This document shows positions 1 to 64,000 of a DNA stretch of 64,000 nucleotides, one piece after another. The position numbers were made by a program, and so were the translations under genes. How positions within the stretch are numbered: position 1 is the stretch's first letter; the number at the start of each line of letters is the position of its first letter. The DNA is from Betaproteobacteria bacterium (GTDB lineage: Bacteria; Pseudomonadota; Gammaproteobacteria; Burkholderiales; Burkholderiaceae_C), in NCBI GenBank assembly GCA_043743835.1, contig JAYTVT010000032.1, positions 7,599 through 71,598 on the forward strand, written 5' to 3'. Below the pieces are notes generated by a model. That model made no database searches. It had not been told where the DNA came from and saw only the letters and a program-made list of their open reading frames with translations.

Positions 1-302
1 TGCTTGAATTTTCCATGGCCCCACGCGGCCACGCCGAGAGCCTGAGCAACGATGTGGCCCGTGTCATCGACGTCATCGACAAAAGCGGCCTGCCCTACCA
101 GTTGACGGCCATGGGCACCTTGATCGAAGGCGAGTGGGCCGACGTGATGGCGGTGGTAACGGCCTGCTTTGAAGCGCTGAAAACCGACTGCCCGCGCATC
201 AGCGTGCACTTGAAGGCCGACTTCCGCGCCGGGCACAGCGGGCGCTTGTTGGCCAAGGTGCAAAAGGTGGAGCAGCACCTGGGGCGCAAGCTCAGCACCT
301 GA
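1..302 (+). CDS. MTH1187/YkoF-family thiamine-binding protein (5' truncated by window edge)
   Basis: Frame is open from the window start (LEFSMAP...); GLPYQLTAMGTLIEGEW and RISVHLKAD match the DUF77/MTH1187 pattern. Confidence 0.8.
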   Translation, partial: LEFSMAPRGHAESLSNDVARVIDVIDKSGLPYQLTAMGTLIEGEWADVMAVVTACFEALKTDCPRISVHLKADFRAGHSGRLLAKVQKVEQHLGRKLST

Positions 303-351
303 GGCTGGCTGCGCGAGCGCCGCCGACCACCGCCCAGAAAGACAATGCACC

Positions 352-1800
352 GTGAACCCCGAAACCGTGGATGTGTTGATCGTGGGTGCCGGCCTGTCCG
401 GCATTGGCGCGGCTTGCCATTTGCAGTTGCAGTGCCCAGATCACACCGCGGCCATTGTCGAAGCGCGAGCCGATCTGGGCGGCACGTGGGACTTGTTCCG
501 CTACCCCGGCATCCGTTCGGATTCGGACATGTACACCTTGGGCTATTCCTTCAAACCCTGGGTGGGCGAGAAGGCCATTGCAGATGGCCCGTCCATCCTG
601 CAGTACCTGCGCGACACCGCGGCCGAATACGGCGTGGACAAGCGCATTCGCTTCGGCCACCGCGTGCAGCGTGCAGACTGGTCCACCGCCGATGCGCTGT
701 GGACGGTGCAGATCGAGCGCGCCGGCGGCGAAGTCTTCACCCTGCGCTGCAATTTCTTGCTGATGTGCAGCGGCTACTACCGCTATGACGCCGGCTACAC
801 GCCCGACTTTGCCGGCATCCAAAGCTTTGCCGGCCGGGTGGTGCACCCGCAGCACTGGCCCCAGCAGATTGAGCTGCAAGGCCAGCGCGTGGTGGTCATA
901 GGCAGCGGCGCCACAGCCGTCACCCTGGTGCCAGAGCTGGCCAAGCTGGGTGCGGCGGTGACCCTGCTGCAACGCTCACCCACCTACATGGTCAGCCGGC
1001 CGTCCATCGACGGCATGGCCCGCTGGCTGTTGCGCCACGTGGGGCCGCGTGTGGCCCACGGCCTGGCGCGCTGGAAGAACGTGCTGTATGGCCAGTTCAT
1101 CTTCAACCTGGCGCGCAAGCGGCCCGCCGCCGTCAAGGCCCGCTTGATCGGCATGCTGAAGCCGCAGCTGCCTGCGGGCTACGACATCCAAACCCACTTC
1201 ACGCCCCACTACAACCCTTGGGACCAACGCATCTGCCTGGTGCCGGACGGTGACCTCTTCAAATGCATCCAGAACCAGACGGTGCAGATCGTCACCGACC
1301 AGATTGACTGCTTCACGCCCACGGGCATTCGGCTCAAGAGCGGTGCCGAGCTACCCGCCGATGTGGTGGTCACCGCCACCGGCTTGCAGGTGCAGACCAG
1401 CAGCGCCTTGCCCCTGCGCATTGACGGCGAGCTGGTCGACTTCTCCAAACGCGTGGGCTACAAGGGCATGATGTTTGGCGGGGTGCCCAACTTCGCATCG
1501 GTCTTTGGCTACACCAATGCGTCATGGACACTGAAGGCCGACCTGGTGAGCGAATTCATCTGCCGCCTGCTGAACCACATGCGCAGCCACCACCAGCGCC
1601 AATGCATGCCCAGCCCGCCCAACCCGGCCATGCCTTTGTTGCCGTGGATCGACTTCTCATCGGGCTACCTGCAGCGCGTGATGCACAGTCTGCCCAAGCA
1701 AGGCACACAAAAACCCTGGAAGCTGAACCAGAACTACCTGAAGGACCTGATGTGGCTGCGCTACGGCTCGCTGCACGACGGGGTGATGCGGTTCAGTTGA
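352..1800 (+). CDS. Flavin-containing Baeyer-Villiger-type monooxygenase (EthA-like)
   Basis: Two Rossmann motifs (GAGLSG, GSGATA), GGTWDLFRYPGIRSDSD, the BVMO fingerprint FAGRVVHPQHWP, and ATGL. Confidence 0.9.
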   Translation: MNPETVDVLIVGAGLSGIGAACHLQLQCPDHTAAIVEARADLGGTWDLFRYPGIRSDSDMYTLGYSFKPWVGEKAIADGPSILQYLRDTAAEYGVDKRIRFGHRVQRADWSTADALWTVQIERAGGEVFTLRCNFLLMCSGYYRYDAGYTPDFAGIQSFAGRVVHPQHWPQQIELQGQRVVVIGSGATAVTLVPELAKLGAAVTLLQRSPTYMVSRPSIDGMARWLLRHVGPRVAHGLARWKNVLYGQFIFNLARKRPAAVKARLIGMLKPQLPAGYDIQTHFTPHYNPWDQRICLVPDGDLFKCIQNQTVQIVTDQIDCFTPTGIRLKSGAELPADVVVTATGLQVQTSSALPLRIDGELVDFSKRVGYKGMMFGGVPNFASVFGYTNASWTLKADLVSEFICRLLNHMRSHHQRQCMPSPPNPAMPLLPWIDFSSGYLQRVMHSLPKQGTQKPWKLNQNYLKDLMWLRYGSLHDGVMRFS

Positions 1801-1840
1801 TCGACAAACCTGCTGCGGCAGTTCACTCAGGATCACCCCC

Positions 1841-3142
1841 ATGAAGCACATACGTCACCTTCTGGTTGTTGCTGCGTTGGTGGCCTGTTTCGGCCCAGCC
1901 CGGGCCGATCTCTCAGCCGTTGAAAAGCGCATCGTCGAGGCGGTCAAGGCACAGTCTTCCCAAGCCCTGGTGCTGCTGGAAAGGTCCGTCAACATCAACA
2001 GTGGCACGCTCAACACCGAGGGCGTTAAATCCGTCGGCCAGATCTTCCGCAGCGAACTGGATGGCCTGGGCTTTGCCACCCGCTGGATCGACCTACCGCC
2101 TGAAATGCGCCGCGCTGGTCACCTGGCAGGTCGGATCGAAGGCACACGCGGCAAGAAGCTGCTGCTGCTGGGCCACCTGGACACCGTGTTCGAGCCCTTC
2201 AGCCCGGTGGCCGCCTGGCAGATGGACGGGCAACGGATTCGCGGCCAGGGCGTCTCTGACATGAAGGGCGGTTTGGTGATCATGCTCGAAGCCCTGCGTG
2301 CGCTGAAGGCGGTTGGCGCGCTGGATGGCGCCAGCGTTTCAGTGCTGCTGACCGGCGATGAAGAGAGTGTTGGGCAGCCCATCATGCAGTCGCGCGCGGC
2401 CATGGTGGAGATGGCCAAAAACAGCGACATCGCCTTGTCGTTCGAGGGCATGGGGCAAGACCTGCGCGGCGAAGAGTCCATCGTCATCGGCCGGCGCGGG
2501 TCGGGCTCGTGGGCGGTGACGGTGACCGGTAAGCAAGGACACTCATCACAGGTCTTTGGCCAAAACGCCGGCTTCGGTGCAGGCTATGAGATGGCGCGCA
2601 TCGTCAACGCGTTTCGCGAGCACGTGGTTGAGCCGGGCCTGACCTTCAATGTTGGGGTCATGCTGGCAGGCATGGAGGCCGACTTTGATGTGACCCAGGC
2701 GCGCGGCACCGTGGCCGGCAAGAACAACGTCATCGCGCCCAAGGCCATCGCCCGCGGCGATCTGCGCGCCCTGAACGCCGAACAGCGTGAGCGTGCCCGC
2801 GGCCGCATGCGCGACATCGTGGCGCAAAGCCTGCCCGGCACTTCCGCCACCATCACGTTCAGCGAGTCCTACCCACCCATGGCGGCCACGCCGGCCAACC
2901 AGGCCCTGCAAGAGATGTATTCGCAGGTCAGCCTCGACCTGGGCTTGGGCAAGGTCAGCGCGGCCAACCCCGAATCGCGGGGTGCTGGTGATATGCAGTT
3001 TGCGGCGCCCTATGCCGCCACACTCGACGGTTTGGGTGCGACGGGAGGCGGTGAACACTCGCCGTTCGAGTTTCTGCGCCCAGAGTCCATCCAGAAGAAC
3101 GCCATCCGGGCGGCCATCATGATCTACCGCCTGACGCGGTGA
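1841..3142 (+). CDS. Secreted M20-family metallopeptidase (glutamate carboxypeptidase-like)
   Basis: N-terminal signal peptide; metal-ligand motifs GHLDTV, DMKGG, GDEE and C-terminal GEHSPFE. Confidence 0.88.
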   Translation: MKHIRHLLVVAALVACFGPARADLSAVEKRIVEAVKAQSSQALVLLERSVNINSGTLNTEGVKSVGQIFRSELDGLGFATRWIDLPPEMRRAGHLAGRIEGTRGKKLLLLGHLDTVFEPFSPVAAWQMDGQRIRGQGVSDMKGGLVIMLEALRALKAVGALDGASVSVLLTGDEESVGQPIMQSRAAMVEMAKNSDIALSFEGMGQDLRGEESIVIGRRGSGSWAVTVTGKQGHSSQVFGQNAGFGAGYEMARIVNAFREHVVEPGLTFNVGVMLAGMEADFDVTQARGTVAGKNNVIAPKAIARGDLRALNAEQRERARGRMRDIVAQSLPGTSATITFSESYPPMAATPANQALQEMYSQVSLDLGLGKVSAANPESRGAGDMQFAAPYAATLDGLGATGGGEHSPFEFLRPESIQKNAIRAAIMIYRLTR

Positions 3143-3276
3143 TGGCGCCCAACTTCATCTTGCGCGCGCTGGGGTTGCCACAAGAGTCAACACCAAGCGG
3201 TGCCCCTGCAGCCACCCTGCGCCTGGCCTATAAGGACTGGAGCCAAGTCTGTGCGCCCACGCTGACGGGCCAAAGG

Positions 3277-3705
3277 CTAGCGCAGCGGGTGGCGCCAGCG
3301 CAGACCACTGAAGCGGCTGAAGTCATGATCGGTGCTCACCCACTCGCAACCGGACTCGATGGCCAGTGCGGCCAGGTAGGCGTCGGGCACCAGATTGCCT
3401 TTGGCGTCAGCATGGACACAAAGCTCCCTGAAGATGCCCCAGTGTCTGGGGCCTGGTGCCACGGCCACGCAGTTGGGGCGTCCGCGCAGTTGCTCTGTGA
3501 ACTCCAGCGCATCGGCCAAAGGGGTTGGTATGGAGAAGACCTTTGGATGGGTGACCACCCGCACAAAGCCGCTCAGCACCAATTCCGACAAGCCGTAGGC
3601 TGCGTCGCCATTGACCAGGGCCTCGACCCATTGCCTGCAGCCCGCGTGCTGTGGCGAGTCTTCGCGGTGCGCGTAGACCAGCACGTTGACGTCGGGCAGC
3701 AACAT
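3277..3705 (-). CDS. vapC: VapC PIN-domain ribonuclease toxin
   Basis: PDVNVLVYA N-terminus, DAYLAALAIE and STDHDF acidic PIN motifs; directly downstream of an antitoxin gene. Confidence 0.9.
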   Translation of the reverse strand: MLLPDVNVLVYAHREDSPQHAGCRQWVEALVNGDAAYGLSELVLSGFVRVVTHPKVFSIPTPLADALEFTEQLRGRPNCVAVAPGPRHWGIFRELCVHADAKGNLVPDAYLAALAIESGCEWVSTDHDFSRFSGLRWRHPLR

Positions 3706-3706
3706 G

Positions 3707-3943
3707 TCAATCGCGCATCAGATCAAGCAGGGATGCGCTGTCGTCCAGGTCGACACCTGCCCGCACGCCGTTGCCCCGAAAGGTCTTCAGCCGTAGGGGC
3801 TTGCTTCTGGCGGCGGCCGGCTTTTGTGCCAAGGACTCTCTCAAGGCTTGCTCCAGCACCGCTGTCAGCGTGGTGCCTGAGTCCAGGGCACGCTGCTTGG
3901 CCTGCTGAAGAAGGTGCTCGTCAAGGCGGACGGTGGTGCGCAT
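3707..3943 (-). CDS. vapB: VapB antitoxin (ribbon-helix-helix type)
   Basis: MRTTVRLDEHLLQQAK RHH-like start; 78 aa; ends 1 nt before vapC. Confidence 0.85.
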   Translation of the reverse strand: MRTTVRLDEHLLQQAKQRALDSGTTLTAVLEQALRESLAQKPAAARSKPLRLKTFRGNGVRAGVDLDDSASLLDLMRD

Positions 3944-4058
3944 ACATCGAAGCATATCAATAGCGCATCAGTATGTCTACGGCGGTCTTGCTTCCGGCAA
4001 GGGCAGTGCTGCGCTGATCAGCAATACAGGAAGAGCCCTCGCTTTGGCCGCCCGGCCC

Positions 4059-5369
4059 TCAGTTGCCCGACCCCAACCAGGTCGCCAGCTTGGGAAACAG
4101 CAGCACCAAGCCCACCCCCACCAGCTGCAGCACCATGAACTGCACCATGCCGGCGTAGATGTCCTTCAGCGGCCACTGCGGCACCACGCCTTTCAGGAAG
4201 TAGGCCGACAGGGCCACAGGCGGCGACAGCCAGGCGGTTTGCAGGGTCATGGCCACCAGGGTGCAGAACCAGATCATGTCGATGCCGGCGGCCTGCACGA
4301 TGGGCAGCACGATGGGCACCACGATCAGCACGATGGGCACCCATTCCAGCGGCCAGCCCAGCACAAAGATCACGGCCAGGATGACGATCAGCATGGCCAT
4401 GGGCGGCAGGTTCATGCTGGTCAGCAAGCCGGCCATGAATTCGGCGCTGCCCAGGCGTGAGAACACCGAACCAAAGAGGTTGGACGCCACCACCAACATC
4501 AGGATCATGCTGGACACCTCCAGCGTCTGAAAGGCCGACCGGCGCACCTTGGCCAGCGTCATGCGGCCCGAGCCCAGCGTCAGCACAAACACGGCAGCGC
4601 AACCCACGGCGCCCGCGTCGGTGGGCGTGGCAATGCCAGCCAAGATCACTCCCAAGGTGGACAGGATGACCACGATGACCGGCAGCACGCCAATGGCCAG
4701 GTCCTTGAGCACGGCCTTCATTGACGTGGCGCGCAATTCGGGCGGCAGTACGGGCCCCAGGGCCGGGTTGATCCAGCAGCGCACCAGGCACCAGATGGTG
4801 AAGATGGTGGCCAGCAGCAGGCCCGGGATGATGGCGGCGGTGAAGAGGTCGGTGGCGGGCACGCCCACCACCGGGCCCATCACGATGAGCATCACCGAAG
4901 GCGGTATCAGGATGCCCAGCGTGCCGCCGGCGGCGATGGCGCCGGCGCTCATCTTGGTGTCGTAGCCGCTCTTGATCATGGCCGGGCCAGCCATCACGCC
5001 CAGCAATGTGACAGCCGAGCCCACGATACCGGTGGCTGCGGCAAAGATGGTGGCCGTGATCAGCACCGCCAGGTAGAGCGAGCCGCGCACCCCCGACAGC
5101 AGCTGCTGGATGCCGGTGAACATGCGCTCCATCAGGCCCGACTGCTCCAGCAAGAAGCCCATGAACAGGAAGAAGGGGATGGACGCCAGCACGGTGTCCT
5201 TCATCACCGAAAAGGTTTGCAGCACCGCCAAGTCAAAGACCACCGGGCCCAGCGCGATGAAGCCGGTGCCCAGCGACACCGCACCCAGGGTGAAGGCAAT
5301 GGGGAAACCGGCAAAAATGATCAGGAACAGAAAGGCCAAAGCCACCAGACCCAGTACTTCATTGCTCAT
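4059..5369 (-). CDS. dctM: TRAP transporter large permease (DctM family)
   Basis: Highly hydrophobic; GGTLGILIPPS and ATPTDAGAVG motifs; overlaps the dctQ stop. Confidence 0.92.
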   Translation of the reverse strand: MSNEVLGLVALAFLFLIIFAGFPIAFTLGAVSLGTGFIALGPVVFDLAVLQTFSVMKDTVLASIPFFLFMGFLLEQSGLMERMFTGIQQLLSGVRGSLYLAVLITATIFAAATGIVGSAVTLLGVMAGPAMIKSGYDTKMSAGAIAAGGTLGILIPPSVMLIVMGPVVGVPATDLFTAAIIPGLLLATIFTIWCLVRCWINPALGPVLPPELRATSMKAVLKDLAIGVLPVIVVILSTLGVILAGIATPTDAGAVGCAAVFVLTLGSGRMTLAKVRRSAFQTLEVSSMILMLVVASNLFGSVFSRLGSAEFMAGLLTSMNLPPMAMLIVILAVIFVLGWPLEWVPIVLIVVPIVLPIVQAAGIDMIWFCTLVAMTLQTAWLSPPVALSAYFLKGVVPQWPLKDIYAGMVQFMVLQLVGVGLVLLFPKLATWLGSGN

Positions 5370-5941
5370 GCTGTGGCCTGCTCTTCCAGCGGTTTGGGTG
5401 CGTCAGGCCATTGCCCGGTGCGGGCGGCGTGAATGCTCTTGAGCAGCTCTGACACGCCCTGCACGGCCAGCAACACGCCTGTCAGCGGCATCACCAACTT
5501 GAAGGGCCAGGCCACCGGCTGCCAAGGGCTGCTGACGAAGGTTTCGTTGGTGATGAAGGACTTCCAGAAATAGCCCCAGCCGGTCCAGACGAACACGGCC
5601 ACGAAGGGCATGAACATGATCAGGTAGCCGGTGATGTCAACCCAGGCCTGCGTTTTCACCGACCAACCGCCATACCAGGAATCGGTGCGGATATGACCCT
5701 TGCGTTGCAAGGTGAAGGCCGCGCCCAGCATGAAAAAACTGCCATACAACATGAAGGTCATGTCGTAGGCCCACAGCGTGGGTGAATTGAAGCCGTAGCG
5801 GGCCACCACCTCGTAGCTCAGGGCCAGCACCATGGGCACGATGAGCCAGGCCACCAGCTTGCCAGAGTAGATGGCCAACTGGTCCAACTGGCGCGCGCGG
5901 CGCACCAGGGCAGATTCGTTCAAAGCGGCGTTGTAGGCCAT
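5366..5941 (-). CDS. dctQ: TRAP transporter small permease (DctQ family)
   Basis: Four TM segments, YEVVARY and GHIRTD motifs; lies between dctP and dctM. Confidence 0.9.
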   Translation of the reverse strand: MAYNAALNESALVRRARQLDQLAIYSGKLVAWLIVPMVLALSYEVVARYGFNSPTLWAYDMTFMLYGSFFMLGAAFTLQRKGHIRTDSWYGGWSVKTQAWVDITGYLIMFMPFVAVFVWTGWGYFWKSFITNETFVSSPWQPVAWPFKLVMPLTGVLLAVQGVSELLKSIHAARTGQWPDAPKPLEEQATA

Positions 5942-6018
5942 GCAAGTCCTTCAAGGGTTCATCCAGCCCAGGGCGGCAGCGCGCAGCTGCCACCCTGGTG
6001 CTCGGAACAGCAGAGCCG

Positions 6019-7146
6019 CTATTTGGCGTTGCCCGAGTCGACGGCCATGTTGTAGTAAAGGCCGTTGATGCGCGTCCAATACGGCACCACGGTCCTGGCA
6101 AACGCGCGTTGTGAGTCCAGCACTTCCTTGAACAAGGGGTTCACGGTCGACTCCTTGTCGTAGACCACGTTGGTGGCGCGCACAAACTCCTTGAAGAACT
6201 CTTTGGGCGTCTCGTGGATGGTTACGCCGTGGTCCTTTTGCAGCTTGTTCATGGCCACCGCGTTGCGGTGCACGTTGAAGGTGTAGGTCTCGGCGATGGT
6301 GGCCAGCACCGCGCCTTCCATCACCGCCTTCAGGTCGGCGGGCAGCTTGTTCCAGGTGGCCTTGTTGATCAGGAATTCACCCACGTCGGTGGACTGGTGC
6401 ATGCCCTGCAGGTAGTAGTGCTTGAAGACGTTGTGAAAGCCCAGAATCATGTCGTCGGCCGGGCCTATCCACTCGGCTGCGTCGATCACGCCGCGCTGCG
6501 CTGCCGGCACGATTTCGCCACCCGGCATGGCCACCGCGTTGATGCCCATCTCCTTGAAGATGGCGCCAGTCAACCCGGGTGGTGAGCGGTACTTCAACTT
6601 TTTCATATCAGCGATGGAACTGATGGGCGACTTGAACCAGCCCAAGGGGTCCGGCCCCATGGGTTGCATCATGAAAGCCTTGACGTTGACCTTCAGGCCG
6701 TCGTTGAAGAGCTTTTCATACAGCGCGTTGCCGCCACCCTGCATCAGCCAGGCCATGTGCGACATCTGGTCCATGCCGGTGCCCGCGCCCGCGGCAGGGT
6801 TGGAAAAGAGCGCGGCCGCCGTGTTCTTGCCCGACCAGTAGTGGGTCCAGGCAAAGCCGCCGTCCACCACGCCCTTGTCCACGGCGTCCAGGATTTCAAA
6901 CGCATTGATCACCGCGCCGTCGGGCAGGATCTCCAGCTTCAGCCGCCCGTTGGACATCTTGTCCACGCGGTCGGCAAAGTGTTTCATCAGCTCAAAATAA
7001 ATGCTGGCGGTGGGCACCGCGGTCTGGATTTTCAGGCGGGTGGCGGCCTGCGCCTGGGCTGTGCTGCCGGCTGCCATGGCCACCGTGCCGGCCAGTGCAG
7101 CGGCGCTGTTGCCCAGCAGGCTTCTTCTCTTCAGGTTCGTCATCAT
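6019..7146 (-). CDS. dctP: TRAP substrate-binding protein (DctP/TakP-like), Tat signal
   Basis: KRRSLL twin-arginine leader; MSNGRLKLEI, KYRSPPG and GVIDAAEW motifs. Confidence 0.9.
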   Translation of the reverse strand: MMTNLKRRSLLGNSAAALAGTVAMAAGSTAQAQAATRLKIQTAVPTASIYFELMKHFADRVDKMSNGRLKLEILPDGAVINAFEILDAVDKGVVDGGFAWTHYWSGKNTAAALFSNPAAGAGTGMDQMSHMAWLMQGGGNALYEKLFNDGLKVNVKAFMMQPMGPDPLGWFKSPISSIADMKKLKYRSPPGLTGAIFKEMGINAVAMPGGEIVPAAQRGVIDAAEWIGPADDMILGFHNVFKHYYLQGMHQSTDVGEFLINKATWNKLPADLKAVMEGAVLATIAETYTFNVHRNAVAMNKLQKDHGVTIHETPKEFFKEFVRATNVVYDKESTVNPLFKEVLDSQRAFARTVVPYWTRINGLYYNMAVDSGNAK

Positions 7147-7213
7147 GTCTCCTTCAGGTCAAGTGAACAACGGGCGCCTGTGTGCCACCCACCTCATGCG
7201 CGGCGCTGGGTCT

Positions 7214-8824
7214 TCAGCGTCGGTTTGCATCCTCTTTGATCATGTGTGCGGCCTTCTCGGCCATCATCACCACGGGGGCGTTGGTGTTGCCTGAAACCAG
7301 CGTGGGCATCACCGAGCCGTCCACCACGCGCAGCCCGGCCACGCCGTGCACGCGCAGGCGTGCGTCCACCACGGCGCCGGCTTGCGGCTTGGGCCCCATC
7401 GCGCAGGTGCCGCTGGGGTGAAAAATGGTGGCACCGTTGTTGCGGCAAAACTCCAGCAGTGCGGCGTCGTCCGCGGCGTCAGGGCCGGGTTTGACTTCGC
7501 GCCGGATGAAAGGCTGCATGGCCGGGCTGGCGGCAATGGCACGGGCGGCCTTCAGCCCAGCCACGGCGGTGCGCCGGTCCAAGTCGGTAGACAGGTAGTT
7601 GGGCTGCATCTCGGGCGGTTGCAGAGGGTCGGTCGACTTGATGCGCACATGGCCGCGCGACTCGGGCCGCAGCTGGCACACCGACATGGTCATGCCCGAA
7701 AACGGGTGCACCGCGCCACCAGCCATGTCGGCTGAGAGGGTGGCCACGTGAAACTGGATGTCGGGTGTTTGTTCATCGCCGGGCAGCGCGCGCATGAAGC
7801 AGCCGCCCTGGTTGATGCCCACCGCCAAGGGCCCGCTGCGGTGCAGCAGCCATTGCAGGCCCAGGCGCGCCTGGCCCCACCACGAGCGCAAGGCGTCGTT
7901 GGTGGTGGGATGTGTGCATTCAAACGTCAGCCGCATCTGCAGGTGGTCTTGCAGGTTTTCGCCCACGCCTGGCAGGGCGTGTTGAACGGGTATGCCGTGT
8001 TGTTGCAGCAGCGCTGCCGGGCCGATGCCTGACAGTTGCAGCAGCTGGGGCGACTGGATGGCACCGGCGCAGAGCAAGACTTCGGCGTTGCAGCGCGCTT
8101 CTTTCTGAACGCCGCCTTGGGCATAGCGCACGCCCACCGCGCGGCCGTTTTCCATCAACAGGCCGCTGGCCTGGGCTTGGGTTTTTACGTCCAGGTTGGG
8201 GCGGCTGCGGGCGGGCTTCAAATAGCCTTTGGCGGTGCTCCAGCGCCATCCCTTCCAGGTGGTGAGTTGGTAGTAGCCAGCGCCCGCTTGTTGGTGGCCG
8301 TTGAAGTCGTCGGTGCGTGGCACGCCTTGGTGGCCAGCGCCTTCGATAAAGGCTTCGATGAGCTCGTCTTTCGTGCCAATGTCGGACACCGACAGCGGCC
8401 CATCACCACCATGAAAGGCGTTGGCGCCGCGCTGGTTGCGCTCGGACTTGATGAAATAGGGCAGCACATCGTCGTAGCCCCAGCCCGGGTTGCCTTGCGC
8501 GGCCCAGCGGTCGTAGTCCTGGCGCTGACCGCGGATGTAGATCAGGCCGTTGATCGAGCTCGACCCACCCAAGGTCTTGCCACGCGGCCAGTAGATGCGC
8601 CGGCCGTTCATGTTGGGGTCGGGGTCGGTGTGGAAGCACCAGTTGTATTTGGCGCTCCACATCGTCTTGCCGTAGCCGATGGGCAGATGGATCCAGAAGG
8701 AATCATCAGCGGGGCCGGCTTCCAGCAGCAGCACCCGGGTGGCTGGGTCTTCTGACAATCGTGCAGCCAACACGCAACCTGCCGAACCGGCCCCGATGAC
8801 GATGAAATCGTATGGGCTTGTCAT
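7214..8824 (-). CDS. GMC-family flavoprotein dehydrogenase (choline dehydrogenase-like; possibly isethionate dehydrogenase IseJ-like)
   Basis: YDFIVIGAGSAG, RGKTLGGSSSING, GENLQDH and GNTNAP motifs. Start placed at MTSPYDF (8824). The IseJ guess rests on context only. Confidence 0.88.
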   Translation of the reverse strand: MTSPYDFIVIGAGSAGCVLAARLSEDPATRVLLLEAGPADDSFWIHLPIGYGKTMWSAKYNWCFHTDPDPNMNGRRIYWPRGKTLGGSSSINGLIYIRGQRQDYDRWAAQGNPGWGYDDVLPYFIKSERNQRGANAFHGGDGPLSVSDIGTKDELIEAFIEGAGHQGVPRTDDFNGHQQAGAGYYQLTTWKGWRWSTAKGYLKPARSRPNLDVKTQAQASGLLMENGRAVGVRYAQGGVQKEARCNAEVLLCAGAIQSPQLLQLSGIGPAALLQQHGIPVQHALPGVGENLQDHLQMRLTFECTHPTTNDALRSWWGQARLGLQWLLHRSGPLAVGINQGGCFMRALPGDEQTPDIQFHVATLSADMAGGAVHPFSGMTMSVCQLRPESRGHVRIKSTDPLQPPEMQPNYLSTDLDRRTAVAGLKAARAIAASPAMQPFIRREVKPGPDAADDAALLEFCRNNGATIFHPSGTCAMGPKPQAGAVVDARLRVHGVAGLRVVDGSVMPTLVSGNTNAPVVMMAEKAAHMIKEDANRR

Positions 8825-8908
8825 GCGCTGCAATGTGCTTGTGCCTGGAAGTCTTGGGCCGATCTGATGCTGTTCTTTGGCTCGCATTGATCCTAGAATT
8901 GTTGATTT

Positions 8909-8925
8909 CGGAACACAAGGTTCCG
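8909..8925. promoter_or_regulatory. Candidate IclR operator, CGGAAC-N5-GTTCCG
   Basis: Perfect 6-bp inverted repeat in the AT-richer divergent intergenic region between the GMC gene and the IclR gene. Confidence 0.55.
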
Positions 8926-8943
8926 TTTCATGTGTTTTCCCTG

Positions 8944-9741
8944 ATGAAAACCAACCCCTCCAAACCCTTGGCTGCACCTGCTGCTGAAGACACCCCTCAG
9001 GCCGCGTCGGCAGCAGCGCGCAGCCTGGCGGTGCTGGCGGCACTGGCAGCCGAAGCGCGACCCATGACGCTGGCCGACGTGGCCGTACGCCTGGCCCTGC
9101 CCAAGGCCACCGCTCACCGCCTGTGCGCCCAGTTGCTGGAAGCCGGCTACCTGATGCGCGGGCTGGACGAGCGCGAACTGCTGGTGGGCCCGGCCTTGCA
9201 AAAGCTGGCGCTGGACACGCTGAACCACGGCACCGTGCGCGGCCTGCGCCACCAGGTGCTGACCGACTTGGTGGGCGAGGTGGGCGAAACCTGCAACTTC
9301 ACCACGCTGGACGGTGCCGCCGTGCTCTACCTGGACCGCGTGGAAGCCCCTTGGCCTTGGCGGCTGACGCTGGACGTGGGCGTGCACGTGCCGCTGCACT
9401 GCACCGCCAGCGGCAAGCTCTTCCTGGCCCTGATGGCCGCCCGCAAGCGCCGCACCTTGTTGGACGGCATTGCGCTGGCGCCGATGACCGAGCGCACGCT
9501 GACCAGCGTGAAAGCCCTGGAAGCCGAGTGCCGCGAAATCGCAGCGCGTGGCTACGCGCTGGACCGCGAAGAGTTCATACCCGGCCTGGTGGCCGCCGCC
9601 GTGCCGGTGCGCGACAGCCATGGCGACGTGCGCGCCGCCATCGCCGTGCATGCGCCGGTGGCCCGCATGGGTGCGCAGCAGGTGCTGGACCGCCTGCCGG
9701 CGCTGCAGGCCGCCGCGTTGCGCATGGGCAAGTTGTTGTGA
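8944..9741 (+). CDS. IclR-family transcriptional regulator (SauR/IseR-like)
   Basis: HTH LALPKATAHRL; IclR C-terminal motifs PLHCTASGK and GYALDREE. Confidence 0.92.
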   Translation: MKTNPSKPLAAPAAEDTPQAASAAARSLAVLAALAAEARPMTLADVAVRLALPKATAHRLCAQLLEAGYLMRGLDERELLVGPALQKLALDTLNHGTVRGLRHQVLTDLVGEVGETCNFTTLDGAAVLYLDRVEAPWPWRLTLDVGVHVPLHCTASGKLFLALMAARKRRTLLDGIALAPMTERTLTSVKALEAECREIAARGYALDREEFIPGLVAAAVPVRDSHGDVRAAIAVHAPVARMGAQQVLDRLPALQAAALRMGKLL

Positions 9742-9900
9742 ACTGAACCACTTCGACTTGCGGCGCTTTGCTGTCGCTCGCTTGACGGTCCGTGGCGGGA
9801 CGAGGGCAAGCGTTCACCACGCCCAGGGCTACCCTGGATGTCGCCGCACTGCCACCAGGTGCAGACTCGGGGGTCACAGCCCGGCCCAGGAGCCCACCAC

Positions 9901-10884
9901 GTGAAAACGCACCTCTCTTTGCCCAGATACCTCTTGCTTTTGGCAACTTTGCTCGCGTCGCCGTGGGCGGCCTGGGCGCAGGCCGGCGCTTACCCCGACA
10001 AGCCCATCCGCTTCATCGTGCCTTACCCGCCGGGTGGCGGCACCGACGTGGTAGCCCGCATTGTGCAAGGCAAATTCCAGCAGGCGCTGGGCCAGCAGGT
10101 GGTGATCGAGAACAAGGGCGGCGCCGGTGGATCGGTGGGCACCGAGGCGGCTGCCAAGTCGGCCGCCGACGGCTACACCGTGCTGTTCACGCTGAGCTCG
10201 CACACCATCAACCCGGCCATCTTTGCCAAGCTCAATTTCGACACCGCGCGTGACTTTGAACCCGTGGGCACGGTGGCTTCTCTGCCGCAGATCTTGGTGG
10301 CCAACCCGCAGTTTGCAGCCAGCACCGTGGCCGAGATGACAGCGCTGGCCAAGGCCAAGCCCGGCACGGTGCAGTTTGCTTCGGTGGGCAATGGCTCACC
10401 GGGCCACTTGGCCGGTGAGCTGCAGGCCCTGCGCACGGGCGTTTCGCTCACACACATCCCTTACCGGGGCGGCGGCCCGGCTGTGACCGACACCATGGGC
10501 GGGCAGGTGTCCACGCTGTGGGTGTCCATTCCCGCCGCGGCGCAATTCGTCAAACAGGGCAAGCTCAAGGCGCTGGCGGTGTCCACGGTCAAGCGCAGCG
10601 CTGCTTTCCCGCAGGTGCCCACGATGCAGGAAGCCGGTGTGGCCGACTTCGAAGTGGACAGCTGGTACGCCATGTTTGTGCCAGCCAAGACGCCGCGTGC
10701 GGTGATCGACCGTTTGAACAAGGCGCTCAACGAGGTGGTGGCCGACGCCGAGGTGCGTGATCGCCTGCTGGCCCAAGGCGCCGAGGCCGTGGGCGGCACA
10801 CCCGAAGCGTTGGGCAAGGTGGTGGCAGCTGAATTGCCTAAGTGGGCCAAGCTGGCCAAAGACGCCAACATCAAGCCCGATTGA
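9901..10884 (+). CDS. Bug/TctC tripartite tricarboxylate transporter substrate-binding protein
   Basis: YPDKPIRFIVPYPPGGGTD, ENKGGAGG and HIPYRGGGPA motifs; GTG start after an AGGAG RBS. Confidence 0.93.
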   Translation: MKTHLSLPRYLLLLATLLASPWAAWAQAGAYPDKPIRFIVPYPPGGGTDVVARIVQGKFQQALGQQVVIENKGGAGGSVGTEAAAKSAADGYTVLFTLSSHTINPAIFAKLNFDTARDFEPVGTVASLPQILVANPQFAASTVAEMTALAKAKPGTVQFASVGNGSPGHLAGELQALRTGVSLTHIPYRGGGPAVTDTMGGQVSTLWVSIPAAAQFVKQGKLKALAVSTVKRSAAFPQVPTMQEAGVADFEVDSWYAMFVPAKTPRAVIDRLNKALNEVVADAEVRDRLLAQGAEAVGGTPEALGKVVAAELPKWAKLAKDANIKPD

Positions 10885-10900
10885 AGGCCTGCCCAACGCC

Positions 10901-12322
10901 ATGAAAGTCAGCAACAGCGAAGCCGGCAACACAGAAGCCCGCGCCACGGTGGCCGAGTTGGTGAAACGTGCACGCGCCGCCCAACGCATCGCCAACACCT
11001 ACGACCAAGCCCGCACCGACGAACTGGTGGCCGCTGCCGGCTGGGCCATCATCGAACCCCAGCGCAACCGCACGCTGGCCACGCTGGCCGTGGCCGACAC
11101 CGGCATTGGCGACGTGGAAGACAAGGTGCGCAAGAACCACCGCAAGACGCTGGGCCTGCTGCGCGACCTGGCCGGTGCCAAGACGGTGGGCGTCATTGCT
11201 GAAGACCGCGCGCGCGGCATCGTGGAAATTGCCCGGCCAGTGGGTGTGGTGTGTGCGGTGACGCCGTCCACCAACCCGGCGGCCACGCCGGCCAACAAGA
11301 TCATCAACGCGCTGAAGGCGCGCAACGCGGTCATCGTGGCGCCGTCGCCCAAAGGCTGGAGCAGCGCGGCCCGGCTGGTTGACTTCATCCACGAGCAGTT
11401 CCTGCGCATTGGCGCGCCGGCCGACCTGGTGCAGCTGCTGCCGTCGCCCGTGGACAAGGCGTCCACGCTGGAGCTGATGCGCCAGTGTGATCTGGTGGTG
11501 GCCACCGGCTCGCAAGCCAATGTGCGCGCGGCCTATGCCAGCGGCACGCCGGCCTTTGGCGTGGGCGCGGGCAATGTGGCCGGCATCGTCGACGAAACGG
11601 CCGATGTGGCGAAGGCGGCGGCGCACGTGCTGCGTTCCAAGACCTTTGACAACGCCACCAGCTGTTCGTCAGAGAACAGCCTGATCCTGGTGGGCGCGGC
11701 ACAAGAGCCCATGCTGGCAGCCCTGGCGTCGCTGGGCGCGGTGATGTTGGATGCCGCACAGAAGGCCCGCCTGCAGGCGTTGATGTGGCCGGACGGCAAG
11801 CTGTCTTCTGCCGCCATTGGCCAGTCGGCGGAGCGCATCTCGCAGCAAGCCGGTTTCGCGCTGGGTGCGCCACGCATCCTGATGGTGGAAGAAACGGGCG
11901 TGGGCGATGAGCACCCGTTTTCGGGCGAAAAACTCAGCCCCGTGTTGGCCATCTACCGCGTGGCCACGTTTGACGAAGCCGCACGTTTGGTTGAACGCAT
12001 CTACAACTTCCAGGGCGCTGGCCACTCGGTGGGCCTGCACACCACGCAGCCCCAACGCGCGCTGGCTTTGGGCCTGACACTGCCGGTCTCGCGGGTCATC
12101 GTCAACCAGGCGCACTGCATTGCCACCGGGGGCAGTTTTGACAACGGCTTGCCGTTCTCGTTGTCCATGGGCTGTGGCACCTGGGGCCGCAACAATTTTT
12201 CGGACAACATGACCGTGCGTCACTACATGAACGTCACGCGGGTCTCGCAGCCCATTGCCGAACAGGTGCCCAGCGAAGAACAGATCTTTGGCGCGTTCTT
12301 CAACAAATTTGGCCGCGCATGA
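10901..12322 (+). CDS. sauS: Acylating (CoA-dependent) aldehyde dehydrogenase, sulfoacetaldehyde dehydrogenase SauS-like
   Basis: TPSTNPAAT, ATGS, GVGAGN, KTFDNATSCSSEN, GEKLSPVL and SLSMGCGTWG motifs; followed by an acyl-CoA ligase as in sauST. Confidence 0.78.
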   Translation: MKVSNSEAGNTEARATVAELVKRARAAQRIANTYDQARTDELVAAAGWAIIEPQRNRTLATLAVADTGIGDVEDKVRKNHRKTLGLLRDLAGAKTVGVIAEDRARGIVEIARPVGVVCAVTPSTNPAATPANKIINALKARNAVIVAPSPKGWSSAARLVDFIHEQFLRIGAPADLVQLLPSPVDKASTLELMRQCDLVVATGSQANVRAAYASGTPAFGVGAGNVAGIVDETADVAKAAAHVLRSKTFDNATSCSSENSLILVGAAQEPMLAALASLGAVMLDAAQKARLQALMWPDGKLSSAAIGQSAERISQQAGFALGAPRILMVEETGVGDEHPFSGEKLSPVLAIYRVATFDEAARLVERIYNFQGAGHSVGLHTTQPQRALALGLTLPVSRVIVNQAHCIATGGSFDNGLPFSLSMGCGTWGRNNFSDNMTVRHYMNVTRVSQPIAEQVPSEEQIFGAFFNKFGRA

Positions 12323-12380
12323 TCGCGCCGAGTCGAATCCAGGCGCACAGCGCCAAGCCAGCAGTGGGAAAGGCCTGTTC

Positions 12381-13925
12381 GTGACCTCAACCACCGTCCG
12401 CGCGCTGCTGGATCAGCAGGCCTTGTTGCAACCGCAGGCACTGCTGGCGGTGGACACCGAGAGCGACGCTCAGTTGAGCTTTGGCGATCTGGCCGGGGCG
12501 CTGCCCGCGATGGACGCTTGGTTCACCCAAGCCGGCGCCGCAGCGGGCCAGACCGTGGCCGTGGTGATGCCCAACGGTTTGGGCACGCTGCGCTTGCTGT
12601 TGGGAGCCATGGCCAGCGGCCGTTGTGTGGTGCCGGTCAACCTGCTGTCACAGGCCGATGTGCTGCGCCATGTGCTGGACCACTCGGACTGCAGCGTGGT
12701 GGTCTGCGCACCTGACTGGACAGTGCGTGTGCAAGCGGCGCTGGACTTGATCGCGCGCCCTGTTGCCCTGCGCTGGGCAGACCCGCAAGCGTTGACGCTG
12801 GAAGGCGAGCAAGCCCATACGCCAAACAGGCCAACCACACCAACTACGTCTAGCGTGCCCAGCCCGCAGCCCGGCGACCCCGCGCTGCTGATGTACACCT
12901 CGGGCACCACCGGTCAGCCCAAGGGCGTGCAGCTCACCCACGCCCAGCTTTGCGCCAATGCGCTGGCCATTGCCGCCGAACACCAGCTGAGCTCCACCGA
13001 CCGCGTGTTGGGTGTGCTGCCGCTGTACCACATCAACGCTTTTGTGGTGACCATGCTCACGCCCTTGGCCACCGGTGGCAGCGTGGCCATGGCGCCGCGC
13101 TTTTCGGCCGCGCGTTTTTGGGCCCAGGCACAGGACCGCTACTGCACCTGGCTCAACGTGGTGCCCACCATCGTTTCGTTTTTGCTCGAAGGCCCCGCGC
13201 CGCCGCGCGAGCAGGTCGCCCGCTTGCGCTTTTGTCGCTCAGCCTCAGCCGCATTGCCGGTAGACCACCTGCATGCCTTTGAAGAGCGCTTTGGCATCGG
13301 CATTGTCGAGACCATGGGCCTGACCGAAACCGCAGCGCCGGCGTTTTCCAATCCGCTGGACCCTGCGCTGCGCAAGCCCGGTGCGGTGGGCCGCGCTTCG
13401 GGCTGCGAGGCCCGTGTGGTGGACGCGCAGACCCTGCTGCCACTGCCCGATGGCACCACCGGCGAAATCACCATCCGTGGCCCGCAGGTCATGCGCGGCT
13501 ACTACAAAGACCCGCAGGCCACCAAGGCGGCCTTCACGCTGGACGGTTGGTTGCGCACCGGTGATCTGGGTCGGCGCGACAGCGACGGCTTCTTCTTTGT
13601 GACGGGCCGCATCAAGGAACTGATCATCAAGGGCGGCGAAAACATCGCGCCGCGGGAAATTGACGAAGCGCTGCTGCGCCACCCCGACGTGCAAGACGCT
13701 GCCGTGGTGGGCATCCCCGACCGCCACTACGGCCAGGAGATCATGGCCTGCGTGGTGCTGCGCGCTGGCGCACAGGCCAATGAGGCGCAGTTGCTGGCGT
13801 TTTGCGAAGCCCAGCTAGGGCGCTACAAGACGCCCAAGGTGCTGCGCCTGGTCAGCGACCTGCCGCGTGGCCCTTCGGGCAAGGTGCAGCGGCTGAAGTT
13901 GCGCGACCTGGCGCCGCCCGGCTGA
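12381..13925 (+). CDS. sauT: AMP-forming acyl-CoA ligase, sulfoacetate-CoA ligase SauT-like
   Basis: YTSGTTGQPKG, MGLTET, LRTGDLG and GRIKELIIKGGENI motifs. GTG start at 12381 is chosen; the specific assignment relies on adjacency to sauS. Confidence 0.7.
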   Translation: MTSTTVRALLDQQALLQPQALLAVDTESDAQLSFGDLAGALPAMDAWFTQAGAAAGQTVAVVMPNGLGTLRLLLGAMASGRCVVPVNLLSQADVLRHVLDHSDCSVVVCAPDWTVRVQAALDLIARPVALRWADPQALTLEGEQAHTPNRPTTPTTSSVPSPQPGDPALLMYTSGTTGQPKGVQLTHAQLCANALAIAAEHQLSSTDRVLGVLPLYHINAFVVTMLTPLATGGSVAMAPRFSAARFWAQAQDRYCTWLNVVPTIVSFLLEGPAPPREQVARLRFCRSASAALPVDHLHAFEERFGIGIVETMGLTETAAPAFSNPLDPALRKPGAVGRASGCEARVVDAQTLLPLPDGTTGEITIRGPQVMRGYYKDPQATKAAFTLDGWLRTGDLGRRDSDGFFFVTGRIKELIIKGGENIAPREIDEALLRHPDVQDAAVVGIPDRHYGQEIMACVVLRAGAQANEAQLLAFCEAQLGRYKTPKVLRLVSDLPRGPSGKVQRLKLRDLAPPG

Positions 13926-13943
13926 AGAAGGCGCTTCAGCCGG
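13918..13943. terminator. Hairpin spanning the stop codons of convergent sauT and ligC (candidate bidirectional terminator)
   Basis: CCGGCTGAAG-N6-CTTCAGCCGG perfect 10-bp stem; no clear U-tract. Confidence 0.45.
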
Positions 13944-14892
13944 CGCTGGCCAGTTGTTGCTCCAACTGGTGCAGCACCTGGTAGCACGGCAGCACCTGCG
14001 CCACGCTGGCCCGGGGTTCGCGGCCTTCACGGATGGCGGCGAAGAACTCGCGGTCTTGCAACTCAATGCCGTTCATGGACACGTCCACCTGGCTCACATC
14101 AATGCGCTCGTCTTTGCCATTGAACAGGTCGTCATAACGCGCGATGTAGGTGCCGCTGTCGCCGATGTAGCGGAAGAACGTTCCCAGTGGCCCGTCGTTG
14201 TTGAAGCTGAGCGACAAGGTGCAGATCGCGCCCGTGCTGGCCTTGAGCTGGATGCTCATGTCCATCGCAATGCCCAGGGTGGGGTGGATGGGGCCTTGCA
14301 GGGCGTTGGCTTGCACGATCTCGCCACCGCTCTGGTGGCGAAACAGGTCGACCGTGTGCGCGGCGTGGTGCCACAGCAGGTGGTCGGTCCAGCTGCGCGC
14401 CTGGCCCAGCGCGTTCATGTTGCTGCGGCGGAAGAAGTAGGTTTGCACGTCCATCTGCTGGACCTTGAATTGACCCGCCAGCACCCTCTGGTGCACCCAT
14501 TGATGGCTGGGGTTGAAGCGGCGCGTGTGGCCGCACATGGCCACCAGGCCGCTGCTCTGGGCCAGGGCGGCAACGTCCTGGGCGTCCCTCCAGCTGTCGG
14601 CCAAAGGGATCTCCACCTGCACGTGTTTGCCGGCCTTCAAGCAGGCGATGGACTGTGAGGCGTGCATCTGCGTGGGCGTGCACAGGATGACGGCGTCCAG
14701 TTCTTTCAGCGCCAGACTGTCGGCCAGATCGGTGGTGACGTGGGCGATGCCGTACTTGTCGGCCACTTCCTGGGTCTTGGCCAGGTCGCGGCTGATCAGA
14801 GACACCACCTTGACGCCGTCAATTAAGTTGATCGCGTCCAGGTGTTTGATGCCAAAGGCGCCGGCGCCGGCCAGGGCTACGTTGATCGTCAT
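13936..14892 (-). CDS. ligC: 4-carboxy-2-hydroxymuconate-6-semialdehyde dehydrogenase
   Basis: Gfo/Idh/MocA fold, GAGAFG, KHVQVEIP, RSWTDHLLWHHAAHTVD; downstream of ligAB. Confidence 0.92.
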   Translation of the reverse strand: MTINVALAGAGAFGIKHLDAINLIDGVKVVSLISRDLAKTQEVADKYGIAHVTTDLADSLALKELDAVILCTPTQMHASQSIACLKAGKHVQVEIPLADSWRDAQDVAALAQSSGLVAMCGHTRRFNPSHQWVHQRVLAGQFKVQQMDVQTYFFRRSNMNALGQARSWTDHLLWHHAAHTVDLFRHQSGGEIVQANALQGPIHPTLGIAMDMSIQLKASTGAICTLSLSFNNDGPLGTFFRYIGDSGTYIARYDDLFNGKDERIDVSQVDVSMNGIELQDREFFAAIREGREPRASVAQVLPCYQVLHQLEQQLASAG

Positions 14893-14893
14893 G

Positions 14894-15889
<996 letters not shown>

Positions 15890-16330
15890 TCATGTCAATG
15901 TCCCCCCACCGCTGCCTTGCGGCTGGTGTTGCGGTTGGGCGCTGCCATCTTCGCCCTTGAATCGGTTGCCCTGAATCGAGCGGCCGCCCTTGATCATCAT
16001 GTCGCGGTATTCCTCTTCGCTCATGCCGGTCATGCTGCCGGCCATCTGCTGAAAACTCTTGCCCAGCGTGGCACCGATCTTGGCCAGAAAGTAGATGTTG
16101 CCGCCGGTCGCGATGCAGTGGTTGAGGTCGCGCGCCAGCACGGCCTGCTTTTGCTCTTCGCTCATCGGCCACTCGTCCAGGTAGGCGCGCATGTCGGCCT
16201 TGAAGCGTTCGCGGTTGGCGGCCTGCATCAGGCTCATGCAGAACTGGTTCAGGTGGTAGCCCTTGCGGCTTTGCTCGGCGTCGAAGATGGTGGTGCCGGG
16301 CACGTCAAGGTATGGTTTGTCCAGGGGCAT
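15890..16330 (-). CDS. ligA: Protocatechuate 4,5-dioxygenase alpha subunit
   Basis: DVPGTTIFDAEQSRKGYHLNQFCMSL and GGNIYFLAKIGA motifs. Confidence 0.95.
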   Translation of the reverse strand: MPLDKPYLDVPGTTIFDAEQSRKGYHLNQFCMSLMQAANRERFKADMRAYLDEWPMSEEQKQAVLARDLNHCIATGGNIYFLAKIGATLGKSFQQMAGSMTGMSEEEYRDMMIKGGRSIQGNRFKGEDGSAQPQHQPQGSGGGTLT

Positions 16331-16370
16331 GGGCTGGTGTCCTTCAGGGGGCTGCGGGGTCGGCGTGGGC

Positions 16371-18098
16371 TCAGGGCTGGCTGCAGCTGAAGCTGGCCGC
16401 GTCGTCCAGCGAGCCGCTGCCCTTGTAGCGTGTCACCTGCGGCCAGGGGCACAGTGCGCGGCTGCGGCCAGCGGCCCAGTCGGACGGCAGCTCGGCGTTG
16501 GCGCCACCAGCAGCACCTGGGCCACGAGCGCGCGCGGGCAAGGTGGCAGGGGCTTCGCCATGCTCAACCCAGCGCACCAGCGGCGTCAACGCGTCAAACT
16601 GGTCGGTGGCGGGGCCGCCACCGCAATGCGCCATACCTGGTACGGGGAAGTAGCGCGCAAAGTCGGCGCCGCCGCCGCCCAGCGCACGGTCGAGGCGCTG
16701 CATATAGGCCACGGTGTCGTCGGCCGAAAAGATGGCGTCGCCAACGCCGTGAAACAGCAGCATCTTGGCACCACGTGCACGCAGCGGTGCCAGGTTGACC
16801 GGGTTGTCGTTGCCCGGCGGTGTGATCACGCTGCTGGCCGACGCGGTGAAGGCCGCGTCGGTGGCGAAGATGGCTTGGTAGCCGTCTTCAATGTCCACCT
16901 TGAACGGGTCGAGCGAGCGCGGTGGCGTCATGAAGATGTAGCCAGCTGCGGGGTCGAGCACCTGCGAGTTGACAAACTTCCACTGCGCCCAGTTGGCCGC
17001 GGCGATGCCGGTGTCCCACGGAAAGCTGCTGTAGATGGTTTGACCGCTGGGGGTTTTGCCGCCGGTGAAGACGGCCGCAAGCAGGCGCTTCTGGGCCGGG
17101 CTCAGACACTGGCCGTTGCGCTCGGCGCTGCAGGTGGGCACGTCGCGCTCCAGGTTGAACTGTGCCTGGCAGGCTGCGGTGTGGGCAACGATGCCGTCGG
17201 CCGCGCCGTCCAGGGCGTCGCAGCGTTGCAGCACCGCGCGCGCCACGGTTTGGCGCTCGGCGGCGGTGAGCGCTGAGCCCAGGTCTGGCATGCGCGCCGC
17301 CGGGTTGAACGGGTGCGCCGTGGTGGCGCCGGGTGTGGCCAGGGCCTGCCACTGCGGTGCGGCCCACAGCTGCGCCAGTGCGGCGTTGGGCAGGCGGTAG
17401 CCCGGTGCGCCCACCAGATAGCCGTCGTAGGCGTCGCCGTGGCGTGCCGCCGCCACCAGGGCGTGGCGGCCACCGTTGGAACAGCCGCCGATGTAAGACC
17501 GATCAGGCTGCTTGCCATAGGCGGTGCTGATCAGCGCCTTGGCCATGGGTGTGAGCGTGCCCACGGCTTGGTAGCCATAGTCGGCGCGGGCCTGGGGGTC
17601 GGCACCAAAGCGCGGATTTTGGCGGCCGGTGTGGCCGGCATCAGAGCTGATGACGGCAAAGCCCTGGGCCAGTGCGCCGGTGATGGGGCCACCGCCCAAA
17701 GCGCCTTGTGCAGGCTGCACCACACCGTCAATGCCACCGTTGGCCTGGTAGAAGAAACGGCCGTTCCAGGCTTGTGGCAGGCGCATCTCGAAGCCGATGG
17801 CGTAGTCCTGGCCGTCGCTGCCCTTGCGCGGGTTCATCTGGCCTTTCACCAGGCAGTGCGCGGGCGCTGCGGGGCCACCCGGCACCACGGCGCCTGCGGC
17901 CACGGTGGCGGCGCTGAGCAGCTGGGTCTGCGCAAACTGGAACTGCGCCGCCAGCGTGTCGCAGCCGCGCAGCGCGGCGCCGGCGGCGGCGCTCAGGCGC
18001 GCTGATGTGGCCGGCTGCGGTGCGTGGGCACAGGCGGCCAGCAAGCCCAGCACGGCGCTTGCCAGCGTGGTGACTTTGAGAACTTCAGAAATGGCCAT
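16371..18098 (-). CDS. Tannase/feruloyl-esterase family alpha/beta hydrolase, predicted lipoprotein
   Basis: Lipobox LLAAC; WNGRF; nucleophile GGCSNGG; acid HGVGDA; GMAHCGGG (CS-D-HC motif). Confidence 0.9.
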   Translation of the reverse strand: MAISEVLKVTTLASAVLGLLAACAHAPQPATSARLSAAAGAALRGCDTLAAQFQFAQTQLLSAATVAAGAVVPGGPAAPAHCLVKGQMNPRKGSDGQDYAIGFEMRLPQAWNGRFFYQANGGIDGVVQPAQGALGGGPITGALAQGFAVISSDAGHTGRQNPRFGADPQARADYGYQAVGTLTPMAKALISTAYGKQPDRSYIGGCSNGGRHALVAAARHGDAYDGYLVGAPGYRLPNAALAQLWAAPQWQALATPGATTAHPFNPAARMPDLGSALTAAERQTVARAVLQRCDALDGAADGIVAHTAACQAQFNLERDVPTCSAERNGQCLSPAQKRLLAAVFTGGKTPSGQTIYSSFPWDTGIAAANWAQWKFVNSQVLDPAAGYIFMTPPRSLDPFKVDIEDGYQAIFATDAAFTASASSVITPPGNDNPVNLAPLRARGAKMLLFHGVGDAIFSADDTVAYMQRLDRALGGGGADFARYFPVPGMAHCGGGPATDQFDALTPLVRWVEHGEAPATLPARARGPGAAGGANAELPSDWAAGRSRALCPWPQVTRYKGSGSLDDAASFSCSQP

Positions 18099-18164
18099 GG
18101 GGGTCTCCTGGGGATTTGTTGTGACGGCGCTGGCGCAGCGCGCGCAAGGTGTGCAGGCAGTGAC

Positions 18165-19094
18165 TCAGGCCTCTTCGGGCCAGTACAGACGCATGGGGTT
18201 GCTCACCAGCAGTTTGCGCTGCAGTTCGGGCGTCACGGCGATGTGCGGGATGAAGTCCACCAGCAGGCCGTCATCGGGCATGTGGTCTTTCAGGTTGGGG
18301 TGCGGCCAGTCGGTGCCCCACAGCACACGGTCGGGAAACTGTTCGACGATGCGGCGCGCAAAAGGCACCACGTCGCGGTAGGCCGCTTGTTCACCGTTCA
18401 GCGCGCGCGGGCCGGTGAGGCTCAGCCGCTCGGGGCAGCTGACCTTGCTCCACACGTTGTGGTGCTGCGCCATGAACTTCTGGAACAGCGCAAATTCGGG
18501 CCCGTCCACGGGCTGGCTCACGTCGGGCCTGCCCATGTGGTCCACCACCACGGTGGTGCCGATGTCGTTGTGAACTGCGGTGAAAAAGTCCCACAGCTCG
18601 GGCAGGTCCACCGCTTCGAAGTAGATGACCACATGCCAGCCCAAGGCCTTGATGCGGCCGGCGATTTCGAGCAGTTCGTCCTTGGGCGTGAAGTCGACCA
18701 GCCGCTTGACGAAGTTGAAGCGCACGCCGCGCACGCCAGCTGTGTGCAGGTCTTCCAGCTCGCGGTCGGTGACGCTGCGCTTGACGGTGGCCACGCCGCG
18801 CGCCTTGCCGCCACTGCTGGCGCAAGCCTCCATCATCGCGCGGTTGTCAGCGCCGTGGCAGGTGGCCTGCACGATGACGTTGCGCGCAAAGCCCAGGTGG
18901 TCGCGCAGCGCAAAGAGCTGCTGCTTGCTGGCATCGCAGGGCGTGTACTTGCGCTCGGGTGCAAAGGGAAAGGTGTCGGCGGGGCCAAAGACGTGGCAGT
19001 GTGCGTCCACGCTGCCTGGGGGCAACTGGAAGCGGGGTTTGGCAGGGCCGGCGTACCAGTCCAGCCAGCCTGGGGTTTTGGTGGGTGTGGTCAT
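18165..19094 (-). CDS. ligI: 2-pyrone-4,6-dicarboxylate lactonase
   Basis: DAHCHVFGP, RFNFVKRL, DHMGRP and LWGTDWPHPN amidohydrolase motifs. Confidence 0.93.
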   Translation of the reverse strand: MTTPTKTPGWLDWYAGPAKPRFQLPPGSVDAHCHVFGPADTFPFAPERKYTPCDASKQQLFALRDHLGFARNVIVQATCHGADNRAMMEACASSGGKARGVATVKRSVTDRELEDLHTAGVRGVRFNFVKRLVDFTPKDELLEIAGRIKALGWHVVIYFEAVDLPELWDFFTAVHNDIGTTVVVDHMGRPDVSQPVDGPEFALFQKFMAQHHNVWSKVSCPERLSLTGPRALNGEQAAYRDVVPFARRIVEQFPDRVLWGTDWPHPNLKDHMPDDGLLVDFIPHIAVTPELQRKLLVSNPMRLYWPEEA

Positions 19095-19103
19095 GGCAGG
19101 TGA

Positions 19104-20282
19104 TCAGGCGTTTTCAAAAGGCATGCCGGCGTACTGCTCGGCCAGTGCTGCTTGTGCGTGGGGAGATGACTTCAGGTAGTCCAGCTCGCTCTCTTGCGCG
19201 CGTTGGTCGAACTCGGTGCTGGTGGGGAAACGGTGCAGCAGGTTGGTCAGGTACCACGAGGTGCGTACCGAGCTCCACACGCGGCGCAGTGCCATGGCGC
19301 TGTAGCTGTCGATCAGGGCGTCGCTGCCGTTTTGGTAGTGGGCCGACAGCGCGCGCGCCAGGTAGAACACGTCGGACACCGCCAGGTTCAGGCCCTTGGC
19401 GCCGGTGGGCGGCACGATGTGGGCCGCGTCGCCGCACAAGAACAACTGGCCATGGCGCATGGGCTCGGCCACGAAGCTGCGCAAGGGCGCGATGGACTTT
19501 TCGATGGAGGGCCCGGTCTGGATACGGGTCGCGATGTCGGCCGGGAAGCGTGCGGTCAGCTCGCTCCAGAAGCGGTCGTCGGACCAGTCCTCGACCTTGT
19601 CGTCCAGCGGCACCTGCACGTAGTAGCGGCTGAGCGTGCTGCTGCGCATGGACGCCAGCGCAAAGCCGCGCGGGTGGTTGGCGTAGGTCACGTCGGGCAG
19701 CGGTGCGGTGCGCGACAGGATGCCCAGCCAGCCGAAGGGGTAAGCCTTCTCAAATTCGCGCAGGTGGGTGGCCGGGATGGCCTTGCGGCTGACACCATGA
19801 AAGCCGTCGCAGCCGGCGATGTAATCGCAGTCCAGCCGCAGGTCTTCGCCGTTGTGGCGAAACAGCACGTGGGGCTGGGCACCGGCCACATCCATCAGTT
19901 GCACCTGGGTGGCTTCGGTCAGCACCGTGGCGCCGCGGCGGTCGGCGGCGGCAAAGAGGTCTTCCTGGATCTGTGTCTGGCCATAGGCCATGAAGCGCTT
20001 GCCCAGGTGCTTTTGGCAGTCGATGTAGAAGCTGTCGCGGCCGGCCCAGACGATGCGCATGCCGTCGTGCGCGTGGCCCTGGGCGTCCATGCGTTCGCCC
20101 AGGCCATTGGCACGCAGCACGTCCACCGTGGTTTGCTCGAGCACGCCGGCGCGGATGCGCGCCAGCACGTAGTCGCGGCTGCGTGCTTCCAGCACCACGC
20201 TGCTCACGCCTTGGCGGTGCAGCAGTTCGGACAGCAGCAGGCCCGCAGGGCCGGCGCCGATGATGGCAACTTGGGTCTTCAT
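19104..20282 (-). CDS. pobA: 4-hydroxybenzoate 3-monooxygenase
   Basis: MKTQVAIIGAGPAG, RIRAGVLEQ, GCDGFHG and GDAAHIVPPTGAKGLN motifs. Confidence 0.9.
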   Translation of the reverse strand: MKTQVAIIGAGPAGLLLSELLHRQGVSSVVLEARSRDYVLARIRAGVLEQTTVDVLRANGLGERMDAQGHAHDGMRIVWAGRDSFYIDCQKHLGKRFMAYGQTQIQEDLFAAADRRGATVLTEATQVQLMDVAGAQPHVLFRHNGEDLRLDCDYIAGCDGFHGVSRKAIPATHLREFEKAYPFGWLGILSRTAPLPDVTYANHPRGFALASMRSSTLSRYYVQVPLDDKVEDWSDDRFWSELTARFPADIATRIQTGPSIEKSIAPLRSFVAEPMRHGQLFLCGDAAHIVPPTGAKGLNLAVSDVFYLARALSAHYQNGSDALIDSYSAMALRRVWSSVRTSWYLTNLLHRFPTSTEFDQRAQESELDYLKSSPHAQAALAEQYAGMPFENA

Positions 20283-21193
20283 GTGGGGGCCTTGGGGGTG
20301 GCGGGTGTCAGGGTGGACAGGATGCGGTCGGCTTCCACGCGCCAGTCGTCGCTGCGCGCAAAGCCCGGCTTGCCACGTGTGCCGAAGACGCCGGCGTCGC
20401 CCTGTTCGGCCACCCAGGTGTCACGCTGGGCCGTGCCGTGGGCGCTGAGCGGCTGCAGCCCGGCGTCGCGCACGGTGCGCGCGGCTTCCTGCATTTCTTC
20501 GCCTCGGCGGCGGCCGTGTTCGATCACGCGCTGAAACGCATAGGTGGCTTGTTTTTGCCAGTCGACGCCGGGATAAGTTTCCTGCAGCGACGCCAGAACA
20601 GCGTCTTCCACGCCGTAGTGGCGCGCGGTGGTCAGGCTCTCGATCAGCATGGCCTCCAGGCCCTTGATCATCACGCTGCGGCACAGCTTGGTGGCGCTGG
20701 CCACACCCAGCTTTTCACTGGCCACCTGGGCACAAAACCCCAGGCCCGTGAGCATGGGCAACAGGGCCGCGGCGTGCGGGCCGCCCAGCAGCAGCGGCAC
20801 GCGGATGCGGTAGCCGCTGATCAGCGTCATCACGGCGCCTTCAACATAGCGCCCACCGGCGCTAATGATGCAACTGGCGGCCTCGGCCTTGGCGCCGGGC
20901 GATGCGGAGTTGAAGTCGAGGAAAAAGGTGTTGTCGATGGCGCTCGCACAGGCCTGCGCCACAGCCAGCGTTTGGCTGGCCGTCACGGCCGAGATCACCA
21001 GCTGTGTGCCTTGCACGGCCTCAAGGTGCGAGGCCGCCAAGACGACGCCATACCGAACGGCGTGTTCGCGCAAGGAAGCTGCGTCAGCGCTGTTCAGCTT
21101 GACATCAAAGGATGTGACTTCATGGCCCGACGCGCGCAAGTCCTGCGCCAGGATCTTGCCCACTTCGCCATAGCCGATGAGTGCAACGCGCAC
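20279..21193 (-). CDS. NAD(P)-dependent oxidoreductase, beta-hydroxyacid/6PGD-like with DUF1932-type C-terminus
   Basis: GYGEVG Rossmann motif, DFNSASP, KLCRSVMIKG and HGRRRGEEM; GTG start just after the ligK stop. Confidence 0.8.
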   Translation of the reverse strand: MRVALIGYGEVGKILAQDLRASGHEVTSFDVKLNSADAASLREHAVRYGVVLAASHLEAVQGTQLVISAVTASQTLAVAQACASAIDNTFFLDFNSASPGAKAEAASCIISAGGRYVEGAVMTLISGYRIRVPLLLGGPHAAALLPMLTGLGFCAQVASEKLGVASATKLCRSVMIKGLEAMLIESLTTARHYGVEDAVLASLQETYPGVDWQKQATYAFQRVIEHGRRRGEEMQEAARTVRDAGLQPLSAHGTAQRDTWVAEQGDAGVFGTRGKPGFARSDDWRVEADRILSTLTPATPKAPT

Positions 21194-21198
21194 GGTCT

Positions 21199-21882
21199 TC
21201 AGTCGATGTAGCGCAGGCCGGCCTTGGCCAGCGGTTCGCGCATGTTGTACATGTCCAGGCCCAGCACACCCGCGGCCAGCTTGGCGCGCTTGTCGCCTTC
21301 CAGCGCTTCGCGTTTGGCGGCCGCTTCTGCAGTGGCTGGCGCAGAAGCGGCGGGCACCACCACCACGCCGTCGTCGTCGGCCACGATGACGTCGCCCGGC
21401 GTCACCCACATGCCGGCGCAGACCACCGGGATGTTCACCGAGCCCAGCGTGGCCTTGATGGTGCCTTTGCTGCTGATGGCACGGCTCCACACCGGGAAGC
21501 CCATCTCGGTGAGGTCTTTGATGTCGCGGCAGCCGCCGTCGATGATCAGCCCACGCGCGCCGCGGGCCATGAAGGACGTGGCCAGCAGGTCGCCAAAAAA
21601 GCCGTCGGTGTTGTCGGCGCTGCAGGCGGCCACCACGATGTCGCCCGGTTGGATCTGCTCGGCCACCACGTGCATCATCCAGTTGTCACCCGGGTGCAGC
21701 AGCACCGTGACGGCAGTGCCCGAGATGCGTGCGCCGCTGTAGATGGGCCGCATGTAGGGCTTCATCAAGCCGACCCGGCCTTGGGCCTCGTGCACGGTGG
21801 ACGCGCCAAAACGCGCCAGTTGATCGGCCGCGCTGCGGTCGGCACGGGTGATGTTGCGTTTGACCACGCCCAATTCATACAT
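21199..21882 (-). CDS. ligK: 4-carboxy-4-hydroxy-2-oxoadipate aldolase
   Basis: [23 protein letters not shown] and [13 protein letters not shown] (RraA/HMG aldolase family). Confidence 0.93.
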
Positions 21883-21883
21883 C

Positions 21884-22912
21884 TCAGATCCCCTTGCGTT
21901 TCAGTGCGGCGTCCAAACGCGGGTAAACACGGCGCGCGTTGCCTTCATAAACCTTGTGGCGGTCGTCGCCCACCACGATGGTGCTGGCTTCGATGTAGCG
22001 TTTGGTGTCGTCGTAGTAGTGGCCGGTTTCGGGGTCGATGCCGCGCACGGCGCCGATCATCTCGCTGGCAAAGAGGATGTTGTCCACCGGTATCACCTGG
22101 GTCAGCAGGTCGATGCCGGGCTGGTGGTAGACGCAGGTGTCGAAGAAGATGTTTTTCAGCAGGTGGTCTTTCAGCAGCGGCTTTTTCATTTCCTGCGCCA
22201 GGCCGCGGTAACGCCCCCAGTGGTAGGGCACCGCGCCGCCGCCGTGCGGTATCACAAAGCGCAGCGTGGGGAAGTCCTTGAACAGGTCGCCTTGCAGGCA
22301 CTGCATGAAGGCCGTGGTGTCGGCGTTGATGTAGTGCGCGCCGGTGGCGTGAAAGCAGGCGTTGCAGCTGCTGCTGACGTGCACCATGGCGGGCAGGTCG
22401 TACTCCACCATTTTTTCGTAGATGGGGTACCAGTGGCGGTCGGTCAGCGGCGGGCTGGTCCAGTGGCCACCACTGGGGTCGGGGTTGAGGTTGATGCCCA
22501 CGTTGCCGTATTGCTCCACACACTTCACCAGTTCGGGAATGCAGGTGGCAGGGTCCACGCCCGGGCTTTGCGGCAGCATGGCGGCAGGAATGAAGTGGTC
22601 GGGGAAGAGTTGGCTGACCCGGTAGCAGAGCTCGTTGCAGATGGCCGACCAGGTGGCGCTGACTTGAAAGTCGCCAATGTGGTGGGCCATGAAACTGGCC
22701 CGCGGGCTGAAGATGGTCAGGTCGCTGCCGCGCTCTTTCATCAGGCGCAACTGGTTGGTCTCGACACTTTCGCGCAGCTCGTCGTCGCTGATCTTCAGGT
22801 CGGCGACCTTGGGCCTCAGTGCGGCGTCCTGGATGCCGGCAATCTGGGCGTTGCGCCAGTTTTCCAGCGCCTTGGGCGCGGTGGTGTAGTGGCCGTGGCA
22901 GTCGATGATCAT
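21884..22912 (-). CDS. ligJ: 4-oxalomesaconate hydratase
   Basis: [38 protein letters not shown] and FASEMIGA motifs. Confidence 0.94.
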
Positions 22913-22939
22913 GGTGTGTCGGCGGGGTGTTGGTTGTGA

Positions 22940-23641
22940 TCAGGCGGGTTCCATGCCGTGCCGCCGCTTGGCGGCTGCCGCCTGGGGCGAAGCCAGAAAG
23001 TTCAGCAGCTGGCGCGCAGCCGCGGCGCGCGGGTCGTTCGCGTCCAGCGCGCTGGACAAGGCCCCGCAAAACGTGGTGATGATGGCCATGTCGGCGGGCA
23101 GGGTGCCGACCACCTGAATGCCATCCAGGTTCATCAATTCGCTCAGCTGTTGAAAGCCCAGCGCCACCTCGCCGCGCGCCACCAGCGCACCCACCGGTAC
23201 GCCGGGCGGGGCCTGGACCAGGCGGCTCTGGATGTCTTGCGTGATGCCCCAGGCCTCAAACTGCCGCGCCAGTTGCACGCCACTGGGGCCGGTGGACACG
23301 CTGATGCTGGGCGCATTCAGCACCGCTTGGCGCACCGCTGCGGCGTTGTGCAAGGAAGGTGCGGGCGAGCCGGCTGGGACCGCCACCGCCACTGGCGATC
23401 GAAACAGGTCCACGCGGCTGCCGCTGACCAAATGGCCCGAGGCCATCAAGCGGTCGATCGCGTCGGCCGCCAGCAGCACCACGTCAAAGGCCGCGCCGGC
23501 CTGCACACGCTGGGCGGCCACCACGCCGCCCACCGACTCGATGGCCACCACCTGCCCGGTTTGTTGTTGGAAGGCGGCGGTCAGGTCGGCCAGCACCTGG
23601 CGGGTGGCCATGGACGAAATGCCGGTGACGGTTGAGTTCAA
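22940..23641 (-). CDS. ModA-like (SBP_bac_11) substrate-binding-fold protein with no signal peptide
   Basis: ISSMAT, STGPSG and GEVALGFQQLSEL motifs. TTG start at 23641 is inferred; first gene of the lig operon. Confidence 0.75.
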   Translation of the reverse strand: MNSTVTGISSMATRQVLADLTAAFQQQTGQVVAIESVGGVVAAQRVQAGAAFDVVLLAADAIDRLMASGHLVSGSRVDLFRSPVAVAVPAGSPAPSLHNAAAVRQAVLNAPSISVSTGPSGVQLARQFEAWGITQDIQSRLVQAPPGVPVGALVARGEVALGFQQLSELMNLDGIQVVGTLPADMAIITTFCGALSSALDANDPRAAAARQLLNFLASPQAAAAKRRHGMEPA

Positions 23642-23673
23642 GGTTTGACTTGGGTGGGTTACACGGCGCTGAT

Positions 23674-23727
23674 GGTCCTGAAGGTCCTGAAGGTCCAGTG
23701 GGTCCCGTGGGCCCTGAAGGCCCTGAC
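23674..23727. repeat. Six degenerate 9-bp tandem units, each beginning GGNCC
   Basis: GGTCCTGAA GGTCCTGAA GGTCCAGTG GGTCCCGTG GGCCCTGAA GGCCCTGAC in the lig operon leader. Confidence 0.75.
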
Positions 23728-23806
23728 GTGGTGGCCGTCTTGCCCGCGAGCCATCATTCTTGGGCAATCTGTCTCATGCATCAATGCGATTGCTTGACTA
23801 TCTGAA

Positions 23807-23821
23807 ATGCCACAATGGCAT
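23807..23821. promoter_or_regulatory. Candidate LysR recognition site (T-N11-A dyad)
   Basis: ATGCCA-CAA-TGGCAT perfect dyad, about 33 bp upstream of the LysR start, in the divergent promoter region. Confidence 0.6.
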
Positions 23822-23853
23822 GGCTGGCGCCAACGAATCGCCACCGGAACGCC

Positions 23854-24777
23854 ATGGACCTCAAACAGCTGCAGTACTTTGTCCAGGTGGCCGAGCTGGG
23901 TGGTTTCACCCGCGCGGCCAGCGTGTTGCGGGTGGCGCAGCCGGCCCTGAGCCGCCAGGTTCGCGCTTTGGAGGTCGAGCTGCGCCAGCGCCTGTTTGAC
24001 CGCAACGGGCGTGGCGTGACGCTGACCGCCGCCGGCACGCGCCTGCTGGCCCACGGCCGCGGCATCCTGCAGCAGGTGGAGCGCGCCCGCCTGGATCTGG
24101 AAGACCAGCGCGGCGCGGCCTCGGGTTTGTTGTCCATTGGCCTGCCGCCCAGCGTAAGCCGCACGCTGACCGCGCCGCTGGTCGAGGCCTTTCGCGAACG
24201 CTTTCCCCGGGCCACCCTCAGTGTGGTGGAAGGGCTGTCCACCTACACCTTGGAGTGGCTGGCCCAAGGGCGCATCGACTGCGCGGTGGTCTACAACGCC
24301 ACGCCAGCGGCGGCCATCGACCTGGTGCCCGTGCTGCAGGAGCCCCTGCTCCTGGTGTCGGCGCGCACCGCCCGTACCCCTGCGGCCTTCCGGGGTCCGG
24401 CAGTTTCGCTGGCACATCTGTCCACCAAGGAACTGGTCATACCCAGCCGCCCGCACGCCATCCGCATGCGCCTGGAAACGGTGATGGCCGAAGCCGGCTG
24501 CAAGCCGCTGGTGGGCTTGGAGATTGAAAGCGTGCCGGCCATGCTGGACCTGGTTCAGCGCCATGCGCTGCACGCGGTGCTCAGCCTCAACGCAGTGCGC
24601 GCCAGCGGGCGCGAGCAGGCCTTTGTGGTTCAGCCCATTGGCCTGGGCCCACGCCAATACCTCAGCACCAGCCTGTGGCTGGCCACTTCTGCGCTGAGGC
24701 CACGAGGCCCGCTGCTGGACCAAGCGACCCAGGTGCTGCTGGAACTGCTGCAGCAAACGCTGACCCCCAAGGCCTGA
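23854..24777 (+). CDS. LysR-family transcriptional regulator of the lig/pob operon
   Basis: MDLKQLQYF...FTRAA...AQPALSRQVRALE HTH; divergent from the operon. Confidence 0.93.
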   Translation: MDLKQLQYFVQVAELGGFTRAASVLRVAQPALSRQVRALEVELRQRLFDRNGRGVTLTAAGTRLLAHGRGILQQVERARLDLEDQRGAASGLLSIGLPPSVSRTLTAPLVEAFRERFPRATLSVVEGLSTYTLEWLAQGRIDCAVVYNATPAAAIDLVPVLQEPLLLVSARTARTPAAFRGPAVSLAHLSTKELVIPSRPHAIRMRLETVMAEAGCKPLVGLEIESVPAMLDLVQRHALHAVLSLNAVRASGREQAFVVQPIGLGPRQYLSTSLWLATSALRPRGPLLDQATQVLLELLQQTLTPKA

Positions 24778-24932
24778 TCCCGCCGGCAGCCACCCTTCAC
24801 CTGAAGGAGGCGGCGTCAACAAGGCCACACGGGATGCGCCTTTTTCAGGTCAATTGCTGCGTATGCTCTTCAAGGTGCACCGCAGGTGGTGTTCTGACCT
24901 GCCTGTCCTTCCAATTCACCGAGGAGCCCTTC

Positions 24933-26453
24933 TTGAAGCCCGCCCACACCATGTTGAAGCGCCTTGGCGCCTGCACCCTGGCCGCCGCAGCGGCACTGTT
25001 TTCTGTGGCCGCCCATGCCGAGAACCACGCCCTGATCATGTGGATCGGTGACTACGGCGACCCCAAGAACGACCTGCCCGGCATTGACCTGGACGCGGCC
25101 AACGCCCGCCTGATCGCCCAGGCCATGGGCGTGCCCGACCGCAACATCACCGAAATCAGCAACGCCCGGCTGACCAAAGAAGGCATGCGCAACGGCCTGG
25201 TCAAGCTCTACCAGACCATCAAGGACGGCGACAAGGTCTTCATCTATTACTCGGGCCATGGCGGTCAGGTGCAGGGCCACGAAACCAGCGCCAAGTGCAG
25301 TGAAGTGCTGGTGGCCCGCGATGGCCTGGTGCTGGATGCGTTCTTGCAAGACGCGCTGACCACCATTGGCAAGCGTGCCAGCCAGGTGGTGATGATCAAC
25401 GACTCGTGCTTCTCGGGCGGTGCCGCGACCAAGAGCGCACTGCCCAGCGGTGAACCCGGCGACCGGGCCAAGTTCATCGCGCCCGACGCCAAGGCCAACT
25501 CGGCGGTGACCCAGGGCTACGCCTGTGGTGACCCGACCAACACCACCAAGATCACCCGCAGCCTGGGGGCGATGAGCAAAGATGCCCGCGGCCCGCAGGT
25601 GCTTTACATCGCGGCGTCCAACGACACCCAGGTGTCTTTTGCCACGCCCAAGGGCAGCGTTGGCACGCTCGCCTTTGCGCATTGCATCGGTCTGGCCCAC
25701 GCCGATACCGACCGCAGTGGCCGCATCAACGGGGAAGAGCTGCGCGAGTGCGCGCAGGCCTACATCGACAAACGCCGAACCAAGCAGACCATCACCCTGC
25801 AAGGCAACGAACGTTTGCCGCTGTCGTTTGTCAAGGCTGAAGCACCAGCGCCTGCCGCGGCACCCGCTCCGGTGGTGGCCCCAGCCCCCGCAGCGGCGCC
25901 TGCGCCCACCGCGGCACCTGCGCCTGCAGTGGCGCCCGCTCCAACCGCGGCACCCGCACCGGCCACGGTCAATGCGGCCCAAGCCCTGCATGACCTGCAA
26001 GCCGGCGCTGACCGCAGCGTGCAAGTGCAGCTGGCCCTGGCGCGGTCCAGCTTGCGCATCGGCAAAGATTTGCTGGAGTTCACGGTGAGCACCGGTCGCG
26101 AGGGCTACCTTTACCTGCTGCAGGTGGGCAGCGACGGCAAGACCTTCAACCTGCTCTTTCCCAACAAGGTCGACGGTGAGAACTTTCTGCCGGCCGGCAC
26201 CCACCGCTTTCCGCGCCCCAGCTGGCGTTTGCGCGCCGGTGGGCCGGTGGGCAAGAGCCACGTGTTGGCCATTGTTTCGCCGGAGAAAAAGGACCTGTCA
26301 CGCGGCATGGACGGCTCTTCGGTCTTCCCATCCAGCAGCGCCAACCAGCGCAACACGCGCACGCTGGTGGTGGAAGCCACGGGTGCCGATGGCGGTGGCT
26401 CTGGACGTTATGGCGCCAGTCAGGTGCTGACGGTTACCGAGACCGCGGAATGA
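24933..26453 (+). CDS. Secreted caspase-family (C14, metacaspase-like) protease with EF-hand-like loop, Pro/Ala linker and DUF4384-like C-terminal domain
   Basis: Signal peptide ending AHA; His motif YYSGHG; Cys motif NDSCFSG; C-terminal GYLYLLQVGSDG...LLFPN. TTG start after GAGGAG; alternative ATG at 24951. Confidence 0.88.
   Translation: MKPAHTMLKRLGACTLAAAAALFSVAAHAENHALIMWIGDYGDPKNDLPGIDLDAANARLIAQAMGVPDRNITEISNARLTKEGMRNGLVKLYQTIKDGDKVFIYYSGHGGQVQGHETSAKCSEVLVARDGLVLDAFLQDALTTIGKRASQVVMINDSCFSGGAATKSALPSGEPGDRAKFIAPDAKANSAVTQGYACGDPTNTTKITRSLGAMSKDARGPQVLYIAASNDTQVSFATPKGSVGTLAFAHCIGLAHADTDRSGRINGEELRECAQAYIDKRRTKQTITLQGNERLPLSFVKAEAPAPAAAPAPVVAPAPAAAPAPTAAPAPAVAPAPTAAPAPATVNAAQALHDLQAGADRSVQVQLALARSSLRIGKDLLEFTVSTGREGYLYLLQVGSDGKTFNLLFPNKVDGENFLPAGTHRFPRPSWRLRAGGPVGKSHVLAIVSPEKKDLSRGMDGSSVFPSSSANQRNTRTLVVEATGADGGGSGRYGASQVLTVTETAE
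25842..25964 (+). repeat. Pro/Ala tandem repeat linker (about 18-bp period, APAPxx)
   Basis: APAPAAAPAPVVAPAPAAAPAPTAAPAPAVAPAPTAAPAPA within the caspase CDS. Confidence 0.8.
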
Positions 26454-27784
26454 AGGGCGGACGGCGACTGGCTTGTTTGCTGCGGGCCGGCATGATGGAT
26501 CCCCGATTCACGCTCCACAGGTCGTCGGCCGCAGCCGCGCTTGTGCTGCTTGGCTGGAGTCCCATGGCGGGCTCAACCTCTGCCGTTTTGCCGCCTGCCG
26601 TTTTGTCGCCTGCAGTAGCGAAGGCATCGGCGGCGGACAGCGGCTCACCTGCAGCCCTGGCCCTTGCGCTGGCCGACCTGGGCGGTTCCATGCTGAACCA
26701 GTCCAGCGCCGTCAACGCGGTGCAGTCGCCCGTGGCGACGGCCGTGGCCCTGGGCCTGGTTCAAGCGGGTGCCAACGGGCCGTCCGAACAAGAGATCGAG
26801 GCACTCTTTGGGCCCCGCCCTGAGGGCGGGCGGGCGCTGCGCCAGGGCTTGCCAAGCTTGCTGCGCCAGATGCAGGGCGAGCCCGGAACGGCCTCGCCCT
26901 TGGCGCTGGCGGCGCGCATGTGGGTGGATGAAAAAGCGGTTGTGCCCAAGGCCTACAGCCAGCGGCTGGCCAGCCGCTGGCAGGCTGACTCGCAGCGCCT
27001 GGCGTTTGCCCAAAGCGAGGCGGCGCGTGCGCAGATCAATGGCTGGACGGCCGAGCGCACCGCCGGTCGTGTCAAGGACCTCTTGCCGTCCGGCAGCATC
27101 CATTCGGCAACCCAGATGGCGTTGACCTCGGCGGTGCACTTTCGCAGCCCTTGGGAAAAGCCTTTTGACCCCGCACAGACCACAGCCCGTCCTTTCAAGA
27201 CCGCCGCCGGCGACAGCAAAACGGTGCCAACCATGGTGGACGAACGTGCCGTCCTGCAGACCCGGGCGGACGGCCACCTGGTGATGGAAATCCCCTTTGC
27301 CACGCCCGCGGGCCGGCCCGGCTTTGCGCTGCTCATCGCGGTGCCAGACGAGGGTGCAGCGGGCCGAACGGCAACCAGCTCGGGTGCGCAGCTGGCTCGC
27401 TGGCGGGCCAGCATGGCGCCCATCAAGTGCGAACTCAGCTTGCCTCGTTTTGCCATCGCACCGCAGTCGGGTTCACTCAAATCCGTGTTGCAGGGTCTGG
27501 GTGTGAAGACCGTTTTCACCGACCGAGCCGACCTGCGCCCGATGCTGGGTCGAGGCGCGCAGCTGATGCACTTGGATGACGTGCACCAGGCCGCGGGTAT
27601 CACCGTGGACGAGCAGGGCGGCGAGGCGGTGGCGGCAGCCGCTGCCACCGTGCGCAGCAAGTCCATCGCGCTGCCGGTGCCAGCCTGCGCGGTGGACCGG
27701 GCTTTCACGTTTGCCTTGGTACACCAAGCCAGCGGAGCGCCTTTGTTTGTGGGCCGGGTGGGCGACCCGGTGCTGGCACCTTGA
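26450..27784 (+). CDS. Serpin (serine/cysteine protease inhibitor), probably exported
   Basis: SP..A.ALGLV..GA.G, INGWTAERTAGRV, VHFRSPWEKPF, LPRF, hinge DEQGGEAVAAA, and DRAFTF...LFVGRV. ATGA overlap with the caspase stop; the real start may be ATG 26492/26495. Confidence 0.92.
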   Translation: MKGGRRLACLLRAGMMDPRFTLHRSSAAAALVLLGWSPMAGSTSAVLPPAVLSPAVAKASAADSGSPAALALALADLGGSMLNQSSAVNAVQSPVATAVALGLVQAGANGPSEQEIEALFGPRPEGGRALRQGLPSLLRQMQGEPGTASPLALAARMWVDEKAVVPKAYSQRLASRWQADSQRLAFAQSEAARAQINGWTAERTAGRVKDLLPSGSIHSATQMALTSAVHFRSPWEKPFDPAQTTARPFKTAAGDSKTVPTMVDERAVLQTRADGHLVMEIPFATPAGRPGFALLIAVPDEGAAGRTATSSGAQLARWRASMAPIKCELSLPRFAIAPQSGSLKSVLQGLGVKTVFTDRADLRPMLGRGAQLMHLDDVHQAAGITVDEQGGEAVAAAAATVRSKSIALPVPACAVDRAFTFALVHQASGAPLFVGRVGDPVLAP

Positions 27785-27858
27785 AGGCCAGCTGCTCACA
27801 GCCAGTTGCGGACCGACCTGCCGACTGACCTGCTGACAGGCGGTGGTGGTGCCCGAGT

Positions 27859-28686
27859 TCAGCGTGACGACGCTGGCAACGGGCACAGCGGGCCAGGGCA
27901 GGCTGCAATTTGTGCGGTGGCGTGTTGGTACCACAGGCTCCCGGCAGCAGACTGCGCTTGGGGTAGTCCTTCGCGCTCGGTCATGAACGCGGGCAGCAAG
28001 CGGCGGGCCACGGCTTGGCGTTCTTGCGTTGGCACGGCTTGCCACTGTGGGTCTTGCCAACGCCACAAGCGCCCGGCGGCGTAGGTGCCAGCGCCTCGAC
28101 CGGCTTCGCGCCCGTTTTGCCAGCCACTGTCCATCAAGCTGCACGCGGTGCGCCCGGGCTCTTGAACCAGGATGGTCAGCGACTGCCACTCGCTGACCCT
28201 GCGGCATGCTGGCGCAGTGGCGGGTCCGGCCAGCGGTTTGTCGGGGTTGACCACGCACAACTCGTGCGAACTGACGCCCAGCCCGTTGCTGATGCCCAGC
28301 AACCTGGCCACCAGCCAGCGCGGCCTGCCATCGTCCGATAGGTTGGCGGGAAGCACTTCAAAGGCTGCAGCGCCAGTCATGGGCGAGACCTCGGTTGGCC
28401 ACCGCTGCACCACCTGGCCACCATTGCGGTGTTGGTATTGCCAGGCTTGGGGGGTTTTGCAGGCACACAGCAGCTGTTCGCCAGCCGCCGCGCAGACCGC
28501 CCGGGCGCAGCCCTGCAGTTGGCGCGGCCGCGGTGGCTCCCAGCGGGGGCCGACGGTGCACATGCGGTCGGCCACGGCATCGGCTGGCGGTGCGGCCCAA
28601 GTGTTGGGCAAGCCGAGGGTCGCCGCAGCCGGCAGCCAACTGCAACGCCGCAGCCAAACGAACAGCTGGGCAGACGCTGTCGCCAT
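27859..28686 (-). CDS. Cys-rich hypothetical exported protein
   Basis: TGATG coupling to the upstream gene; putative leader ending TWA; several Cys pairs; no recognised family. Confidence 0.55.
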   Translation of the reverse strand: MATASAQLFVWLRRCSWLPAAATLGLPNTWAAPPADAVADRMCTVGPRWEPPRPRQLQGCARAVCAAAGEQLLCACKTPQAWQYQHRNGGQVVQRWPTEVSPMTGAAAFEVLPANLSDDGRPRWLVARLLGISNGLGVSSHELCVVNPDKPLAGPATAPACRRVSEWQSLTILVQEPGRTACSLMDSGWQNGREAGRGAGTYAAGRLWRWQDPQWQAVPTQERQAVARRLLPAFMTEREGLPQAQSAAGSLWYQHATAQIAACPGPLCPLPASSR

Positions 28687-29180
28687 CAAGGCGTCGCAGC
28701 GACTTTCTTGGTGTACTTGTCGTAAGCGTTGTCCATGGCGCGCAGCAGACGGTTCAAGGTGGTCTTGAAGTCGCCCGGCACGACCAAGAACATTTCGGCC
28801 GCAAAGGTGGGGTCGCCGTCACTGTCCAAAAAGGCCTTGATCACCTTGACTTCGTTGCTGGCGGTGTTGACGCCTTCCAGACGCCGAATGCGGGCCTGGG
28901 GCGATTTGTCATCAGCCGAAAAGGCCAGGACCATGCGGAAGTAGGTCGCATCGTCCGCGTCGACATAGATGACGTAAGAGCGGCCTTCGCGGCGGAAACG
29001 CACGTTGCCGTTTTGCGTCAACTCAGGACGAAACCCTTCGGTGGCCAGGAAGTCGGAATAGGTGGTTTGCAGCTGCTGCTTGGTGTAGGTCTGGGCCGAA
29101 GCGGCGCCAGCGCCCAAGGTCAGCGCGGCGCACAGGGCCAGCGGGCAGGCGAGTTGCGAGAACATGGATTTTTTGTTCAT
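28686..29180 (-). CDS. Exported protein, YbjN-like (type III chaperone-like fold)
   Basis: Signal peptide ending ASA; FLATEGFRPE...GNVRFRREG and KVIKAFLDSDGD resemble the YbjN pattern. Confidence 0.6.
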   Translation of the reverse strand: MNKKSMFSQLACPLALCAALTLGAGAASAQTYTKQQLQTTYSDFLATEGFRPELTQNGNVRFRREGRSYVIYVDADDATYFRMVLAFSADDKSPQARIRRLEGVNTASNEVKVIKAFLDSDGDPTFAAEMFLVVPGDFKTTLNRLLRAMDNAYDKYTKKVAATP

Positions 29181-29218
29181 GAAGGGCTCTTCTCTGGGAG
29201 TGACGGAAAAAGGGTTGA

Positions 29219-30535
29219 TCAGAGTTTTTGCAAGGCGGCGCGTGCAAGGTCAACGTAGCGGCCGTTCGGGTAAGCGGCCAGGTAGGCTTCGTAGTCGGCC
29301 CGGCGCTTGCTGGTGGCGGCGCGGTCCCACAGCTCGAACTCTGCCTGCGGGTTGTGGGCTGCTGTGGGTTTGGGCGCGGCCACGGGCGCCGGTGCTGGTG
29401 CTGGGGCAGCAGCCATGCCCGCGATCTTGGTGCGGGCCTGGGGCGTGTAGCGGCCCTCAGGGTATTGCGACACGAACCGCTCCAGCGCGGCTCGGGTGCC
29501 CACTTTGACGGCGGCTTCCCAGTCGTCGAATTCGCGCTGCGGGCTGTAGCCACCTGGGGCAGGTGCTGGGGCCGGCGCCGGCGAAGGTGCCGGTGGCCTG
29601 ACCACAGGCGCCGGGGCCGGCGACGGTGGCGGTGGCGCGCTGAAGACAGGCGCCGGCGCAGGGGCTGGGCTCGGGGGCGCGAACACCGGGGCCGGCGCAG
29701 TTGACGGAATGGCTGAGCCGCTGGGGTAGAAGAAAAAGTCGGTCGACGACTCGTCCACCAGTGACGGCCGTTGCGCATGGTTGACGCTGGCCGCCGCCGT
29801 TTCCACACTGAGCTTGACCCGCTTGAGCATGTCGCCGGCCGACAAGCCCGGGTTGCGGATCTGTTTGATCAGTTCACGGGTAAACAGACCATTGGGCACC
29901 GTGTCGGCGTTGTTCAGGCGGTCCAGCGCTTCTTGCCCCTTGGACGCGGCCATGATGATCATGCTGCCCTTGGGAGGCTCGATGCGCCCCAGCCCAGAGC
30001 CCGGCGGCAAGGACCGGCCGTTGGTGGTTTCGCGGAAAGGGTCGTTGCGACAGGCGTCGATGATGACCAGCGAAAAGCGGGCGCGCTTATTCAGGTCGTC
30101 AACCAGTTGCTCCAGCGACAGCCCGTCGCGCGAAATGGCCCGTTCGCCGGTGACCTTGATGTCCACGGGCAGCAGGAAGGGCCCCATCTGCGGCGGCTGC
30201 GAACCGTGGCCGGAAAAAAAGAAGACCACCTCATCGCCTTTGTCGATGCGGCGCAAAAAACCATCGAGCTGGTCGTTCAAACCGTCTCGCGTGGCGTCCA
30301 GCACCCGGGTGACCTTGAAGCCGGCAGCCTCAAGTTCCCGGGCCAGCGACTGCGCGTCGTTGCGTGCATTGCGCAACTTGGTGATGCTGGTGTAGTTGTC
30401 GTTGCCCACCACCATGGCCAGGCGCGCCGCCTGGGCTTGCAACAGCAGGCAGGCGGCTGCAACCGCCGTGCTCAGCACCAGGCGTGGCAGGCGGGGGGCT
30501 TTGGCGAACCTGGGCGCCAGCCGTTGGGAACTCAT
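29219..30535 (-). CDS. Secreted caspase-family (C14, p20-type) protease with Pro-rich linker and two C-terminal helical repeats
   Basis: Signal peptide ending AQA; RLAMVVGNDNY, LRNARNDA, FFSGHG (His), IIDACRND (Cys), NGLFT; repeats EF..W...YP.GRY...AR. Confidence 0.9.
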   Translation of the reverse strand: MSSQRLAPRFAKAPRLPRLVLSTAVAAACLLLQAQAARLAMVVGNDNYTSITKLRNARNDAQSLARELEAAGFKVTRVLDATRDGLNDQLDGFLRRIDKGDEVVFFFSGHGSQPPQMGPFLLPVDIKVTGERAISRDGLSLEQLVDDLNKRARFSLVIIDACRNDPFRETTNGRSLPPGSGLGRIEPPKGSMIIMAASKGQEALDRLNNADTVPNGLFTRELIKQIRNPGLSAGDMLKRVKLSVETAAASVNHAQRPSLVDESSTDFFFYPSGSAIPSTAPAPVFAPPSPAPAPAPVFSAPPPPSPAPAPVVRPPAPSPAPAPAPAPGGYSPQREFDDWEAAVKVGTRAALERFVSQYPEGRYTPQARTKIAGMAAAPAPAPAPVAAPKPTAAHNPQAEFELWDRAATSKRRADYEAYLAAYPNGRYVDLARAALQKL

Positions 30536-31194
30536 TGCGGGGCCTTTCTGATTTCAACGCGGCGGTGCGTGCCGCTGGTGTCCTTGTTGTCGGCCAGCAG
30601 CCGGGTACTACCAAAACCGTAGGCCGACAGGCGCGGCTCGGCCACGCCCTTGGCCATCAGGTAGCGGCGCACGGCCAGCGCACGGGCACATGACAACTCC
30701 AGGTTGATGCGGGCGTCGCCGGTGGTGTCGGTGTGGCCGGCCACCGCAAAGCTGTCGCTGGCCAGTTCAGGGCGCTTGAGGGCTGCGGCCAAGGTGTCCA
30801 GCAGCGCGCGGTCGGGCGCGGTGAGTTTGTCCGACGCGTTGGCAAACTGCACGCTCAGGTTGACGCCAGGCGTGGTGTCGCCAGCGTAGGGCACGACTTC
30901 CAGGTTGCGCTTGTTGGATCCGGAAGGGGCGGCCGGGTTTGCAGCGGCAGGGGCTGCTTGTTCAGCGCACAGGCTGGACCCCACGTCGGGCAATTGGGTG
31001 CGTTTGAAGGACCGTGTGGCGGGCCCGCTGCTCAGCGCGTTGACGAGTGCGTCCACCGTGGTCTGGCTCATCGGCTGCTGGGCGTCGGCGGGCAAGCTGA
31101 CCGCCAACAAGGCCGCCAGGCCGACCGACACGACTGCCGTCGGCAAGGGCCAACGCGAGACAGCGGCAAGAAAGTGCAGGTGTTTGGCGGTCAT
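30532..31194 (-). CDS. OmpA-family peptidoglycan-binding domain protein, exported
   Basis: Signal peptide; VQFANAS, AGHTDTTG, NLELSCARA and RRVEI motifs; ATGA overlap with the caspase start. Confidence 0.9.
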   Translation of the reverse strand: MTAKHLHFLAAVSRWPLPTAVVSVGLAALLAVSLPADAQQPMSQTTVDALVNALSSGPATRSFKRTQLPDVGSSLCAEQAAPAAANPAAPSGSNKRNLEVVPYAGDTTPGVNLSVQFANASDKLTAPDRALLDTLAAALKRPELASDSFAVAGHTDTTGDARINLELSCARALAVRRYLMAKGVAEPRLSAYGFGSTRLLADNKDTSGTHRRVEIRKAPQ

Positions 31195-31515
31195 GGTGTG
31201 GGCGAAGTTGAAGCCGTCGGGACAAGATCGCGGTCGACAAACTCGTCGATATCGATCCTATGTTGGCCTACGCAAGAATAACGGTGCCAAAGGATCATCG
31301 GCGCTGATGCAGCGCGGTGTCGTGAATTTGCCTCAGCATTGGTCGCCCCTCCAGGCGCGCCCGTGGCCAGGGCGCAAGTGAGCCCCTGGCCCGAGCGGAC
31401 CAAGCCAGGGTGGCGTTTGCGGACCGGTAAGCTAGCAGTATCCCGGGTGGCCGCAGGGCCAGGCCACCTGCACCATCATCTTCGAACTTCCGATCGATCA
31501 CAGGAGCAAGCGACC

Positions 31516-32010
31516 ATGGCAACCCTCAACGTCAATGGCCAGGTGCGCCAGCACAACGCCGAGGCCGACACCCCCTTGCTGTGGGTGCTGCGTGAGCAAC
31601 TCGGCCTGACGGGCACCAAGTACGGCTGCGGGGTGGCCCAGTGCGGGTCTTGCACGGTGCACCTGGACGGCGCGGCAGTGCGCAGTTGTGTCTTGCCGGT
31701 GGGTGCAGTGCAGGCCAGCCAGAAGGTCACCACCATCGAAGCCTTGCACCCGCAGGGCCTGCACGCCCTGCAAAAAGCCTGGGTGGCCAACGACGTGCCG
31801 CAGTGCGGCTACTGCCAAAGTGGCATGCTTATGGCGGCAGCCGCCCTGCTCAAGAGCAAACCGCGGCCCACCGACGCCGACATCGACGCGGCCATGACCA
31901 ACATCTGCCGCTGCGGCACCTACAACCGGGTGCGTCTGGCCATCAAGCAGGCTGCGGGCGAGATCAAGAGCGCCGGCCTGGACATCGTTCACGTGGTCAG
32001 GAGCGTCTGA
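31516..32010 (+). CDS. 2x[2Fe-2S] small subunit of a xanthine-oxidase-family enzyme (IorA-like)
   Basis: [24 protein letters not shown] and NICRCGTY motifs. Confidence 0.93.
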
Positions 32011-34187
32011 TGAGCACCCTCATGAACCGTCGCGAGTTTTTGGGTACCACCGTGGTTTCCACGGCCGCAGCGGGCGCTTTGGTCTTGGGCTTTCCCACGG
32101 GCGCGGCGGCCCAGGGCCAGGCGCCAGAGGTCAACGCCTGGGTGGTGGTGCAGCCCGATGACAAGGTCATCATCCGTATCGCGCGCAGCGAAATGGGGCA
32201 GGGCACGCTGACCGGCCTGGCGCAGATGGTGGCGGAAGAGCTGGAGTGCGACTGGGCCCGAGTCGTCACCGAGTACCCCACGCCGGGGCAGAACCTGGCC
32301 CGCAAACGGGTTTGGGGCAACTTCAGCACCGGCGGCAGCAACGGCATACGCCAAAGCCAGGACTACGTGCGCAAGGGCGGGGCAGCGGCACGCATGATGC
32401 TGGTGCAGGCGGCGGCCGACGAATGGAAGGTGCCCGCCAGCGAATGCAGCGTGGCCGCCGGTGTGATCAGCCATGCCGGCTCAGGCCGGCGCACCACCTA
32501 TGGCAAGGTGGCCACGGCGGCGGGCCAGCTCAGCGCACCCAGCAACGTGGTCCTGAAAGACCCCAAGGACTGGAAGCTGGTGGGCAAGCGCCTGGCCCGC
32601 CTGGATACCGTCGACAAGACCAACGGCAAACAGATCTACGGCACCGACTTGCAGCTGCCGGGCATGCTCAATGCATCGATCCGAGCCTGCCCCGTCTTTG
32701 GCGGCCAGGTTCGCTCGTTTGATGCCGCGCAGGTGATGGGTATGCCGGGCGTGAAAAAGGTCGTCAAGGTGGGGCCTGATGCGGTGGCCGTGGTGGCCGA
32801 CACCTGGTGGCGAGCCAACAAGGCTGTCAACGCCTTGACCATCGACTGGGACCTGGGGCCTAACGCCAGCGTGCAGCAGGCAGCCATTAACGCCAGCTTG
32901 ACGGCCGGCCTGGACGCCGAGCAGGCCGTGGTGGGCAACAGCCGGGGTGACGCCAAACAGGCCCTGGCCAGCGCAGCGCGCCGGCTCGAAGCGGTCTACA
33001 GCTACCCGTACCAGAACCACGCCACCATGGAGCCGATGAACGCCACGGCGCGCTGGACGCCTGAGCGCTGCGAAGTCTGGACGCCCACCCAAAACGGCGA
33101 AGCCGCGCTGGCCGCCACCGCCGCTGCGGCTGGCTTGCCGCCCGCGCAGTGCGAGGTCTACAAGATCCACCTGGGTGGCGGTTTTGGGCGCCGCGGCGCG
33201 GTGCACGATTGGGTGCACCAGGCGGTGGCCATCGCCAAGGAAATGCCCGGCACCCCAGTCAAGCTGCTGTGGAGCCGTGAAGAAGACATGACCCATGGCC
33301 AGTACCACCCCATCACCCAGTGCAAGCTGACGGCGGGGCTGGACGCGCAGGGCAAGCTGACGGCGCTGCACATGCGCATATCGGGGCAAAGCATCCTGGC
33401 CAAGCTGTTTCCGCAGGCCGTGCGTGATGGCAAGGACCCGGTGGTCTTCCAGGGGCTGAACGACGGTGGTGGCGAAGCCATGATTGGCTACACCTTCCCC
33501 CACCTGCTGATCGACCACGCCATGCGCAACCCGCATGTGCCGCCGGGCTTCTGGCGCGGCGTCAACCTGAACCAGAACGCCGTGTACATGGAGTGTTTTG
33601 TCGACGAAATTGCCCACGCCACTGGCAAAGACCCGCTGGCGCTGCGGCGTGAGCTGATGCAAAGCCACCCCAAGCACCTGGCTGTTCTCAATGCCGTGGC
33701 CGAACGTGTCGGCTGGGGCCAGCCGGCGCCTGATGTGGGCGGGCAGAAAGTCTTCCGTGGGCTGAGCCAGACGCATGGCTTTGGCAGCTATGTGGCAGCC
33801 TGCGCCGAGGTCAGCGTCAGCCGCGAGGGTGTGCTCAAGGTGCACCGCATCGTGGCCGCCACCGACCCGGGTTATGCCGTCAACCCGCAGCAGATCGAAG
33901 CCCAGGTCGAAGGCAGTTTTGTCTACGGCCTGAGTGCGGCCTTGTTTGGCGAATGCACCGTGAAAGACGGCGCCATCGTGCAGAAAAACTTCGACACCTA
34001 CCCGGTGATGAAGATGGCCGATATGCCCAAAGTGGAGACCATCATCGTGGGTAGCGGTGGCTTCTGGGGTGGGGTGGGTGAGCCCACCATCGCGGTGGCC
34101 GCGCCGGCGGTGCTCAATGCGATCTTTGCCGCCACCGGCAAACGCATCCGCACCTTGCCTTTGAAGAACCAGAGCCTGAGGGCCTGA
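32010..34187 (+). CDS. Molybdopterin-binding large subunit (isoquinoline 1-oxidoreductase beta, IorB-like), Tat signal
   Basis: RREFLG leader; RSEMGQG, HATMEPMN, GGGFGRRG and GGVGEP motifs. Confidence 0.92.
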   Translation: MSTLMNRREFLGTTVVSTAAAGALVLGFPTGAAAQGQAPEVNAWVVVQPDDKVIIRIARSEMGQGTLTGLAQMVAEELECDWARVVTEYPTPGQNLARKRVWGNFSTGGSNGIRQSQDYVRKGGAAARMMLVQAAADEWKVPASECSVAAGVISHAGSGRRTTYGKVATAAGQLSAPSNVVLKDPKDWKLVGKRLARLDTVDKTNGKQIYGTDLQLPGMLNASIRACPVFGGQVRSFDAAQVMGMPGVKKVVKVGPDAVAVVADTWWRANKAVNALTIDWDLGPNASVQQAAINASLTAGLDAEQAVVGNSRGDAKQALASAARRLEAVYSYPYQNHATMEPMNATARWTPERCEVWTPTQNGEAALAATAAAAGLPPAQCEVYKIHLGGGFGRRGAVHDWVHQAVAIAKEMPGTPVKLLWSREEDMTHGQYHPITQCKLTAGLDAQGKLTALHMRISGQSILAKLFPQAVRDGKDPVVFQGLNDGGGEAMIGYTFPHLLIDHAMRNPHVPPGFWRGVNLNQNAVYMECFVDEIAHATGKDPLALRRELMQSHPKHLAVLNAVAERVGWGQPAPDVGGQKVFRGLSQTHGFGSYVAACAEVSVSREGVLKVHRIVAATDPGYAVNPQQIEAQVEGSFVYGLSAALFGECTVKDGAIVQKNFDTYPVMKMADMPKVETIIVGSGGFWGGVGEPTIAVAAPAVLNAIFAATGKRIRTLPLKNQSLRA

Positions 34188-34597
34188 TGACGGTGTGGGC
34201 CGCGCTGCTGGTGGGCACCGCGGTGGTGGTGGGCGATGGCATGCCGCAGCCCTTGAGCAACAGCGCCGGGGACGCCGAGCGCGGCCGCAGCATCGTGGGC
34301 AGCCGGCAAACGGGTTTGTGCATGCTGTGCCACAGCGGGCCGGTGTCGGCCGACTTCCCGCTGGCTTCGCAGCAGGGCCAACTGGCCACCGACCTGCACG
34401 GGGCCGGCACGCGTTGGTCCGAAGCACAGCTGCGGCTGCGCATCGTTGACAGCCGGCTGATCAACCCCGACAGCCTGATGCCGGCGCTGCACCGCACCCA
34501 AGGTCTGCAGCGGGTGGGCCGCGCCTGGCAAGACCGGCCTGTGCTCAGCGCCCAGCAGGTCGAAGACGTGGTGGCTTACTTGAAAACCTTGCGCTGA
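34187..34597 (+). CDS. soxX: SoxX-like monoheme cytochrome c
   Basis: GDAERG, CMLCH heme site, NPDSLMP; TGATG coupled. Confidence 0.8.
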   Translation: MTVWAALLVGTAVVVGDGMPQPLSNSAGDAERGRSIVGSRQTGLCMLCHSGPVSADFPLASQQGQLATDLHGAGTRWSEAQLRLRIVDSRLINPDSLMPALHRTQGLQRVGRAWQDRPVLSAQQVEDVVAYLKTLR

Positions 34598-35025
34598 TGG
34601 ACCGCAGGCAGCTGGTGCTGTGCGGCCTGTCCGCCGTGGTCGGCGGCGCGGCTTGGGCTACGCCGCAAGCCCTGCAGGCGGCGATCGTCGTTTTCAGCGG
34701 TGGCACGCCCGTGCGCGAAGGCCGGGTGAAGCTGGACATCTCGCCGCTGGTGGAAAACGGCAACACCGTGCCCGTGATCGTCTCTGTCCCCGGCCTGGAC
34801 GCCACCGAGGTGCGCCGCCTGGCTTTGTTCACCGAGCGCAACCCGCAGCCCGAAGTGGCGGTGTTTCAGCTGGGCCCCTTGGCCGGGCAGGCTTGGGTGG
34901 CCACGCGTATTCGCCTGGCCACCTCGCAAACGGTGGTGGCTGTGGCGCAGCTGACCGATGGCAGCTGCTGGCAGCACCGCGTGCAGTTGGTGGTGACGCT
35001 GGCGGCTTGCATCGAGGGCGACTGA
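34597..35025 (+). CDS. soxY: SoxY-related carrier protein with AACIE C-terminal arm
   Basis: Tat-like DRRQL; ENGNTVPV, ERNPQP and TRIRLA motifs; ends VTLAACIEGD instead of GGCGG. Confidence 0.8.
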   Translation: MDRRQLVLCGLSAVVGGAAWATPQALQAAIVVFSGGTPVREGRVKLDISPLVENGNTVPVIVSVPGLDATEVRRLALFTERNPQPEVAVFQLGPLAGQAWVATRIRLATSQTVVAVAQLTDGSCWQHRVQLVVTLAACIEGD

Positions 35026-35027
35026 AC

Positions 35028-35354
35028 ATGAGCACCTTGCGCGCCATCGTCACGGCACCCGCCAGCGCGCGTGTAGGTGAAGTGGTGGAGGTGCGCGTGC
35101 TGGCCCAGCATCCGATGGAAACCGGCTACCGCCGCAGCAGCGAAGGTGAGCTGTTGGTGCGCGACCTGCTGCGCCGGGTGGAGTGCCGTTTTGATGGCGA
35201 GCTGGTGATCAGCGCTGAATTGCACGCTGCGGTCTCGGCCAACCCTTACCTGGCCTTTCAGCTGAAGGTGCCGCGCAGCGGGGTACTCACCGTCAGCTGG
35301 TCCGGTGATCGTGGGCTGGTGCACACCGAGTCGGTTCGCATCGCCGCCACATGA
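35028..35354 (+). CDS. soxZ: SoxZ-like protein
   Basis: VEVRVLAQHPMETGYRR and AVSANPYLAF motifs. Confidence 0.85.
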   Translation: MSTLRAIVTAPASARVGEVVEVRVLAQHPMETGYRRSSEGELLVRDLLRRVECRFDGELVISAELHAAVSANPYLAFQLKVPRSGVLTVSWSGDRGLVHTESVRIAAT

Positions 35355-36130
35355 GGGTGCCAAGTGGACCCGTGAACGCATGGCGCCGGGCTTTTTGGCG
35401 CAGTGGCCCGGGCTTGTCACTGAGCCTGTTGCTGCTGGCAATGGGCAGTGTGCAGGCCCAGCGCTTGTCGGGCTACGCCTTCATGGGGCCTTCCAGCCAA
35501 GCCTTGCAGAACGACGACTCGCAAAACCCCGCCTTCCTCTGGGTCAAAGATGGGCAGCAGCGTTTTGAGGCCGCCTGCACGCGCTGCCACAGCGTGGCCA
35601 GTCTGCGCGGGGTGGCCACTCGCTACCCCGCCTGGGACGCGCTGGACGGCAAGCCGGTGACGCTGTCGGCACGCATTCAGCTGTGCCAGGTGCGCCACGT
35701 CAAGGCAGCGCCTTGGGCACCTGAGAGCGACGCGCTGCTGGGGCTGGAGGCTTATGTCGCTCACCAGTCCCGTACCCTGCCGATTCAAGCCGCCCGTGAT
35801 CCGCGCTTACAGGCAGCGTTGTCCCAAGGTGGGCAGCTGTACCAACAAGGCTTGGGGCAGTTGGACCTGTCTTGTTCCCAGTGCCACGACACCTTGGCCG
35901 GGCGCCGCCTGGGCGGCAGCACCATTCCTCAAGCGCACCCCACCGGCTACCCGCTTTACCGTCTGGAGTGGCAAGCCGTGGGCTCGCTTCAGCGGCGCTT
36001 GCGCCACTGCATGAGCGGCGTGCGTGCCGAGCCCTATGCTTATGGCAGCGACGAACTCACAGCGCTCGAGCTGTATTTGATGAACCGTGCCGCCGGCCTG
36101 CCGCTTGAAACCCCAGCCGTGCGACCTTGA
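35351..36130 (+). CDS. soxA: SoxA-like diheme cytochrome c
   Basis: CTRCH and CSQCH heme sites; YPLYRLEWQ, QRRLRHC and ALELYL motifs. Confidence 0.85.
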   Translation: MRVPSGPVNAWRRAFWRSGPGLSLSLLLLAMGSVQAQRLSGYAFMGPSSQALQNDDSQNPAFLWVKDGQQRFEAACTRCHSVASLRGVATRYPAWDALDGKPVTLSARIQLCQVRHVKAAPWAPESDALLGLEAYVAHQSRTLPIQAARDPRLQAALSQGGQLYQQGLGQLDLSCSQCHDTLAGRRLGGSTIPQAHPTGYPLYRLEWQAVGSLQRRLRHCMSGVRAEPYAYGSDELTALELYLMNRAAGLPLETPAVRP

Positions 36131-36137
36131 AGCATCC

Positions 36138-36677
36138 ATGACATCACCCACGCCCCTGCAAGAGACCCAAGCCTGGCTCGAAAAGGCTGTGATCGGCTTG
36201 AACCTGTGCCCCTTCGCCAAGGCGGTGCACACCAAAGGGCAGATCCGCTGGGTGCTGTCCACGGCTGACCAGCCCCTGGCGCTGCTGAAAGAACTGGTCA
36301 GGGAGCTGAAGCTGCTGGCTGAGGCCGACCCGGAACAGGTGGACACCACGCTCATCGTCCACCCCCAAGTGCTGCAGGACTTCGAGGATTTCAACGACTT
36401 CCTGGGCGTGGTCGAAGACGCCTTGACCGATCTTGGCTTGGACGGCGTGCTGCAGGTGGCCAGCTTTCACCCGCAGTTTCAGTTTGCCGACACCGAAGCC
36501 GACGACGTCACCAACGCCACCAACCGCTCGCCATTTCCCACGCTACACCTGCTGCGCGAAGACAGCGTTGAGCGTGCGGTGGCGGCTTTCCCCGAAGCTG
36601 AGCTGATCTTTGAACGCAACATGCAAACGCTGCAGGCGCTGGGTTCCGAAGGCTGGAGTCGCTTGCTGGCGCCCTGA
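36138..36677 (+). CDS. DUF1415 family protein
   Basis: VIGLNLCPFA, QVASFHP and NRSPFPTLHLLRE motifs. Confidence 0.88.
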   Translation: MTSPTPLQETQAWLEKAVIGLNLCPFAKAVHTKGQIRWVLSTADQPLALLKELVRELKLLAEADPEQVDTTLIVHPQVLQDFEDFNDFLGVVEDALTDLGLDGVLQVASFHPQFQFADTEADDVTNATNRSPFPTLHLLREDSVERAVAAFPEAELIFERNMQTLQALGSEGWSRLLAP

Positions 36678-36729
36678 GTCGACGGGCCAGCTGCCTCGTG
36701 CCTGCCATCTGCGCAGTGCAACCTTGACT

Positions 36730-37593
36730 TCAGGTGCGCCCGCCTTGGCCCAAGGAGCGTCTGCGCAATGAGCGAATCAAGGCTGAAAACCAGGCCGAGG
36801 CACGTGCCGGGCTGACACGGTAGATCCAGTCTCCCACCCGGGCGTCCCCCCCAATCAGCAGCCTCGAGCGCCCTCGCAGCAAGGCCCGCACGATGCGTTC
36901 GGCCGCCGCCTGCGGGCTGGTGCGGGCCAGTTCGGAAAACTGGCGCTGCAGGTCCTGGGCGTTGTCGGCCAGCGCCGAGATGTCGCCCAGCCTGGCATTC
37001 ACAGCAATCTGCGTGCGGATGCCACCGGGGTGCACGCACAAGACTTGCACACCCTGGTGCTGGCCTTCGGCCCGCAACTCCTCGCGCAGCGCGTCCGAGA
37101 ACGCCCGCACGGCCGCTTTGCTGGCGTTGTAGAAAGCCTGCGTGGGTGACGACAGCATGGCGTAGATGCTGGAGATGTTGACGATGACGCTGCCCGGTCG
37201 CGCGCGCAGCTGCGGCGCAAAGGCGCGGCAGCCATGCACCACGCCCCAGAAGTTGATGTCCATCAGCCACTGGGCGTCGTCCAGAGCGGTGCTCAGCACG
37301 GGGCTGACCAGGGCCACGCCGGCGTTGTTGATCAGGATGTCGGTGCCTTGCAACTCCAGCGCTGCCCGTTCAGCCAACAGCGCCAACTGTGCAGGCTGAG
37401 CCACGTCGCAGGTTTGGGTCAGGCATACCGCGCCTTGTGCACGCAAGGCCATCGCTGCGGCTTGCAGCCCGCTGGCGTCCACATCGGCCAACAGCAAGCG
37501 CGCACCGCGCGCCGCCAGGGCGTGGGCCAGCGCCAAGCCGATGCCCGAGGCGGCGCCGGTCACCACGGCGGTTTTGTTCTTCAAGTCGTTCAT
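36730..37593 (-). CDS. Short-chain dehydrogenase/reductase
   Basis: TGAASGIG, NNAGV, YNASK and HPGGIRT motifs. Confidence 0.9.
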   Translation of the reverse strand: MNDLKNKTAVVTGAASGIGLALAHALAARGARLLLADVDASGLQAAAMALRAQGAVCLTQTCDVAQPAQLALLAERAALELQGTDILINNAGVALVSPVLSTALDDAQWLMDINFWGVVHGCRAFAPQLRARPGSVIVNISSIYAMLSSPTQAFYNASKAAVRAFSDALREELRAEGQHQGVQVLCVHPGGIRTQIAVNARLGDISALADNAQDLQRQFSELARTSPQAAAERIVRALLRGRSRLLIGGDARVGDWIYRVSPARASAWFSALIRSLRRRSLGQGGRT

Positions 37594-37725
37594 CGAAGTC
37601 GGCCTTGGTCGCTGTGCACCCGCTGACTGTACGCAGTTGGCGGCAGCCGGTTCACCCTGGGCCTGCCGAGCCAAGAGCAGCCGGGTACAGTGTCGGGCTG
37701 CCCTTGAACCGCTGGAGACCCCAAC

Positions 37726-39171
37726 ATGACCCCGACCCCCTACACCGACACCCGCCTGCTCATCAACGGCCAGTGGTGTGACGCCGCCAGTGGCAAGACC
37801 CTGAACGTGGTCAACCCGGCCACCGGCAAGACCATCGGCAAGGTGGCGCATGCCGACATCGCCGACCTGGATCGTGCGCTGGCGGCTGCGCAGCAGGGCT
37901 TTGAAGCCTGGCGCAAGGTGCCTGCCAACGAACGCGCCACCACCATGCGCAAGGCTGCTTCCTTGGTGCGTGAACGGGCACCCGACATCGCCCGGTTGCT
38001 GACCCAAGAGCAGGGCAAGCCGTTTGCCGAAGCCCGGGTCGAGGTGCTCTCAGCCGCCGACATCATCGAGTGGTTTGCCGACGAAGGCCGCCGTGTTTAT
38101 GGCCGCATCGTGCCGTCGCGCAACCTGCTGGCGCAGCAGCTGGTGATGAAGGAGCCGCTGGGGCCCGTGGCGGCTTTCACGCCCTGGAATTTCCCCATCA
38201 ACCAGGTGGTGCGCAAGCTGTCGGCGGCGCTGGCCAGTGGCTGTTCTTTCCTGGTCAAGGCGCCCGAAGAAACGCCGGCCTCACCGGCGGCTTTGTTGCA
38301 GGCGTTTGTTGACGCCGGGGTGCCTGCCGGCACCGTTGGGCTGGTTTTTGGTGACCCAGCGCAGATTTCCAACTACCTGATCCCGCATCCCATCATCCGC
38401 AAGGTGACCTTTACCGGGTCGACCCCGGTGGGCAAGCAGTTGGCCGCGATGGCGGGTGCCCACATGAAGCGGGTGACGATGGAGCTGGGCGGTCACGCAC
38501 CGGTCATCGTCGCGGCCGACGCCGATCTGGCGCTGGCGGTCAAGGCTGCCGGCGGTGCCAAGTTTCGCAACGCGGGCCAGGTTTGCATTTCCCCGACGCG
38601 CTTTCTGGTCCACAACAGCTTGCGAGAAGAATTTGCCCAGGCCCTGGTCAAGCACGCTCAGAGCCTGAAGCTGGGCGATGGCCTGACGGAGGGCACCACG
38701 CTGGGCCCCTTGGCCAACCCGCGCCGCCTGGCTGCCATGGCCCATGTGATGGCCGACGCTGCAGCCAAGGGCGCCAAGCTGGCCACGGGTGGCGAGCGCG
38801 TGGGCACCGAGGGCAATTTTTTCGCGCCCACCGTGTTGACCGACGTGCCCTTGAACGCCGACGTCTTCAACAACGAGCCCTTTGGCCCGGTGGCTGCCAT
38901 TCGTGGCTTTGACACGCTGGACGAAGCCATCGCCGAGGCCAACCGCCTGCCGTTTGGCCTGGCGGGCTACGCCTTCACGCAGTCGATCAAAAACGCGCAC
39001 CAGCTGGCCCAGCGCCTGGAAGTGGGCATGCTGTGGATCAACCAGCCCGCAGCGCCTTCGCCGGAGATGCCTTTTGGCGGCGTGAAGGACTCGGGCTATG
39101 GCTCGGAAGGTGGGCCCGAGGCAATGGAGGCTTACCTGGTGACCAAGGCGGTGTCGATCATGGCCGTTTGA
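37726..39171 (+). CDS. NAD(P)-dependent succinate/2-oxoglutarate semialdehyde dehydrogenase family ALDH
   Basis: FTPWNFP, FTGST, MELGG, NAGQVC, EPFGP and PFGGVKDSG motifs. Confidence 0.92.
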
Positions 39172-39205
39172 GGCGTTGGGATGGGCCCGGCCAGCCCTCC
39201 TCGGG

Positions 39206-39829
39206 CTAGCCGACGCTGAACAGGCGCTGCACCAGCAGCGCCGCGATGCCCAGCATCACCACGCCAATCAGGCCGTCCAGCACCTGCCAGGCCTTGGGCC
39301 GGGCAAACCAGGGTGCCAGCCAGCGCGCGCCAAAGCCCAGCGCGGTGAACCACACCACGCTGGCGCTCGCCGCGCCGGCGGCAAACCACCAGCGGGCTTC
39401 GCCCCACTGTGCGCCAACACTGCCCACCAGCAGTACCGTGTCCAGGTAAACATGCGGGTTCAGCAAGGTAAAGGCGGCGGTCTGCAGCAGCGCCTGACGA
39501 AGGGTGATGCCGTCTGAGCCCGGAGCCGCCAACAGGGCTGACGGCCGAGCGCAGCGCCACAGCGCCCGCACCCCGTAGATGGCCAAAAAAACAGCGCCGC
39601 CCAAGGTCAGACCCGTGGCCAACCAGGGGCGGTTGCCCAGCACCTGGGCCAGCCCAGCCACACCGGCCAGCATCAAGAGCGCGTCGGCCACCGCGCAGAA
39701 CAGCACGATGGGCCCCACGTGTTCGCGCCGCAGCCCTTGGCGCAGCACAAAGGCGTTTTGCGAGCCGATGGCGACGATCAGCGTCAGCCCCAGGCTGGCC
39801 CCGGTGATGGCAGCGGCGGTGGCGCTCAC
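39206..39829 (-). CDS. LysE/ArgO amino-acid exporter
   Basis: LIVAIGSQNAFVLRQG and LNPHVYLDTV motifs. Confidence 0.92.
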   Translation of the reverse strand: MSATAAAITGASLGLTLIVAIGSQNAFVLRQGLRREHVGPIVLFCAVADALLMLAGVAGLAQVLGNRPWLATGLTLGGAVFLAIYGVRALWRCARPSALLAAPGSDGITLRQALLQTAAFTLLNPHVYLDTVLLVGSVGAQWGEARWWFAAGAASASVVWFTALGFGARWLAPWFARPKAWQVLDGLIGVVMLGIAALLVQRLFSVG

Positions 39830-39931
39830 GGGACTACCTTCGCCCTAGAAGGGCCGCGGCATAAGCGTAAGGGGGCGATCCGGCGCGCCCATGCCTTGCG
39901 CCTTAGACTGCGCGCCCAAGCTGGAGAACAC

Positions 39932-40930
39932 ATGAAGGTTTGCATTGTTGGACTCGGCGCCATTGGGGGCCTGATGGCGGCGTGGATGGGCACCCGGCTG
40001 AAGCCCGACACGGTGGCGTTGTCGGCGTTGGCCCGCGGCCTGACCCTGGAGGCGGTCAAGGCCAACGGCCTCGTGCTGGAAGCGCCCGAGGGCGAGCAGC
40101 GCATCCCCTTGCGCGCCAGCGACACCGCCCAAGCGTTGGGCGTGCAGGACCTGGTCATCCTGGCCGTCAAGGGGCCCGCTTTGACAGCGGTGGCGCCCCA
40201 AGTGGCACCGTTGCTGGGGCCGCAGACCCAGATCTTGACGGCCATGAACGGCGTGCCTTGGTGGTTCTTTGAAGGACTGCCAGGGCGCTGCCATGGCTTG
40301 TCGCTGACCAGCACCGACCCTGGCGGCGTGGCCCGCGCCCACCTTCCAGCGGCGCAGGTGCTGGGCGGGGTGGTGCACTTGAGCGCCACCACGCCGGCGC
40401 CCGGCCGGGTGCGCCACATCAATGGCAACGGCCTGATCCTGGGTCGCGCCGTGGGTGCCCCCGACGCGCCTTTGCGGGTGGTGGCCGGTGTGCTGCAGGA
40501 AGCCGGCCTGGCGGTGACGGTGTCAGACTGCATTCAACGCGATGTGTGGTTCAAGCTCTGGGGCAACATGACGATGAACCCCGTCTCGGCGCTGACCGGC
40601 GCGCCCTGCGACCGCATCCTGGACGACCCGCTGGTGCGCCAGTTTTGTAGCGCGGTGATGCTGGAAGCCCAAGCCATCGGCACCGCCTTTGGCATCCCCA
40701 TTCCCCAGCAGCCCGAGGAGCGACATGCGGTCACACGCAAGTTGGGCAGCTTCAAGACCAGCATGCTGCAGGACGTGCTGGCCGAAAGGCCTCTGGAAAT
40801 TGACGGCTTGGTGGCCTCGGTGCGCGAAATTGGCGCGCACCTGGGCTTGGCCACGCCCCACATCGACGCCCTGCTGGGGCTGGTTCGGCTGATGGCGTCA
40901 GAGCGCGGGCTGTACCCGCGCCATGGCTGA
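39932..40930 (+). CDS. Ketopantoate reductase (PanE/ApbA) family oxidoreductase
   Basis: GLGAIGG, LAVK, MNGVPWW, WFKLWGN and KTSMLQD motifs. Confidence 0.88.
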   Translation: MKVCIVGLGAIGGLMAAWMGTRLKPDTVALSALARGLTLEAVKANGLVLEAPEGEQRIPLRASDTAQALGVQDLVILAVKGPALTAVAPQVAPLLGPQTQILTAMNGVPWWFFEGLPGRCHGLSLTSTDPGGVARAHLPAAQVLGGVVHLSATTPAPGRVRHINGNGLILGRAVGAPDAPLRVVAGVLQEAGLAVTVSDCIQRDVWFKLWGNMTMNPVSALTGAPCDRILDDPLVRQFCSAVMLEAQAIGTAFGIPIPQQPEERHAVTRKLGSFKTSMLQDVLAERPLEIDGLVASVREIGAHLGLATPHIDALLGLVRLMASERGLYPRHG

Positions 40931-41365
40931 TCAGGTCTTGACGATGTTGGACACCACCGCTTGCGTGGCTTCCTTCAACTTTTCCTTGGCCAGTGCCTTG
41001 CACTGCTCTGGGGTTGAATTGGGAACGGCGTCGTAAGCGGTGGCCGTGCCCTTGGGCAGCGGACGGAACAGCACGGCATTGACCGTGGAGGTCAAGGGCA
41101 ACAGCATCACGCGCGCCGCCACCACACAGGTTTGCTTGGCGTTGACCCCGCCTTCGACTTGGCTCAGGAAGGCATAGCGGCCGGCTGGGTGAATCTTCCA
41201 GACCTTGGCCGGGATGTTCTCGTCCATCACCGCCTTGGCGGTGGCCTCGTCGATCAGCCCGGCATTGGAATGGTCGATCAGACGGGTCTTGACCTTGGGA
41301 TCAGCGGCCCAGGCGGACGCGGTCAGCAAGAGCGTGATGGCCAGGGCGGGGAGAGCAATGTTCAT
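40931..41365 (-). CDS. Hypothetical exported protein
   Basis: Signal peptide ending AWA; coding-like codon bias; two Cys. Confidence 0.65.
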   Translation of the reverse strand: MNIALPALAITLLLTASAWAADPKVKTRLIDHSNAGLIDEATAKAVMDENIPAKVWKIHPAGRYAFLSQVEGGVNAKQTCVVAARVMLLPLTSTVNAVLFRPLPKGTATAYDAVPNSTPEQCKALAKEKLKEATQAVVSNIVKT

Positions 41366-41427
41366 GAAACACCTGTACGGGGTGGGTGAAAAGGCCCGGT
41401 GGAGCCGGCGCGCGCAGCGCAGTGTAA

Positions 41428-42150
41428 TCAGGTCGGCCCGTCTTTCGGTCCGTCTTTCGGTCCGTCTGTCGGTTTGGCCGTGCTGGCTTGCAGGCGCCGA
41501 ATGTCGTCGGTCAGGCGCCCGGCGATGAGCCTCACCACCTCCAAGCCGAAGTCGGGGTTTTGATAGACCAATTGCTTGAAGGTGTCCTCGTCGATCGACA
41601 GCAGTGTGCTGTCGCTGACGCAACGCGCGCCGCTGCTGCGCCGGCGGTCAGGCGCAAAAAAAGCGATTTCGCCAAACATCTGCCCAGCGGCCAGGCGACG
41701 GCCTACCTCGGGCAGCTCCACTTCGCCCGCAGCCAAGAAGTACATGCGGGAGGCTTCGTCGCCGTTGGCAAACACCACGTCACCGGCCTTGTATTCGCGG
41801 CTGCGCATATAGGGCCGCAGCCAGATTTGCAGCTGCTGTGAATCTGCCGCCGAAGCCGCCACGCGTTGGGTCAGCCTGACCATCTGCCTCACCCGCCACA
41901 GGTTCACCGGCAGCAGCACGGCGTGCAGCACCACCATGAGCGGCGCCGGGTGGGCCAGGCCATAAACGATGAAGCCCACGTTGCTGGCCACGGCGAGCCA
42001 ACGCAAAGGGATCATGGTCTTGACGAACGCGCTGATCACCACCATCAGGGCCGCCACCCCTGCCGATGCCAAGGCCAGCACCTGGACAGGCTCGGATAAC
42101 GTGGCCAGCAGGGTGCTGGCTTGGGCGGAGAGTTGATCGAGCAGAGACAT
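41428..42150 (-). CDS. Membrane protein with C-terminal cyclic-nucleotide-binding domain
   Basis: N-terminal TM helices (KTMIPLR); FGEIAFF...RSSGA cNMP motif; DGPK-type repeats at the C-terminus. Confidence 0.85.
   Translation of the reverse strand: MSLLDQLSAQASTLLATLSEPVQVLALASAGVAALMVVISAFVKTMIPLRWLAVASNVGFIVYGLAHPAPLMVVLHAVLLPVNLWRVRQMVRLTQRVAASAADSQQLQIWLRPYMRSREYKAGDVVFANGDEASRMYFLAAGEVELPEVGRRLAAGQMFGEIAFFAPDRRRSSGARCVSDSTLLSIDEDTFKQLVYQNPDFGLEVVRLIAGRLTDDIRRLQASTAKPTDGPKDGPKDGPT
41431..41472. repeat. Short 12-bp tandem repeat encoding TDGPK-DGPK-DGPT
   Basis: CCGTCTTTCGGT x2 plus degenerate flanking copies at the 3' end of the cNMP gene. Confidence 0.7.
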
Positions 42151-42216
42151 GTCGGCGCCGGACTGGATGTGCGTGAGGGCTGATCAAAAACCGGGTGCTG
42201 TGCGCTGGCCCCAGGA

Positions 42217-42861
42217 CTACCAGCGCGTGGGGAGTTTCTTCAGCAGGACGATGCGACCGGCGCGCACCTCCACATAGCCGCCTTCGGTGAGCGGCTTGAA
42301 CACGCGGCTGACCATCTCTCGCGAAGAGCCCACCCGTTCTGCGATGTCCTGCTGCGTGAGTTTGTCCGGGATGGTCAGCACGCCGTTGTCATCCTGCGCC
42401 AAGGAGCGCAGCAGCTTGGTCACCCGCCCGTAGACGTCGTCCAAGGCCAGGCTCTTGACGTGCTCGGTGGAGGCACGTGCCAGGCGGATCAACTTCTTGA
42501 CGATGTGAAGCGCGAAATCGGGGTTCTCAGAAAGAAACTGCCGCACGTCAACGCCGGGTACCACGGCACAGGTCGTGGGCTCCAGCGTCATGACGCTGGC
42601 CGAGCGCGGGCCGCCGTCCAAGGTCATCTCACCAAAGTACTCGCCCACGCCCTGGGTGTTGTAGACCACCTCGCGGCCGTCTTCGGCCGAGCCATAGGCC
42701 TTGACACGACCACTCAGGATGATGAAAAGCGCGTCCGATCGGTCGTCCTCGGTCACCAGCACCGTGTTGGCGGCATAGTTGCGTACGCCGCCGCGGCTGG
42801 CCACTTGGCGCAGCAGGTGGTCGTCCAGCAGATCGGGAGTGGCGGCTTTGCGAGAAGGCAT
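42217..42861 (-). CDS. Crp/Fnr-family transcriptional regulator (CRP-like, no Fe-S cysteines)
   Basis: FGEM...PRSASV cNMP pocket; HTH TQQDIAERVGSSREMVSR. Confidence 0.92.
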   Translation of the reverse strand: MPSRKAATPDLLDDHLLRQVASRGGVRNYAANTVLVTEDDRSDALFIILSGRVKAYGSAEDGREVVYNTQGVGEYFGEMTLDGGPRSASVMTLEPTTCAVVPGVDVRQFLSENPDFALHIVKKLIRLARASTEHVKSLALDDVYGRVTKLLRSLAQDDNGVLTIPDKLTQQDIAERVGSSREMVSRVFKPLTEGGYVEVRAGRIVLLKKLPTRW

Positions 42862-43002
42862 ACCCTCTATCGTGCCATGGACTGGCCTTCTGTCTGGGTG
42901 GGGTTAGACCGGCATTGGCTTGGCTTTAGACTGAGGGCGCCAACGACGGGGCCACAGGCTCGAATGTCCGAGCCCCAGTGAGCCTGCGCGAGGAGACAAG
43001 CA

Positions 43003-44841
43003 GTGCGAGCCACGAACGTGAACGACCCGGATTACTTCCACAAGGTCGTTGACTGCCAATGGGCCTGTCCGGCCCACACCCCCGTGCCGGAGTACATCCG
43101 GCTGATCGCCCAGGGTCGTTACGACGACGCCTACATGGTCAACTGGGTCAGCAACGTCTTTCCGGGCGTGCTGGGTCGAACCTGCGACCGACCCTGCGAA
43201 CCGGCTTGTCGCCGTGGGCGGGCTGAAGAAGAAAATGCCGAAAAGCCGGAGCCGGTGGCGATTTGCCGCCTCAAGCGCGTGGCAGCCGACAACAAGAGCG
43301 ACGAGATTCGCGCGTTGATCCCCAAGCCCCTGCCCCGCAACGGCAAGAAGCTGGCCTGTGTGGGCGCAGGCCCGGCTTCGCTGACCGTGGCGCGCGATCT
43401 GGCGTCGCAAGGTTATGCGGTGACGGTGTTTGACGGCGAGGCCAAGGCCGGTGGTTTCATCCGCACGCAGATCCCGCGTTTTCGGCTGCCCGAAAGCGTC
43501 ATCGACGAAGAAACCGACTACATCCTGAACCTGGGCGTCGAATTCAAATCGGGCCAGCGCATCGACTCGATGAAAGCCCTGCTGGGCATGGGCTATGACG
43601 CCATCTTTGTGGGTTGCGGCGCGCCGCGCGGGCGCGACCTGAAGATCCCTGGCCGCGACGAGGCTGCGGCCGACATCCACATCGGCATCGACTGGCTGGC
43701 TTCAGTCTCGTTTGGCCACGTCACCAGCGTGAAAAAGCGCGTCATCGTGCTGGGTGGTGGCAACACCGCCATGGACTGCTGCCGCTCGGCGCGCCGCCTG
43801 GGGGCGGACAGTGTCAAAGTGGTGGTGCGTTCGGGCTTTGAAGAAATGAAGGCCTCGCCCTGGGAAAAGGAAGACGCCCAGCATGAGGGCATTCCCATCA
43901 TCAACTACCACGTGCCCAAGGCCTTTGTGCTGGAAGCGGGTGTGTTGGTGGGGATGCGCTTTGAAGTGGTCCAGGCGGTTTATGACGACAAGGGCCGGCG
44001 CAGCCTGGTGCCCACGGGTGAGCCCGACGCGGTGATCGACTGCGACGAAGTGCTGGTGGCCGTGGGCCAGGAAAATTCTTTCCCGTGGATCGAGCGTGAC
44101 AGTGGCATCGTCTTCGACCAATGGGGCCTGCCGCAGCTGGACGCCAAGACCTTTCAGTCCACCGTACCGCAGGTGTTTTTTGGTGGCGACGCAGCCTTTG
44201 GCCCCAAGAACATCATCACCGCGGTGGCACACGGCCACGAGGCGGCGGTGTCGATCGACCGCTTTCTGCACGGTGAGTCACTGAGTCACCGGCCACCACC
44301 CCACGTGAACCTGGTGTCGCAGAAGATGGGCATCCACGAGTGGAGCTATGCCAATTCGCCCAGCAACGACCTGCGTTTCAAGGTGCCATGGGCCAACGCC
44401 GAAAAAGCGCTGGCCAGCATCAAGGTGGAAGTGGAGCTGGGTTTCGATTTGCCCACGGCTTTCAAGGAAGCCGAGCGCTGCCTGAACTGCGACGTGCAGA
44501 CGGTGTTTGCCGAAAAGCTGTGCATCGAGTGTGACGCCTGCGTGGACATCTGCCCCATGGACAGCATCACCTTCACCACCAATGGTGAAGAGGCCGATCT
44601 GCGCACGCGGCTCAAGGCGCCGGCGGTCAACTCGTCGCAAGACCTGTATGTGAGCCAGCCCCTGAAAACCCAGCGCGTGATGGTGAAGGACGAAGACGTG
44701 TGCCTGCACTGCGGCCTGTGCGCCGAGCGCTGCCCCACCGGCGCCTGGGACATGCAGAAGTTCCTGCTGACCACCACCAAGGCGGGCCCGGCCTGCCGCG
44801 ACAGCACACCCAACAACAAGCGCGTAGGGGTCACGTCATGA
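43003..44841 (+). CDS. GltD-like FAD/NAD(P)H oxidoreductase with C-terminal 2x[4Fe-4S] domain
   Basis: CQWACP, GRTCDRPCE, GAGPAS, GGGNTAMDC, CIECDACVDICP and CLHCGLCAERCP motifs. Confidence 0.9.
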   Translation: MRATNVNDPDYFHKVVDCQWACPAHTPVPEYIRLIAQGRYDDAYMVNWVSNVFPGVLGRTCDRPCEPACRRGRAEEENAEKPEPVAICRLKRVAADNKSDEIRALIPKPLPRNGKKLACVGAGPASLTVARDLASQGYAVTVFDGEAKAGGFIRTQIPRFRLPESVIDEETDYILNLGVEFKSGQRIDSMKALLGMGYDAIFVGCGAPRGRDLKIPGRDEAAADIHIGIDWLASVSFGHVTSVKKRVIVLGGGNTAMDCCRSARRLGADSVKVVVRSGFEEMKASPWEKEDAQHEGIPIINYHVPKAFVLEAGVLVGMRFEVVQAVYDDKGRRSLVPTGEPDAVIDCDEVLVAVGQENSFPWIERDSGIVFDQWGLPQLDAKTFQSTVPQVFFGGDAAFGPKNIITAVAHGHEAAVSIDRFLHGESLSHRPPPHVNLVSQKMGIHEWSYANSPSNDLRFKVPWANAEKALASIKVEVELGFDLPTAFKEAERCLNCDVQTVFAEKLCIECDACVDICPMDSITFTTNGEEADLRTRLKAPAVNSSQDLYVSQPLKTQRVMVKDEDVCLHCGLCAERCPTGAWDMQKFLLTTTKAGPACRDSTPNNKRVGVTS

Positions 44842-46687
44842 AGCCGATAGAAGCGGTCAACGACTTTGTCATCAAGTTTGCCAACGTCAACGGCTCGGGT
44901 TCGGCTTCGGCCAACGAGCTGTTTGCCAAGGCCATTTTGCGCATGGGTGTGCCGGTCAGCCCGCGCAACATCTTCCCCAGCAACATCCAGGGCCTGCCCA
45001 CCTGGTACGAAGTGCGGGTGAGCGAACGCGGCTGGCTGGGCCGGCGTGGTGGCATCGACATGATGGTGGCGATGAACCCGCAAACCTGGGACCAGGACGT
45101 CAAGGAAGTCGAGCCCGGCGGCTATCTGTTCTACGACAGCACTCGGCCGATTTCCTCCAAGGACGCGGCCAGCGCCTTTCGCTCGGACATCACCGTCATC
45201 GGCATGCCGGTGACGGCCATCTGCAACGCCACCTACGAAGACCCGCGCCAGCGCACGCTGTTCAAGAACATCATGGCGCTGGGTGCTCTGGCCACCCTGA
45301 TGGACGTGGACACCACGGTCATCGAAGGGCTGTTCAGCGAGCAGTACAAGGGCAAGGAAAAGCTGCTGGAGTCCAACGTGCGGGCGCTGCAGTCGGGTCG
45401 CGGCTTTGCGCGTGACCACCTCAAGCCGCCGATTGGCTTGCGGGTCAAGCGCGCCAACGCAGTGGGCCAGCGCATCTTCATGGAAGGCAATGCCGCCGCT
45501 GCGCTGGGCTGTGTGTACGGCGGCGCCACGGTCTGCGCCTGGTACCCCATCACGCCTTCATCTTCGGTGGCCGAAGCCTTCCAAAGCTACTGCAAGAAAC
45601 TGCGCCACGACCCGGTGACAGGCGCGGCGCAGTACGCCATTGTTCAGGCCGAAGACGAAATCGCCAGCATCGGCATGATCACCGGCGCGGGCTGGAACGG
45701 CGCGCGTGCCTTCACCGCCACCAGCGGCCCGGGGGTGAGCCTGATGACCGAGTTCATCGGCCTGGCCTACTTTGCCGAGATCCCGCTGACCATCATCGAC
45801 GTGCAGCGCGGTGGCCCCAGCACCGGCATGCCCACCCGCACGCAACAGGCTGACTTGCTCAGCAGCGCCTATGCCAGCCACGGTGACACCAAGCACGTGC
45901 TGCTGTTGCCGCAAGACCCAACCGAATGCTTTGAGTTCAGCGCTGCGGCACTCGACCTGGCCGACCGGCTGCAGACCCCCATCTTCGTGATGACCGATCT
46001 GGACATTGGCATGAACCAGCGCCTGTGCGAGCCGCTGCAATGGGATGACAGCCGCAGCTACGACCGCGGCAAGGTGATGACGGCCGAAGAGCTGGAAGCC
46101 GGCAAGGACTTTGGCCGCTACAAAGACGTTGACGGTGACGGCATACCCTGGCGCACGCTGCCGGCCACCCACGCGTCCAAAGGCGCCTACTTCACGCGCG
46201 GCACCACGCGCGACGCCTATGCCCGCTACAGCGAAGCCGGGCCCGACTACCTGTACAACGTGCACCGCCTGCTGCAAAAGTTTGCGACCGCCGCCAAGCT
46301 GGTGCCGCAGCCGCTGGTGCGCGCCGCAGCCAAGAAGACGCGGCTGGGCGTGCTGTATTTCGGCAGCACCGCGCCGGCCATGGACGAAGCGCTGGAGGCC
46401 TTGGCGCTGTCCCACATCCACGTTGACGCCATGCGCTTGCGCGCCTTCCCCTTCCCATCCAGCGTGGCTGAGTTCATCGCCGACCACGACCGCGTGTTTG
46501 TGGTGGAGCAAAACCGCGACGCCCAGATGCGCACGCTGCTGATCACCGAACTGGAAATCGACCCCGAGCGCTTGACCAAGGTGCTGCACTACGACGGCAC
46601 GCCCATCACCGCGCGCTACATCACGCAGGCCATCACCGAGGCTGTGCATGCCCAGGCGGTTGCACCGCGCCGTAAGGAGAATTCCAA

Positions 46688-46691
<4 letters not shown>
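44838..46691 (+). CDS. korA: 2-oxoacid:ferredoxin oxidoreductase alpha subunit (fused gamma/alpha)
   Basis: NGSGS, WYPITPSS, QAEDE, TATSGPG and QRGGPSTGMPT motifs. Confidence 0.9.
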
Positions 46692-47743
<1,052 letters not shown>

Positions 47744-47813
47744 AGCCAACTGCAGCGGCCAACCGCCACTGCTGCCGCCGTTCCACTCCACCTCAACGCA
47801 GAACAGCCCCGCC

Positions 47814-48743
47814 ATGAAAACCAATCTCATCAATCGCCGCCTGAGCCTGCTGGCGCTGGCCACGCTGCCAGTCGGCCTGGGGCTGGGCTCAAGCGCCCTC
47901 GCCCAGATGGACCTGAGCAAGGTCGAGATCCGCACGCTGAAGCTGTCCGACAGCCTCTACATGCTCAGCGGCGCCGGTGGCAACGTGGGTCTGAGCGTGG
48001 GCGCGGACTCGGTGTTTGTCATCGACGACGAGTTCACGCAGGTGGCACCCAAGCTCAGGGCCGCCATCGCCAAGATCACGCCGCGGCCGGTGCAGTTTGT
48101 GCTGAACACCCACTTCCACTTTGACCATACCGGCGGCAACGAAGCCCTGGGCGGCGAAGGCGCCCTGATCGTGGCCCACGACAACGCGCGTCGGCGCATG
48201 AGCACCGACCAGCTCATCGCACTGGCCGGCACCGTCAATCAACAAAAGGCCTATGCCAAGGTGGGCCTGCCCACGGTGACGGTGGCCGGCGAGATCACCT
48301 TCCACATCAACGGCGACGAGGTTCACGCCTTCCATGTGCCCAAGGCCCACACCGACGGCGACCTGATCGTGCACTTTCGCAAGGCCGACGTCATCCACAT
48401 GGGCGACGTGTTCTTCCACAACATGTACCCCTTCATCGACGGCAGCAGCGGCGGCACCGCGCAAGGCGTGATCGCCGCCTTTGACCGGGTGCTGGCGCTG
48501 GCCACTGACAGCACCCGCATCATCCCGGGCCACGGCCCACTGGCCAGCAAGGCCGACCTCGCGGCCACCCGGGCCATGCTGGTCACGCTGACCCAGCGCA
48601 TCCAGGAGCTGCGCCGGGCCGGCAAGAGCGAAGCCGAGATTCGTGCGGCCAAGCTCTCGGCCGACTTTGACGCACGCTTTGGTGGTGGCTTCATCAAGCC
48701 TGAGGCGGTGGTGCAGATGCTGATCGGCGTGACTGCGCCCTGA
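47814..48743 (+). CDS. Exported MBL-fold metallo-hydrolase (cyclase-like)
   Basis: NRR leader; THFHFDHTGGN, AHTDGD, MGD and IPGHG motifs. Confidence 0.88.
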   Translation: MKTNLINRRLSLLALATLPVGLGLGSSALAQMDLSKVEIRTLKLSDSLYMLSGAGGNVGLSVGADSVFVIDDEFTQVAPKLRAAIAKITPRPVQFVLNTHFHFDHTGGNEALGGEGALIVAHDNARRRMSTDQLIALAGTVNQQKAYAKVGLPTVTVAGEITFHINGDEVHAFHVPKAHTDGDLIVHFRKADVIHMGDVFFHNMYPFIDGSSGGTAQGVIAAFDRVLALATDSTRIIPGHGPLASKADLAATRAMLVTLTQRIQELRRAGKSEAEIRAAKLSADFDARFGGGFIKPEAVVQMLIGVTAP

Positions 48744-48959
48744 GTTCGGTGATCGGGGGCGTCACCACCAATCGCAGATCGAGGCCCTGAGCGAGACGCT
48801 CGTCGATCCGGCGCGCCTGCCCGGGTGCCCGGCGCTGCACAGCGGTCACATCCACAGAGCGGGTGATGCGCACCCGCCATGGGTGGTCTAAGGTGGCGCT
48901 GCGCGAACGGGTCAGCACTGCTGCTTGGCCCGCGCCCGTCCAACACCGGAGGCCACCCC

Positions 48960-50246
48960 ATGATCCACCACCGCTTCGCATCGCCCGCGCTGGGCGCTGC
49001 GCTCTGTGCCGTTCTGTCCGCGCCAGGGGCGTGGGCTGCGCCCGTGTCCATCAACACACCTTTCATGAACCTGGAGCACCGGGCGGTGAATTCGCTGGGC
49101 TTTAGCGCCGGTAGCTTCTTGCGCATTGGCGCCAACGCGGTCACGCCCAACGGCGCTGCGGGCACCACGGGCGTGGGCACCACCACCCACCTGGTGACAG
49201 GTGCCACGGTGAACCGCACCATCAACTTCGACCCGGGGCCCAGCATCCCCAACTTTTTCAGCCGCTACATGGCCGACGACCGTGCCCTGTACGGGCCTTG
49301 GACCCTGCGGTTCAACAATGGCAGCGACAGCACCAGCGCCGTGGTCAGCTTGGCGGCCAACGCGCAGCAGGCCCCCTTTGTGGACAGCATCACCTTGTCG
49401 GGCACGGGCGCTAACCCGACCTTTGCCTGGACACCGCCGGCGGGCGCGGTGGTCAACGGCTACCGCGTCAACATCTATGACAAGAGCCTGGTTCGCCCTG
49501 GCAACAACGGGCAAGTGGCCTCGCGCAACTTGCAGCCTGGCACCACTACCTACACCGTGACCGGGACGGACTTCGTGACCCCGGGCTACGCCTTCACCCA
49601 GGGCACCAACTATTCGATCGAGATTTCGCTGATCCAAACCAAGGACGGCAGTTCCACCAATCTGGGCAACGCCAATCTGCAGGCCATTGCGCGTGTCTAC
49701 GCCGACTTCACGCCCACCGCTGCTGGTGGCCCGGTGGTCAACCTGCCGGTGCTGTTGGCCAACGGCAGCTACCAGTTCAACATGACGGTGCAAGCCGGCC
49801 AGACCTACTACATCGACCCCGAGGTGGCAGTGGGCTACGACTACGCCACTGGTGCGGGCGACCCCAACTTCTTGAGCGTGGACCTGCCCGACAACATTGG
49901 CGACGGCCTGTACGACATCTACGGCTGGGACCCAGACAGCCAGTGGATTTTGCTGGCCAGCAACTGGAATGGCGCCAACGTCTACAACTTTGGCGGCGGG
50001 GGTGTGGACCGATTCCGCGTCACCGGCATCGAGACCAGCGCCGGCCTGAACCCGCTCAACACCACGGCCTTCATCACCGGCTTGACCTTTGCTGGCAATG
50101 GGCGCTTCACTGGCACTCAAACGCCCATCACGGTGACCGTGAACGTGCCCGAGCCCGGCAGCGCCGCGCTGGTGGGCCTGGCCTTGGCGGGTTTGTGCGG
50201 TGCCAGCCGCCGCCGGCCCAGCCGCGCCAGCCCGCTCAGGGCTTGA
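48960..50246 (+). CDS. PEP-CTERM sorting-domain surface protein
   Basis: Signal peptide; Thr/Asn/Gly-rich beta-type body; C-terminal VPEPGS, TM helix and RRR. Confidence 0.9.
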   Translation: MIHHRFASPALGAALCAVLSAPGAWAAPVSINTPFMNLEHRAVNSLGFSAGSFLRIGANAVTPNGAAGTTGVGTTTHLVTGATVNRTINFDPGPSIPNFFSRYMADDRALYGPWTLRFNNGSDSTSAVVSLAANAQQAPFVDSITLSGTGANPTFAWTPPAGAVVNGYRVNIYDKSLVRPGNNGQVASRNLQPGTTTYTVTGTDFVTPGYAFTQGTNYSIEISLIQTKDGSSTNLGNANLQAIARVYADFTPTAAGGPVVNLPVLLANGSYQFNMTVQAGQTYYIDPEVAVGYDYATGAGDPNFLSVDLPDNIGDGLYDIYGWDPDSQWILLASNWNGANVYNFGGGGVDRFRVTGIETSAGLNPLNTTAFITGLTFAGNGRFTGTQTPITVTVNVPEPGSAALVGLALAGLCGASRRRPSRASPLRA

Positions 50247-51450
50247 GGATGCGCGGCACCGCCGCCGGGCGCAGCCTGAAGGCGTCCGGCATGCGTGAGC
50301 CCAGCAAGGGCCGCAGGTAAAGGCGGAAGGCGTCGGTCACGTCGGTGCCGCTGGCGCTGATGAACTCGTCTTCCATCGTGCGGGTCTTGCCGGCCACGGC
50401 CTCCAGCGGCAGCAGCTCGTAGTCCACCGAGTAAAAGCCGGTGCGCTTGATGGCCACCGAGCCATTGACCTGGCCCCACATCGCGAACTGCACCGCTTTT
50501 TCGCCCACTTCGCGGGCTTCGCGCTGGTCGACATCGCTGACGCAGCCGACAAAGCTGCGCTGCAGGTAGCCAAAGGTGTCGCCGCGCACCCGCTTGATCT
50601 TCAGCTTGGCCTTGATCTCTTCGCACAGCAGGTCGGCCAGCGCGCCACTGCCCGAGAGCTGCACAGTGCCATGCGCGTCCTGCTCCAGGTCTTTGGCCAG
50701 CAGCGCCAGGATGGGCTTGCCCTGGGCGTCGTGGATGCCTTCGCTGACGGCGATCACGCAGCGCCCATAGCGCTCGTAGGTGGCCTTTACATCAGCCAGA
50801 AAACGGTCGATCTCGAAGACCCGCTCGGGCAGGTAGATCAGGTGCGGGCCGTCATCGGGAAACTTCTTGCCCAGGGCCGATGCGGCGGTCAGGAAGCCGG
50901 CGTGGCGGCCCATCACCACGCCCACATACACACCCGGCAGCGCGGCGTTGTCCAGGTTGGCGCCAGCAAAGGCCTGGGCCACAAAACGCGCTGCGCTGGG
51001 AAAGCCGGGCGTGTGGTCGTTGTGCACCAGGTCGTTGTCGATGGTCTTGGGGATGTGCAGACAGCGCAGCGGGTAGCCGGCCTTGTGGGCCTCCTCGGCG
51101 ACGATGCGCACGGTGTCCGACGAATCGTTGCCGCCGATGTTGAAGAAGTGCTCGATGCGGTGCGCCTTGAGCACCTTGAACATCTCTTGGCAGTAGGCCA
51201 GGTCGGGCTTGTCGCGGGTGCTGCCCAGCGCAGCGGCTGGGGTGCCGGCCACCAGTTCCAGGTTGTGGCTGGTCTCTTGCGTGAGGTCGACAAAGTCTTC
51301 ATTGACGATGCCGCGCACGCCGTGCCGCGCACCGTAGACACGCTGGATGCCCTGGTGACGGCGGGCTTCCAGCACCACCCCCACCAGGCTTTGGTTGATG
51401 ACCGCTGTGGGGCCGCCGCCTTGGGCGACCAGGATTTTTCCGGACGACAT
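50236..51450 (-). CDS. pfkA: 6-phosphofructokinase (PfkA superfamily, probably PPi-dependent)
   Basis: QGGGPTAVIN, GGNDS (Asp suggests PPi use), PKTIDND and MGRHAG motifs. Confidence 0.88.
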   Translation of the reverse strand: MSSGKILVAQGGGPTAVINQSLVGVVLEARRHQGIQRVYGARHGVRGIVNEDFVDLTQETSHNLELVAGTPAAALGSTRDKPDLAYCQEMFKVLKAHRIEHFFNIGGNDSSDTVRIVAEEAHKAGYPLRCLHIPKTIDNDLVHNDHTPGFPSAARFVAQAFAGANLDNAALPGVYVGVVMGRHAGFLTAASALGKKFPDDGPHLIYLPERVFEIDRFLADVKATYERYGRCVIAVSEGIHDAQGKPILALLAKDLEQDAHGTVQLSGSGALADLLCEEIKAKLKIKRVRGDTFGYLQRSFVGCVSDVDQREAREVGEKAVQFAMWGQVNGSVAIKRTGFYSVDYELLPLEAVAGKTRTMEDEFISASGTDVTDAFRLYLRPLLGSRMPDAFRLRPAAVPRILKP

Positions 51451-51517
51451 GCTGTTGCTCCTTGGTCTGGTGTGCAGTGCGCATCGTAGCCAGTGTGCAG
51501 GCACCACAATGAGGCGA

Positions 51518-52108
51518 ATGCATCGCACCATTTTTGACACACCGGTGGTCAACACCGCCCTGCGCCGTTTTTCCGTGGCTTACCTGCGTTGGAAGGGCTG
51601 GACGGTGGTGGGGGCCTTGCCTGCGCAAGCCGCCAAGAGCGTGATGATCGCGGCGCCACACACCAGCAACTGGGACTTGCCTTACACCTTGATGGTGGCC
51701 TTTTCGTTGCGCCTGAACATCTACTGGATGGGCAAGGCCAGCCTGTTTCGCTGGCCTTTTGGCCCGGTGATGCGTTGGTTGGGCGGGATCGCGGTGGACC
51801 GCAGCAAGAGCAGCAACCTGGTGAGCGCTTCGGCTCAAGCCATCGTGCAGGCCGACGGCCCCTTGCAGCTGGTGGTGCCGCCCGAAGGCACGCGCGGCAA
51901 GACGCGCCACTGGAAAACCGGCTTCTACTTCATCGCCTTGGAGGCACAGGTGCCCATCATCCTGGCTTACCTGGACTACCACCGCAAGGTCGGTGGCCTG
52001 GGACCTTTGTTCTCGCCCACCGGCGATGTCAACGTCGACATGACCGAGATCAAGCGCTTTTACGCCCCCATCCGGGGCCGCCGCGCTGACCACTTTCTGG
52101 CCGACTGA
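51518..52108 (+). CDS. Lysophospholipid/1-acyl-sn-glycerol-3-phosphate acyltransferase family
   Basis: PHTSNWD (HX4D) and PEGTR motifs. Confidence 0.9.
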   Translation: MHRTIFDTPVVNTALRRFSVAYLRWKGWTVVGALPAQAAKSVMIAAPHTSNWDLPYTLMVAFSLRLNIYWMGKASLFRWPFGPVMRWLGGIAVDRSKSSNLVSASAQAIVQADGPLQLVVPPEGTRGKTRHWKTGFYFIALEAQVPIILAYLDYHRKVGGLGPLFSPTGDVNVDMTEIKRFYAPIRGRRADHFLAD

Positions 52109-52109
52109 A

Positions 52110-53468
52110 TCAAAAGTCCACCACCTGCAGCTTCATGCCGCGCGATGCCAGCAAGGCGTGCGCCTTGTCGGCTTGCGCGCGGGTGGGAAAGGGCCAGCAG
52201 ACCACGCGCCAGTCGTCCCCGCTGCGCAGGGCTTCAACTTGCAAGGCGGGCACGCTGTTGGCCAGCAAACCGCGCATGGCCTCGGCAATCTGTTCGCTTT
52301 CAGCCTTGGTGCGTATGAGACGGCTGGACAAAGCGAACGCTGGCCCTGTGTGAATGGCGGGGGCGGGCGCGGTCGCTGCCGTTTGGCTGGGTCTTGGGTT
52401 GGCCGGGGTTGGCCCGGGCGCTGCCGCTGAGACCAGCTTGGTGGGCTCCGCAAGCGAGGCCGATGCCGACGCCGATGCCGCATCAGCTTGCCGTGCGGCC
52501 AACAAGCTTTGCCTTCTTTCGTCAGCCACGCGCCCAACCGAGGGCAGATTCACGCGGCCCCAAGAAGGGTCCACATCGGTGGGCCGAACGGGTGCCGGGT
52601 TTGTGCCTGCTGCGGCGCTGGCGGTTGTGGCCGACACCGAGGCTGCAGGCTGAACAGCCATGGCCGCTGCAACAACTGCAGAGGCTGCAGAGGCTGCAGC
52701 ATGGACTTCCACGGCGGCTTCAGAGGCCGCACGGACTGGAGCCGCAGCGACCGCGACCGCCGCTGCTAGGTTTTGCCCGGCAGCCGGTTCAAGCAAGCCT
52801 TTGAGACCCAAGGCCAAGACCGCAACCGTCAGCAAGGGCAGCCCGACCGCCAGGCCTACACGGGACAGACTCCAGAGTCGCTTGCCCAACAAGGCTGGGG
52901 CCCTTCCAGTGCCCGCCAGCAAGCGGCTGCGTTGGCCGCCAATGTCGATCTGGGCTGTCAGCAACCACCGTCGGTGCAGCATGGGCAGCGCCGTTCCCGC
53001 ATCGACCTTGACCATGCGCACGGGCTTGTCTTTGCCAGGCTGGGCTTCCAAAGCCCCATGCTGCAAAGCAAAGGCGGCAATGGCGGCCGGGCGCCAAGGC
53101 TGGATGAAGTCCTCGGTGAACGCGGGCAGCAACTGAGTAGGCAGCGCAGGGGGCCGCGGACGGCTTGCTTCGCTGGGCGACGGCAGCTCTGCTGCAGCTT
53201 CCGACGGGGCCTGATTCGCGCGCGCCATGGCCCGCTCTCGCAGCGTGGCACCTTCGGCCGCTGGTGTGGTTGCGCTTTCTGCCGGCCCAGCGGGTGGCAG
53301 ATCGACGCCAGCAGGATGGGCCGCCGTGGATGGTGTGGTCGCCACAAAAGGCAACACCACGTAGCCCAGCGACTGCACATGTTGAACGCCAATGCGGCGG
53401 GCCAAGGGGTGGCGGTTGTGCCACGCCACGATGTGGTTGGCCAGGGCGTCCAGGAGCAGCGTTTGCAT
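52110..53468 (-). CDS. Membrane-anchored protein with Ala/Pro-rich linker and C-terminal SPOR-like domain
   Basis: One TM helix, low-complexity AASA region, C-terminal WRVVCWPF...A...L. Confidence 0.6.
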   Translation of the reverse strand: MQTLLLDALANHIVAWHNRHPLARRIGVQHVQSLGYVVLPFVATTPSTAAHPAGVDLPPAGPAESATTPAAEGATLRERAMARANQAPSEAAAELPSPSEASRPRPPALPTQLLPAFTEDFIQPWRPAAIAAFALQHGALEAQPGKDKPVRMVKVDAGTALPMLHRRWLLTAQIDIGGQRSRLLAGTGRAPALLGKRLWSLSRVGLAVGLPLLTVAVLALGLKGLLEPAAGQNLAAAVAVAAAPVRAASEAAVEVHAAASAASAVVAAAMAVQPAASVSATTASAAAGTNPAPVRPTDVDPSWGRVNLPSVGRVADERRQSLLAARQADAASASASASLAEPTKLVSAAAPGPTPANPRPSQTAATAPAPAIHTGPAFALSSRLIRTKAESEQIAEAMRGLLANSVPALQVEALRSGDDWRVVCWPFPTRAQADKAHALLASRGMKLQVVDF

Positions 53469-53537
53469 GATCAGCCTGGATTCTGATTCTTCACAGCGCT
53501 GGCAAGCGCGTCAACGCGTCACCCTGACCGGCAATGT

Positions 53538-54779
53538 TCACGCCTTTGGCGGTGCCGCCGGGGTCGGCAGGCGCAGCAACAACAGCGCAGCCAAGGACGC
53601 CAAGGCCAGCGAGGCCGTCAGCCACAGTGTGGATGTGCCCCAGCGCTCCAGCACCAAACCCATGGCCCATGGCGACAGTGCGCCCAACAGGCGGCCTGGC
53701 ATGGCGATCCAGCCTTGGCGCACCCCGTAACCCTGGGGCCCAAAAACCGCCAAGGGAAGCGTACCGCGCACGATGGTCAGCAAGCCATTGCCCAAGCCGT
53801 GCAAAACCACAAAAGGCAAGGCCGCCGCGCTGCCTGCGGCCAGCACGCAGGCAGCCCCCAAGGGGTGCCCCAGGGTGGCCAGGCGGGCGGTTAGCAGCGG
53901 TGAAAAGCGGCTGAGCACTCCCAACTCGAACAGCCGCGCTGCCACCTGTGATGGGCCCGCCAGTGAGGCCATGGCCACGGCGCTGACCAGCGATGCGCCG
54001 CTGGCCTGCAGCAGCGCCGGCAGGTGCGTGGCAATGGCGGTGCTGACACAAGCCATGAAGGTGAAGATCAGCGTCAACAGGAACAGCGCTCGCCTTCTGG
54101 GGCTGGCAAGTGGCTGGACCGTAGCAGCCACTTGCGGGGGCTGGCCGCTGAGCTCGGCGACCGTTGCCTCACCCGGTGCAGCAGCAGAAGGCGAGACAAG
54201 AGCCGCCGTGTCGGACGGCACAGCGGCACGAGGAAGCCACAGGTTGAGCGGCAGGCCCAGCAAGAGGTGCAGGGCCGCCCAGCCTGCGCAAGCGCCGCGC
54301 CAGCCCCAGGCGGCTTCCATGGCCGCGGTGAGGGGCCAACCGACGCTGCTGGCAAAACCGGCAATCAGCGTGATCCCCGTGATCGCTCGTCGCGCATCGG
54401 TGCCATAGATGCGCACCAGCGACGCAAAGGCGGCGTCGTACAAACCGCAGGCCATGGCCACACCCATGACCAGCCAGGCCAGGGTCAGGCCCACCCAGCC
54501 TGGTGCCACCGCCAGCCCCGCCAGCGCCAGGGCAAACAGGGCGCTGGAGACCAGCAACACGGGCCGACCGCCGTGTTGGTCGATCAGCTGCCCGGCCCAC
54601 GGGCTGAGCAGTGCAGACAAGACCAGCGACATCGAGAGCAGCGCAAACACGCTGGAACTGGCCAAGCCCAGCTCGCTCGAGATCGGAGCGGCCAGCATGG
54701 CCGGCAGATAGAACGAAGAAGCCCAGGCCAGAGTCTGCGCCAGGCCCAGGGCCGCCACCACCGATGAGCGTGACTTCAT
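53538..54779 (-). CDS. MFS transporter
   Basis: LAWASSFYLP, GQLIDQHGGR (motif A) and ITLIAGFAS; about 12 TM segments. Confidence 0.88.
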   Translation of the reverse strand: MKSRSSVVAALGLAQTLAWASSFYLPAMLAAPISSELGLASSSVFALLSMSLVLSALLSPWAGQLIDQHGGRPVLLVSSALFALALAGLAVAPGWVGLTLAWLVMGVAMACGLYDAAFASLVRIYGTDARRAITGITLIAGFASSVGWPLTAAMEAAWGWRGACAGWAALHLLLGLPLNLWLPRAAVPSDTAALVSPSAAAPGEATVAELSGQPPQVAATVQPLASPRRRALFLLTLIFTFMACVSTAIATHLPALLQASGASLVSAVAMASLAGPSQVAARLFELGVLSRFSPLLTARLATLGHPLGAACVLAAGSAAALPFVVLHGLGNGLLTIVRGTLPLAVFGPQGYGVRQGWIAMPGRLLGALSPWAMGLVLERWGTSTLWLTASLALASLAALLLLRLPTPAAPPKA

Positions 54780-55059
54780 GGATGCAGCGTAGGGCAGCCA
54801 AAAGCGCTGGGCGGCAGCTGGCCCACAGCCAAGGCGTCGGGCCGGTGAAGAACGGCCAGTCGCAGCCTGCTGCGTGGCGTGCATCGGATCTGCAAGGGAA
54901 AGTTCATATCGCAGTGTCGCATCGTCTGCCTTGATCGGGCCCGAGCTGCTTCTTGGCCCAGGGCTCTCCCGGCTGGCGTACCCTCCGGCGACCCGTTAGA
55001 GTGCTCGAGGTCAACAAGAGCGGTGACCAGCATCCCGCCTACCTGTCCGGAGTCAGCCC

Positions 55060-58000
55060 ATGCCTATCACCCCCGAGGCGTTGGCAACAGCGCTCAGCCT
55101 TGAGCGTGAAGGCCTGCACGCCGCCGCGTGGCCCCGCGCCATAGCCCTGGCCGGTTTTGTCGCCGCCGCGCTGCTGTTGCTGCTTTGGCCATGGGCGCCA
55201 AGCAATGGGATGCTGGCCTGGGCCGCGCTGCTGGTGTTGGCCTTGGGCCTGCGGTGCTGGTTCGGCCTTCACCATCGTAGGGCCCTTCGCTTGCGGACGG
55301 CTTCGGAAGCTGACCAGCGCACTGCCTCGAAATGGGTGCTGCGGCACCGACTTTCGTTGGCTTTTCATGGTTTGGCTTGGACAACAGCTTGTGGGTTCTT
55401 GGGCTTTGCGGCCGGTGCCGAAGAGTTCAGCCCGCTGGTGTTTTTCATCGTCGCCATGTGTGCCGGTGCGCTCCTTGCGACGTCATTTGATGTGACCGCT
55501 GGGCTGTGCTTTGCCATGCCGACCATGGTTACCTTGGTGCCGCTGCTGTTGCTTCGGGGGCAGGGCCAGACGCTGGCCATCGCTGCGGTTGCGGTCTTGA
55601 GCGTCTTTTTGGCCTGGTTGAGTGCACGACGCTCGCAGCGCTTGATGGTGACGGCCTTGACGAGCCGTTTGAACTTGTTGGACCAGGAAGGCAGGGCTCA
55701 GCTTGCGCAGACCCAGGCAGCGCGCGCAGAGCTTGCCTTGTTGCAGCAAAGCGGCCTCTTCGAGCAGTTGTTGAGCCAAACGGCCGAAGGGTTCTGGTTT
55801 GTGGACAACGAGGGCGTCGGGACGCATGCCAACCCGGCCATGTGCGGTTTGCTGGGGCGCCCGTTGGAGGACATTCGGGGGCGCAGCGTGATGGCGTTTT
55901 TCGATGGTCAAGACCTCGCCATCATGCAGCGTGAAATCGCTGCTCGCCAGCAAGGTCAACACCAGGCCAGCTACGAGATTGGCATCGACCGTCCGGATGG
56001 CAGCCGGGTCTATTGCCTGAACCAGGCCACAGCGCTCTTCGATCCCGCGGGCAAGAAGTCAGGGTCCGTGGGCATCTGGACCGACATCACGCAGCGCCGA
56101 GAAGCCGAGTCTGCGCTGCGCATGCATGAAGTGGTGACCAATTCCATCACCGACCTGGTGTCGGTGATCAGCGAGCGCCGGGTCTACCGCATGGTCAACG
56201 ACGCCTGGTGCAAGGCTTCGGGCCTGACGCGTGCTGAAGCCTTGGGTCGCCTGACCACTGAGCTGCTGCGCCACGAGGACAACCAGGATCGGGCCCGAGC
56301 CTTTGATCGGTGCATCCAGACGCGCCAGCCCACCACGGTGGCCGGGATGGTTCACTTTCTGGATGGACGTTCGAAGCTGATTGAAACCACCTTTTCCCCC
56401 TTGGCCGAACTGCTGGACGGCGAAGCGTGCCTGGTTTCCATTTCGCGTGATGTCTCCGAAAGAGAGGAAGCGCGCCAGGCCCTGGTGGTGGGCGCCGAAT
56501 ACCTGCGCCGCACACTGGGTGCTACGGGTGATGCCATCTTTGCTTCGGACAACGATGACGTCGACGCCCCGGTTCGATTCAGCAACGAAAACATGCTTTC
56601 TCTGTGGGGCATCACCCTGCCCCAGGGCCAAGCGCTGACCGTGCGAACCATCATGGCGCACGCCACCCCCCAGTTCGCCGATCCGTTGGCGGAGGTTCAA
56701 CGCATCCATGACCTGATTGCACGCAACGTGCCCGACGAGTCGCACGTGCAATTGCGTGACGGCCGTACCCTGCTCAGGCGCTGCATGCCCGCACAGGTGG
56801 GTGGGCGGGTGTTGCGGGTGTGGAGTTTCAGAGACATTTCGGCCGAGGTGCAACGCCTGCACCTGGTGCAACGAGCCGAGGCCGAGTGGCGTGCGGTGCT
56901 GGACGCCTTCCCGGGGCTGATCGGCCGTTTGGATGCGAATCTGGTCTACACCTATGCCAGCGATGGCTTGGCCAGGCTGTTTGGGAAGACACCGGAACAG
57001 GTGGTCGGTCGGCCCGCCCACCAGTTCCTGGGGCCTGACCGGGTAGCCACACTCTGGCCCCTGACCCGGCGTGTACTGGCGGGTGAGACGGTGACCTATG
57101 AACGTCGTCACCCGCTCCCTGACGGGGCACCGACGTTTGACGCCCAGGTGACGCTGGCACCGGGACGCGACCCGGCCACCGGTGCGGCCTCGATCTACGG
57201 ATTTGCCATCGACATCTCGGCCCGCAAAGCCGCAGAGCGTGCCCTGGAGGCGGCCCGCGACGAAGCCCAGCGTGCCAACCGGGCCAAGTCTGAGTTCCTG
57301 TCGCAGATGTCACATGAATTGCGCACACCACTCAATGCGATCCTGGGCTTCGGCCAGTTGCTGGTGAGCGGTGAAACGCCCACCCAGGCGCATCGACAAC
57401 AGGCCTGGGCGCAAGAAGTGTTGAATGGCGCTCAGCACCTGCTCAGCTTGATCAATGAAATCCTGGATCTGGGGCGCATCGAAGCGGGGCACCTGGACCT
57501 GGACCTTGCCACGGTGCACTTGGCCGAGCCGGTACAGGAGTGCATGGCCTTGTTGCAGCCTCTGGCTCAGGCAGGCGACGTCCGGGTGTCGATGCAATCC
57601 GCTTCTGCATGGGCGGAAGCGCTTGTACGTGCGGATCGTGTGCGGCTGAAGCAGGTGCTGCTCAACTTGATGGGTAATGCCATCAAGTTCAACCGTCGCG
57701 GTGGCCTGGTTGAACTGATCTGCCGCAGTGAGGCCGATGCGATCTGGTTGGGCGTGCGTGACAACGGCCCGGGCATTGCTGAGCAGGACCTGCCGCGTTT
57801 GTTTCAGCCCTTTGAACGGATGGTTGCGGTGGGCTCAGACGTTGAAGGTACCGGCATTGGCTTGGCCTTGTCACGGCGGCTGGTGGTGGCCATGGGCGGC
57901 AGCATCGGCGTGGAAAGCAAGGCCGGTGGCGGCAGTTTGTTCTGGTTTCGCCTGCCACGGGCGGTGGTCCCAACCCAGGGCTTGCTGGCGGCTTCCCAGA

Positions 58001-58410
58001 CACCGAGCGGGTCTTCGCAGCTGGTGACCACCCAAAGACACCGTGTGCTCTACATCGAAGACAACATCGTCAACATCAGCTTGATGCAGGCGATTCTGTC
58101 CCGCCTGCCCGAGGTGGAATTGCAGTGCACCGAGCTGCCGGAGGAAGGTCTGCAGCTGGCCCGGACTTGGCAGCCTGCGTTGATCCTCACCGACATCCAA
58201 TTGCCGGGCATGAATGGATTCGACGTGCTGGCCACCTTGCGCGCGAATGAGGCTACGCGGTTCATACCGGTGGTGGCGGTCAGCGCCAACGCGCTGCAGT
58301 CCGACGTGGGCGCTGCGCTGGCCGCCGGCTTTCAGTCGTACCTCACGAAGCCTTTGGAACTGGATCTGCTGCTGGACACGGTGCGGCGCCATCTGATGCA
58401 TCCGAGTTGA
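55060..58410 (+). CDS. Membrane-bound multi-PAS hybrid sensor histidine kinase/receiver
   Basis: N-terminal TMs, about 4 PAS domains, H-box SHELRTPLN, NAIKF, DNGPGI, GTGIGL, receiver IEDN...DIQLP...KP. Confidence 0.93.
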   Translation: MPITPEALATALSLEREGLHAAAWPRAIALAGFVAAALLLLLWPWAPSNGMLAWAALLVLALGLRCWFGLHHRRALRLRTASEADQRTASKWVLRHRLSLAFHGLAWTTACGFLGFAAGAEEFSPLVFFIVAMCAGALLATSFDVTAGLCFAMPTMVTLVPLLLLRGQGQTLAIAAVAVLSVFLAWLSARRSQRLMVTALTSRLNLLDQEGRAQLAQTQAARAELALLQQSGLFEQLLSQTAEGFWFVDNEGVGTHANPAMCGLLGRPLEDIRGRSVMAFFDGQDLAIMQREIAARQQGQHQASYEIGIDRPDGSRVYCLNQATALFDPAGKKSGSVGIWTDITQRREAESALRMHEVVTNSITDLVSVISERRVYRMVNDAWCKASGLTRAEALGRLTTELLRHEDNQDRARAFDRCIQTRQPTTVAGMVHFLDGRSKLIETTFSPLAELLDGEACLVSISRDVSEREEARQALVVGAEYLRRTLGATGDAIFASDNDDVDAPVRFSNENMLSLWGITLPQGQALTVRTIMAHATPQFADPLAEVQRIHDLIARNVPDESHVQLRDGRTLLRRCMPAQVGGRVLRVWSFRDISAEVQRLHLVQRAEAEWRAVLDAFPGLIGRLDANLVYTYASDGLARLFGKTPEQVVGRPAHQFLGPDRVATLWPLTRRVLAGETVTYERRHPLPDGAPTFDAQVTLAPGRDPATGAASIYGFAIDISARKAAERALEAARDEAQRANRAKSEFLSQMSHELRTPLNAILGFGQLLVSGETPTQAHRQQAWAQEVLNGAQHLLSLINEILDLGRIEAGHLDLDLATVHLAEPVQECMALLQPLAQAGDVRVSMQSASAWAEALVRADRVRLKQVLLNLMGNAIKFNRRGGLVELICRSEADAIWLGVRDNGPGIAEQDLPRLFQPFERMVAVGSDVEGTGIGLALSRRLVVAMGGSIGVESKAGGGSLFWFRLPRAVVPTQGLLAASQTPSGSSQLVTTQRHRVLYIEDNIVNISLMQAILSRLPEVELQCTELPEEGLQLARTWQPALILTDIQLPGMNGFDVLATLRANEATRFIPVVAVSANALQSDVGAALAAGFQSYLTKPLELDLLLDTVRRHLMHPS

Positions 58411-58574
58411 GCCCTTAAGCTTCGGGGGCTGACGTCACCAAGATGGCGCATTCGCCTGGACATGAGCTGACTGCCCATGGGCCAGGAGCGTGCGGCGGCG
58501 CCACCCGCTTTTGTGCCCTGGCAAGGACACCTCCGATGCCTGGGACCTTTGAACAACACTCGCACTTGTCAAGC

Positions 58575-59849
58575 ATGAACGAGCAAGAGGCTGGACTGAC
58601 CCGGCGTTCCGCGCTGGCCAGCGCTGCGTTGGGCGCGTTCCCCTTTGTGGCGCAAGCGGCAGCCCCATCTGTGCTCACGGTGCACACCTGGCCGGGTCTG
58701 GACATCGGCGTCAAGGCGGTGATCCCGTTTTGGAAACAGCGCCATCCGGACGTTGAAGTGCGGATCCTCAGCCGCGAATACGGTGACCACCACACGGCAC
58801 TGACCACCGCCCTGTCCACCTCGGGTCTGTTGCCGGATGTGACCGCGGTGGCGGCCGACTACGTGGCCCGCTTTGCGCGTGGCCAGGGCCTGCAGGACCT
58901 GACGGCCGAGCCCTATCGCATCGACCGCCTGCGCCCGCGCCTGGTGCCCTACGCCTACGACCAGGCCCAGACGCGCAGTGGCGGCGTGGTGGCCATGCCG
59001 GCCGACATCGCGCCGGGCACCATGCTCTACCGCGCCGACATCCTGGCCCGCGCCGGGGTGGCTGCAGAAGCGCTGACCGATTCGTGGGACAGCTACCTGC
59101 AAGCCGGCGCCCGCATCAAGGCCGCCACCGGTGCCTACCTGATCGCGGACGTGGGGCAGATCAACAACATCATCATCCGCACCGGCCTGCAGCCGGGCGA
59201 AGGGCTTTTCTTTGACCAGAACTCGCGCGTGCTGGTCACGTCGAGTCGGTTTGTGCGCGCTTTTGAAGTGGCGCGCCAGGCCCGCCAGCTCAAGCTCGAT
59301 GCCCGTGTCAGCCCGTGGTCCAACGAGTGGGTGGAGGGCTTCAAGCGCGGCACGCTGGCCACTGAGCTGTCGGGCGCCTGGCTGGTGGGTGCGCTGAGCA
59401 ACTGGGTGGCGCCACAGACCCGTGGCCTGTGGCGCGCCGCGCAACTGCCAGCCCAGGCGCATGTGGCCTACGGGGGCGCGTTTTACGCCATGCCGCGCCT
59501 GTCAGCACCCAGCCGCAAGGCGCTGGCCTGGGAGTTCATTCAACTGCTGACACTGGACCCGGCGCGCCAGCTGCAGGCCTTCAAGTCCTACGACGCTTTT
59601 CCGTCGCTGCTGGAAACCCACGATGACCCGTTTTTCGACGAACCTTTGCCGTTCTTGGGCGGCCAGCCGGCACGCCAGCTCTGGCGCACGGCGGCGCGTC
59701 GCATCGGTGCCACGCCGGTGCACAAGCAGGACGGCTTTGCCAGCGAGGTGGTGGCCTCCGAGCTCGACGCGGTGCTCAACCGTGGCAAGGACATCACCAC
59801 GGCCTTGGCCAGTGCCCAGCGCCTGCTCGAGCGCCGAGCGCAGCGTTGA
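58575..59849 (+). CDS. Carbohydrate ABC transporter substrate-binding protein, Tat signal
   Basis: TRRSAL leader; LPDV, MPADIAPG.MLYR.D, GAW and GGAFY motifs. Confidence 0.85.
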   Translation: MNEQEAGLTRRSALASAALGAFPFVAQAAAPSVLTVHTWPGLDIGVKAVIPFWKQRHPDVEVRILSREYGDHHTALTTALSTSGLLPDVTAVAADYVARFARGQGLQDLTAEPYRIDRLRPRLVPYAYDQAQTRSGGVVAMPADIAPGTMLYRADILARAGVAAEALTDSWDSYLQAGARIKAATGAYLIADVGQINNIIIRTGLQPGEGLFFDQNSRVLVTSSRFVRAFEVARQARQLKLDARVSPWSNEWVEGFKRGTLATELSGAWLVGALSNWVAPQTRGLWRAAQLPAQAHVAYGGAFYAMPRLSAPSRKALAWEFIQLLTLDPARQLQAFKSYDAFPSLLETHDDPFFDEPLPFLGGQPARQLWRTAARRIGATPVHKQDGFASEVVASELDAVLNRGKDITTALASAQRLLERRAQR

Positions 59850-59885
59850 ACAAGGTGGAGATGCCGGTTTGGCTATCATCTGGCC

Positions 59886-62800
59886 ATGACTGAAAGCGAT
59901 TTCATGCCACCACAAGAACTGCCAGCCGTGGCGGTCTCCGACCGTTGCGCCACCATGCCTTCGCCGAGCGGCTCTGCTCGAGGTGGCTTTGTCGCCGATG
60001 GCAACGAGACCTGGTATCGCATCGACGACGCACAAGCGCTGCCACCATTTTTCTTGACCCTGGCCGGCGACAGCGACCTCTGGGCCTTTGTCTCCACAGC
60101 CGGTTCGCTCAGCGCTGGCCGAGGCAATGCCGAAGACGCCTTCCTGCCCTATGAAACGGTGGACAAGATCCACCTGCGCTGGCAGCACACCGGCCCGCGC
60201 ACCTGGATCCGCTTTGCGGGTGTGGATGGCTTGGAAGTCTGGGAGCCCTTTGCGCCGTGCTTGCATGGCCCGCAGGCACCCAGTTCGGTGTGGAAAAACA
60301 TCTCGGGCACCCGCATCCGTTTTCGCCAGGATCACCCCAGCGCTGGCTTGCGTTTTGAGTACGAGTGGTTCACCTCGGCCGACTTGGGGCTGGTGCGCTC
60401 TGCCAGCCTGAGCGCCTTGCCCTCGGTCCGCCCAGACCTGCGCACGGTGCAGGTGCTCGACGGTGTGCTCAACCTGGTGCCGCCAGGTGTGGGCGTCAAG
60501 ACGTCGGCCATGCTCAGCAGCCTGGCCGACGCCTACAAATGGAACGAAACCGCGGCTGGCGGGCGGCTGGGTCTGTTCACCCTGTACGCCCAGATCTGGG
60601 ACCGCGCCGAACCCAAGGAGTCCTTCCACGCGCTCACGGCCTGGCATGCTGGGCTGCCCGCCGACACCTGCACCTTGCTGTCGGCGCACCAGGCGGCCGC
60701 CTTTTGCCGCGGCGAAACGGTCCAGCCTGAGCCCCTCACACGCGGCCAGCGCAGCGCCTTCCTGGTGGCCTTCGACGCCCCCTTGTCCGAGGCTGGCTGC
60801 CAATGGCACATCGTGATCGACGGGCCTCGGTCGCAGGTCGCCTGCTTCGAGCTGGTCCAGCGCTTGCTGGCCGGCGCCGGCACGGCGCAAGAGATCGCGG
60901 CCGCGCGCGAACGCAACACCGCGGGCGTGGACGAACTGCTGGCGCGGGCCGATGGGCTGCAACGCTCGGGCGACGCCATGGCTGCTGCTCACCACCGCGC
61001 CAACGTGCTGTTCAACATCATGCGTGGCGGTGTGTTCGTGGATGGCACGCGGCTGCAACGCGACGACCTGTTGGCCTTTGTGCGCCAACGCAACGTGGCC
61101 CTGGGCGCGGCGCTGACCACGCTGGCCAGCGCCTGGCCAGCCACCGTGGAGCGGGAATGGGCGCTGCAGGCCGCCCGTTCGGCGCTGGGTGCGCAGGCCG
61201 AACGACTGCTGCTGGAGTACCTGCCGCTGACCTTCAGCCGCCGCCACGGTGACCCCAGCCGGCCCTGGAATCAGTTTTCCATCCGCGTGCGCGACGCCGC
61301 TGGCCAACGGGTTGTCAACTACCAGGGCAATTGGCGTGACATCTTCCAGAACTGGGAAGCCCTGGTGCCCAGCGAGCCCGCCTATGTGGGCTCCATGGTG
61401 ACGGCCTTTCTGGGCGCGATGACCGCCGACGGCTACAACCCCTACCGCATCGGGCGCGATGGCATCGACTGGGAAGTGGTGGAGCACGACGACCCCTGGA
61501 GCCACATCGGCTACTGGGGCGATCACCAGGTGGTGTACCTGCTGCGCCTGCTTGAGGCCGCACAAGCCCATCAACCGGCGCTGCTGCCTTCGCTGTGGAA
61601 CCGGGCGCTGTTCAGTTTTGCCGACGTGCCCTACCGGTTGCGCCCCCATGCCCAGCAAACGGCGCAACCCAAGTCCACCTTGGACTTTGACGATGCCGCC
61701 CACCAGCGTGCCCACGAGCGGGCGCGCCGCTTGGGCAGCGATGGTCTGCTGGTCTGCAACGATGACGGCCAGCCCGTGCTGGCCACGCTGGCCGAAAAGC
61801 TGGCTACGATTGTGCTGGCCAAGGCCGGCAGCCTGGTGCCGGGCGGCGGCCTGTGGCTGCACACCCAGCGCCCCGAATGGAACGACGCCAACAATGCGCT
61901 GGTGGGCAACGGCCTGTCGGTGGTGACCTTGGCCTACCTGCGCCGCTTCCTGTGTTTTGTGGAACAGCTGCCGGGCGCCGACGAGCCCTTCGATCTGAGT
62001 GCAGCCACCTTGCAGGCGCTGCAGGGCCTGACCCGCTTGGTGCAGGCCACGCCGCTGTCGGTGGTGGACGACGCCCAGGGCCGGCGCACGTTCCTGGACG
62101 GCGCCGGCGCGTTGCTGGACAGCTGGCGTGCGGCCGCCTACCGCGGCGCCGCGGGCCGACAGCCTGCGCGTGCACCGGCAGGCCTGCTGCCGCAGGTGGC
62201 TGCAGCTTTGCTGCCCTTGCTGGACGCCACGCTGCACCGCTGCCGGCGTACCGATGGCCTGTATCAAAGCTACCAGCTGGTTGACCTGAGCCAGGGCCGG
62301 GCCGAGGTCAGCGAGCTCTATCCCATGCTCGAGGGCCAGGTGGCGCTGCTGTCATGCGGTTTGCTGTCGCTGGCCGAATCGGTGCGCTTGCTCGACGCCT
62401 TGTTTGGCAGCGCGCTGTTCACGGCCGATCGCCAGTCTTTCTTGCTCTACCCGGACCGCCGTTTGCCCGGCTTTCTGGAACGCAACCGCCTGGACGATGC
62501 CGCGCTGGCGCTGCCCCTGGTGCAAAGCCTGCTGGCCGCCGGGCGCACCGACCTGCTGCAACAACAAAGCGACGGCGTGGTGCGCTTCGCCCCGGCGCTG
62601 GCCAACCGGGCCGACCTGGAAGCCGCGGGAGCCGACCTGGGCAGCGGGCTGACGCCGCTGGCGGTGGCCTATGAGCGGGTGCTGCGCCACCATGAATTCA
62701 CTGGGCGTTCGGGCACCATGTTTGGCTACGAGGGCCTGGGTTGCATCTACTGGCACATGGTGGCCAAGCTGCTGCTGGCGGTGCAAGAGCGCACTTTTGA

Positions 62801-63260
62801 AGCCGCCGACAGCGGTGCGCCTGAACTGCCCGCGCTGCAGGCCCACTACCGCCGCGTGCGCGACGGCCTGGGCTACCGCAAGAGCGTGGCCGCCTATGGC
62901 GCGTTTCCGGCCGACCCCTACAGCCACACCCCCGCCGAAGGTGGCGCGCAACAGCCCGGCATGACCGGCCAGGTGAAAGAAGAGGTTCTGACCCGCTGGG
63001 GCGAACTGGGCTTGCGGGTGCAGGCCGGCCAGGTGCACTTCAACCCGGTGCTGTTGGACGAGACCGAGTTGCTTGTGGGCGGTGAACTGAGCTTCACCTT
63101 TGCCCGTGTGCCCTACACCTATCAGCGCGGCCCAGTCACGCGGCTGCGGGTGCAACGCGATGGGGCCTGGCACGATTGCCCTGACCGCTGTTTCAGCCCT
63201 CAAGGTGTGCAGGCCGTGGCGGCCGACGTGAGCTTCGAGAAGCCCGGGCAGAGAGCTTAA
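59886..63260 (+). CDS. GH149-like beta-1,3-glucan phosphorylase
   Basis: 1124 aa with FSRRHGDPSRPWN, YQGNWRDIFQNWE, GYWGDHQ, RPEWNDANNAL, YEGLGCIYWHMV and QQPGMTGQVKE motifs, recalled from GH149 proteins. Confidence 0.78.
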   Translation: MTESDFMPPQELPAVAVSDRCATMPSPSGSARGGFVADGNETWYRIDDAQALPPFFLTLAGDSDLWAFVSTAGSLSAGRGNAEDAFLPYETVDKIHLRWQHTGPRTWIRFAGVDGLEVWEPFAPCLHGPQAPSSVWKNISGTRIRFRQDHPSAGLRFEYEWFTSADLGLVRSASLSALPSVRPDLRTVQVLDGVLNLVPPGVGVKTSAMLSSLADAYKWNETAAGGRLGLFTLYAQIWDRAEPKESFHALTAWHAGLPADTCTLLSAHQAAAFCRGETVQPEPLTRGQRSAFLVAFDAPLSEAGCQWHIVIDGPRSQVACFELVQRLLAGAGTAQEIAAARERNTAGVDELLARADGLQRSGDAMAAAHHRANVLFNIMRGGVFVDGTRLQRDDLLAFVRQRNVALGAALTTLASAWPATVEREWALQAARSALGAQAERLLLEYLPLTFSRRHGDPSRPWNQFSIRVRDAAGQRVVNYQGNWRDIFQNWEALVPSEPAYVGSMVTAFLGAMTADGYNPYRIGRDGIDWEVVEHDDPWSHIGYWGDHQVVYLLRLLEAAQAHQPALLPSLWNRALFSFADVPYRLRPHAQQTAQPKSTLDFDDAAHQRAHERARRLGSDGLLVCNDDGQPVLATLAEKLATIVLAKAGSLVPGGGLWLHTQRPEWNDANNALVGNGLSVVTLAYLRRFLCFVEQLPGADEPFDLSAATLQALQGLTRLVQATPLSVVDDAQGRRTFLDGAGALLDSWRAAAYRGAAGRQPARAPAGLLPQVAAALLPLLDATLHRCRRTDGLYQSYQLVDLSQGRAEVSELYPMLEGQVALLSCGLLSLAESVRLLDALFGSALFTADRQSFLLYPDRRLPGFLERNRLDDAALALPLVQSLLAAGRTDLLQQQSDGVVRFAPALANRADLEAAGADLGSGLTPLAVAYERVLRHHEFTGRSGTMFGYEGLGCIYWHMVAKLLLAVQERTFEAADSGAPELPALQAHYRRVRDGLGYRKSVAAYGAFPADPYSHTPAEGGAQQPGMTGQVKEEVLTRWGELGLRVQAGQVHFNPVLLDETELLVGGELSFTFARVPYTYQRGPVTRLRVQRDGAWHDCPDRCFSPQGVQAVAADVSFEKPGQRA

Positions 63261-63313
63261 GGGCGGGGTGCCCTGCTGGACAGCGGACAATCAACGGGCC
63301 ACCCGGAGTCCCG

Positions 63314-64000
63314 ATGATCAGCGACACCCCCGAGCTTCAAGTCCTGCCGCGCGACCTGTCGGCCTACCGCCAAGGCAATGTCGGCATTGACTACGTGCAC
63401 CGCTTTGAGTCGGGCAAGCCCGGGCCGCATGTGTTGATCAACGCGCTGACCCACGGCAATGAGATCTGTGGCATGACGGCTGTCACCCACCTGCTCGACC
63501 GTGGCGTGCAGCCACTGGCGGGCACCTTGACGCTGAGTTTCGCCAACGTCGAGGCCTACGAAAGCTTTGACCCCATGCGGCCCTTTGAAAGCCGCCAGCT
63601 GGTCCACAACATGAACCGCATCTGGTCCAGCGAGTGGTTGGACGGCGGTGAAGACAGCCCCGAGCTGCGCCGCGCGCGGCAACTGCGCCCGGTGGTGGCA
63701 GCGGCTGACCACATTCTGGACATCCACTCCACCAGCCAGGATGTGCAGCCCTTCTGGGTCTACCCACAGTTTGAGCGCAACGGCCGCGCGGCGCTGGCCA
63801 TCGGGAAGCCGGCGGTGCACCTGGTCATGCCCCAAGGCCTGGGGTCGGGCACGCCGCTGATCCAGCATGGCCTGCACGGCACGCCCGAGGGTCAAGGTGT
63901 GGCCCTGGTGGTCGAGTGCGGCCAACACTTTTTGCGCTCTGCCAGCCAGTTGGCGGTGCAGGTGGCGCAGGACTTCGCTGCGTACTTTGGCGTGCTGCCG
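63314..64000 (+). CDS. Succinylglutamate desuccinylase/aspartoacylase-family protein (3' truncated)
   Basis: Read directly from the DNA, absent from the ORF track: MISDTPEL...LTHGNEICG, NMNRIW, LDIHS, VECGQH; open to the window end. Confidence 0.85.
   Translation, partial: MISDTPELQVLPRDLSAYRQGNVGIDYVHRFESGKPGPHVLINALTHGNEICGMTAVTHLLDRGVQPLAGTLTLSFANVEAYESFDPMRPFESRQLVHNMNRIWSSEWLDGGEDSPELRRARQLRPVVAAADHILDIHSTSQDVQPFWVYPQFERNGRAALAIGKPAVHLVMPQGLGSGTPLIQHGLHGTPEGQGVALVVECGQHFLRSASQLAVQVAQDFAAYFGVLP

What the first reader, a model, noticed from the sequence alone, without database searches (positions are those of the whole stretch)
24933..31194. Candidate extracytoplasmic caspase-serpin proteolytic system: two exported C14 proteases, a cognate serpin, OmpA, YbjN-like and Cys-rich partners
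Seen in sequence: two convergent, tightly packed operons, (+) caspase A then serpin (ATGA overlap), and (-) OmpA, caspase B (ATGA overlap), YbjN-like protein, Cys-rich hypothetical (TGATG overlap). All six proteins have plausible N-terminal export signals. Both proteases keep the His-Cys dyad (YYSGHG/DSC and FFSGHG/DAC). Established knowledge: serpins can inhibit clan CD cysteine proteases across class (cowpox CrmA on caspases, Arabidopsis Serpin1 on metacaspase 9), and bacterial serpins are patchily distributed with mostly unknown targets. Inference: this is a self-contained protease/inhibitor/substrate circuit in the cell envelope, used for signalling, envelope remodelling or defence. I know of no described bacterial caspase-serpin operon, but I cannot check novelty here.
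Basis: partly seen in the sequence, partly recalled or inferred. Interest (0 to 1): 0.92.

Follow-up and report, generated by a model that had tools for sequence, protein, structure and literature searches.

The report
Periplasmic metacaspase and serpin gene module
A freshwater Rubrivivax-like bacterium and its relatives keep genes for exported caspase-like proteases next to a serpin inhibitor whose invariant lysine bait fits those proteases, which points to an undescribed, untested inhibitor-controlled protease system in the bacterial cell envelope.

Summary
All six genes, their domains, both His-Cys dyads, the three start/stop overlaps and plausible export signals are present.

The proposed test, recurrence in other genomes, passes. 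The C14+DUF4384 gene followed by the serpin recurs in about ten Burkholderiales contigs at the same chromosomal site. It also recurs in five differently arranged neighbourhoods, including cultured Vitreoscilla filiformis and Sphaerotilus mobilis, and as trypsin-C14-DUF4384 fusions followed by a serpin in another proteobacterial class.

Serpins are rare (2 of 250 other genomes of the same family), and both of those lie in C14/OmpA/DUF4384 clusters. The Burkholderiales linked serpins form one clade. Their P1 lysine is invariant (119 of 120 homologues), while P2 and P3 vary.

Caspase A is closest in sequence and fold to Arabidopsis metacaspase 9, the enzyme that AtSerpin1 inhibits. It keeps both acidic S1 residues.

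The constant core is caspase A plus serpin, usually with an OmpA-like anchor and further C14 genes. The Cys-rich and YbjN-like genes are optional.

Best reading (about 0.55): a periplasmic Lys/Arg-specific metacaspase held in check by its own suicide serpin. Nothing is shown biochemically.

This scan had already noted similar caspase/trypsin/serpin clusters on other DNA (Alphaproteobacteria). I found no paper describing them.

The parts
24933..26453 (+). Caspase A: exported metacaspase-like C14 protease with a Pro/Ala linker and a C-terminal DUF4384 domain. Start is TTG 24933 or ATG 24951; residue numbers below count from 24951.
   Evidence: Pfam C14 and DUF4384. Orthologue alignment. AF2 model with pLDDT 86; best structural match is Arabidopsis metacaspase 9. 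Profile against PDB: AtMC9 2.2e-12.
24933..25019 (+). Signal peptide of caspase A, with predicted cleavage AHA|ENH.
   Evidence: Conserved A-x-A followed by ENHALI in four orthologues. Hydrophobic window with mean KD 2.28 and 3 K/R before it.
25020..25838 (+). C14 catalytic domain of caspase A. His103 is at 25257-25259 and Cys153 at 25407-25409. Asp48 and Asp151 are S1-type acidic residues. A flexible loop at 155-210 carries K161-S-A and the invariant K174.
   Evidence: H103, C153, D48, D151, K174 and four further Cys are invariant in 76 homologues. Residues 182-201 have pLDDT below 50.
25704..25742 (+). EF-hand-type loop DTDRSGRINGEEL (residues 252-264) between two helices of the caspase A domain.
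   Evidence: Matches the PROSITE PS00018 pattern in 71 of 76 homologues. Helices 237-245 and 261-274 flank it in the model.
26055..26285 (+). DUF4384 domain of caspase A, a beta-rich C-terminal domain.
   Evidence: Pfam PF14326, 1.8e-16. Strands 358-443 at high pLDDT.
26450..27784 (+). Serpin of inhibitory type. Its start overlaps the caspase A stop (ATGA). It has an N-terminal export signal and two invariant Cys (327, 413).
   Evidence: Pfam Serpin 2.6e-69. Overlap read. Profile against PDB: PAI-1 4.7e-61 and AtSerpin1 (3le2) 4.3e-48. Invariant columns.
27611..27673 (+). Reactive-centre loop, P17 Glu388 to P4'. Hinge is EQGGEAVAAAAAT. P1 is Lys404 (27659-27661) and P1' is Ser.
   Evidence: P1 is Lys in 119 of 120 homologues, P1' is S/T/A/G, and P2/P3 vary. 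The same holds in Vitreoscilla, Sphaerotilus, L036, G930 and G970.
27859..28686 (-). Cys-rich exported protein of unknown family. It is a lineage-specific accessory gene.
   Evidence: No Pfam, NCBIfam or PADLOC hit. Orthologues only in L012 and L014. Absent from L015/16, L017, L030, L031 and L032.
28686..29180 (-). Exported YbjN-like protein, with signal peptide cleavage ASA|QTY.
   Evidence: Pfam YbjN 5.6e-5, 23.8 bits against a cut-off of 22. Six orthologues with 76% mean column identity. A YbjN-like gene also lies in the rearranged cluster L036.
29219..30535 (-). Caspase B: exported C14 protease. His110 is at 30206-30208 and Cys162 at 30050-30052. It has a Pro/Ala linker and two 40-residue helical repeats (29414-29533 and 29222-29341).
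   Evidence: Pfam C14 3.8e-31. Closest solved chain is the MALT1 paracaspase, 1.8e-8. The repeats give only faint YfiO/TPR hits below cut-off. Coordinates.
30532..31194 (-). OmpA-like periplasmic protein: signal peptide, 80-residue N-terminal region and a peptidoglycan-binding OmpA_C domain (30568-30846). At 220 aa it has no room for the N-terminal barrel of OmpA proper.
   Evidence: Pfam OmpA 2.4e-20. Below the cut-off of every NCBIfam equivalog. Full-length orthologues lie in rearranged clusters: Sphaerotilus 42%, L036 43%, G970 48%.

Best explanation
This is an extracytoplasmic protease-inhibitor module. Caspase A is a Sec-exported, metacaspase-type cysteine protease (C14 domain, EF-hand-type loop, Pro/Ala tether, DUF4384 domain). 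It is made together with an exported inhibitory serpin by translational coupling. The serpin presents a Lys-Ser bait.

Inferred mechanism: the protease attacks Lys404 and is trapped as a covalent acyl (thioester) complex when the loop inserts into sheet A. This is how AtSerpin1 traps Arabidopsis metacaspase 9. Periplasmic caspase activity would then appear only when protease outruns serpin or is activated, possibly by Ca2+.

Caspase B is a second exported, paracaspase-like C14 protease, and the OmpA-like peptidoglycan-binding protein is a frequent companion. Both are probably a second protease of the same system and its cell-wall anchor or substrate. The YbjN-like and Cys-rich proteins are optional accessories.

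Shown: gene content, conservation of the linkage, invariance of the bait, the catalytic and S1-type residues, and the fold. Inferred: binding, inhibition, compartment, trigger and biological role.
For: 1. Linkage is conserved through rearrangement.
- The same order (LysR, caspase A, serpin, then the convergent YbjN-like, caspase B and OmpA-like genes) is found in about ten Burkholderiales contigs with serpin identity of 52-86%.
- The caspase A-serpin pair stands alone in Vitreoscilla filiformis, in an unrelated neighbourhood.
- The pair lies in differently ordered multi-C14/OmpA/DUF4384 clusters in Sphaerotilus mobilis, L036, G930 and G970.
- In another proteobacterial class, trypsin-C14-DUF4384 is followed by a serpin (G068, G642, G487).

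2. Serpins are rare and often C14-linked.
- Frequencies are 7 of 401, 10 of 401 and 3 of 251 genomes.
- Of 15 other serpin-bearing genomes, 5 (4 genera) have C14 within 6 kb. My estimate from C14 counts and genome sizes is about 0.12 expected by chance.

3. The start/stop overlap or a gap under 50 nt between caspase A and the serpin is kept in most loci.

4. The bait is constrained.
- P1 Lys is present in 119 of 120 homologues and in all five rearranged Burkholderiales loci, while P2 and P3 vary.
- The hinge is of the inhibitory type.
- The nine linked Burkholderiales serpins form one clade with 98/98 support.

5. The target fits.
- Caspase A is closest to Arabidopsis metacaspases 9 and 4 by profile and by fold.
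- His103, Cys153 and the two Asp that align with the conserved GCxND and DSC Asp of those metacaspases are invariant.
- That those Asp form the S1 pocket is my own knowledge of the TbMCA2 and MALT1 structures.
- AtSerpin1 inhibits AtMC9 (PMC3534287). Type II metacaspases cleave after Arg and Lys (Vercammen 2004, cited in PMC2064784).

6. No other candidate target is at hand. The own genome (88% complete) has no homologue of the trypsin domains seen in related clusters. G930 and G970 have only weak, partial trypsin-family (PF00089) matches, which look HtrA-like.

7. The six proteins appear to share a compartment. All have signal-peptide features, and each has an even number of conserved non-catalytic Cys or none.

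8. Both caspases carry a conserved [K/R]-S-hydrophobic motif in the loop after the catalytic Cys, resembling the serpin's K-S-[L/F/I]. This is weak, circumstantial support.
Against: There is no biochemical evidence of any kind.

Related clusters in the other class, and in L036, contain a chymotrypsin-fold serine protease, the classical serpin target. The serpin may therefore have arisen as its inhibitor.

Caspase A homologues also exist without a serpin: L035, and the paralogue on contig C45 of this genome. The protease therefore does not strictly need the inhibitor.

Ten of the 15 other serpin-bearing genomes sampled have no C14 gene near the serpin.

Three of the window-type loci have HtrA-like Trypsin_2-PDZ genes just beyond the OmpA-like gene.

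Signal peptides were judged by a heuristic only.

Orthocaspases characterised so far are reported to prefer Arg over Lys (my recollection, not checked).
Confidence: 0.55

Rival explanations
1. The serpin's real target is a serine protease. That could be the trypsin-family partner seen in related clusters (lost or unlinked here), a periplasmic HtrA-like protease, or foreign Lys-specific proteases from competitors, predators or hosts. The caspases would then be co-regulated envelope proteins and not targets.
For: Trypsin domains are fused to the C14-DUF4384 protein directly upstream of the serpin in G068 and G642. A separate trypsin gene lies two genes after the serpin in L036. HtrA-like genes flank three window-type loci. 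Characterised bacterial serpins mostly act on serine proteases, often host ones (PMC8233489).
Against: The trypsin-less loci are the majority in Burkholderiales, and they keep the inhibitory hinge and the P1 Lys unchanged. No homologue of those trypsin domains exists in the own genome. G930 and G970 have only weak, partial trypsin-family matches. HtrA proteases prefer aliphatic P1 residues (my own knowledge). A shield against foreign proteases would not explain the constant coupling to a C14-DUF4384 gene.
Confidence: 0.2
2. The serpin is not an inhibitor of the caspases but their substrate or partner. Cleavage at Lys404 would switch it into a relaxed form with another function (signal, chaperone or decoy), or it would act as a folding or escort factor for caspase A.
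For: The evidence is the same linkage and bait conservation. P14 is Gly instead of the usual Thr/Ser. Non-inhibitory serpins exist (general knowledge; ovalbumin is among the profile hits).
Against: P15 Gly and the Ala-rich P12-P9 stretch are invariant. That is the signature of loop-inserting, inhibitory serpins. The closest solved relatives are inhibitors such as PAI-1, antithrombin and neuroserpin.
Confidence: 0.1
3. There is no functional link. The genes are neighbours by descent in one lineage, and the resemblance to other clusters comes from the abundance of C14 genes in these genomes.
For: Ten window-type loci share the same flanks (LysR with the LigAB pathway on one side, Fer2/MoCoBD on the other). 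That part of the conservation is simple vertical inheritance. This genome has 11 C14 matches.
Against: The pair persists when the flanks and the gene order change and in another class. In G930 all three C14 matches of the genome lie within 4 kb of the serpin, and in G970 three of four lie within 6 kb. The start/stop overlap is kept.
Confidence: 0.05

Closest known systems
Arabidopsis AtSerpin1 (Serpin-ZX) with metacaspase 9 / metacaspase 1
   Same: A serpin with a basic P1 acting on a Lys/Arg-specific clan CD metacaspase. Caspase A's best sequence and fold matches are AtMC9 and AtMC4. AtSerpin1 (3le2) is among the serpin profile's hits. Inhibition of AtMC9 by AtSerpin1 is reported in PMC3534287.
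   Different: The plant proteins are not operon partners and act inside the cell or in the apoplast. Here the two genes overlap, both products carry export signals, the protease has an EF-hand-type loop and a DUF4384 tail, and nothing has been tested.
Alphaproteobacterial trypsin / QC pseudo-orthocaspase / DUF4384 proteins (Klemencic et al. 2019, PMC6426788)
   Same: The same C14, Ca-loop-like segment and DUF4384 architecture, alignable with caspase A. In G068 and G642 the gene is followed by a serpin, in G642 with the same 4-nt overlap.
   Different: Those proteins carry an N-terminal trypsin domain, and some have Gln in place of the catalytic His (G068 is QC, G642 is HC). The paper does not mention a serpin (0 occurrences). 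The window's protein has no trypsin domain and an intact His-Cys dyad, so the C14 domain is the only protease in the coupled pair.
Characterised bacterial serpins (miropin of Tannerella forsythia, siropins, Bifidobacterium longum serpin, tengpin, thermopin)
   Same: Serpin fold with an inhibitory hinge, secreted or surface-located, and patchily distributed in bacteria (PMC8233489).
   Different: Their known targets are mostly host or foreign serine proteases, and no dedicated endogenous protease partner is described in the review read. Here the serpin is tied to endogenous C14 genes, and its clade has one fixed P1 residue.
Cross-class serpins of animals and viruses (CrmA on caspases 1 and 8; serpin B9)
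   Same: A serpin inhibiting a clan CD cysteine protease by the suicide-substrate mechanism (my own knowledge).
   Different: P1 is Asp for the Asp-specific caspases and the setting is cytosolic. Here P1 is Lys and the setting is the periplasm.
MALT1 paracaspase (caspase-Ig3)
   Same: Caspase B's closest solved relative by sequence. The caspase A model aligns to MALT1 caspase-Ig3 chains over about 500 columns, though with rmsd above 20 A, which hints at a protease plus beta-sandwich layout.
   Different: MALT1 is a cytosolic signalling protease of animals with death and Ig domains, and it has no serpin partner.

Membership tests
Serpin, inhibitory type (Pfam PF00079, MEROPS I4) | Full-length serpin domain above the curated cut-off | tested here: met
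   234.7 bits against a cut-off of 27, covering profile positions 13-370 of 370. The profile matches PAI-1, antithrombin and neuroserpin at 1e-53 to 1e-61.
Serpin, inhibitory type (Pfam PF00079, MEROPS I4) | Hinge able to insert into sheet A: P15 Gly and small residues at P12-P9 | tested here: met
   P17 E, P15 G, P12 A, P9 A and P7 A are invariant in 101 homologues. P14 is Gly, not Thr/Ser.
Serpin, inhibitory type (Pfam PF00079, MEROPS I4) | Forms an SDS-stable covalent complex with its target and is cleaved at P1-P1' | not testable with these tools
   This needs purified proteins. The one complex-prediction job gave no verdict.
Metacaspase/orthocaspase (Peptidase C14, clan CD) | C14 domain above the cut-off with the caspase-hemoglobinase fold | tested here: met
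   Caspase A 50.7 bits and caspase B 109 bits, against a cut-off of 21.4. The caspase A model has pLDDT 86, and its top Foldseek match is AtMC9 at 6.5e-14.
Metacaspase/orthocaspase (Peptidase C14, clan CD) | Catalytic His-Cys dyad | tested here: met
   Caspase A H103/C153 are invariant in 76 homologues. Caspase B H110/C162 are conserved in 4 orthologues.
Metacaspase/orthocaspase (Peptidase C14, clan CD) | Acidic S1 pocket: Asp two residues before the catalytic Cys and Asp of the GCxND-type segment, giving Arg/Lys specificity | tested here: met
   Caspase A D151 (DSC) and D48 are invariant and align with the DSC and ND Asp of AtMC9/AtMC4. Caspase B has DAC and RNDA aligned to the DMC and VDV of MALT1. 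The role of these Asp in the pocket is my own knowledge of the solved structures.
Metacaspase/orthocaspase (Peptidase C14, clan CD) | Cleavage after Arg/Lys, with Ca2+ dependence | not testable with these tools
   The only indirect evidence is the EF-hand-type loop, which matches PS00018 in 71 of 76 homologues.
OmpA C-terminal-like peptidoglycan-binding proteins (PF00691) | OmpA_C domain above the cut-off with the NxxLSxxRA motif | tested here: met
   73.1 bits against a cut-off of 27.2. INLELSCARA is readable. No NCBIfam equivalog (Pal, YiaD, MotB and others) reaches its cut-off, so this is not a named member.
YbjN family (PF10722) | Domain above the cut-off, with the fold confirmed | tested here: inconclusive
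   23.8 bits against a cut-off of 22. The AF2 model from 6 orthologues has pLDDT of only 58, so no fold search was made.
Known anti-phage defence systems (PADLOC-DB 2.0) | Component proteins match the models of a named system | tested here: not met
   Only a generic caspase model (39 and 54 bits) and ZorB/MotB models matched, the latter through the OmpA domain. The serpin, YbjN-like and Cys-rich proteins gave no hit.
Alphaproteobacterial trypsin-pseudo-orthocaspase-DUF4384 family (PMC6426788) | N-terminal trypsin domain and a QC dyad | tested here: not met
   Caspase A has no trypsin domain and an HC dyad. It shares only the C14 and DUF4384 part.

The most novel reading that the evidence does not exclude
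Bacteria possess a periplasmic, peptidoglycan-tethered cascade of metacaspase-type proteases governed by a dedicated suicide serpin. The serpin's Lys-Ser-hydrophobic bait copies the proteases' own maturation sites. The system would be switched on by Ca2+ or envelope damage to remodel or destroy the envelope, as developmental, stress or anti-predator/anti-phage cell death. That would make it a prokaryotic counterpart, and possibly a forerunner, of the serpin-controlled protease cascades of plants and animals.
Probability: 0.3. Interest if true: 0.85.

Novelty: new variant of a known kind. Interest (0 to 1): 0.75.

Why it matters
Bacterial caspase homologues are abundant, yet almost none has a known role or regulator. 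Most bacterial serpins likewise have no known endogenous target.

A conserved, translationally coupled pair of an exported metacaspase and a serpin with a fixed lysine bait gives each a concrete, testable partner. It places caspase-type proteolysis in the cell envelope and not in the cytoplasm. It also suggests that serpin control of clan CD proteases, known from plants, animals and poxviruses, exists in bacteria.

The trypsin-less Burkholderiales form is the cleanest case, because the C14 domain is the only protease in the pair. It occurs in cultured strains (Vitreoscilla filiformis CP022423.1, Sphaerotilus mobilis SGWV01000008.1), so biochemistry and genetics are feasible now.

Tried and rejected
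- **Complex prediction.** Caspase A residues 24-296 with serpin residues 70-444, both as alignments: no verdict. It is not used as evidence either way.
- **YbjN-like fold.** The AF2 model from six orthologues reached only pLDDT 58, so no fold search was run on it.
- **Cys-rich protein.** No Pfam hit even at E 5. There was no NCBIfam or PADLOC hit. The Atlas feature search gave only unnamed clusters and a DUF8095 lead at 0.90 with low recognition. It remains unexplained.
- **Caspase B C-terminal repeats.** Only sub-threshold YfiO/TPR hits.
- **Promoter and terminator scan of 24600-31500.** No promoter-like site was found, and terminator-like sites were no more frequent than in shuffles.
- **RNA evidence.**
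  - Short contigs from four freshwater metatranscriptome libraries (four studies) match pieces of caspase A, the serpin, the YbjN-like gene, caspase B and the OmpA-like gene at 93-100%.
  - DNA carry-over cannot be excluded and the contigs give no strand, so I count this only as a weak hint of expression.
  - No contig lay on the Cys-rich gene, which proves nothing.
- **Named systems.** PADLOC and NCBIfam gave nothing above cut-off.
- **Literature.** I searched serpin with orthocaspase, bacterial serpin with metacaspase, prokaryotic serpin with gene neighbourhood, serpin/caspase/OmpA/operon/periplasmic, and serpin/caspase/gene neighborhood/bacteria. None returned a description of a bacterial caspase-serpin operon. 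The serpin superfamily review has no such statement.
- **Tree row error.** In the serpin tree, the row 'free_Bacteroidales_L013' was a 46-residue fragment picked by my script in error. It should be ignored and does not touch the clade reported.
- **Horizontal transfer.** I considered recent transfer of the cluster and rejected it. G+C is 0.66-0.67 inside the cluster and in its flanks, and the flanks are metabolic operons shared with relatives.

Full report
**1. What is in the window**

The region lies in a 66% G+C genome whose nearest public relatives are Rubrivivax sp. metagenome-assembled genomes. Its DNA is found in sediment and freshwater metagenomes.

- On the + strand lie a C14 caspase with a C-terminal DUF4384 (caspase A) and a full-length serpin.
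- On the - strand lie an OmpA-domain protein, a second C14 caspase (caspase B), a marginal YbjN-family protein and a 275-residue protein with no family hit.

The three overlaps are present: ATGA, ATGA and TGATG.

Caspase A most likely starts at TTG 24933, six bases after GAGGAG and matching the L017 orthologue's N-terminus, or at ATG 24951. The long ORF from 24675 is not supported by orthologues.

The database copy of the serpin from this assembly (P0002, 364 aa) starts at an internal Met and drops the export signal. Orthologues show that the conserved sequence begins upstream of that Met.

All six proteins show signal-peptide features, and the AxA-type cleavage sites are conserved. The mature proteins have either no non-catalytic Cys or an even number of conserved ones: caspase A has 4, the serpin 2, the OmpA-like protein 2 and the Cys-rich protein 10. 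This fits an oxidising compartment.

The flanks are ordinary metabolic operons. On one side are Amidohydro_2, a solute-binding protein and LysR. On the other are a Fer2/MoCoBD dehydrogenase. G+C composition is the same inside and outside the cluster.

**2. Is the linkage conserved?**

(a) Same site. About ten Burkholderiales contigs share the arrangement. Their serpins are 52-86% identical to the window's. The order is LysR, caspase A, serpin, then the convergent YbjN-like, caspase B and OmpA-like genes. Because the flanks are shared, this is vertical descent. It still shows which genes are dispensable:
- The Cys-rich gene is present only in the window, L012 and L014.
- The YbjN-like gene is missing in L030, L017 and the P0096 contig.
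- Caspase B is missing in L017.
- The OmpA-like gene is missing in L031.
- The whole minus-strand operon is replaced by transporter-like genes in L011.
- Caspase A and the serpin are never separated.

(b) Different sites and gene orders. The caspase A homologue search led to the following loci:
- Vitreoscilla filiformis has caspase A followed by the serpin, alone, among unrelated genes.
- Sphaerotilus mobilis has two OmpA-like genes, a DUF4384 gene, an ECF sigma factor and five C14 genes around the caspase A-serpin pair.
- Metagenomic contig L036 has caspase A, serpin, a 293-aa protein and a trypsin-family protease. OmpA-like, DUF4384, YbjN-like and two C14-Sel1 genes lie nearby.

(c) Same GTDB family. 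Only 2 of 250 other genomes have a serpin, and the one sampled genome of the same genus has none. Both serpins lie in C14 clusters:
- G930: caspase A, serpin, OmpA-like, C14-DUF4384, C14-FGE-sulfatase.
- G970: serpin, C14-FGE, DUF4384, OmpA-like, C14-DUF4384, C14-TolB_N.

In G930 all three C14 matches of the genome are within 4 kb of the serpin.

(d) Another class of the phylum. G068 has DUF4384-TPR-OmpA, C14, trypsin-C14-DUF4384, serpin and a protein kinase. G642 and G487 have trypsin-C14-DUF4384 followed by a serpin, in G642 with the same 4-nt overlap.

In total, 5 of 15 other serpin-bearing genomes sampled (4 genera) have C14 within 6 kb. I estimate about 0.12 expected from their C14 counts and genome sizes. 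Relatives are not independent, so this is an indication and not a formal test.

Caspase A homologues also occur without a serpin but with an OmpA-like gene. Examples are L035 and a paralogous cluster on contig C45 of this genome, which lies beside a two-component system.

**3. The serpin**

The hinge is of the inhibitory type. P17 Glu, P15 Gly, P12 Ala and P9 Ala are invariant; P14 is Gly.

Counting from the hinge as in alpha-1-antitrypsin, P1 is Lys404 and P1' is Ser. Among 120 homologues down to 52% identity, P1 is Lys in 119, and the remaining one is frameshifted. P1' is Ser/Thr/Ala/Gly and P2' is Leu/Phe/Ile, while P3 and P2 vary freely.

Lys is also kept in the 41-46% identical serpins of Vitreoscilla, Sphaerotilus and L036, and in those of G930 and G970. 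The serpins of the other class have Arg at the aligned place. Unlinked proteobacterial serpins have other loops.

The nine Burkholderiales C14-linked serpins form one clade with 98/98 support. A single fixed bait residue across this depth means one conserved kind of target protease.

**4. The proteases**

A profile of 76 caspase A homologues finds Arabidopsis metacaspase 9 and metacaspase 4 as the best solved relatives (2.2e-12 and 8.2e-12). The DSCFSGG motif aligns to their DSCHSGG.

The AlphaFold model is confident (pLDDT 86, pTM 0.84). Its best structural matches are again AtMC9, then Geobacter GSU0716, AtMC4 and MALT1.

His103, Cys153, Asp151 (two residues before the Cys) and Asp48 are invariant. 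In solved metacaspases and MALT1 the equivalent two Asp line the S1 pocket that binds Arg/Lys; this is my own knowledge.

Type II metacaspases cleave after Arg and Lys, and AtSerpin1 is a suicide inhibitor of AtMC9 (Vercammen 2004 and 2006, as cited in PMC2064784 and PMC3534287). The closest solved relative of caspase A is thus the one metacaspase known to be serpin-inhibited.

Caspase A also has an exact EF-hand-type loop at residues 252-264, flanked by helices. It matches PROSITE PS00018 in 71 of 76 homologues.

A disordered loop follows the catalytic Cys and carries K/R161-Ser-hydrophobic (74 of 76) and the invariant Lys174.

Caspase B is closest to the Arg-specific MALT1 paracaspase. It keeps the DAC motif and has a conserved Gly-Arg-Ser-Leu/Ile in the equivalent loop. 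The OmpA-like protein has a conserved Arg/Lys-Ser-Phe in its N-terminal region.

These motifs resemble the serpin bait Lys-Ser-Leu/Phe/Ile. Short motifs of this kind are common, so I give it little weight.

**5. Which protease does the serpin meet?**

The constant neighbour is caspase A, or its trypsin-fused form.

In this window, in the other window-type loci, and in Vitreoscilla, Sphaerotilus, G930 and G970, the cluster holds no serine protease. The trypsin domains of the related clusters have no homologue in the own genome, which is 88% complete. G930 and G970 have only weak, partial trypsin-family matches like those that E. coli gives; I take them to be HtrA-type. Even so, the hinge and the P1 Lys are held fixed there.

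The simplest reading is that the C14 protease is the target. The trypsin-bearing relatives keep open the possibility that the serpin first served a serine protease or serves both. Three window-type loci also have HtrA-like genes next door.

**6. Proposed working**

The following is inference.
- Caspase A and the serpin are translated together and exported.
- The serpin traps any active caspase A, and perhaps caspase B, at Lys404.
- The DUF4384 domain, the Pro/Ala tethers, the TPR-like repeats of caspase B and the OmpA-like protein place the system at the peptidoglycan or outer-membrane layer.
- Ca2+ binding at the EF-hand-type loop, or loss of serpin, would release activity against envelope targets.

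An ECF sigma factor, a protein kinase and a two-component system sit beside related clusters. This hints at a link to envelope signalling. Neither the role nor the substrates are known.

**7. Comparison and novelty**

The components belong to known families: serpin, C14 metacaspase/orthocaspase and OmpA_C. Serpin inhibition of metacaspases is known in plants. The trypsin/pseudo-orthocaspase/DUF4384 architecture was described in Alphaproteobacteria without mention of a serpin (PMC6426788).

I found no paper that describes a bacterial caspase-serpin operon. No PADLOC or NCBIfam model names the system.

Earlier notes of this scan report exported caspase/trypsin/serpin/DUF4384/OmpA clusters in Alphaproteobacteria (e1-4095076, e1-3734395, e1-3734398, e1-4095072). 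My independent loci G068 and G642 agree with them.

The present finding adds four things:
- a Burkholderiales clade that mostly lacks the trypsin partner;
- a P1 Lys fixed across that clade;
- the match of caspase A to AtMC9;
- carriers that are in culture.

I class it as a new variant of a known kind (protease with a cognate serpin), of high interest and untested.

**8. Limits**

- No biochemical, localisation or genetic data exist.
- Signal peptides were judged by a heuristic.
- Genome sampling covered about 1,050 genomes of one phylum.
- The complex prediction gave no verdict.
- The RNA evidence is weak.

Noticed in passing
G000 contig C45 (L029:4894-11454, minus strand): A second, serpin-less cluster in the same genome. 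It holds a LuxR-type response regulator, a hybrid histidine kinase, a 276-aa unknown protein, an OmpA-like protein and a C14+DUF4384 paralogue of caspase A (33% identity). A further OmpA-like gene lies at 12159-12770.
   Followed up: partly
whole genome G000: Eleven Peptidase_C14 matches in 4.47 Mb, several in ORFs of 700-1400 aa, and three DUF4384 matches. This is an unusually caspase-rich genome.
   Followed up: no
window 25704-25742: The caspase A domain contains an exact EF-hand loop pattern (PROSITE PS00018, DTDRSGRINGEEL) between two helices. It is conserved in 71 of 76 homologues and is a candidate Ca2+ switch. The aligned segment in G642 reads DADGDGIVSHAEL.
   Followed up: partly
window 25431-25439 (caspase A K161-S-A), about 30011-30019 (caspase B R-S-L), about 31004-31012 (OmpA-like R-S-F), 27659-27667 (serpin K-S-I): Conserved [K/R]-Ser-hydrophobic tripeptides lie in flexible regions of four proteins of the locus, echoing the serpin bait. 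They may be shared processing sites, or chance.
   Followed up: partly
window 26450-26692: The database copy of this serpin (P0002, 364 aa) starts at an internal Met81 and so lacks the signal peptide. Sequence conserved with orthologues begins upstream of that Met.
   Followed up: yes
L030:6470-8001: In one relative, caspase A is split into a 359-aa C14 gene and a 141-aa DUF4384 gene. This is either a frameshift or a genuine split.
   Followed up: no
L032:9511-10860: A DDE transposase is inserted between the serpin and the YbjN-like gene in one relative. The same contig shows a fragmented LigAB-pathway operon.
   Followed up: no
L017:12392-14877, L032:13976-14887 and the P0096 contig: Two short HtrA-like genes (Trypsin_2 plus PDZ) with a GerE-type regulator lie just beyond the OmpA-like gene in three window-type loci. 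They are absent at that place in the window.
   Followed up: no
L034 (Sphaerotilus mobilis) 6060-7799 and 12290-14269; L037; L038: Exported C14 domains fused to FGE-sulfatase domains, and one C14 with a faint TolB_N hit, recur in the serpin clusters of Sphaerotilus, G930 and G970.
   Followed up: no
L036:13900-15054: A CBM96 plus collagen-repeat protein lies at the edge of the rearranged caspase-serpin-trypsin cluster.
   Followed up: no

Follow-up and report, generated by a model that had tools for sequence, protein, structure and literature searches.

A conserved basic-residue motif in an exported C14 protease, serpin and OmpA-like gene system and its probable role in protease recognition

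The window, a 64,000-nucleotide stretch of DNA from a Betaproteobacteria bacterium, carries six neighbouring genes that are predicted to form an exported system with two C14 (metacaspase/paracaspase-like) proteases, here called caspase A and caspase B:

24951..26453, plus strand: caspase A gene, an exported C14 peptidase followed by a Pro/Ala linker, a DUF4384 domain and a C-terminal tail
26450..27784, plus strand: serpin gene (Pfam serpin, 2.6e-69)
27859..28689, minus strand: gene for a Cys-rich protein with no family assigned, kept in related loci
28686..29180, minus strand: gene for an exported YbjN-like protein (Pfam YbjN, 5.6e-5)
29219..30535, minus strand: caspase B gene, an exported C14 peptidase of the DACR (MALT1-like) type
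30532..31194, minus strand: OmpA-like protein gene (Pfam OmpA, 2.4e-20)

The identities that an earlier note had given to the four motif-bearing proteins agree with their Pfam assignments, namely C14 plus DUF4384, serpin, C14 and OmpA. Caspase A matches C14 at 2.5e-13 and DUF4384 at 1.8e-16, and caspase B matches C14 at 3.8e-31; the Peptidase_C14 scores of the two (50.7 and 109 bits, respectively) lie well above the curated cut-off of 21.4. The serpin scores 234.7 bits over model positions 13-370 of 370, and the OmpA-like protein 73.1 bits (cut-off 27.2) over residues 117-209. Judged from its sequence, the serpin gene is translationally coupled to caspase A, its start sharing an ATGA overlap with the caspase A stop, and in 37 of 44 related loci the next gene downstream of caspase A is a serpin on the same strand. 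The same kind of overlap joins the stop of the OmpA-like gene to the start of caspase B, beside which the position of the YbjN-like gene is conserved.

Seven peptides in these proteins, each a basic residue followed by a small polar and a hydrophobic one, had been put forward as shared processing sites (three in caspase A, one in the serpin, one in caspase B and two in the OmpA-like protein), and all are present where they had been placed. Residue numbers of caspase A are counted from a long ORF starting at 24675, of which M93 is the likely start. The sites and their surroundings are as follows:

25401..25415, plus strand: catalytic Cys block DSCFS of caspase A, with Cys245 and the predicted S1-pocket Asp243
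25422..25442, plus strand: caspase A site 1, AATK-SAL (K253), 8 residues past the catalytic Cys, where a variable loop of low model confidence begins
25548..25568, plus strand: caspase A site 2, KITR-SLG (R295), a conserved island within the variable post-Cys loop
26349..26372, plus strand: caspase A C-terminal tail motif, RNTR-TLVV (R562), in the extended form [RK]-[NST]-L-x-V-[VE]
27611..27670, plus strand: serpin hinge and reactive-centre loop, EQGGEAVAAAAATVRSK-SIA, with P1 Lys404, P1' Ser and P2' Ile
27653..27670, plus strand: serpin site RSKSIA, in the reactive-centre loop
30005..30025, minus strand: caspase B site TNGR-SLP (R174), 12 residues past Cys162, in the loop between b4 and b5
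31003..31020, minus strand: OmpA motif 1, ATR-SFK (R61), within the conserved block GP.T[RK][SA]F[RK]RT.LP
30892..30915, minus strand: OmpA motif 2, NKR-NLEVV (R96), where a variable Ala/Gly/Pro linker meets a conserved block

Caspase A is metacaspase-like in several respects. Its AF2 model (pLDDT 86) finds AtMC9, GSU0716 and AtMC4 as nearest folds by Foldseek (E about 1e-14 to 1e-12), and none of 119 homologues departs from its His-Cys dyad, which lies in SGHG and D-x-C blocks. The catalytic block DSCFSGG aligns to DSCHSGG of AtMC4, N, D, S, C, F, S, G and G being invariant there. Asp137 and Ser84 of AtMC4 align to the Asp at -2 of the Cys and to the Ser at -2 of the His, respectively. Between Cys153 and the strand at 217-221 (mature numbering) runs a loop of pLDDT 45-80 with conserved K161, K174 and R203, matching the long flexible Lys/Arg-bearing segment of type II metacaspase zymogens. 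At site 1 the residue is basic in 117 of the 119 homologues, P1' is mostly Ser or Ala and P2' is Leu, Val, Ala or Ile; the region has a pLDDT of about 65 and its P1-P2' pattern is that of the serpin bait. Site 2 is basic in 116 of 119 with a P2' Leu in 111 of 119, its flanks being variable and gapped (pLDDT 50-63), and it takes the form R-[SNT]-L-[EG]-V-V in more distant relatives. The tail residue R562 is basic in all 118 homologues compared, followed by Leu in 115, and its motif sits in a confidently predicted helix (mature residues 466-477). Because nine of ten small DUF4384-only paralogues are without the tail motif, it is evidently unneeded for the DUF4384 fold.

Caspase B comprises a signal peptide, a C14 domain and two C-terminal helical repeats (AF2 pLDDT 85). 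MALT1 is its best match both by sequence (E 9e-9) and by fold (Foldseek E 3e-16, TM 0.80 to the caspase domain), and an assignment to the MALT1 family as a paracaspase was rejected, death and Ig domains being absent. In 149 diverse representatives drawn from about 40,000 relatives, the dyad is kept at H110 (148/149) and C162 (147/149), and the position of R174, a coil residue of pLDDT about 58, is basic throughout (149/149). This site belongs to the loop motif G-R-[SANT]-[IVL]-G..R-G-L of a very large C14 family and is not specific to the locus. Since the motif is near-universal in a huge family that is mostly without serpin or OmpA partners, it could be a structural loop element.

The serpin hinge fits the expected pattern of small residues at P15-P9 (P12-P9 being A, V, A, A), with Gly rather than Thr/Ser at P14, and together with a defined P1, whose bond to Ser would be the scissile one, it appears to be of the inhibitory type. 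The P1 Lys is kept in 35 of 36 related loci, as K-[ST]-[LFI]. Plant and algal serpins are known as metacaspase inhibitors (PMC10609998), and the targets of prokaryotic serpins have been described as enigmatic (PMC8233489).

The OmpA-like protein consists of a signal peptide, an N-terminal extension of about 75 aa and an OmpA_C domain. The extension was found in four of 61 related genomes besides the window's own, with a caspase B orthologue adjoining in each. R61 is basic in 120 of 120 homologues and followed by Phe in 119, distant partners having KTRSL, KTRSI or TRSW at this position; R96 is Arg in 120 of 120, then Asn or Thr, then Leu, and motif 2 matches the tail and loop motifs of caspase A in related loci.

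The four proteins (1602 aa) show no enrichment for the bare motif [RK][STN][hydrophobic], with 17 matches compared with 11.4 +/- 3.3 after shuffling and 9.8 at the genome's own rate. It had already been cautioned that some matches of so short a motif could be due to chance; about 10-11 matches are expected, and the bare tripeptide on its own is uninformative, being too short for diagnosis. The earlier note had named seven of the 17 and left ten unlisted. Conservation separates the two groups. Across 36-149 homologues per protein, the motif is retained in 0.86-1.00 of homologues at the seven listed sites, and in 0-0.59 at nine of the ten unlisted matches, the tenth (0.92) lying in the DUF4384 core. 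Of 153 Arg/Lys residues, 31 remain basic in 95% or more of the homologues, and these 31 include all seven listed sites (hypergeometric P = 8e-6); conserved basic/small-polar/hydrophobic triplets number seven, compared with one to four for permuted orders. Thus the alignment of homologues, proposed as a way of seeing whether the motifs are conserved islands, gave a positive answer at every site, each a near-invariant Arg/Lys, then Ser/Thr/Asn (or Ala), then Leu/Ile/Phe/Val.

A longer form, [RK]-[NST]-[LF]-x-[VI]-[VIE], is found in two parts of caspase A, its loop and its C-terminal tail, as well as in the N-terminal extension of the OmpA-like protein. The background rate of this form in the organism's own genome is 4.3e-5 per residue, and most loci have it at two or three of these defined places. 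Its variants are often shared within a locus: RNFG in all three places of one (L074), R[ST]LGVV in all three of another (L106), RNL[RQ]VEA as a same-locus match in a third (L087) and LRNLQVS in both OmpA and the caspase tail of a fourth (L045). Permutation tests of same-locus co-variation gave p = 0.011, 0.0097 and 0.15, 0.008 and 0.03, and 0.02, values to be read with the fact that related loci are not fully independent; the anchored test of OmpA against tail was the one that was not significant (p = 0.15). The extended motif thus tends to change in step within a locus, and the co-variation indicated by these sequences is modest.

These observations suggest that the sites fit a protease with basic P1 preference. 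Both C14 enzymes, whose specificity is predicted, keep the Asp at -2 of the Cys (Asp-x-Cys is invariant in both), and in caspase A the p20-side residues of the AtMC4 pocket, which would be completed by an acidic residue from the p10-like part, align. Non-metazoan caspase homologues cut after Arg/Lys (PMC5756287; PMC7935541), and the AtMC4 linker is cut at K225, R180, R190, K210, K237 and K267, with K225 placed in the S1 pocket (10.1101/2020.03.09.983940). K253, R295 and caspase B R174 all lie between the catalytic Cys strand and the next strand, the region of AtMC4 self-cutting. We estimate at a little over one half (about 0.55) the probability that the seven sites represent one recognition motif for the probably Arg/Lys-specific C14 proteases of the exported six-gene system. 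The shared motif would probably mean protease recognition, likely with cutting, serving self-processing, substrate and bait. By analogy with AtMC4-type linkers, the loop sites may be pseudosubstrate or self-processing sites of zymogens, while the same active-site cleft would cut the tail and OmpA sites or, failing that, bind them. A cut in the OmpA-like protein would part its predicted peptidoglycan-binding domain from the N-terminal module, and the serpin, whose bait has the same P1-P2' sequence, would trap the protease. The proposal of one motif across four proteins therefore stands with regard to conservation, basic-P1 fit, serpin pattern and OmpA/caspase A co-variation; the caspase B site is not locus-specific. 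The cascade put forward along with it, in which the two caspases would mature each other, is conjectural. The accompanying claim that most sites are disordered or inter-subdomain is borne out for K253, R295 and caspase B R174, in low-pLDDT post-Cys loops, and for the serpin reactive-centre loop; it does not hold for R562 in its confident helix or OmpA R61 in its conserved block, and R96 is at a linker/block edge. Since R562 and R61 are so placed, unfolding or exposure would be needed for cutting there. Caspase-family enzymes are not known to have strong specificity on the prime side (P1'-P5'), which counts against protease recognition.

The main rival to the protease-recognition reading is that the extended motif ([RK]-[NST]-L-x-V-V) serves for docking and not for cleavage: it would form a short helix or strand, and a non-catalytic surface such as that of the DUF4384 or OmpA domain would bind it. 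Docking would tether the protease to the cell-wall-bound OmpA-like protein, or hold the protease tail or loop autoinhibited. It would account for the helical tail motif and for the small DUF4384 lipoprotein genes that adjoin motif-bearing OmpA genes in several loci, and any common binding site would yield the same co-variation. We nevertheless regard it as unlikely, given that the motif always begins with Arg or Lys, as expected of P1 for these proteases, and that a similar R-G-L-A-x-[IV]-E occurs in the post-Cys loop of C14 proteases without DUF4384. The distribution of OmpA-like genes also argues against it: they stand alongside two of four sampled C14-DUF4384 proteases, but for nine of ten sampled kinase-DUF4384 genes none was found within +/-6 kb, the tenth having a weak match (E 6e-5) several kb away, which suggests that the OmpA association follows the protease rather than DUF4384. 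Moreover, the kinase-DUF4384 gene of the organism's own genome is without such a motif, and the OmpA gene here is coupled to caspase B, which is without DUF4384.

Another explanation is that each protein keeps its sites for structural reasons of its own, their likeness being a low-information pattern picked by eye. The raw motif count within chance, two further conserved matches whose role is plainly structural (KTF of the DUF4384 core and RAL of the OmpA domain) and the conserved block around OmpA R61 all fit such a coincidence, which we consider improbable all the same: identical strings of 5 to 7 residues recur between the partner proteins within a locus, the extended motif is seldom met in the genome at large, the seven listed sites all belong to the conserved fifth of basic residues, and permuted-order controls yield fewer conserved triplets. 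It is also conceivable that the sites and the serpin P1 Lys, a classical bait for trypsin-like enzymes, are aimed at some other Arg/Lys-specific enzyme, e.g., a trypsin-like serine protease encoded elsewhere. There is little to recommend this, as no trypsin-like gene was found in the cluster, the serpin gene overlaps the stop of caspase A and follows it in most related loci, and three sites are within the proteases' own post-Cys loops.

Protease recognition by the C14 enzymes would place the system near several known ones. Caspase A resembles AtMC4 and AtMC9 in its DSC[H/F]SGG block, aligned S1 residues and best fold matches, and type II plant metacaspases in its long post-Cys loop with conserved Lys/Arg, like the AtMC4 linker; AtSerpin1, likewise a basic-P1 serpin, inhibits AtMC9 and AtMC1 (PMC10609998). 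Unlike the plant metacaspases, the system here is bacterial and exported (signal peptides). Its caspase A loop is shorter than the plant linker, at about 64 residues, and caspase A has a C-terminal DUF4384 domain and tail motif. The serpin gene is coupled to that of the protease, and the motif recurs in an OmpA-like partner. MaOC1, the orthocaspase of Microcystis aeruginosa, is another prokaryotic C14 enzyme that cuts after basic residues and requires self-processing (PMC5756287; PMC7935541), but it is cytoplasmic, prefers basic clusters, has an antitoxin as its known substrate and is without a serpin or OmpA partner. OmpA-domain genes were reported in 14 predicted metacaspase operons by a survey at the domain level only, in which no serpin, shared peptide motif or substrate relation was reported (Asplund-Samuelsson et al. 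2012, PMC3501461). Caspase B shares the D-x-C-R catalytic block with MALT1, but differs in being exported, in having no death/Ig domains and in its G-R-S-[ILV]-G loop motif, which is conserved in a large bacterial family. MALT1 is Arg-specific. In the type III-E CRISPR pair Csx29 (TPR-CHAT) and Csx30, a caspase-like protease also cuts a neighbouring gene's product in a flexible linker; Csx29 differs in being cytoplasmic, RNA-triggered and without serpin or OmpA, and its cleavage is not known to be Arg-specific.

More tentatively, and with the odds against it as a whole, the locus may be a self-contained Burkholderiales periplasmic proteolytic switch, in which a metacaspase-like protease, a dedicated serpin and an OmpA-like cell-wall anchor are joined by a single short linear motif that co-evolves among them. 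By cutting within its post-Cys loop the protease would release itself, and it would go on to cleave its C-terminal tail and the anchor's N-terminal extension, while the serpin, baited with the same sequence, would set the threshold. Such a switch would correspond in bacteria to the set-point formed by metacaspase and serpin in plants, and would act on the cell envelope.

Very little is known of what bacterial caspase homologues cut and which sequences they recognise; MaOC1, the one characterised enzyme, has one known substrate. If the protease-recognition reading is true, the locus would name the protease's likely self-processing sites, make the OmpA-like protein, predicted to bind peptidoglycan, a candidate natural substrate, and identify a cognate serpin with matching bait. 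As a sequence rule (T-R-S-L; R-N-L-x-V-V), the motif could then be used to search for further substrates in the genomes that bear the system.

The locus lies in two convergent operons, and the four protein families that the earlier note had assigned to it are borne out by Pfam. Signal-peptide-like hydrophobic N-terminal segments were read from the sequences of all products, and Rubrivivax and other Burkholderiales are named in related records. The genes are arranged as follows.

24951-26453, + strand: caspase A, with a signal peptide, a C14 domain, a Pro/Ala linker, DUF4384 and a C-terminal tail
26450-27784, + strand: serpin, whose start codon overlaps the caspase A stop codon (ATGA)
30532-31194, - strand: OmpA-like protein, whose stop codon overlaps the caspase B start codon
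29219-30535, - strand: caspase B, with a C14 domain and two helical repeats
28686-29180, - strand: YbjN-like protein, after the OmpA and caspase B genes
27859-28689, - strand: Cys-rich protein, likewise after the OmpA and caspase B genes

In the C-terminal part of caspase B (29219-29540), a helical repeat about 42 aa long occurs twice, at residues 332-373 and again at 396-437. Its pattern is E-F-x-x-W...Y-P-x-G-R-Y; Pro/Ala-rich linkers set the copies apart, and no Pfam family matches them.

Seven peptides of the form [RK]-[STN]-hydrophobic had been proposed as shared processing sites, and every one was found at its place: K253 (AATKSAL, site 1), R295 (KITRSLG, site 2) and R562 (RNTRTLVV, the tail motif) in caspase A, numbered from the long ORF starting at 24675, K404 in the serpin, R174 in caspase B, and R61 and R96 in the OmpA protein. 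The bare motif is not enriched, with 17 matches in the four proteins vs 11.4 +/- 3.3 in shuffled sequences and 9.8 from the genome's own proteins. Because of this, and because only 7 of the 17 matches had been listed, its count is no evidence, and as a pattern it is almost uninformative. Conservation was assessed in homologues of caspase A (n = 119, 45-94% identity) and the OmpA protein (n = 120, 56-94% identity), in 149 diverse representatives of the caspase B domain (33-83% identity) and in 36 serpins taken from related loci. For each of the seven listed sites, 97-100% of the sequences retain a basic residue and 86-100% the complete motif, whereas nine of the ten unlisted matches retain the motif in 0-59%, the tenth (DGK-TFN) belonging to the DUF4384 core. 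Across the four proteins, 31 of 153 Arg/Lys positions hold a basic residue in 95% or more of the homologues, and these include all seven listed sites (P = 8e-6 for random choice). Conserved basic/small-polar/hydrophobic triplets number 7, vs 1-4 for five permuted orders of those residue classes. Conserved islands in variable linkers, as expected in the earlier note, are clearest at caspase A R295, whose flanks are gapped and variable, at caspase A K253, where the catalytic block ends and a variable loop begins, and at OmpA R96, where an Ala/Gly/Pro linker meets a conserved block. The post-Cys loop of caspase A also holds an invariant P/A-K-F (K266; 25455-25475), a further conserved basic residue absent from the original list, and an invariant Y-x-C-G-x3-N block (25530-25545), which together with other invariant Cys residues may form periplasmic disulfides.

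In the AlphaFold models (overall pLDDT 86 for caspase A and 85 for caspase B), caspase A K253 and R295 fall in the loop from the catalytic Cys to the next core strand (pLDDT 45-80), and caspase B R174 in a coil between strands b4 and b5 (pLDDT about 58). The claim that most motifs occupy disordered or inter-subdomain segments holds for these three low-pLDDT loop sites, but R562, in a confidently predicted helix, and OmpA R61 are not obviously disordered. The nearest folds to caspase A are Arabidopsis metacaspases 9 and 4 and GSU0716, while MALT1 is the nearest relative of caspase B. Caspase A can be aligned to AtMC4 over SGHG and DSC[H/F]SGG, and therefore has counterparts of Ser84 and Asp137 in the AtMC4 S1 pocket; an Asp at position -2 from the Cys is invariant in both proteases. 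Arg or Lys is the cleavage residue of non-metazoan caspase homologues, including the sole characterised bacterial enzyme (PMC5756287; PMC7935541). In the AtMC4 zymogen, several self-cleavage sites lie in the post-Cys linker, and Lys225 occupies the S1 pocket (10.1101/2020.03.09.983940); this linker is analogous in position to both caspase A loop sites and to the caspase B site.

The serpin offers a matching bait. Counted from the hinge, its P1 residue is Lys404, followed by Ser at P1' and Ile at P2', and 35 of the 36 serpins of related loci have K-[ST]-[LFI] in this loop, the lone exception being a frameshifted copy. Caspase A site 1, eight residues past the Cys, has the similar form [TS]-[KR]-[SA]-[LIV]. 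In 37 of 44 related loci, with protease identities as low as about 38%, the gene immediately 3' of caspase A is a serpin gene on the same strand. Culturable carriers of this gene pair include Sphaerotilus mobilis, Ideonella livida and Pelomonas parva (L064, L068, L106). Plant and algal metacaspases are inhibited by serpins (PMC10609998); a limited literature search found no description of the serpin pairing or of the motif. The frameshifts seen in two metagenome bins, one within the serpin reactive-centre loop (L051:4491-5433) and the other in the Pro/Ala linker of caspase A (L031/L069), may be assembly errors or decay. A stretch from another genome (L141; G459 contig 1, 5174000-5192000) carries six tandem C14-family genes on one strand, the last of them caspase A-like C14-DUF4384, with no serpin or OmpA gene seen within the fetched stretch.

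Beyond the bare motif, distant relatives reveal an extended one, [RK]-[NST]-[LF]-x-[VI]-[VIE] (for example RNLEVV, RSLGVV and RTLVVE), common to caspase A site 2, the caspase A tail and a segment just ahead of the OmpA domain in neighbouring OmpA-like proteins. It occurs at 4.3e-5 per residue in this genome's proteins, yet the window has it at two defined sites and most related loci have it at two or three; given this rarity, its repeated defined placement is not chance. Copies within one locus frequently agree in detail.

Extended-motif copies within related loci
L074: loop TRNFGAE; tail FRNFGAE; OmpA partner TRNFGVE
L106: loop SRTLGVV; tail VRSLGVV; OmpA partner TRSLGVV
L087: loop not matched; tail RNLRVEA; OmpA partner RNLQVEA
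L045: loop not matched; tail LRNLQVS; OmpA partner LRNLQVS

Furthermore, KRNLEVV of the window's OmpA protein recurs in the tail of a relative of caspase A from another genus (L047). In anchored permutations over non-redundant loci, agreement was significant for loop vs tail (p = 0.011, n = 29) and OmpA vs loop (p = 0.0097), but not for OmpA vs tail (p = 0.15, n = 14). Best unanchored 7-mers of OmpA N-termini, set against caspase tails and loops, gave p = 0.008 and 0.03, a noisy comparison because Ala/Gly/Pro-rich linkers yielded spurious best matches. Exact 4-mers are held in common by 8 of 21 same-locus pairs vs 19% of cross-locus pairs (p = 0.02). A few wrong motif picks (L079 tail, L088 loop, L062 OmpA) were retained in these co-variation tests. 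Agreement of the motif copies within a locus is thus moderately supported, and the co-variation is modest. The core T-R-S-[LFI] is seen again towards the N-terminus of OmpA partners, and still more distant C14-DUF4384 proteins have it twice in their post-Cys loop. Among these is a second pair, without a serpin, on contig 45 of the source genome (L049:4897-7445): an OmpA-like gene immediately precedes a C14-DUF4384 paralogue that shares 37% identity with caspase A; the paralogue has FRTRSL twice in its post-Cys loop, and the OmpA partner has SRNRNLLV following an 'i.aL.P' helix.

The caspase B site lies within D-A-C-R-[DN]-N-P-[FL]-x3-G-R-[SANT]-[IVL]-G-x2-R-G-L, a motif conserved throughout a very large family of bacterial proteins: about 40,000 relatives score at E <= 0.001, and the site is basic in 149/149 representatives. 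The site therefore characterises the protease family and is not particular to this locus. At the second Arg of the family motif, the window protein and its orthologues have Ser. Among the nine genus-level orthologues, the loop motif of caspase B showed no co-variation with that of OmpA.

One reader for all the motif peptides is the most economical account. That this reader is the catalytic cleft is suggested by the basic first residue, the predicted acidic S1 pocket, the three zymogen-loop sites and the serpin bait that matches them. On this evidence we infer that the loop sites would serve for self-processing or as pseudosubstrates, that the sites in the tail and in OmpA would be substrates or at least ligands of the cleft, and that the serpin would be a mimic. 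It is also possible that the extended-motif peptides dock on a non-catalytic surface, for instance that they are read by DUF4384. Of 44 caspase A relatives, 29 have an OmpA-like gene within the fetched flanks, and among genes sampled from the bacterial family, OmpA genes accompanied C14-DUF4384 proteases (2 of 4). The proposal of DUF4384 as reader is weakened by kinase-DUF4384 genes of that family: none of ten sampled has an adjoining OmpA gene, one having a weak OmpA-like match several kb off and the other nine showing none in the flanks fetched, and this genome's own kinase-DUF4384 is without the motif. Furthermore, the tail motif is missing from 9 of 10 small DUF4384-only paralogues from several loci, and therefore is not part of the DUF4384 fold.

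These small proteins (about 170-240 aa, in L062, L067, L074, L082, L083, L090, L103, L106 and L107) have lipoprotein-like leaders (L.GC) and keep the final YGAA...E strand without R-x-L-x-V-V; their genes sit next to those of OmpA-like proteins, 5' of the caspase A-serpin pair. In the bacterial family, genes for kinase-DUF4384 proteins are common, making up 10 of 20 DUF4384 loci sampled; the one on contig 102 of the source genome (L132:6483-8486) encodes a Ser/Thr kinase with an extracytoplasmic DUF4384 and lacks R-x-L-x-V-V, with a second kinase gene before it and no OmpA neighbour. An earlier survey had already recorded OmpA domains in 14 metacaspase operons of prokaryotes (PMC3501461). In a search of 61 related genomes, which are not independent, the N-terminal extension of the window's OmpA protein turned up in four besides the window's own genome, with the caspase B orthologue adjoining each time.

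The earlier proposal of auto- and trans-cleavage is thus supported in part: a common recognition motif is probable, while cleavage at these sites and maturation of the two caspases by each other are putative. Read this way, the system resembles the metacaspase-type zymogen with a serpin brake known from plants; here it is exported and genetically coupled, and a motif in common ties it to an OmpA-like partner.

What the first reader, a model, noticed from the sequence alone, without database searches (positions are those of the whole stretch)
27611..27670. Serpin reactive-centre loop has an inhibitory hinge and P1 Lys, matching the expected specificity of the adjacent metacaspase
Seen: the RCL reads E-Q-G-G-E-A-V-A-A-A-A-A-T-V-R-S-K-S-I. 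Counting from the hinge Glu as P17, as in alpha1-antitrypsin (EKGTEAAGAMFLEAIPM-SI), puts Lys-Ser at P1-P1', with Arg at P3 as an alternative site. Small residues at P12-P9 indicate an inhibitory serpin; P14 is Gly rather than the usual Thr/Ser. Established: metacaspases and orthocaspases cut after Arg/Lys using acidic S1 residues, and caspase A has Asp at the matching positions (GIDLDA and NDSC). Inference: the serpin is tuned to the protease encoded immediately upstream.
Basis: partly seen in the sequence, partly recalled or inferred. Interest (0 to 1): 0.82.

Follow-up and report, generated by a model that had tools for sequence, protein, structure and literature searches.

The report
Lysine-bait serpin paired with bacterial caspase
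An exported bacterial protease inhibitor (a serpin) whose bait residue is always lysine sits directly after the gene for an exported caspase-like protease predicted to cut after lysine or arginine, so it is probably that protease's built-in inhibitor, a pairing so far shown only in plants and algae.

Summary
Window 27611-27670 encodes the reactive-centre loop of a real serpin (26450-27784, Pfam 2.6e-69). Canonical counting, and alignment to PAI-1, both put Lys404-Ser405 at P1-P1'.

- P1 Lys is invariant in 118 of 118 homologues, while P3 and P2 vary freely.
- The serpin lies at most about 50 nt downstream of, or overlapping, a Peptidase_C14-DUF4384 gene ("caspase A") in about 35 loci. These span 33-100% serpin identity and 40-72% GC, with rearranged surroundings.
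- Caspase A keeps its His-Cys dyad and both acidic S1 residues.
- In 61 genomes of the genus, serpin and caspase A orthologue co-occur, adjacent, in 7 of 7 genomes and in 0 of 54 others.
- All caspase-adjacent serpins have Lys or Arg at or next to P1. Only 1 of 14 non-adjacent serpins does.
- The linked serpins form one clade marked by a covarying Cys pair.

Caveats:
- Two distant modules also carry Asp189 trypsins.
- One genome has caspase A but no serpin.
- Two subfamily members of unknown context lack a basic P1.
- P14 Gly is atypical.

No paper in the searched library describes this pairing. Earlier notes of this scan report similar serpin-protease pairs on other DNA. I rate it a new variant of a known kind.

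The parts
24951..26453 (+). Caspase A: exported Peptidase_C14 protease, Pro/Ala-rich linker, C-terminal DUF4384. His103 at 25257-25259, Cys153 at 25407-25409. Acidic S1 candidates Asp48 (25092-25094) and Asp151 (25401-25403). Conserved basic sites Lys161 (25431-25433) and Arg203 (25557-25559).
   Evidence: Pfam PF00656 2.5e-13 and PF14326 1.8e-16. Alignment to AtMC4 6w8s. Dyad motifs conserved in 26 orthologues. Coordinates. The longest ORF starts at 24675; I chose the start at 24951 because the signal-peptide-like N-terminus is shared by the orthologues.
26450..27784 (+). Serpin, 444 aa, with an N-terminal signal-peptide-like leader. Its ATG overlaps the caspase A stop codon (ATGA).
   Evidence: Pfam PF00079 2.6e-69. 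110 PDB serpin sequences match at E <= 1e-20. AF2 model has pTM 0.76. Overlap seen. Leaders are present in all 28 aligned homologues.
27611..27670 (+). Reactive-centre loop, P17 Glu388 to P3' Ala407. P1 Lys404 at 27659-27661 and P1' Ser405 at 27662-27664.
   Evidence: In the AF2 model residues 399-411 have pLDDT below 50, as expected for a flexible loop.
27428..27430 (+). Cys327, one half of a covarying Cys pair. It lies in the stretch that corresponds, by my manual comparison with alpha1-antitrypsin, to strand s2C.
   Evidence: Invariant in A1 and A3. Co-occurs with Cys413: 43 sequences have both, 77 neither, 2 only one.
27686..27688 (+). Cys413, the other half of the pair, just after the loop in the stretch that corresponds to s1C.
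29219..30535 (-). Caspase B: a second exported Peptidase_C14 protease (His110 at 30206-30208, Cys162 at 30050-30052) with a Pro/Ala linker and two C-terminal repeats.
   Evidence: Pfam PF00656 3.8e-31. Conserved downstream of the serpin in most related loci but missing in L017 and L032. Coordinates.
30532..31194 (-). Protein with an OmpA-type peptidoglycan-binding domain; first gene of the convergent operon, overlapping caspase B by 4 bp.
   Evidence: Pfam PF00691 2.4e-20. An OmpA-domain gene recurs in distant modules L033, L037, L040, L042, L035 and L070.
28686..29180 (-). YbjN-like small exported protein, 164 aa.
   Evidence: Pfam PF10722 5.6e-05, 23.8 bits against a cut-off of 22. Conserved in most related loci. 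A YbjN gene also follows the serpin in L054.
27859..28689 (-). Cys-rich 276-aa protein of unknown family; last gene of the convergent operon.
   Evidence: No Pfam or NCBIfam hit. Homologues at 49-53% identity at the same position in L013, L015, L016, L034 and L056 only.
23815..24777 (+). LysR-family regulator directly upstream, on the same strand. It may or may not regulate the pair.
   Evidence: Pfam HTH_1 and LysR_substrate. Syntenic in the Rubrivivax-like loci, but ECF sigma-factor genes take its place in L037 and L039.

Best explanation
Caspase A and the serpin form a co-transcribed, co-exported protease-inhibitor pair in the cell envelope.

Shown:
- Both genes carry Sec-type leaders, and their coding regions overlap (ATGA).
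- Caspase A has an intact His-Cys dyad and the two acidic positions that in metacaspases line the S1 pocket.
- The serpin has an inhibitory-type hinge and an invariant Lys-Ser at P1-P1'.
- The pairing is conserved and the two genes co-occur.

Inferred mechanism:
- Active caspase A takes the loop as a substrate.
- Its Cys153 attacks the Lys404-Ser405 bond and forms a thioacyl intermediate.
- The cleaved loop inserts into sheet A and drags the protease into an inactive, distorted state. This is suicide-substrate, cross-class inhibition, as in AtSerpin1 with metacaspase 9.

Inferred roles:
- The serpin sets a threshold against premature or misplaced caspase activity in the periplasm.
- Caspase B may be a second target.
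- The covarying Cys327-Cys413 pair would tie strand s1C to s2C by a disulfide in the oxidising periplasm and hold the serpin in its active form.
For: - Identity of the parts.
- P1 register: the canonical P17 count, plus the PAI-1 alignment.
- P1 Lys in 118 of 118 homologues at 52-86% identity, with P3 at 2.55 bits and P2 at 1.72 bits.
- Synteny of LysR, caspase A, serpin and the convergent OmpA-caspase B operon in 23 genome loci.
- The pairing survives rearrangement: L032 has two C14-DUF4384 genes and then the serpin. L033 has the serpin heading an operon with three C14 genes.
- Distant members at 33-43% identity and 40-71% GC still lie 3-49 nt after a C14 or C14-DUF4384 gene. In L036 the serpin follows a gene whose end matches the DUF4384 part of caspase A. 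G164 has the same layout.
- In 61 genomes of the genus the serpin is in 7, and a caspase A orthologue of at least 48% identity is in the same 7, adjacent. The 34-37% paralogues occur without a serpin.
- Dyad motifs and both Asp positions are conserved in 26 orthologues. They align to AtMC4. TbMCA2 Asp95 and Asp211 are described as S1-pocket residues in PMC4357240.
- Orthocaspases cut after basic residues (abstract of PMC6426788).
- Serpins not next to C14 mostly lack a basic P1: 13 of 14.
- The own genome has one serpin, 11 C14 matches and no Asp189-type trypsin; its four PF00089 hits all carry the GNSGG motif, which I take to be the HtrA type.
- Precedent: AtSerpin1 with AtMC9 and AtMC1, and CrSERPIN with CrMCA-I (PMC10609998).
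Against: - There is no biochemical evidence.
- A basic P1 equally fits trypsin-like serine proteases, and two distant modules contain Asp189 trypsins: L040 as a separate gene, L070 fused to C14-DUF4384 directly upstream of the serpin.
- G026, a complete genome, has an intact caspase A-type gene followed by an IS transposase, and no serpin was found there. The serpin is therefore dispensable at least there.
- Two members of the Cys-pair subfamily (P0154, P0163) have Val at the counted P1, and P0154 has no basic residue in its loop. Their upstream context is unknown.
- P14 Gly departs from the usual Thr/Ser, and no solved serpin seen here has it.
- Most supporting loci are related to each other, so the counts are not independent.
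- A stoichiometric, co-exported suicide inhibitor leaves open how the protease ever becomes active.
- The AF2 model draws residues 390-399 as a strand, as if already inserted. This may be a modelling artefact.
Confidence: 0.6

Rival explanations
1. The serpin's real target is a trypsin-like serine protease. This could be an exogenous one from competitors, predators or a host, or a module partner that was lost in this lineage. The caspase genes would then be neighbours for another reason, for instance a shared envelope proteolysis module.
For: - Serine proteases are the canonical serpin targets.
- P1 Lys-Ser suits Asp189 trypsins.
- L070 has a Trypsin-C14-DUF4384 fusion directly upstream of its serpin, and L040 has a secreted Asp189 trypsin two genes downstream.
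- L051 shows a Lys-P1 serpin with no C14 neighbour.
- An earlier scan note (e1-3734399) reports another bacterial serpin that always follows a trypsin-like gene.
Against: - A trypsin gene is found in only 2 of about 37 modules, and in none of the 64-kb window.
- The own genome's four PF00089 hits all carry GNSGG, not the GDSGGP/Asp189 motif.
- The invariant partner across 33-100% identity is the C14-DUF4384 gene, with coupling of 50 nt or less.
- Co-occurrence with caspase A is 7 of 7 against 0 of 54.
Confidence: 0.2
2. Caspase B, the convergent C14 protease, or the many other C14 paralogues of the genome are the physiological targets. The position after caspase A would only reflect co-regulation.
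For: - Caspase B also has the dyad, the D-A-C and N-D motifs and a signal peptide.
- It is conserved next to the serpin in most related loci.
- The genome has 11 C14 matches but one serpin.
Against: - L017 and L032 keep caspase A and the serpin but show no caspase B in the available flank.
- In distant modules the gene immediately upstream is nearly always the C14-DUF4384 type with the N-D-S-C-F-S-G-G motif.
- Genomes that have only the caspase A paralogues lack the serpin.
Confidence: 0.1
3. The serpin is not an inhibitor. It could be a substrate, a chaperone or a carrier that the caspase cuts at Lys404 to change its state.
For: - P14 Gly is atypical for inhibitory serpins.
- AF2 draws the hinge as an inserted strand.
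- Non-inhibitory serpins exist; ovalbumin is among the PDB hits.
Against: - P17 Glu, P15 Gly, P12 Ala, P9 Ala and P7 Ala are invariant, and P12-P9 are small residues, which is the pattern needed for fast loop insertion.
- More distant C14-linked members have Thr, Ala or Val at P14.
Confidence: 0.07
4. The adjacency is inherited synteny without a functional link.
For: Most loci come from one clade of related metagenome-assembled genomes.
Against: - The linkage persists at 33-43% identity, across 40-72% GC, with different flanking genes and after rearrangement.
- The distribution within the genus is patchy but strictly joint.
- The start and stop codons overlap.
Confidence: 0.03

Closest known systems
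AtSerpin1 with metacaspases AtMC9 and AtMC1 (Arabidopsis), and CrSERPIN with CrMCA-I (Chlamydomonas)
   Same: A serpin is reported to inhibit an Arg/Lys-specific family C14 cysteine protease (PMC10609998 table 2). That AtSerpin1 has a basic P1 (Arg) is my own knowledge. The predicted logic here is the same: the bait residue matches the acidic S1 pocket.
   Different: Those pairs are eukaryotic and their genes are unlinked. Here the pair is bacterial, both proteins carry export signals, and the genes overlap in one operon. P1 is Lys, P14 is Gly, and the serpin clade has its own covarying Cys pair. Nothing has been tested biochemically here.
CrmA (cowpox) with caspases 1 and 8
   Same: Cross-class inhibition of a clan CD caspase-fold cysteine protease by a serpin whose P1 matches the protease's specificity (own knowledge; cited in the reference list of PMC8233489).
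   Different: CrmA has P1 Asp and is a viral, host-directed inhibitor. This serpin has P1 Lys and is encoded next to its presumed target.
Bacterial protease-inhibitor operons: staphopain with staphostatin, and KLIKK proteases with potempins in Tannerella (own knowledge, not checked here)
   Same: A protease gene is followed by a co-transcribed cognate inhibitor gene that protects the producer.
   Different: Those inhibitors have different folds and work by tight binding, not as serpins. Staphostatins are cytoplasmic.
Characterised bacterial serpins: miropin (5ncs), tengpin (2vh4), thermopin-type (1sng), chloropin, siropins
   Same: Same fold; all appear among the sequence matches to solved structures.
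   Different: These were studied against exogenous or host serine proteases. In the library searched I found no report of a linked cognate protease. Miropin has Thr at P14. None shows the Cys pair or C14 linkage.
Earlier notes of this scan on other DNA: e1-4095077 (serpin among caspases, Arg at or next to P1), e1-1508560 (Lys-P1 serpin beside a C11 peptidase), e1-3734399 (serpin after a trypsin-like gene)
   Same: Each reports a bacterial serpin next to a protease whose specificity fits the predicted P1.
   Different: They concern other genomes, and in two cases other protease families. I did not examine those loci.

Membership tests
Serpin superfamily (Pfam PF00079, MEROPS I4) | Full-length match to the serpin domain model and fold | tested here: met
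   PF00079 E 2.6e-69, 234.7 bits against a cut-off of 27, model positions 13-370 of 370. 110 PDB serpin sequences match at E <= 1e-20. AF2 pTM 0.76, with the expected order of helices and strands.
Inhibitory serpins | Hinge consensus: P17 Glu, P15 Gly, P14 small and uncharged (usually Thr/Ser), P12-P9 short side chains | tested here: met
   P17 Glu, P15 Gly, P12 Ala and P9 Ala are invariant; P11 is Val and P10 Ala. P14 is Gly, which is small and uncharged but not the usual Thr/Ser, and is invariant in 118 homologues. More distant C14-linked members have Thr, Ala or Val there.
Inhibitory serpins | Forms a covalent or kinetically trapped 1:1 complex with a target protease after cleavage at P1-P1' | not testable with these tools
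   This needs purified proteins.
Peptidase family C14 (caspase, metacaspase, orthocaspase) - caspase A | Caspase-domain match with the catalytic His and Cys in their motifs | tested here: met
   PF00656 E 2.5e-13, 50.7 bits against a cut-off of 21.4. His103 lies in Y-Y-S-G-H-G-G and Cys153 in N-D-S-C-F-S-G-G, both conserved in 26 orthologues and aligned to the AtMC4 dyad region.
Arg/Lys-specific metacaspase or orthocaspase type | Acidic residues at the two S1-pocket positions (TbMCA2 Asp95 on helix 1 and Asp211 two residues before the catalytic Cys; PMC4357240) | tested here: met
   Asp48 aligns to the Asp of the AtMC4 N-D motif. Asp151 aligns to the Asp of S-D-S-C. Both are invariant in the orthologue alignment. 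The actual specificity was not measured.
Orthocaspase in the strict sense | Lacks a p10 domain | not tested
   The C14 model is matched only to position 191 of 233. The conserved stretch after the linker was not compared with p10 models.
Cognate protease-inhibitor operon | Conserved adjacency and co-occurrence of protease and inhibitor genes beyond close relatives | tested here: met
   One exception is G026, which has caspase A without a serpin and an IS transposase at that position.

The most novel reading that the evidence does not exclude
These operons encode an envelope-located caspase-serpin "set-point" switch. The exported orthocaspase would be an executioner or remodelling protease held in check by a disulfide-locked suicide inhibitor. 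Depleting the serpin (by stress, or by a phage or competitor protease) would release caspase activity, giving programmed envelope proteolysis or cell death. Serpin control of metacaspase-type proteases would then be a prokaryotic invention, or a striking convergence, and not a plant and algal speciality.
Probability: 0.2. Interest if true: 0.85.

Novelty: new variant of a known kind. Interest (0 to 1): 0.6.

Why it matters
Bacterial caspase homologues are widespread, but their regulation and purpose are largely unknown. The main survey of prokaryotic caspase homologues never mentions serpins (PMC3501461). Most bacterial serpins, in turn, have no known natural target. A conserved, translationally coupled pair with matching bait residue and S1 pocket offers both families a concrete hypothesis that can be tested in vitro. 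It also defines a recognisable serpin subfamily (Cys pair, Lys-Ser bait, C14-DUF4384 neighbour) for annotation. If confirmed, serpin-metacaspase control, known from Arabidopsis and Chlamydomonas, would extend to bacteria. That bears on how regulated proteolysis and cell-death machinery evolved.

Tried and rejected
- **Metagenome scan, diverse alignment.** A narrower alignment returned only 14 mostly short loci. Those gave extra positives (L056-L058, L060) and negatives (L062-L068), but no large sample.
- **Context of the two subfamily members without a basic P1.** For P0154 and P0163 the contigs end at or just before the serpin, so caspase adjacency could not be decided.
- **Is the Cys-rich 276-aa neighbour a hidden trypsin?** It has no Pfam or NCBIfam hit and shows neither of the typical serine-protease motifs (the His motif or the G-D-S-G-G motif) when read by eye. 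Rejected.
- **Endogenous trypsin target.** The four PF00089 matches in the genome all carry GNSGG and lie on other contigs. This makes an endogenous trypsin target unlikely.
- **A characterised serpin with Gly at P14.** None was seen; miropin and the other best PDB matches have Thr.
- **Promoter and terminator scan of 24600-28000.** Nothing above the shuffled background.
- **Literature.** Searches for serpin with orthocaspase, metacaspase plus prokaryote, DUF4384, and gene neighbourhood found no description of this pairing. Subscription-only papers were not covered.
- **Disulfide geometry.** It could not be measured, because the structure tool returns no coordinates.
Full report
**1. What is at the coordinates**

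The window is GC-rich. The ORF at 26450-27784 (+) encodes a 444-aa protein. It matches the Pfam serpin model over almost its full length (E 2.6e-69) and matches 110 solved serpin sequences at E <= 1e-20.

- Counting Glu388 as P17 gives Lys404 (27659-27661) as P1 and Ser405 as P1'.
- The HMMER alignment to zebrafish PAI-1 puts Lys404 opposite the PAI-1 Arg that precedes Met, without a gap on the N-terminal side of the loop. That this Arg-Met is the PAI-1 scissile bond is my own knowledge.
- An AlphaFold2 model built on 28 homologues has pTM 0.76 and the expected serpin secondary structure. Residues 399-411, which include P1, are the only internal stretch with pLDDT below 50, as expected for a mobile loop.
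- The model draws residues 390-399 as a strand. I treat that as a possible artefact.

**2. The neighbours**

- **Caspase A.** The gene ending at 26453 overlaps the serpin start (ATGA). It encodes a signal peptide, a Peptidase_C14 domain, a Pro/Ala-rich linker and DUF4384. His103 and Cys153 sit in the usual motifs. In the alignment to Arabidopsis metacaspase 4, Asp48 and Asp151 fall on the Asp residues of that enzyme's N-D and S-D-S-C motifs. The equivalent TbMCA2 residues, Asp95 and Asp211, are described as S1-pocket residues (PMC4357240).
- **Convergent operon.** On the other strand lie an OmpA-domain protein, a second C14 protease (caspase B), a weakly YbjN-like protein and a Cys-rich protein of unknown family.
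- **Export.** All six products begin with signal-peptide-like leaders. The serpin leader is present in all 28 aligned homologues.
- **Rest of the genome.** The genome holding the window (104 contigs, 88% complete) has one serpin and 11 C14 matches.

**3. Is the bait residue conserved?**

A search of the 5.8-billion-protein collection returned 120 listed homologues at 52-86% identity.

- After removing the window's own fragment, one truncated sequence and one frameshifted sequence, P1 is Lys in 118 of 118.
- P3 (R, Q, K, V, S, A, G, L) has 2.55 bits of entropy and P2 (S, A, P, G) has 1.72 bits.
- P17, P15, P14, P12, P9 and P7 are invariant.

The Lys is.

**4. Is the caspase adjacency conserved?**

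- **Species genomes.** A scan of one genome per species found 25 loci, all in Rubrivivax-like Burkholderiales metagenome-assembled genomes. Wherever the flank allows, the order is LysR, caspase A, serpin, then the convergent OmpA-caspase B operon.
- **Divergent loci.** L032 (40% identity) has two C14-DUF4384 genes, then the serpin, then an RHS protein. L033 (42%) has the serpin heading a one-strand operon of C14-FGE-sulfatase, DUF4384, OmpA, C14-DUF4384 and C14. Both keep Lys at P1.
- **Distant representatives.** I searched 1.84 billion cluster representatives and looked up contexts.
  - Members at 33-43% identity, from contigs of 41-71% GC with unrelated flanking genes, lie 3-49 nt after a C14 or C14-DUF4384 gene: L037, L039, L040 and L042.
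  - In L036 the serpin follows a gene whose end matches the DUF4384 part of caspase A, and a C14 gene follows the serpin.
  - G164, a 40%-GC genome of the same family, has the same layout with Lys-Ser at P1-P1'.
- **Invariant core.** The caspase A orthologues all keep Y-Y-S-G-H-G and N-D-S-C-F-S-G-G. Caspase A plus serpin is the invariant core. L017 and L032 show no caspase B in the available flank.

**5. Co-occurrence**

- **Genus sample.** In 61 genomes of the window's genus, the serpin is present in seven. A caspase A orthologue of at least 48% identity is present in exactly those seven, on the same contig and adjacent. The 34-37% paralogues occur in twelve other genomes without a serpin.
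- **Family sample.** With one genome per genus (201 genomes), the serpin is rare: G000 and G164 only.
- **The exception.** G026, a complete genome, has five tandem C14 genes. The last is an intact caspase A type at 44% identity. It is followed by an IS transposase gene instead of a serpin, and no serpin was found in that genome. The serpin is therefore not indispensable.

**6. Controls**

- **Phylum sample.** Among 400 genomes of the phylum, six others have a serpin. Five of these are not near any C14 gene. Their counted P1 residues are Glu, Thr, Gly, Gly and Thr, the last with Arg at P2.
- **G325.** The sixth genome is a separate, non-Cys-pair serpin lineage. It again lies directly after C14 genes and has Arg-Ser at the position one before the counted P1.
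- **Other non-adjacent serpins.** Nine more from metagenomes have P1 Lys (L051), Thr, Val, Thr, Gln, Thr, Ser, Thr and Thr.
- **Total.** All of about 35 C14-adjacent serpins have Lys or Arg at or next to P1, against 1 of 14 non-adjacent ones. The loci are related to each other, so this is a description and not a statistical test.

**7. A defined subfamily**

- Cys327 and Cys413 covary among 122 representatives: 43 have both, 77 neither, 2 only one.
- The sequences that carry both form a single clade in a FastTree of 118 representatives (40 of 40 tips, support 0.87).
- 41 of 43 have Lys or Arg at the aligned P1.
- The two exceptions, P0154 and P0163, have Val at the counted P1. Their contigs stop at the serpin, so whether a caspase precedes them is unknown. 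P0154 is followed by a YbjN-like gene, as in this window's module.
- By manual comparison with alpha1-antitrypsin, the two Cys residues fall in strands s2C and s1C. A disulfide there would pin s1C and disfavour the latent transition. This is inference; no coordinates were available.

**8. The main rival**

Two distant modules include true trypsins with the D-x-C-Q-G-D-S-G-G-P motif. In L040 it is a separate secreted gene. In L070 it is fused as Trypsin-C14-DUF4384 directly upstream of the serpin. A basic P1 fits those too.

- No such gene occurs in the other loci, about 35 in number, or anywhere in the 64-kb window.
- The genome's four PF00089 matches all carry GNSGG, which I take to be the HtrA type.

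I therefore keep the serine-protease reading as a 0.2 rival, and not as the main explanation.

**9. A suggestive detail**

In the caspase A alignment, a basic residue followed by Ser is conserved 8 residues after the catalytic Cys, and again about 50 residues after it in 25 of 26 sequences (Lys161 and Arg203 here). These resemble the serpin's Lys-Ser-hydrophobic bait. The loop may mimic the protease's own processing sites. This is unproven.

**10. Comparison with what is known**

- Serpin inhibition of metacaspases is established for AtSerpin1 (AtMC9, AtMC1) and CrSERPIN (PMC10609998).
- Orthocaspases cut after basic residues (PMC6426788 abstract).
- The survey of prokaryotic caspase homologues lists OmpA among operon partners, and one Rhizobium operon with an unnamed protease-inhibition function. 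It never mentions serpins (PMC3501461).
- The serpin superfamily phylogeny paper cites metacaspases only for plants (PMC8233489).
- No paper in the searched library links a bacterial serpin with a caspase homologue.
- Earlier notes of this scan report comparable pairs on other DNA.

**11. Verdict**

I rate it a new variant of a known kind: an operon-encoded, exported bacterial version of serpin-metacaspase control. My confidence that a neighbouring caspase homologue is the natural target is about 0.6 for caspase A, plus 0.1 for caspase B or other paralogues.

Noticed in passing
window 27428-27430 and 27686-27688: Two Cys residues of the serpin (327 and 413) covary across representatives: 43 have both, 77 neither, 2 only one. 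They mark the caspase-linked clade. They may form a periplasmic disulfide tying strand s1C to s2C.
   Followed up: partly
window 25431-25433 and 25557-25559: Caspase A has conserved basic-then-Ser sites 8 and 50 residues after the catalytic Cys. They resemble the serpin's Lys-Ser bait and could be autoprocessing sites that the loop mimics.
   Followed up: partly
L070 4205-6754 (G325): A single 849-aa exported protein fuses an Asp189 trypsin domain, a C14 caspase domain and DUF4384. It is followed by a serpin and then a protein-kinase-domain protein, and preceded by a DUF4384-TPR-OmpA protein and another C14 gene.
   Followed up: partly
L075 8254-17139 (G026): Five C14 genes lie in tandem on one strand; one is fused to a solute-binding domain. 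The row ends with a caspase A-type gene followed by an IS (rve) transposase where the serpin would be.
   Followed up: partly
L030 8437-9878; also G211, G218, G223: In some relatives the C14 part and the DUF4384 part of caspase A match in different reading frames. They may be split genes, or frameshifts in the Pro/Ala-rich linker. In L033 and L037 DUF4384 also occurs as a separate 180-aa gene.
   Followed up: no
L033 11214-13157: A C14 caspase domain is fused to an FGE-sulfatase (formylglycine-generating enzyme-like) domain directly after the serpin.
   Followed up: no
window 27859-28689: The Cys-rich 276-aa protein has no family match. It is conserved at 49-53% identity in only five related loci and absent from the others.
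   Followed up: partly
serpin residues 390-399 (window 27617-27646): AlphaFold2 draws the hinge (P15-P6) as a beta strand next to s5A, as in a loop-inserted state, while residues 399-411 are disordered.
   Followed up: no
L037 3631-4422 and L039 4197-4820: In distant modules an ECF-type sigma-70 gene takes the place of the LysR gene near the caspase-serpin pair. This hints at envelope-stress control.
   Followed up: no
L032 5798-7165: An RHS-repeat/DUF6531 protein lies directly downstream of the serpin in this locus, in place of the convergent caspase B operon.
   Followed up: no
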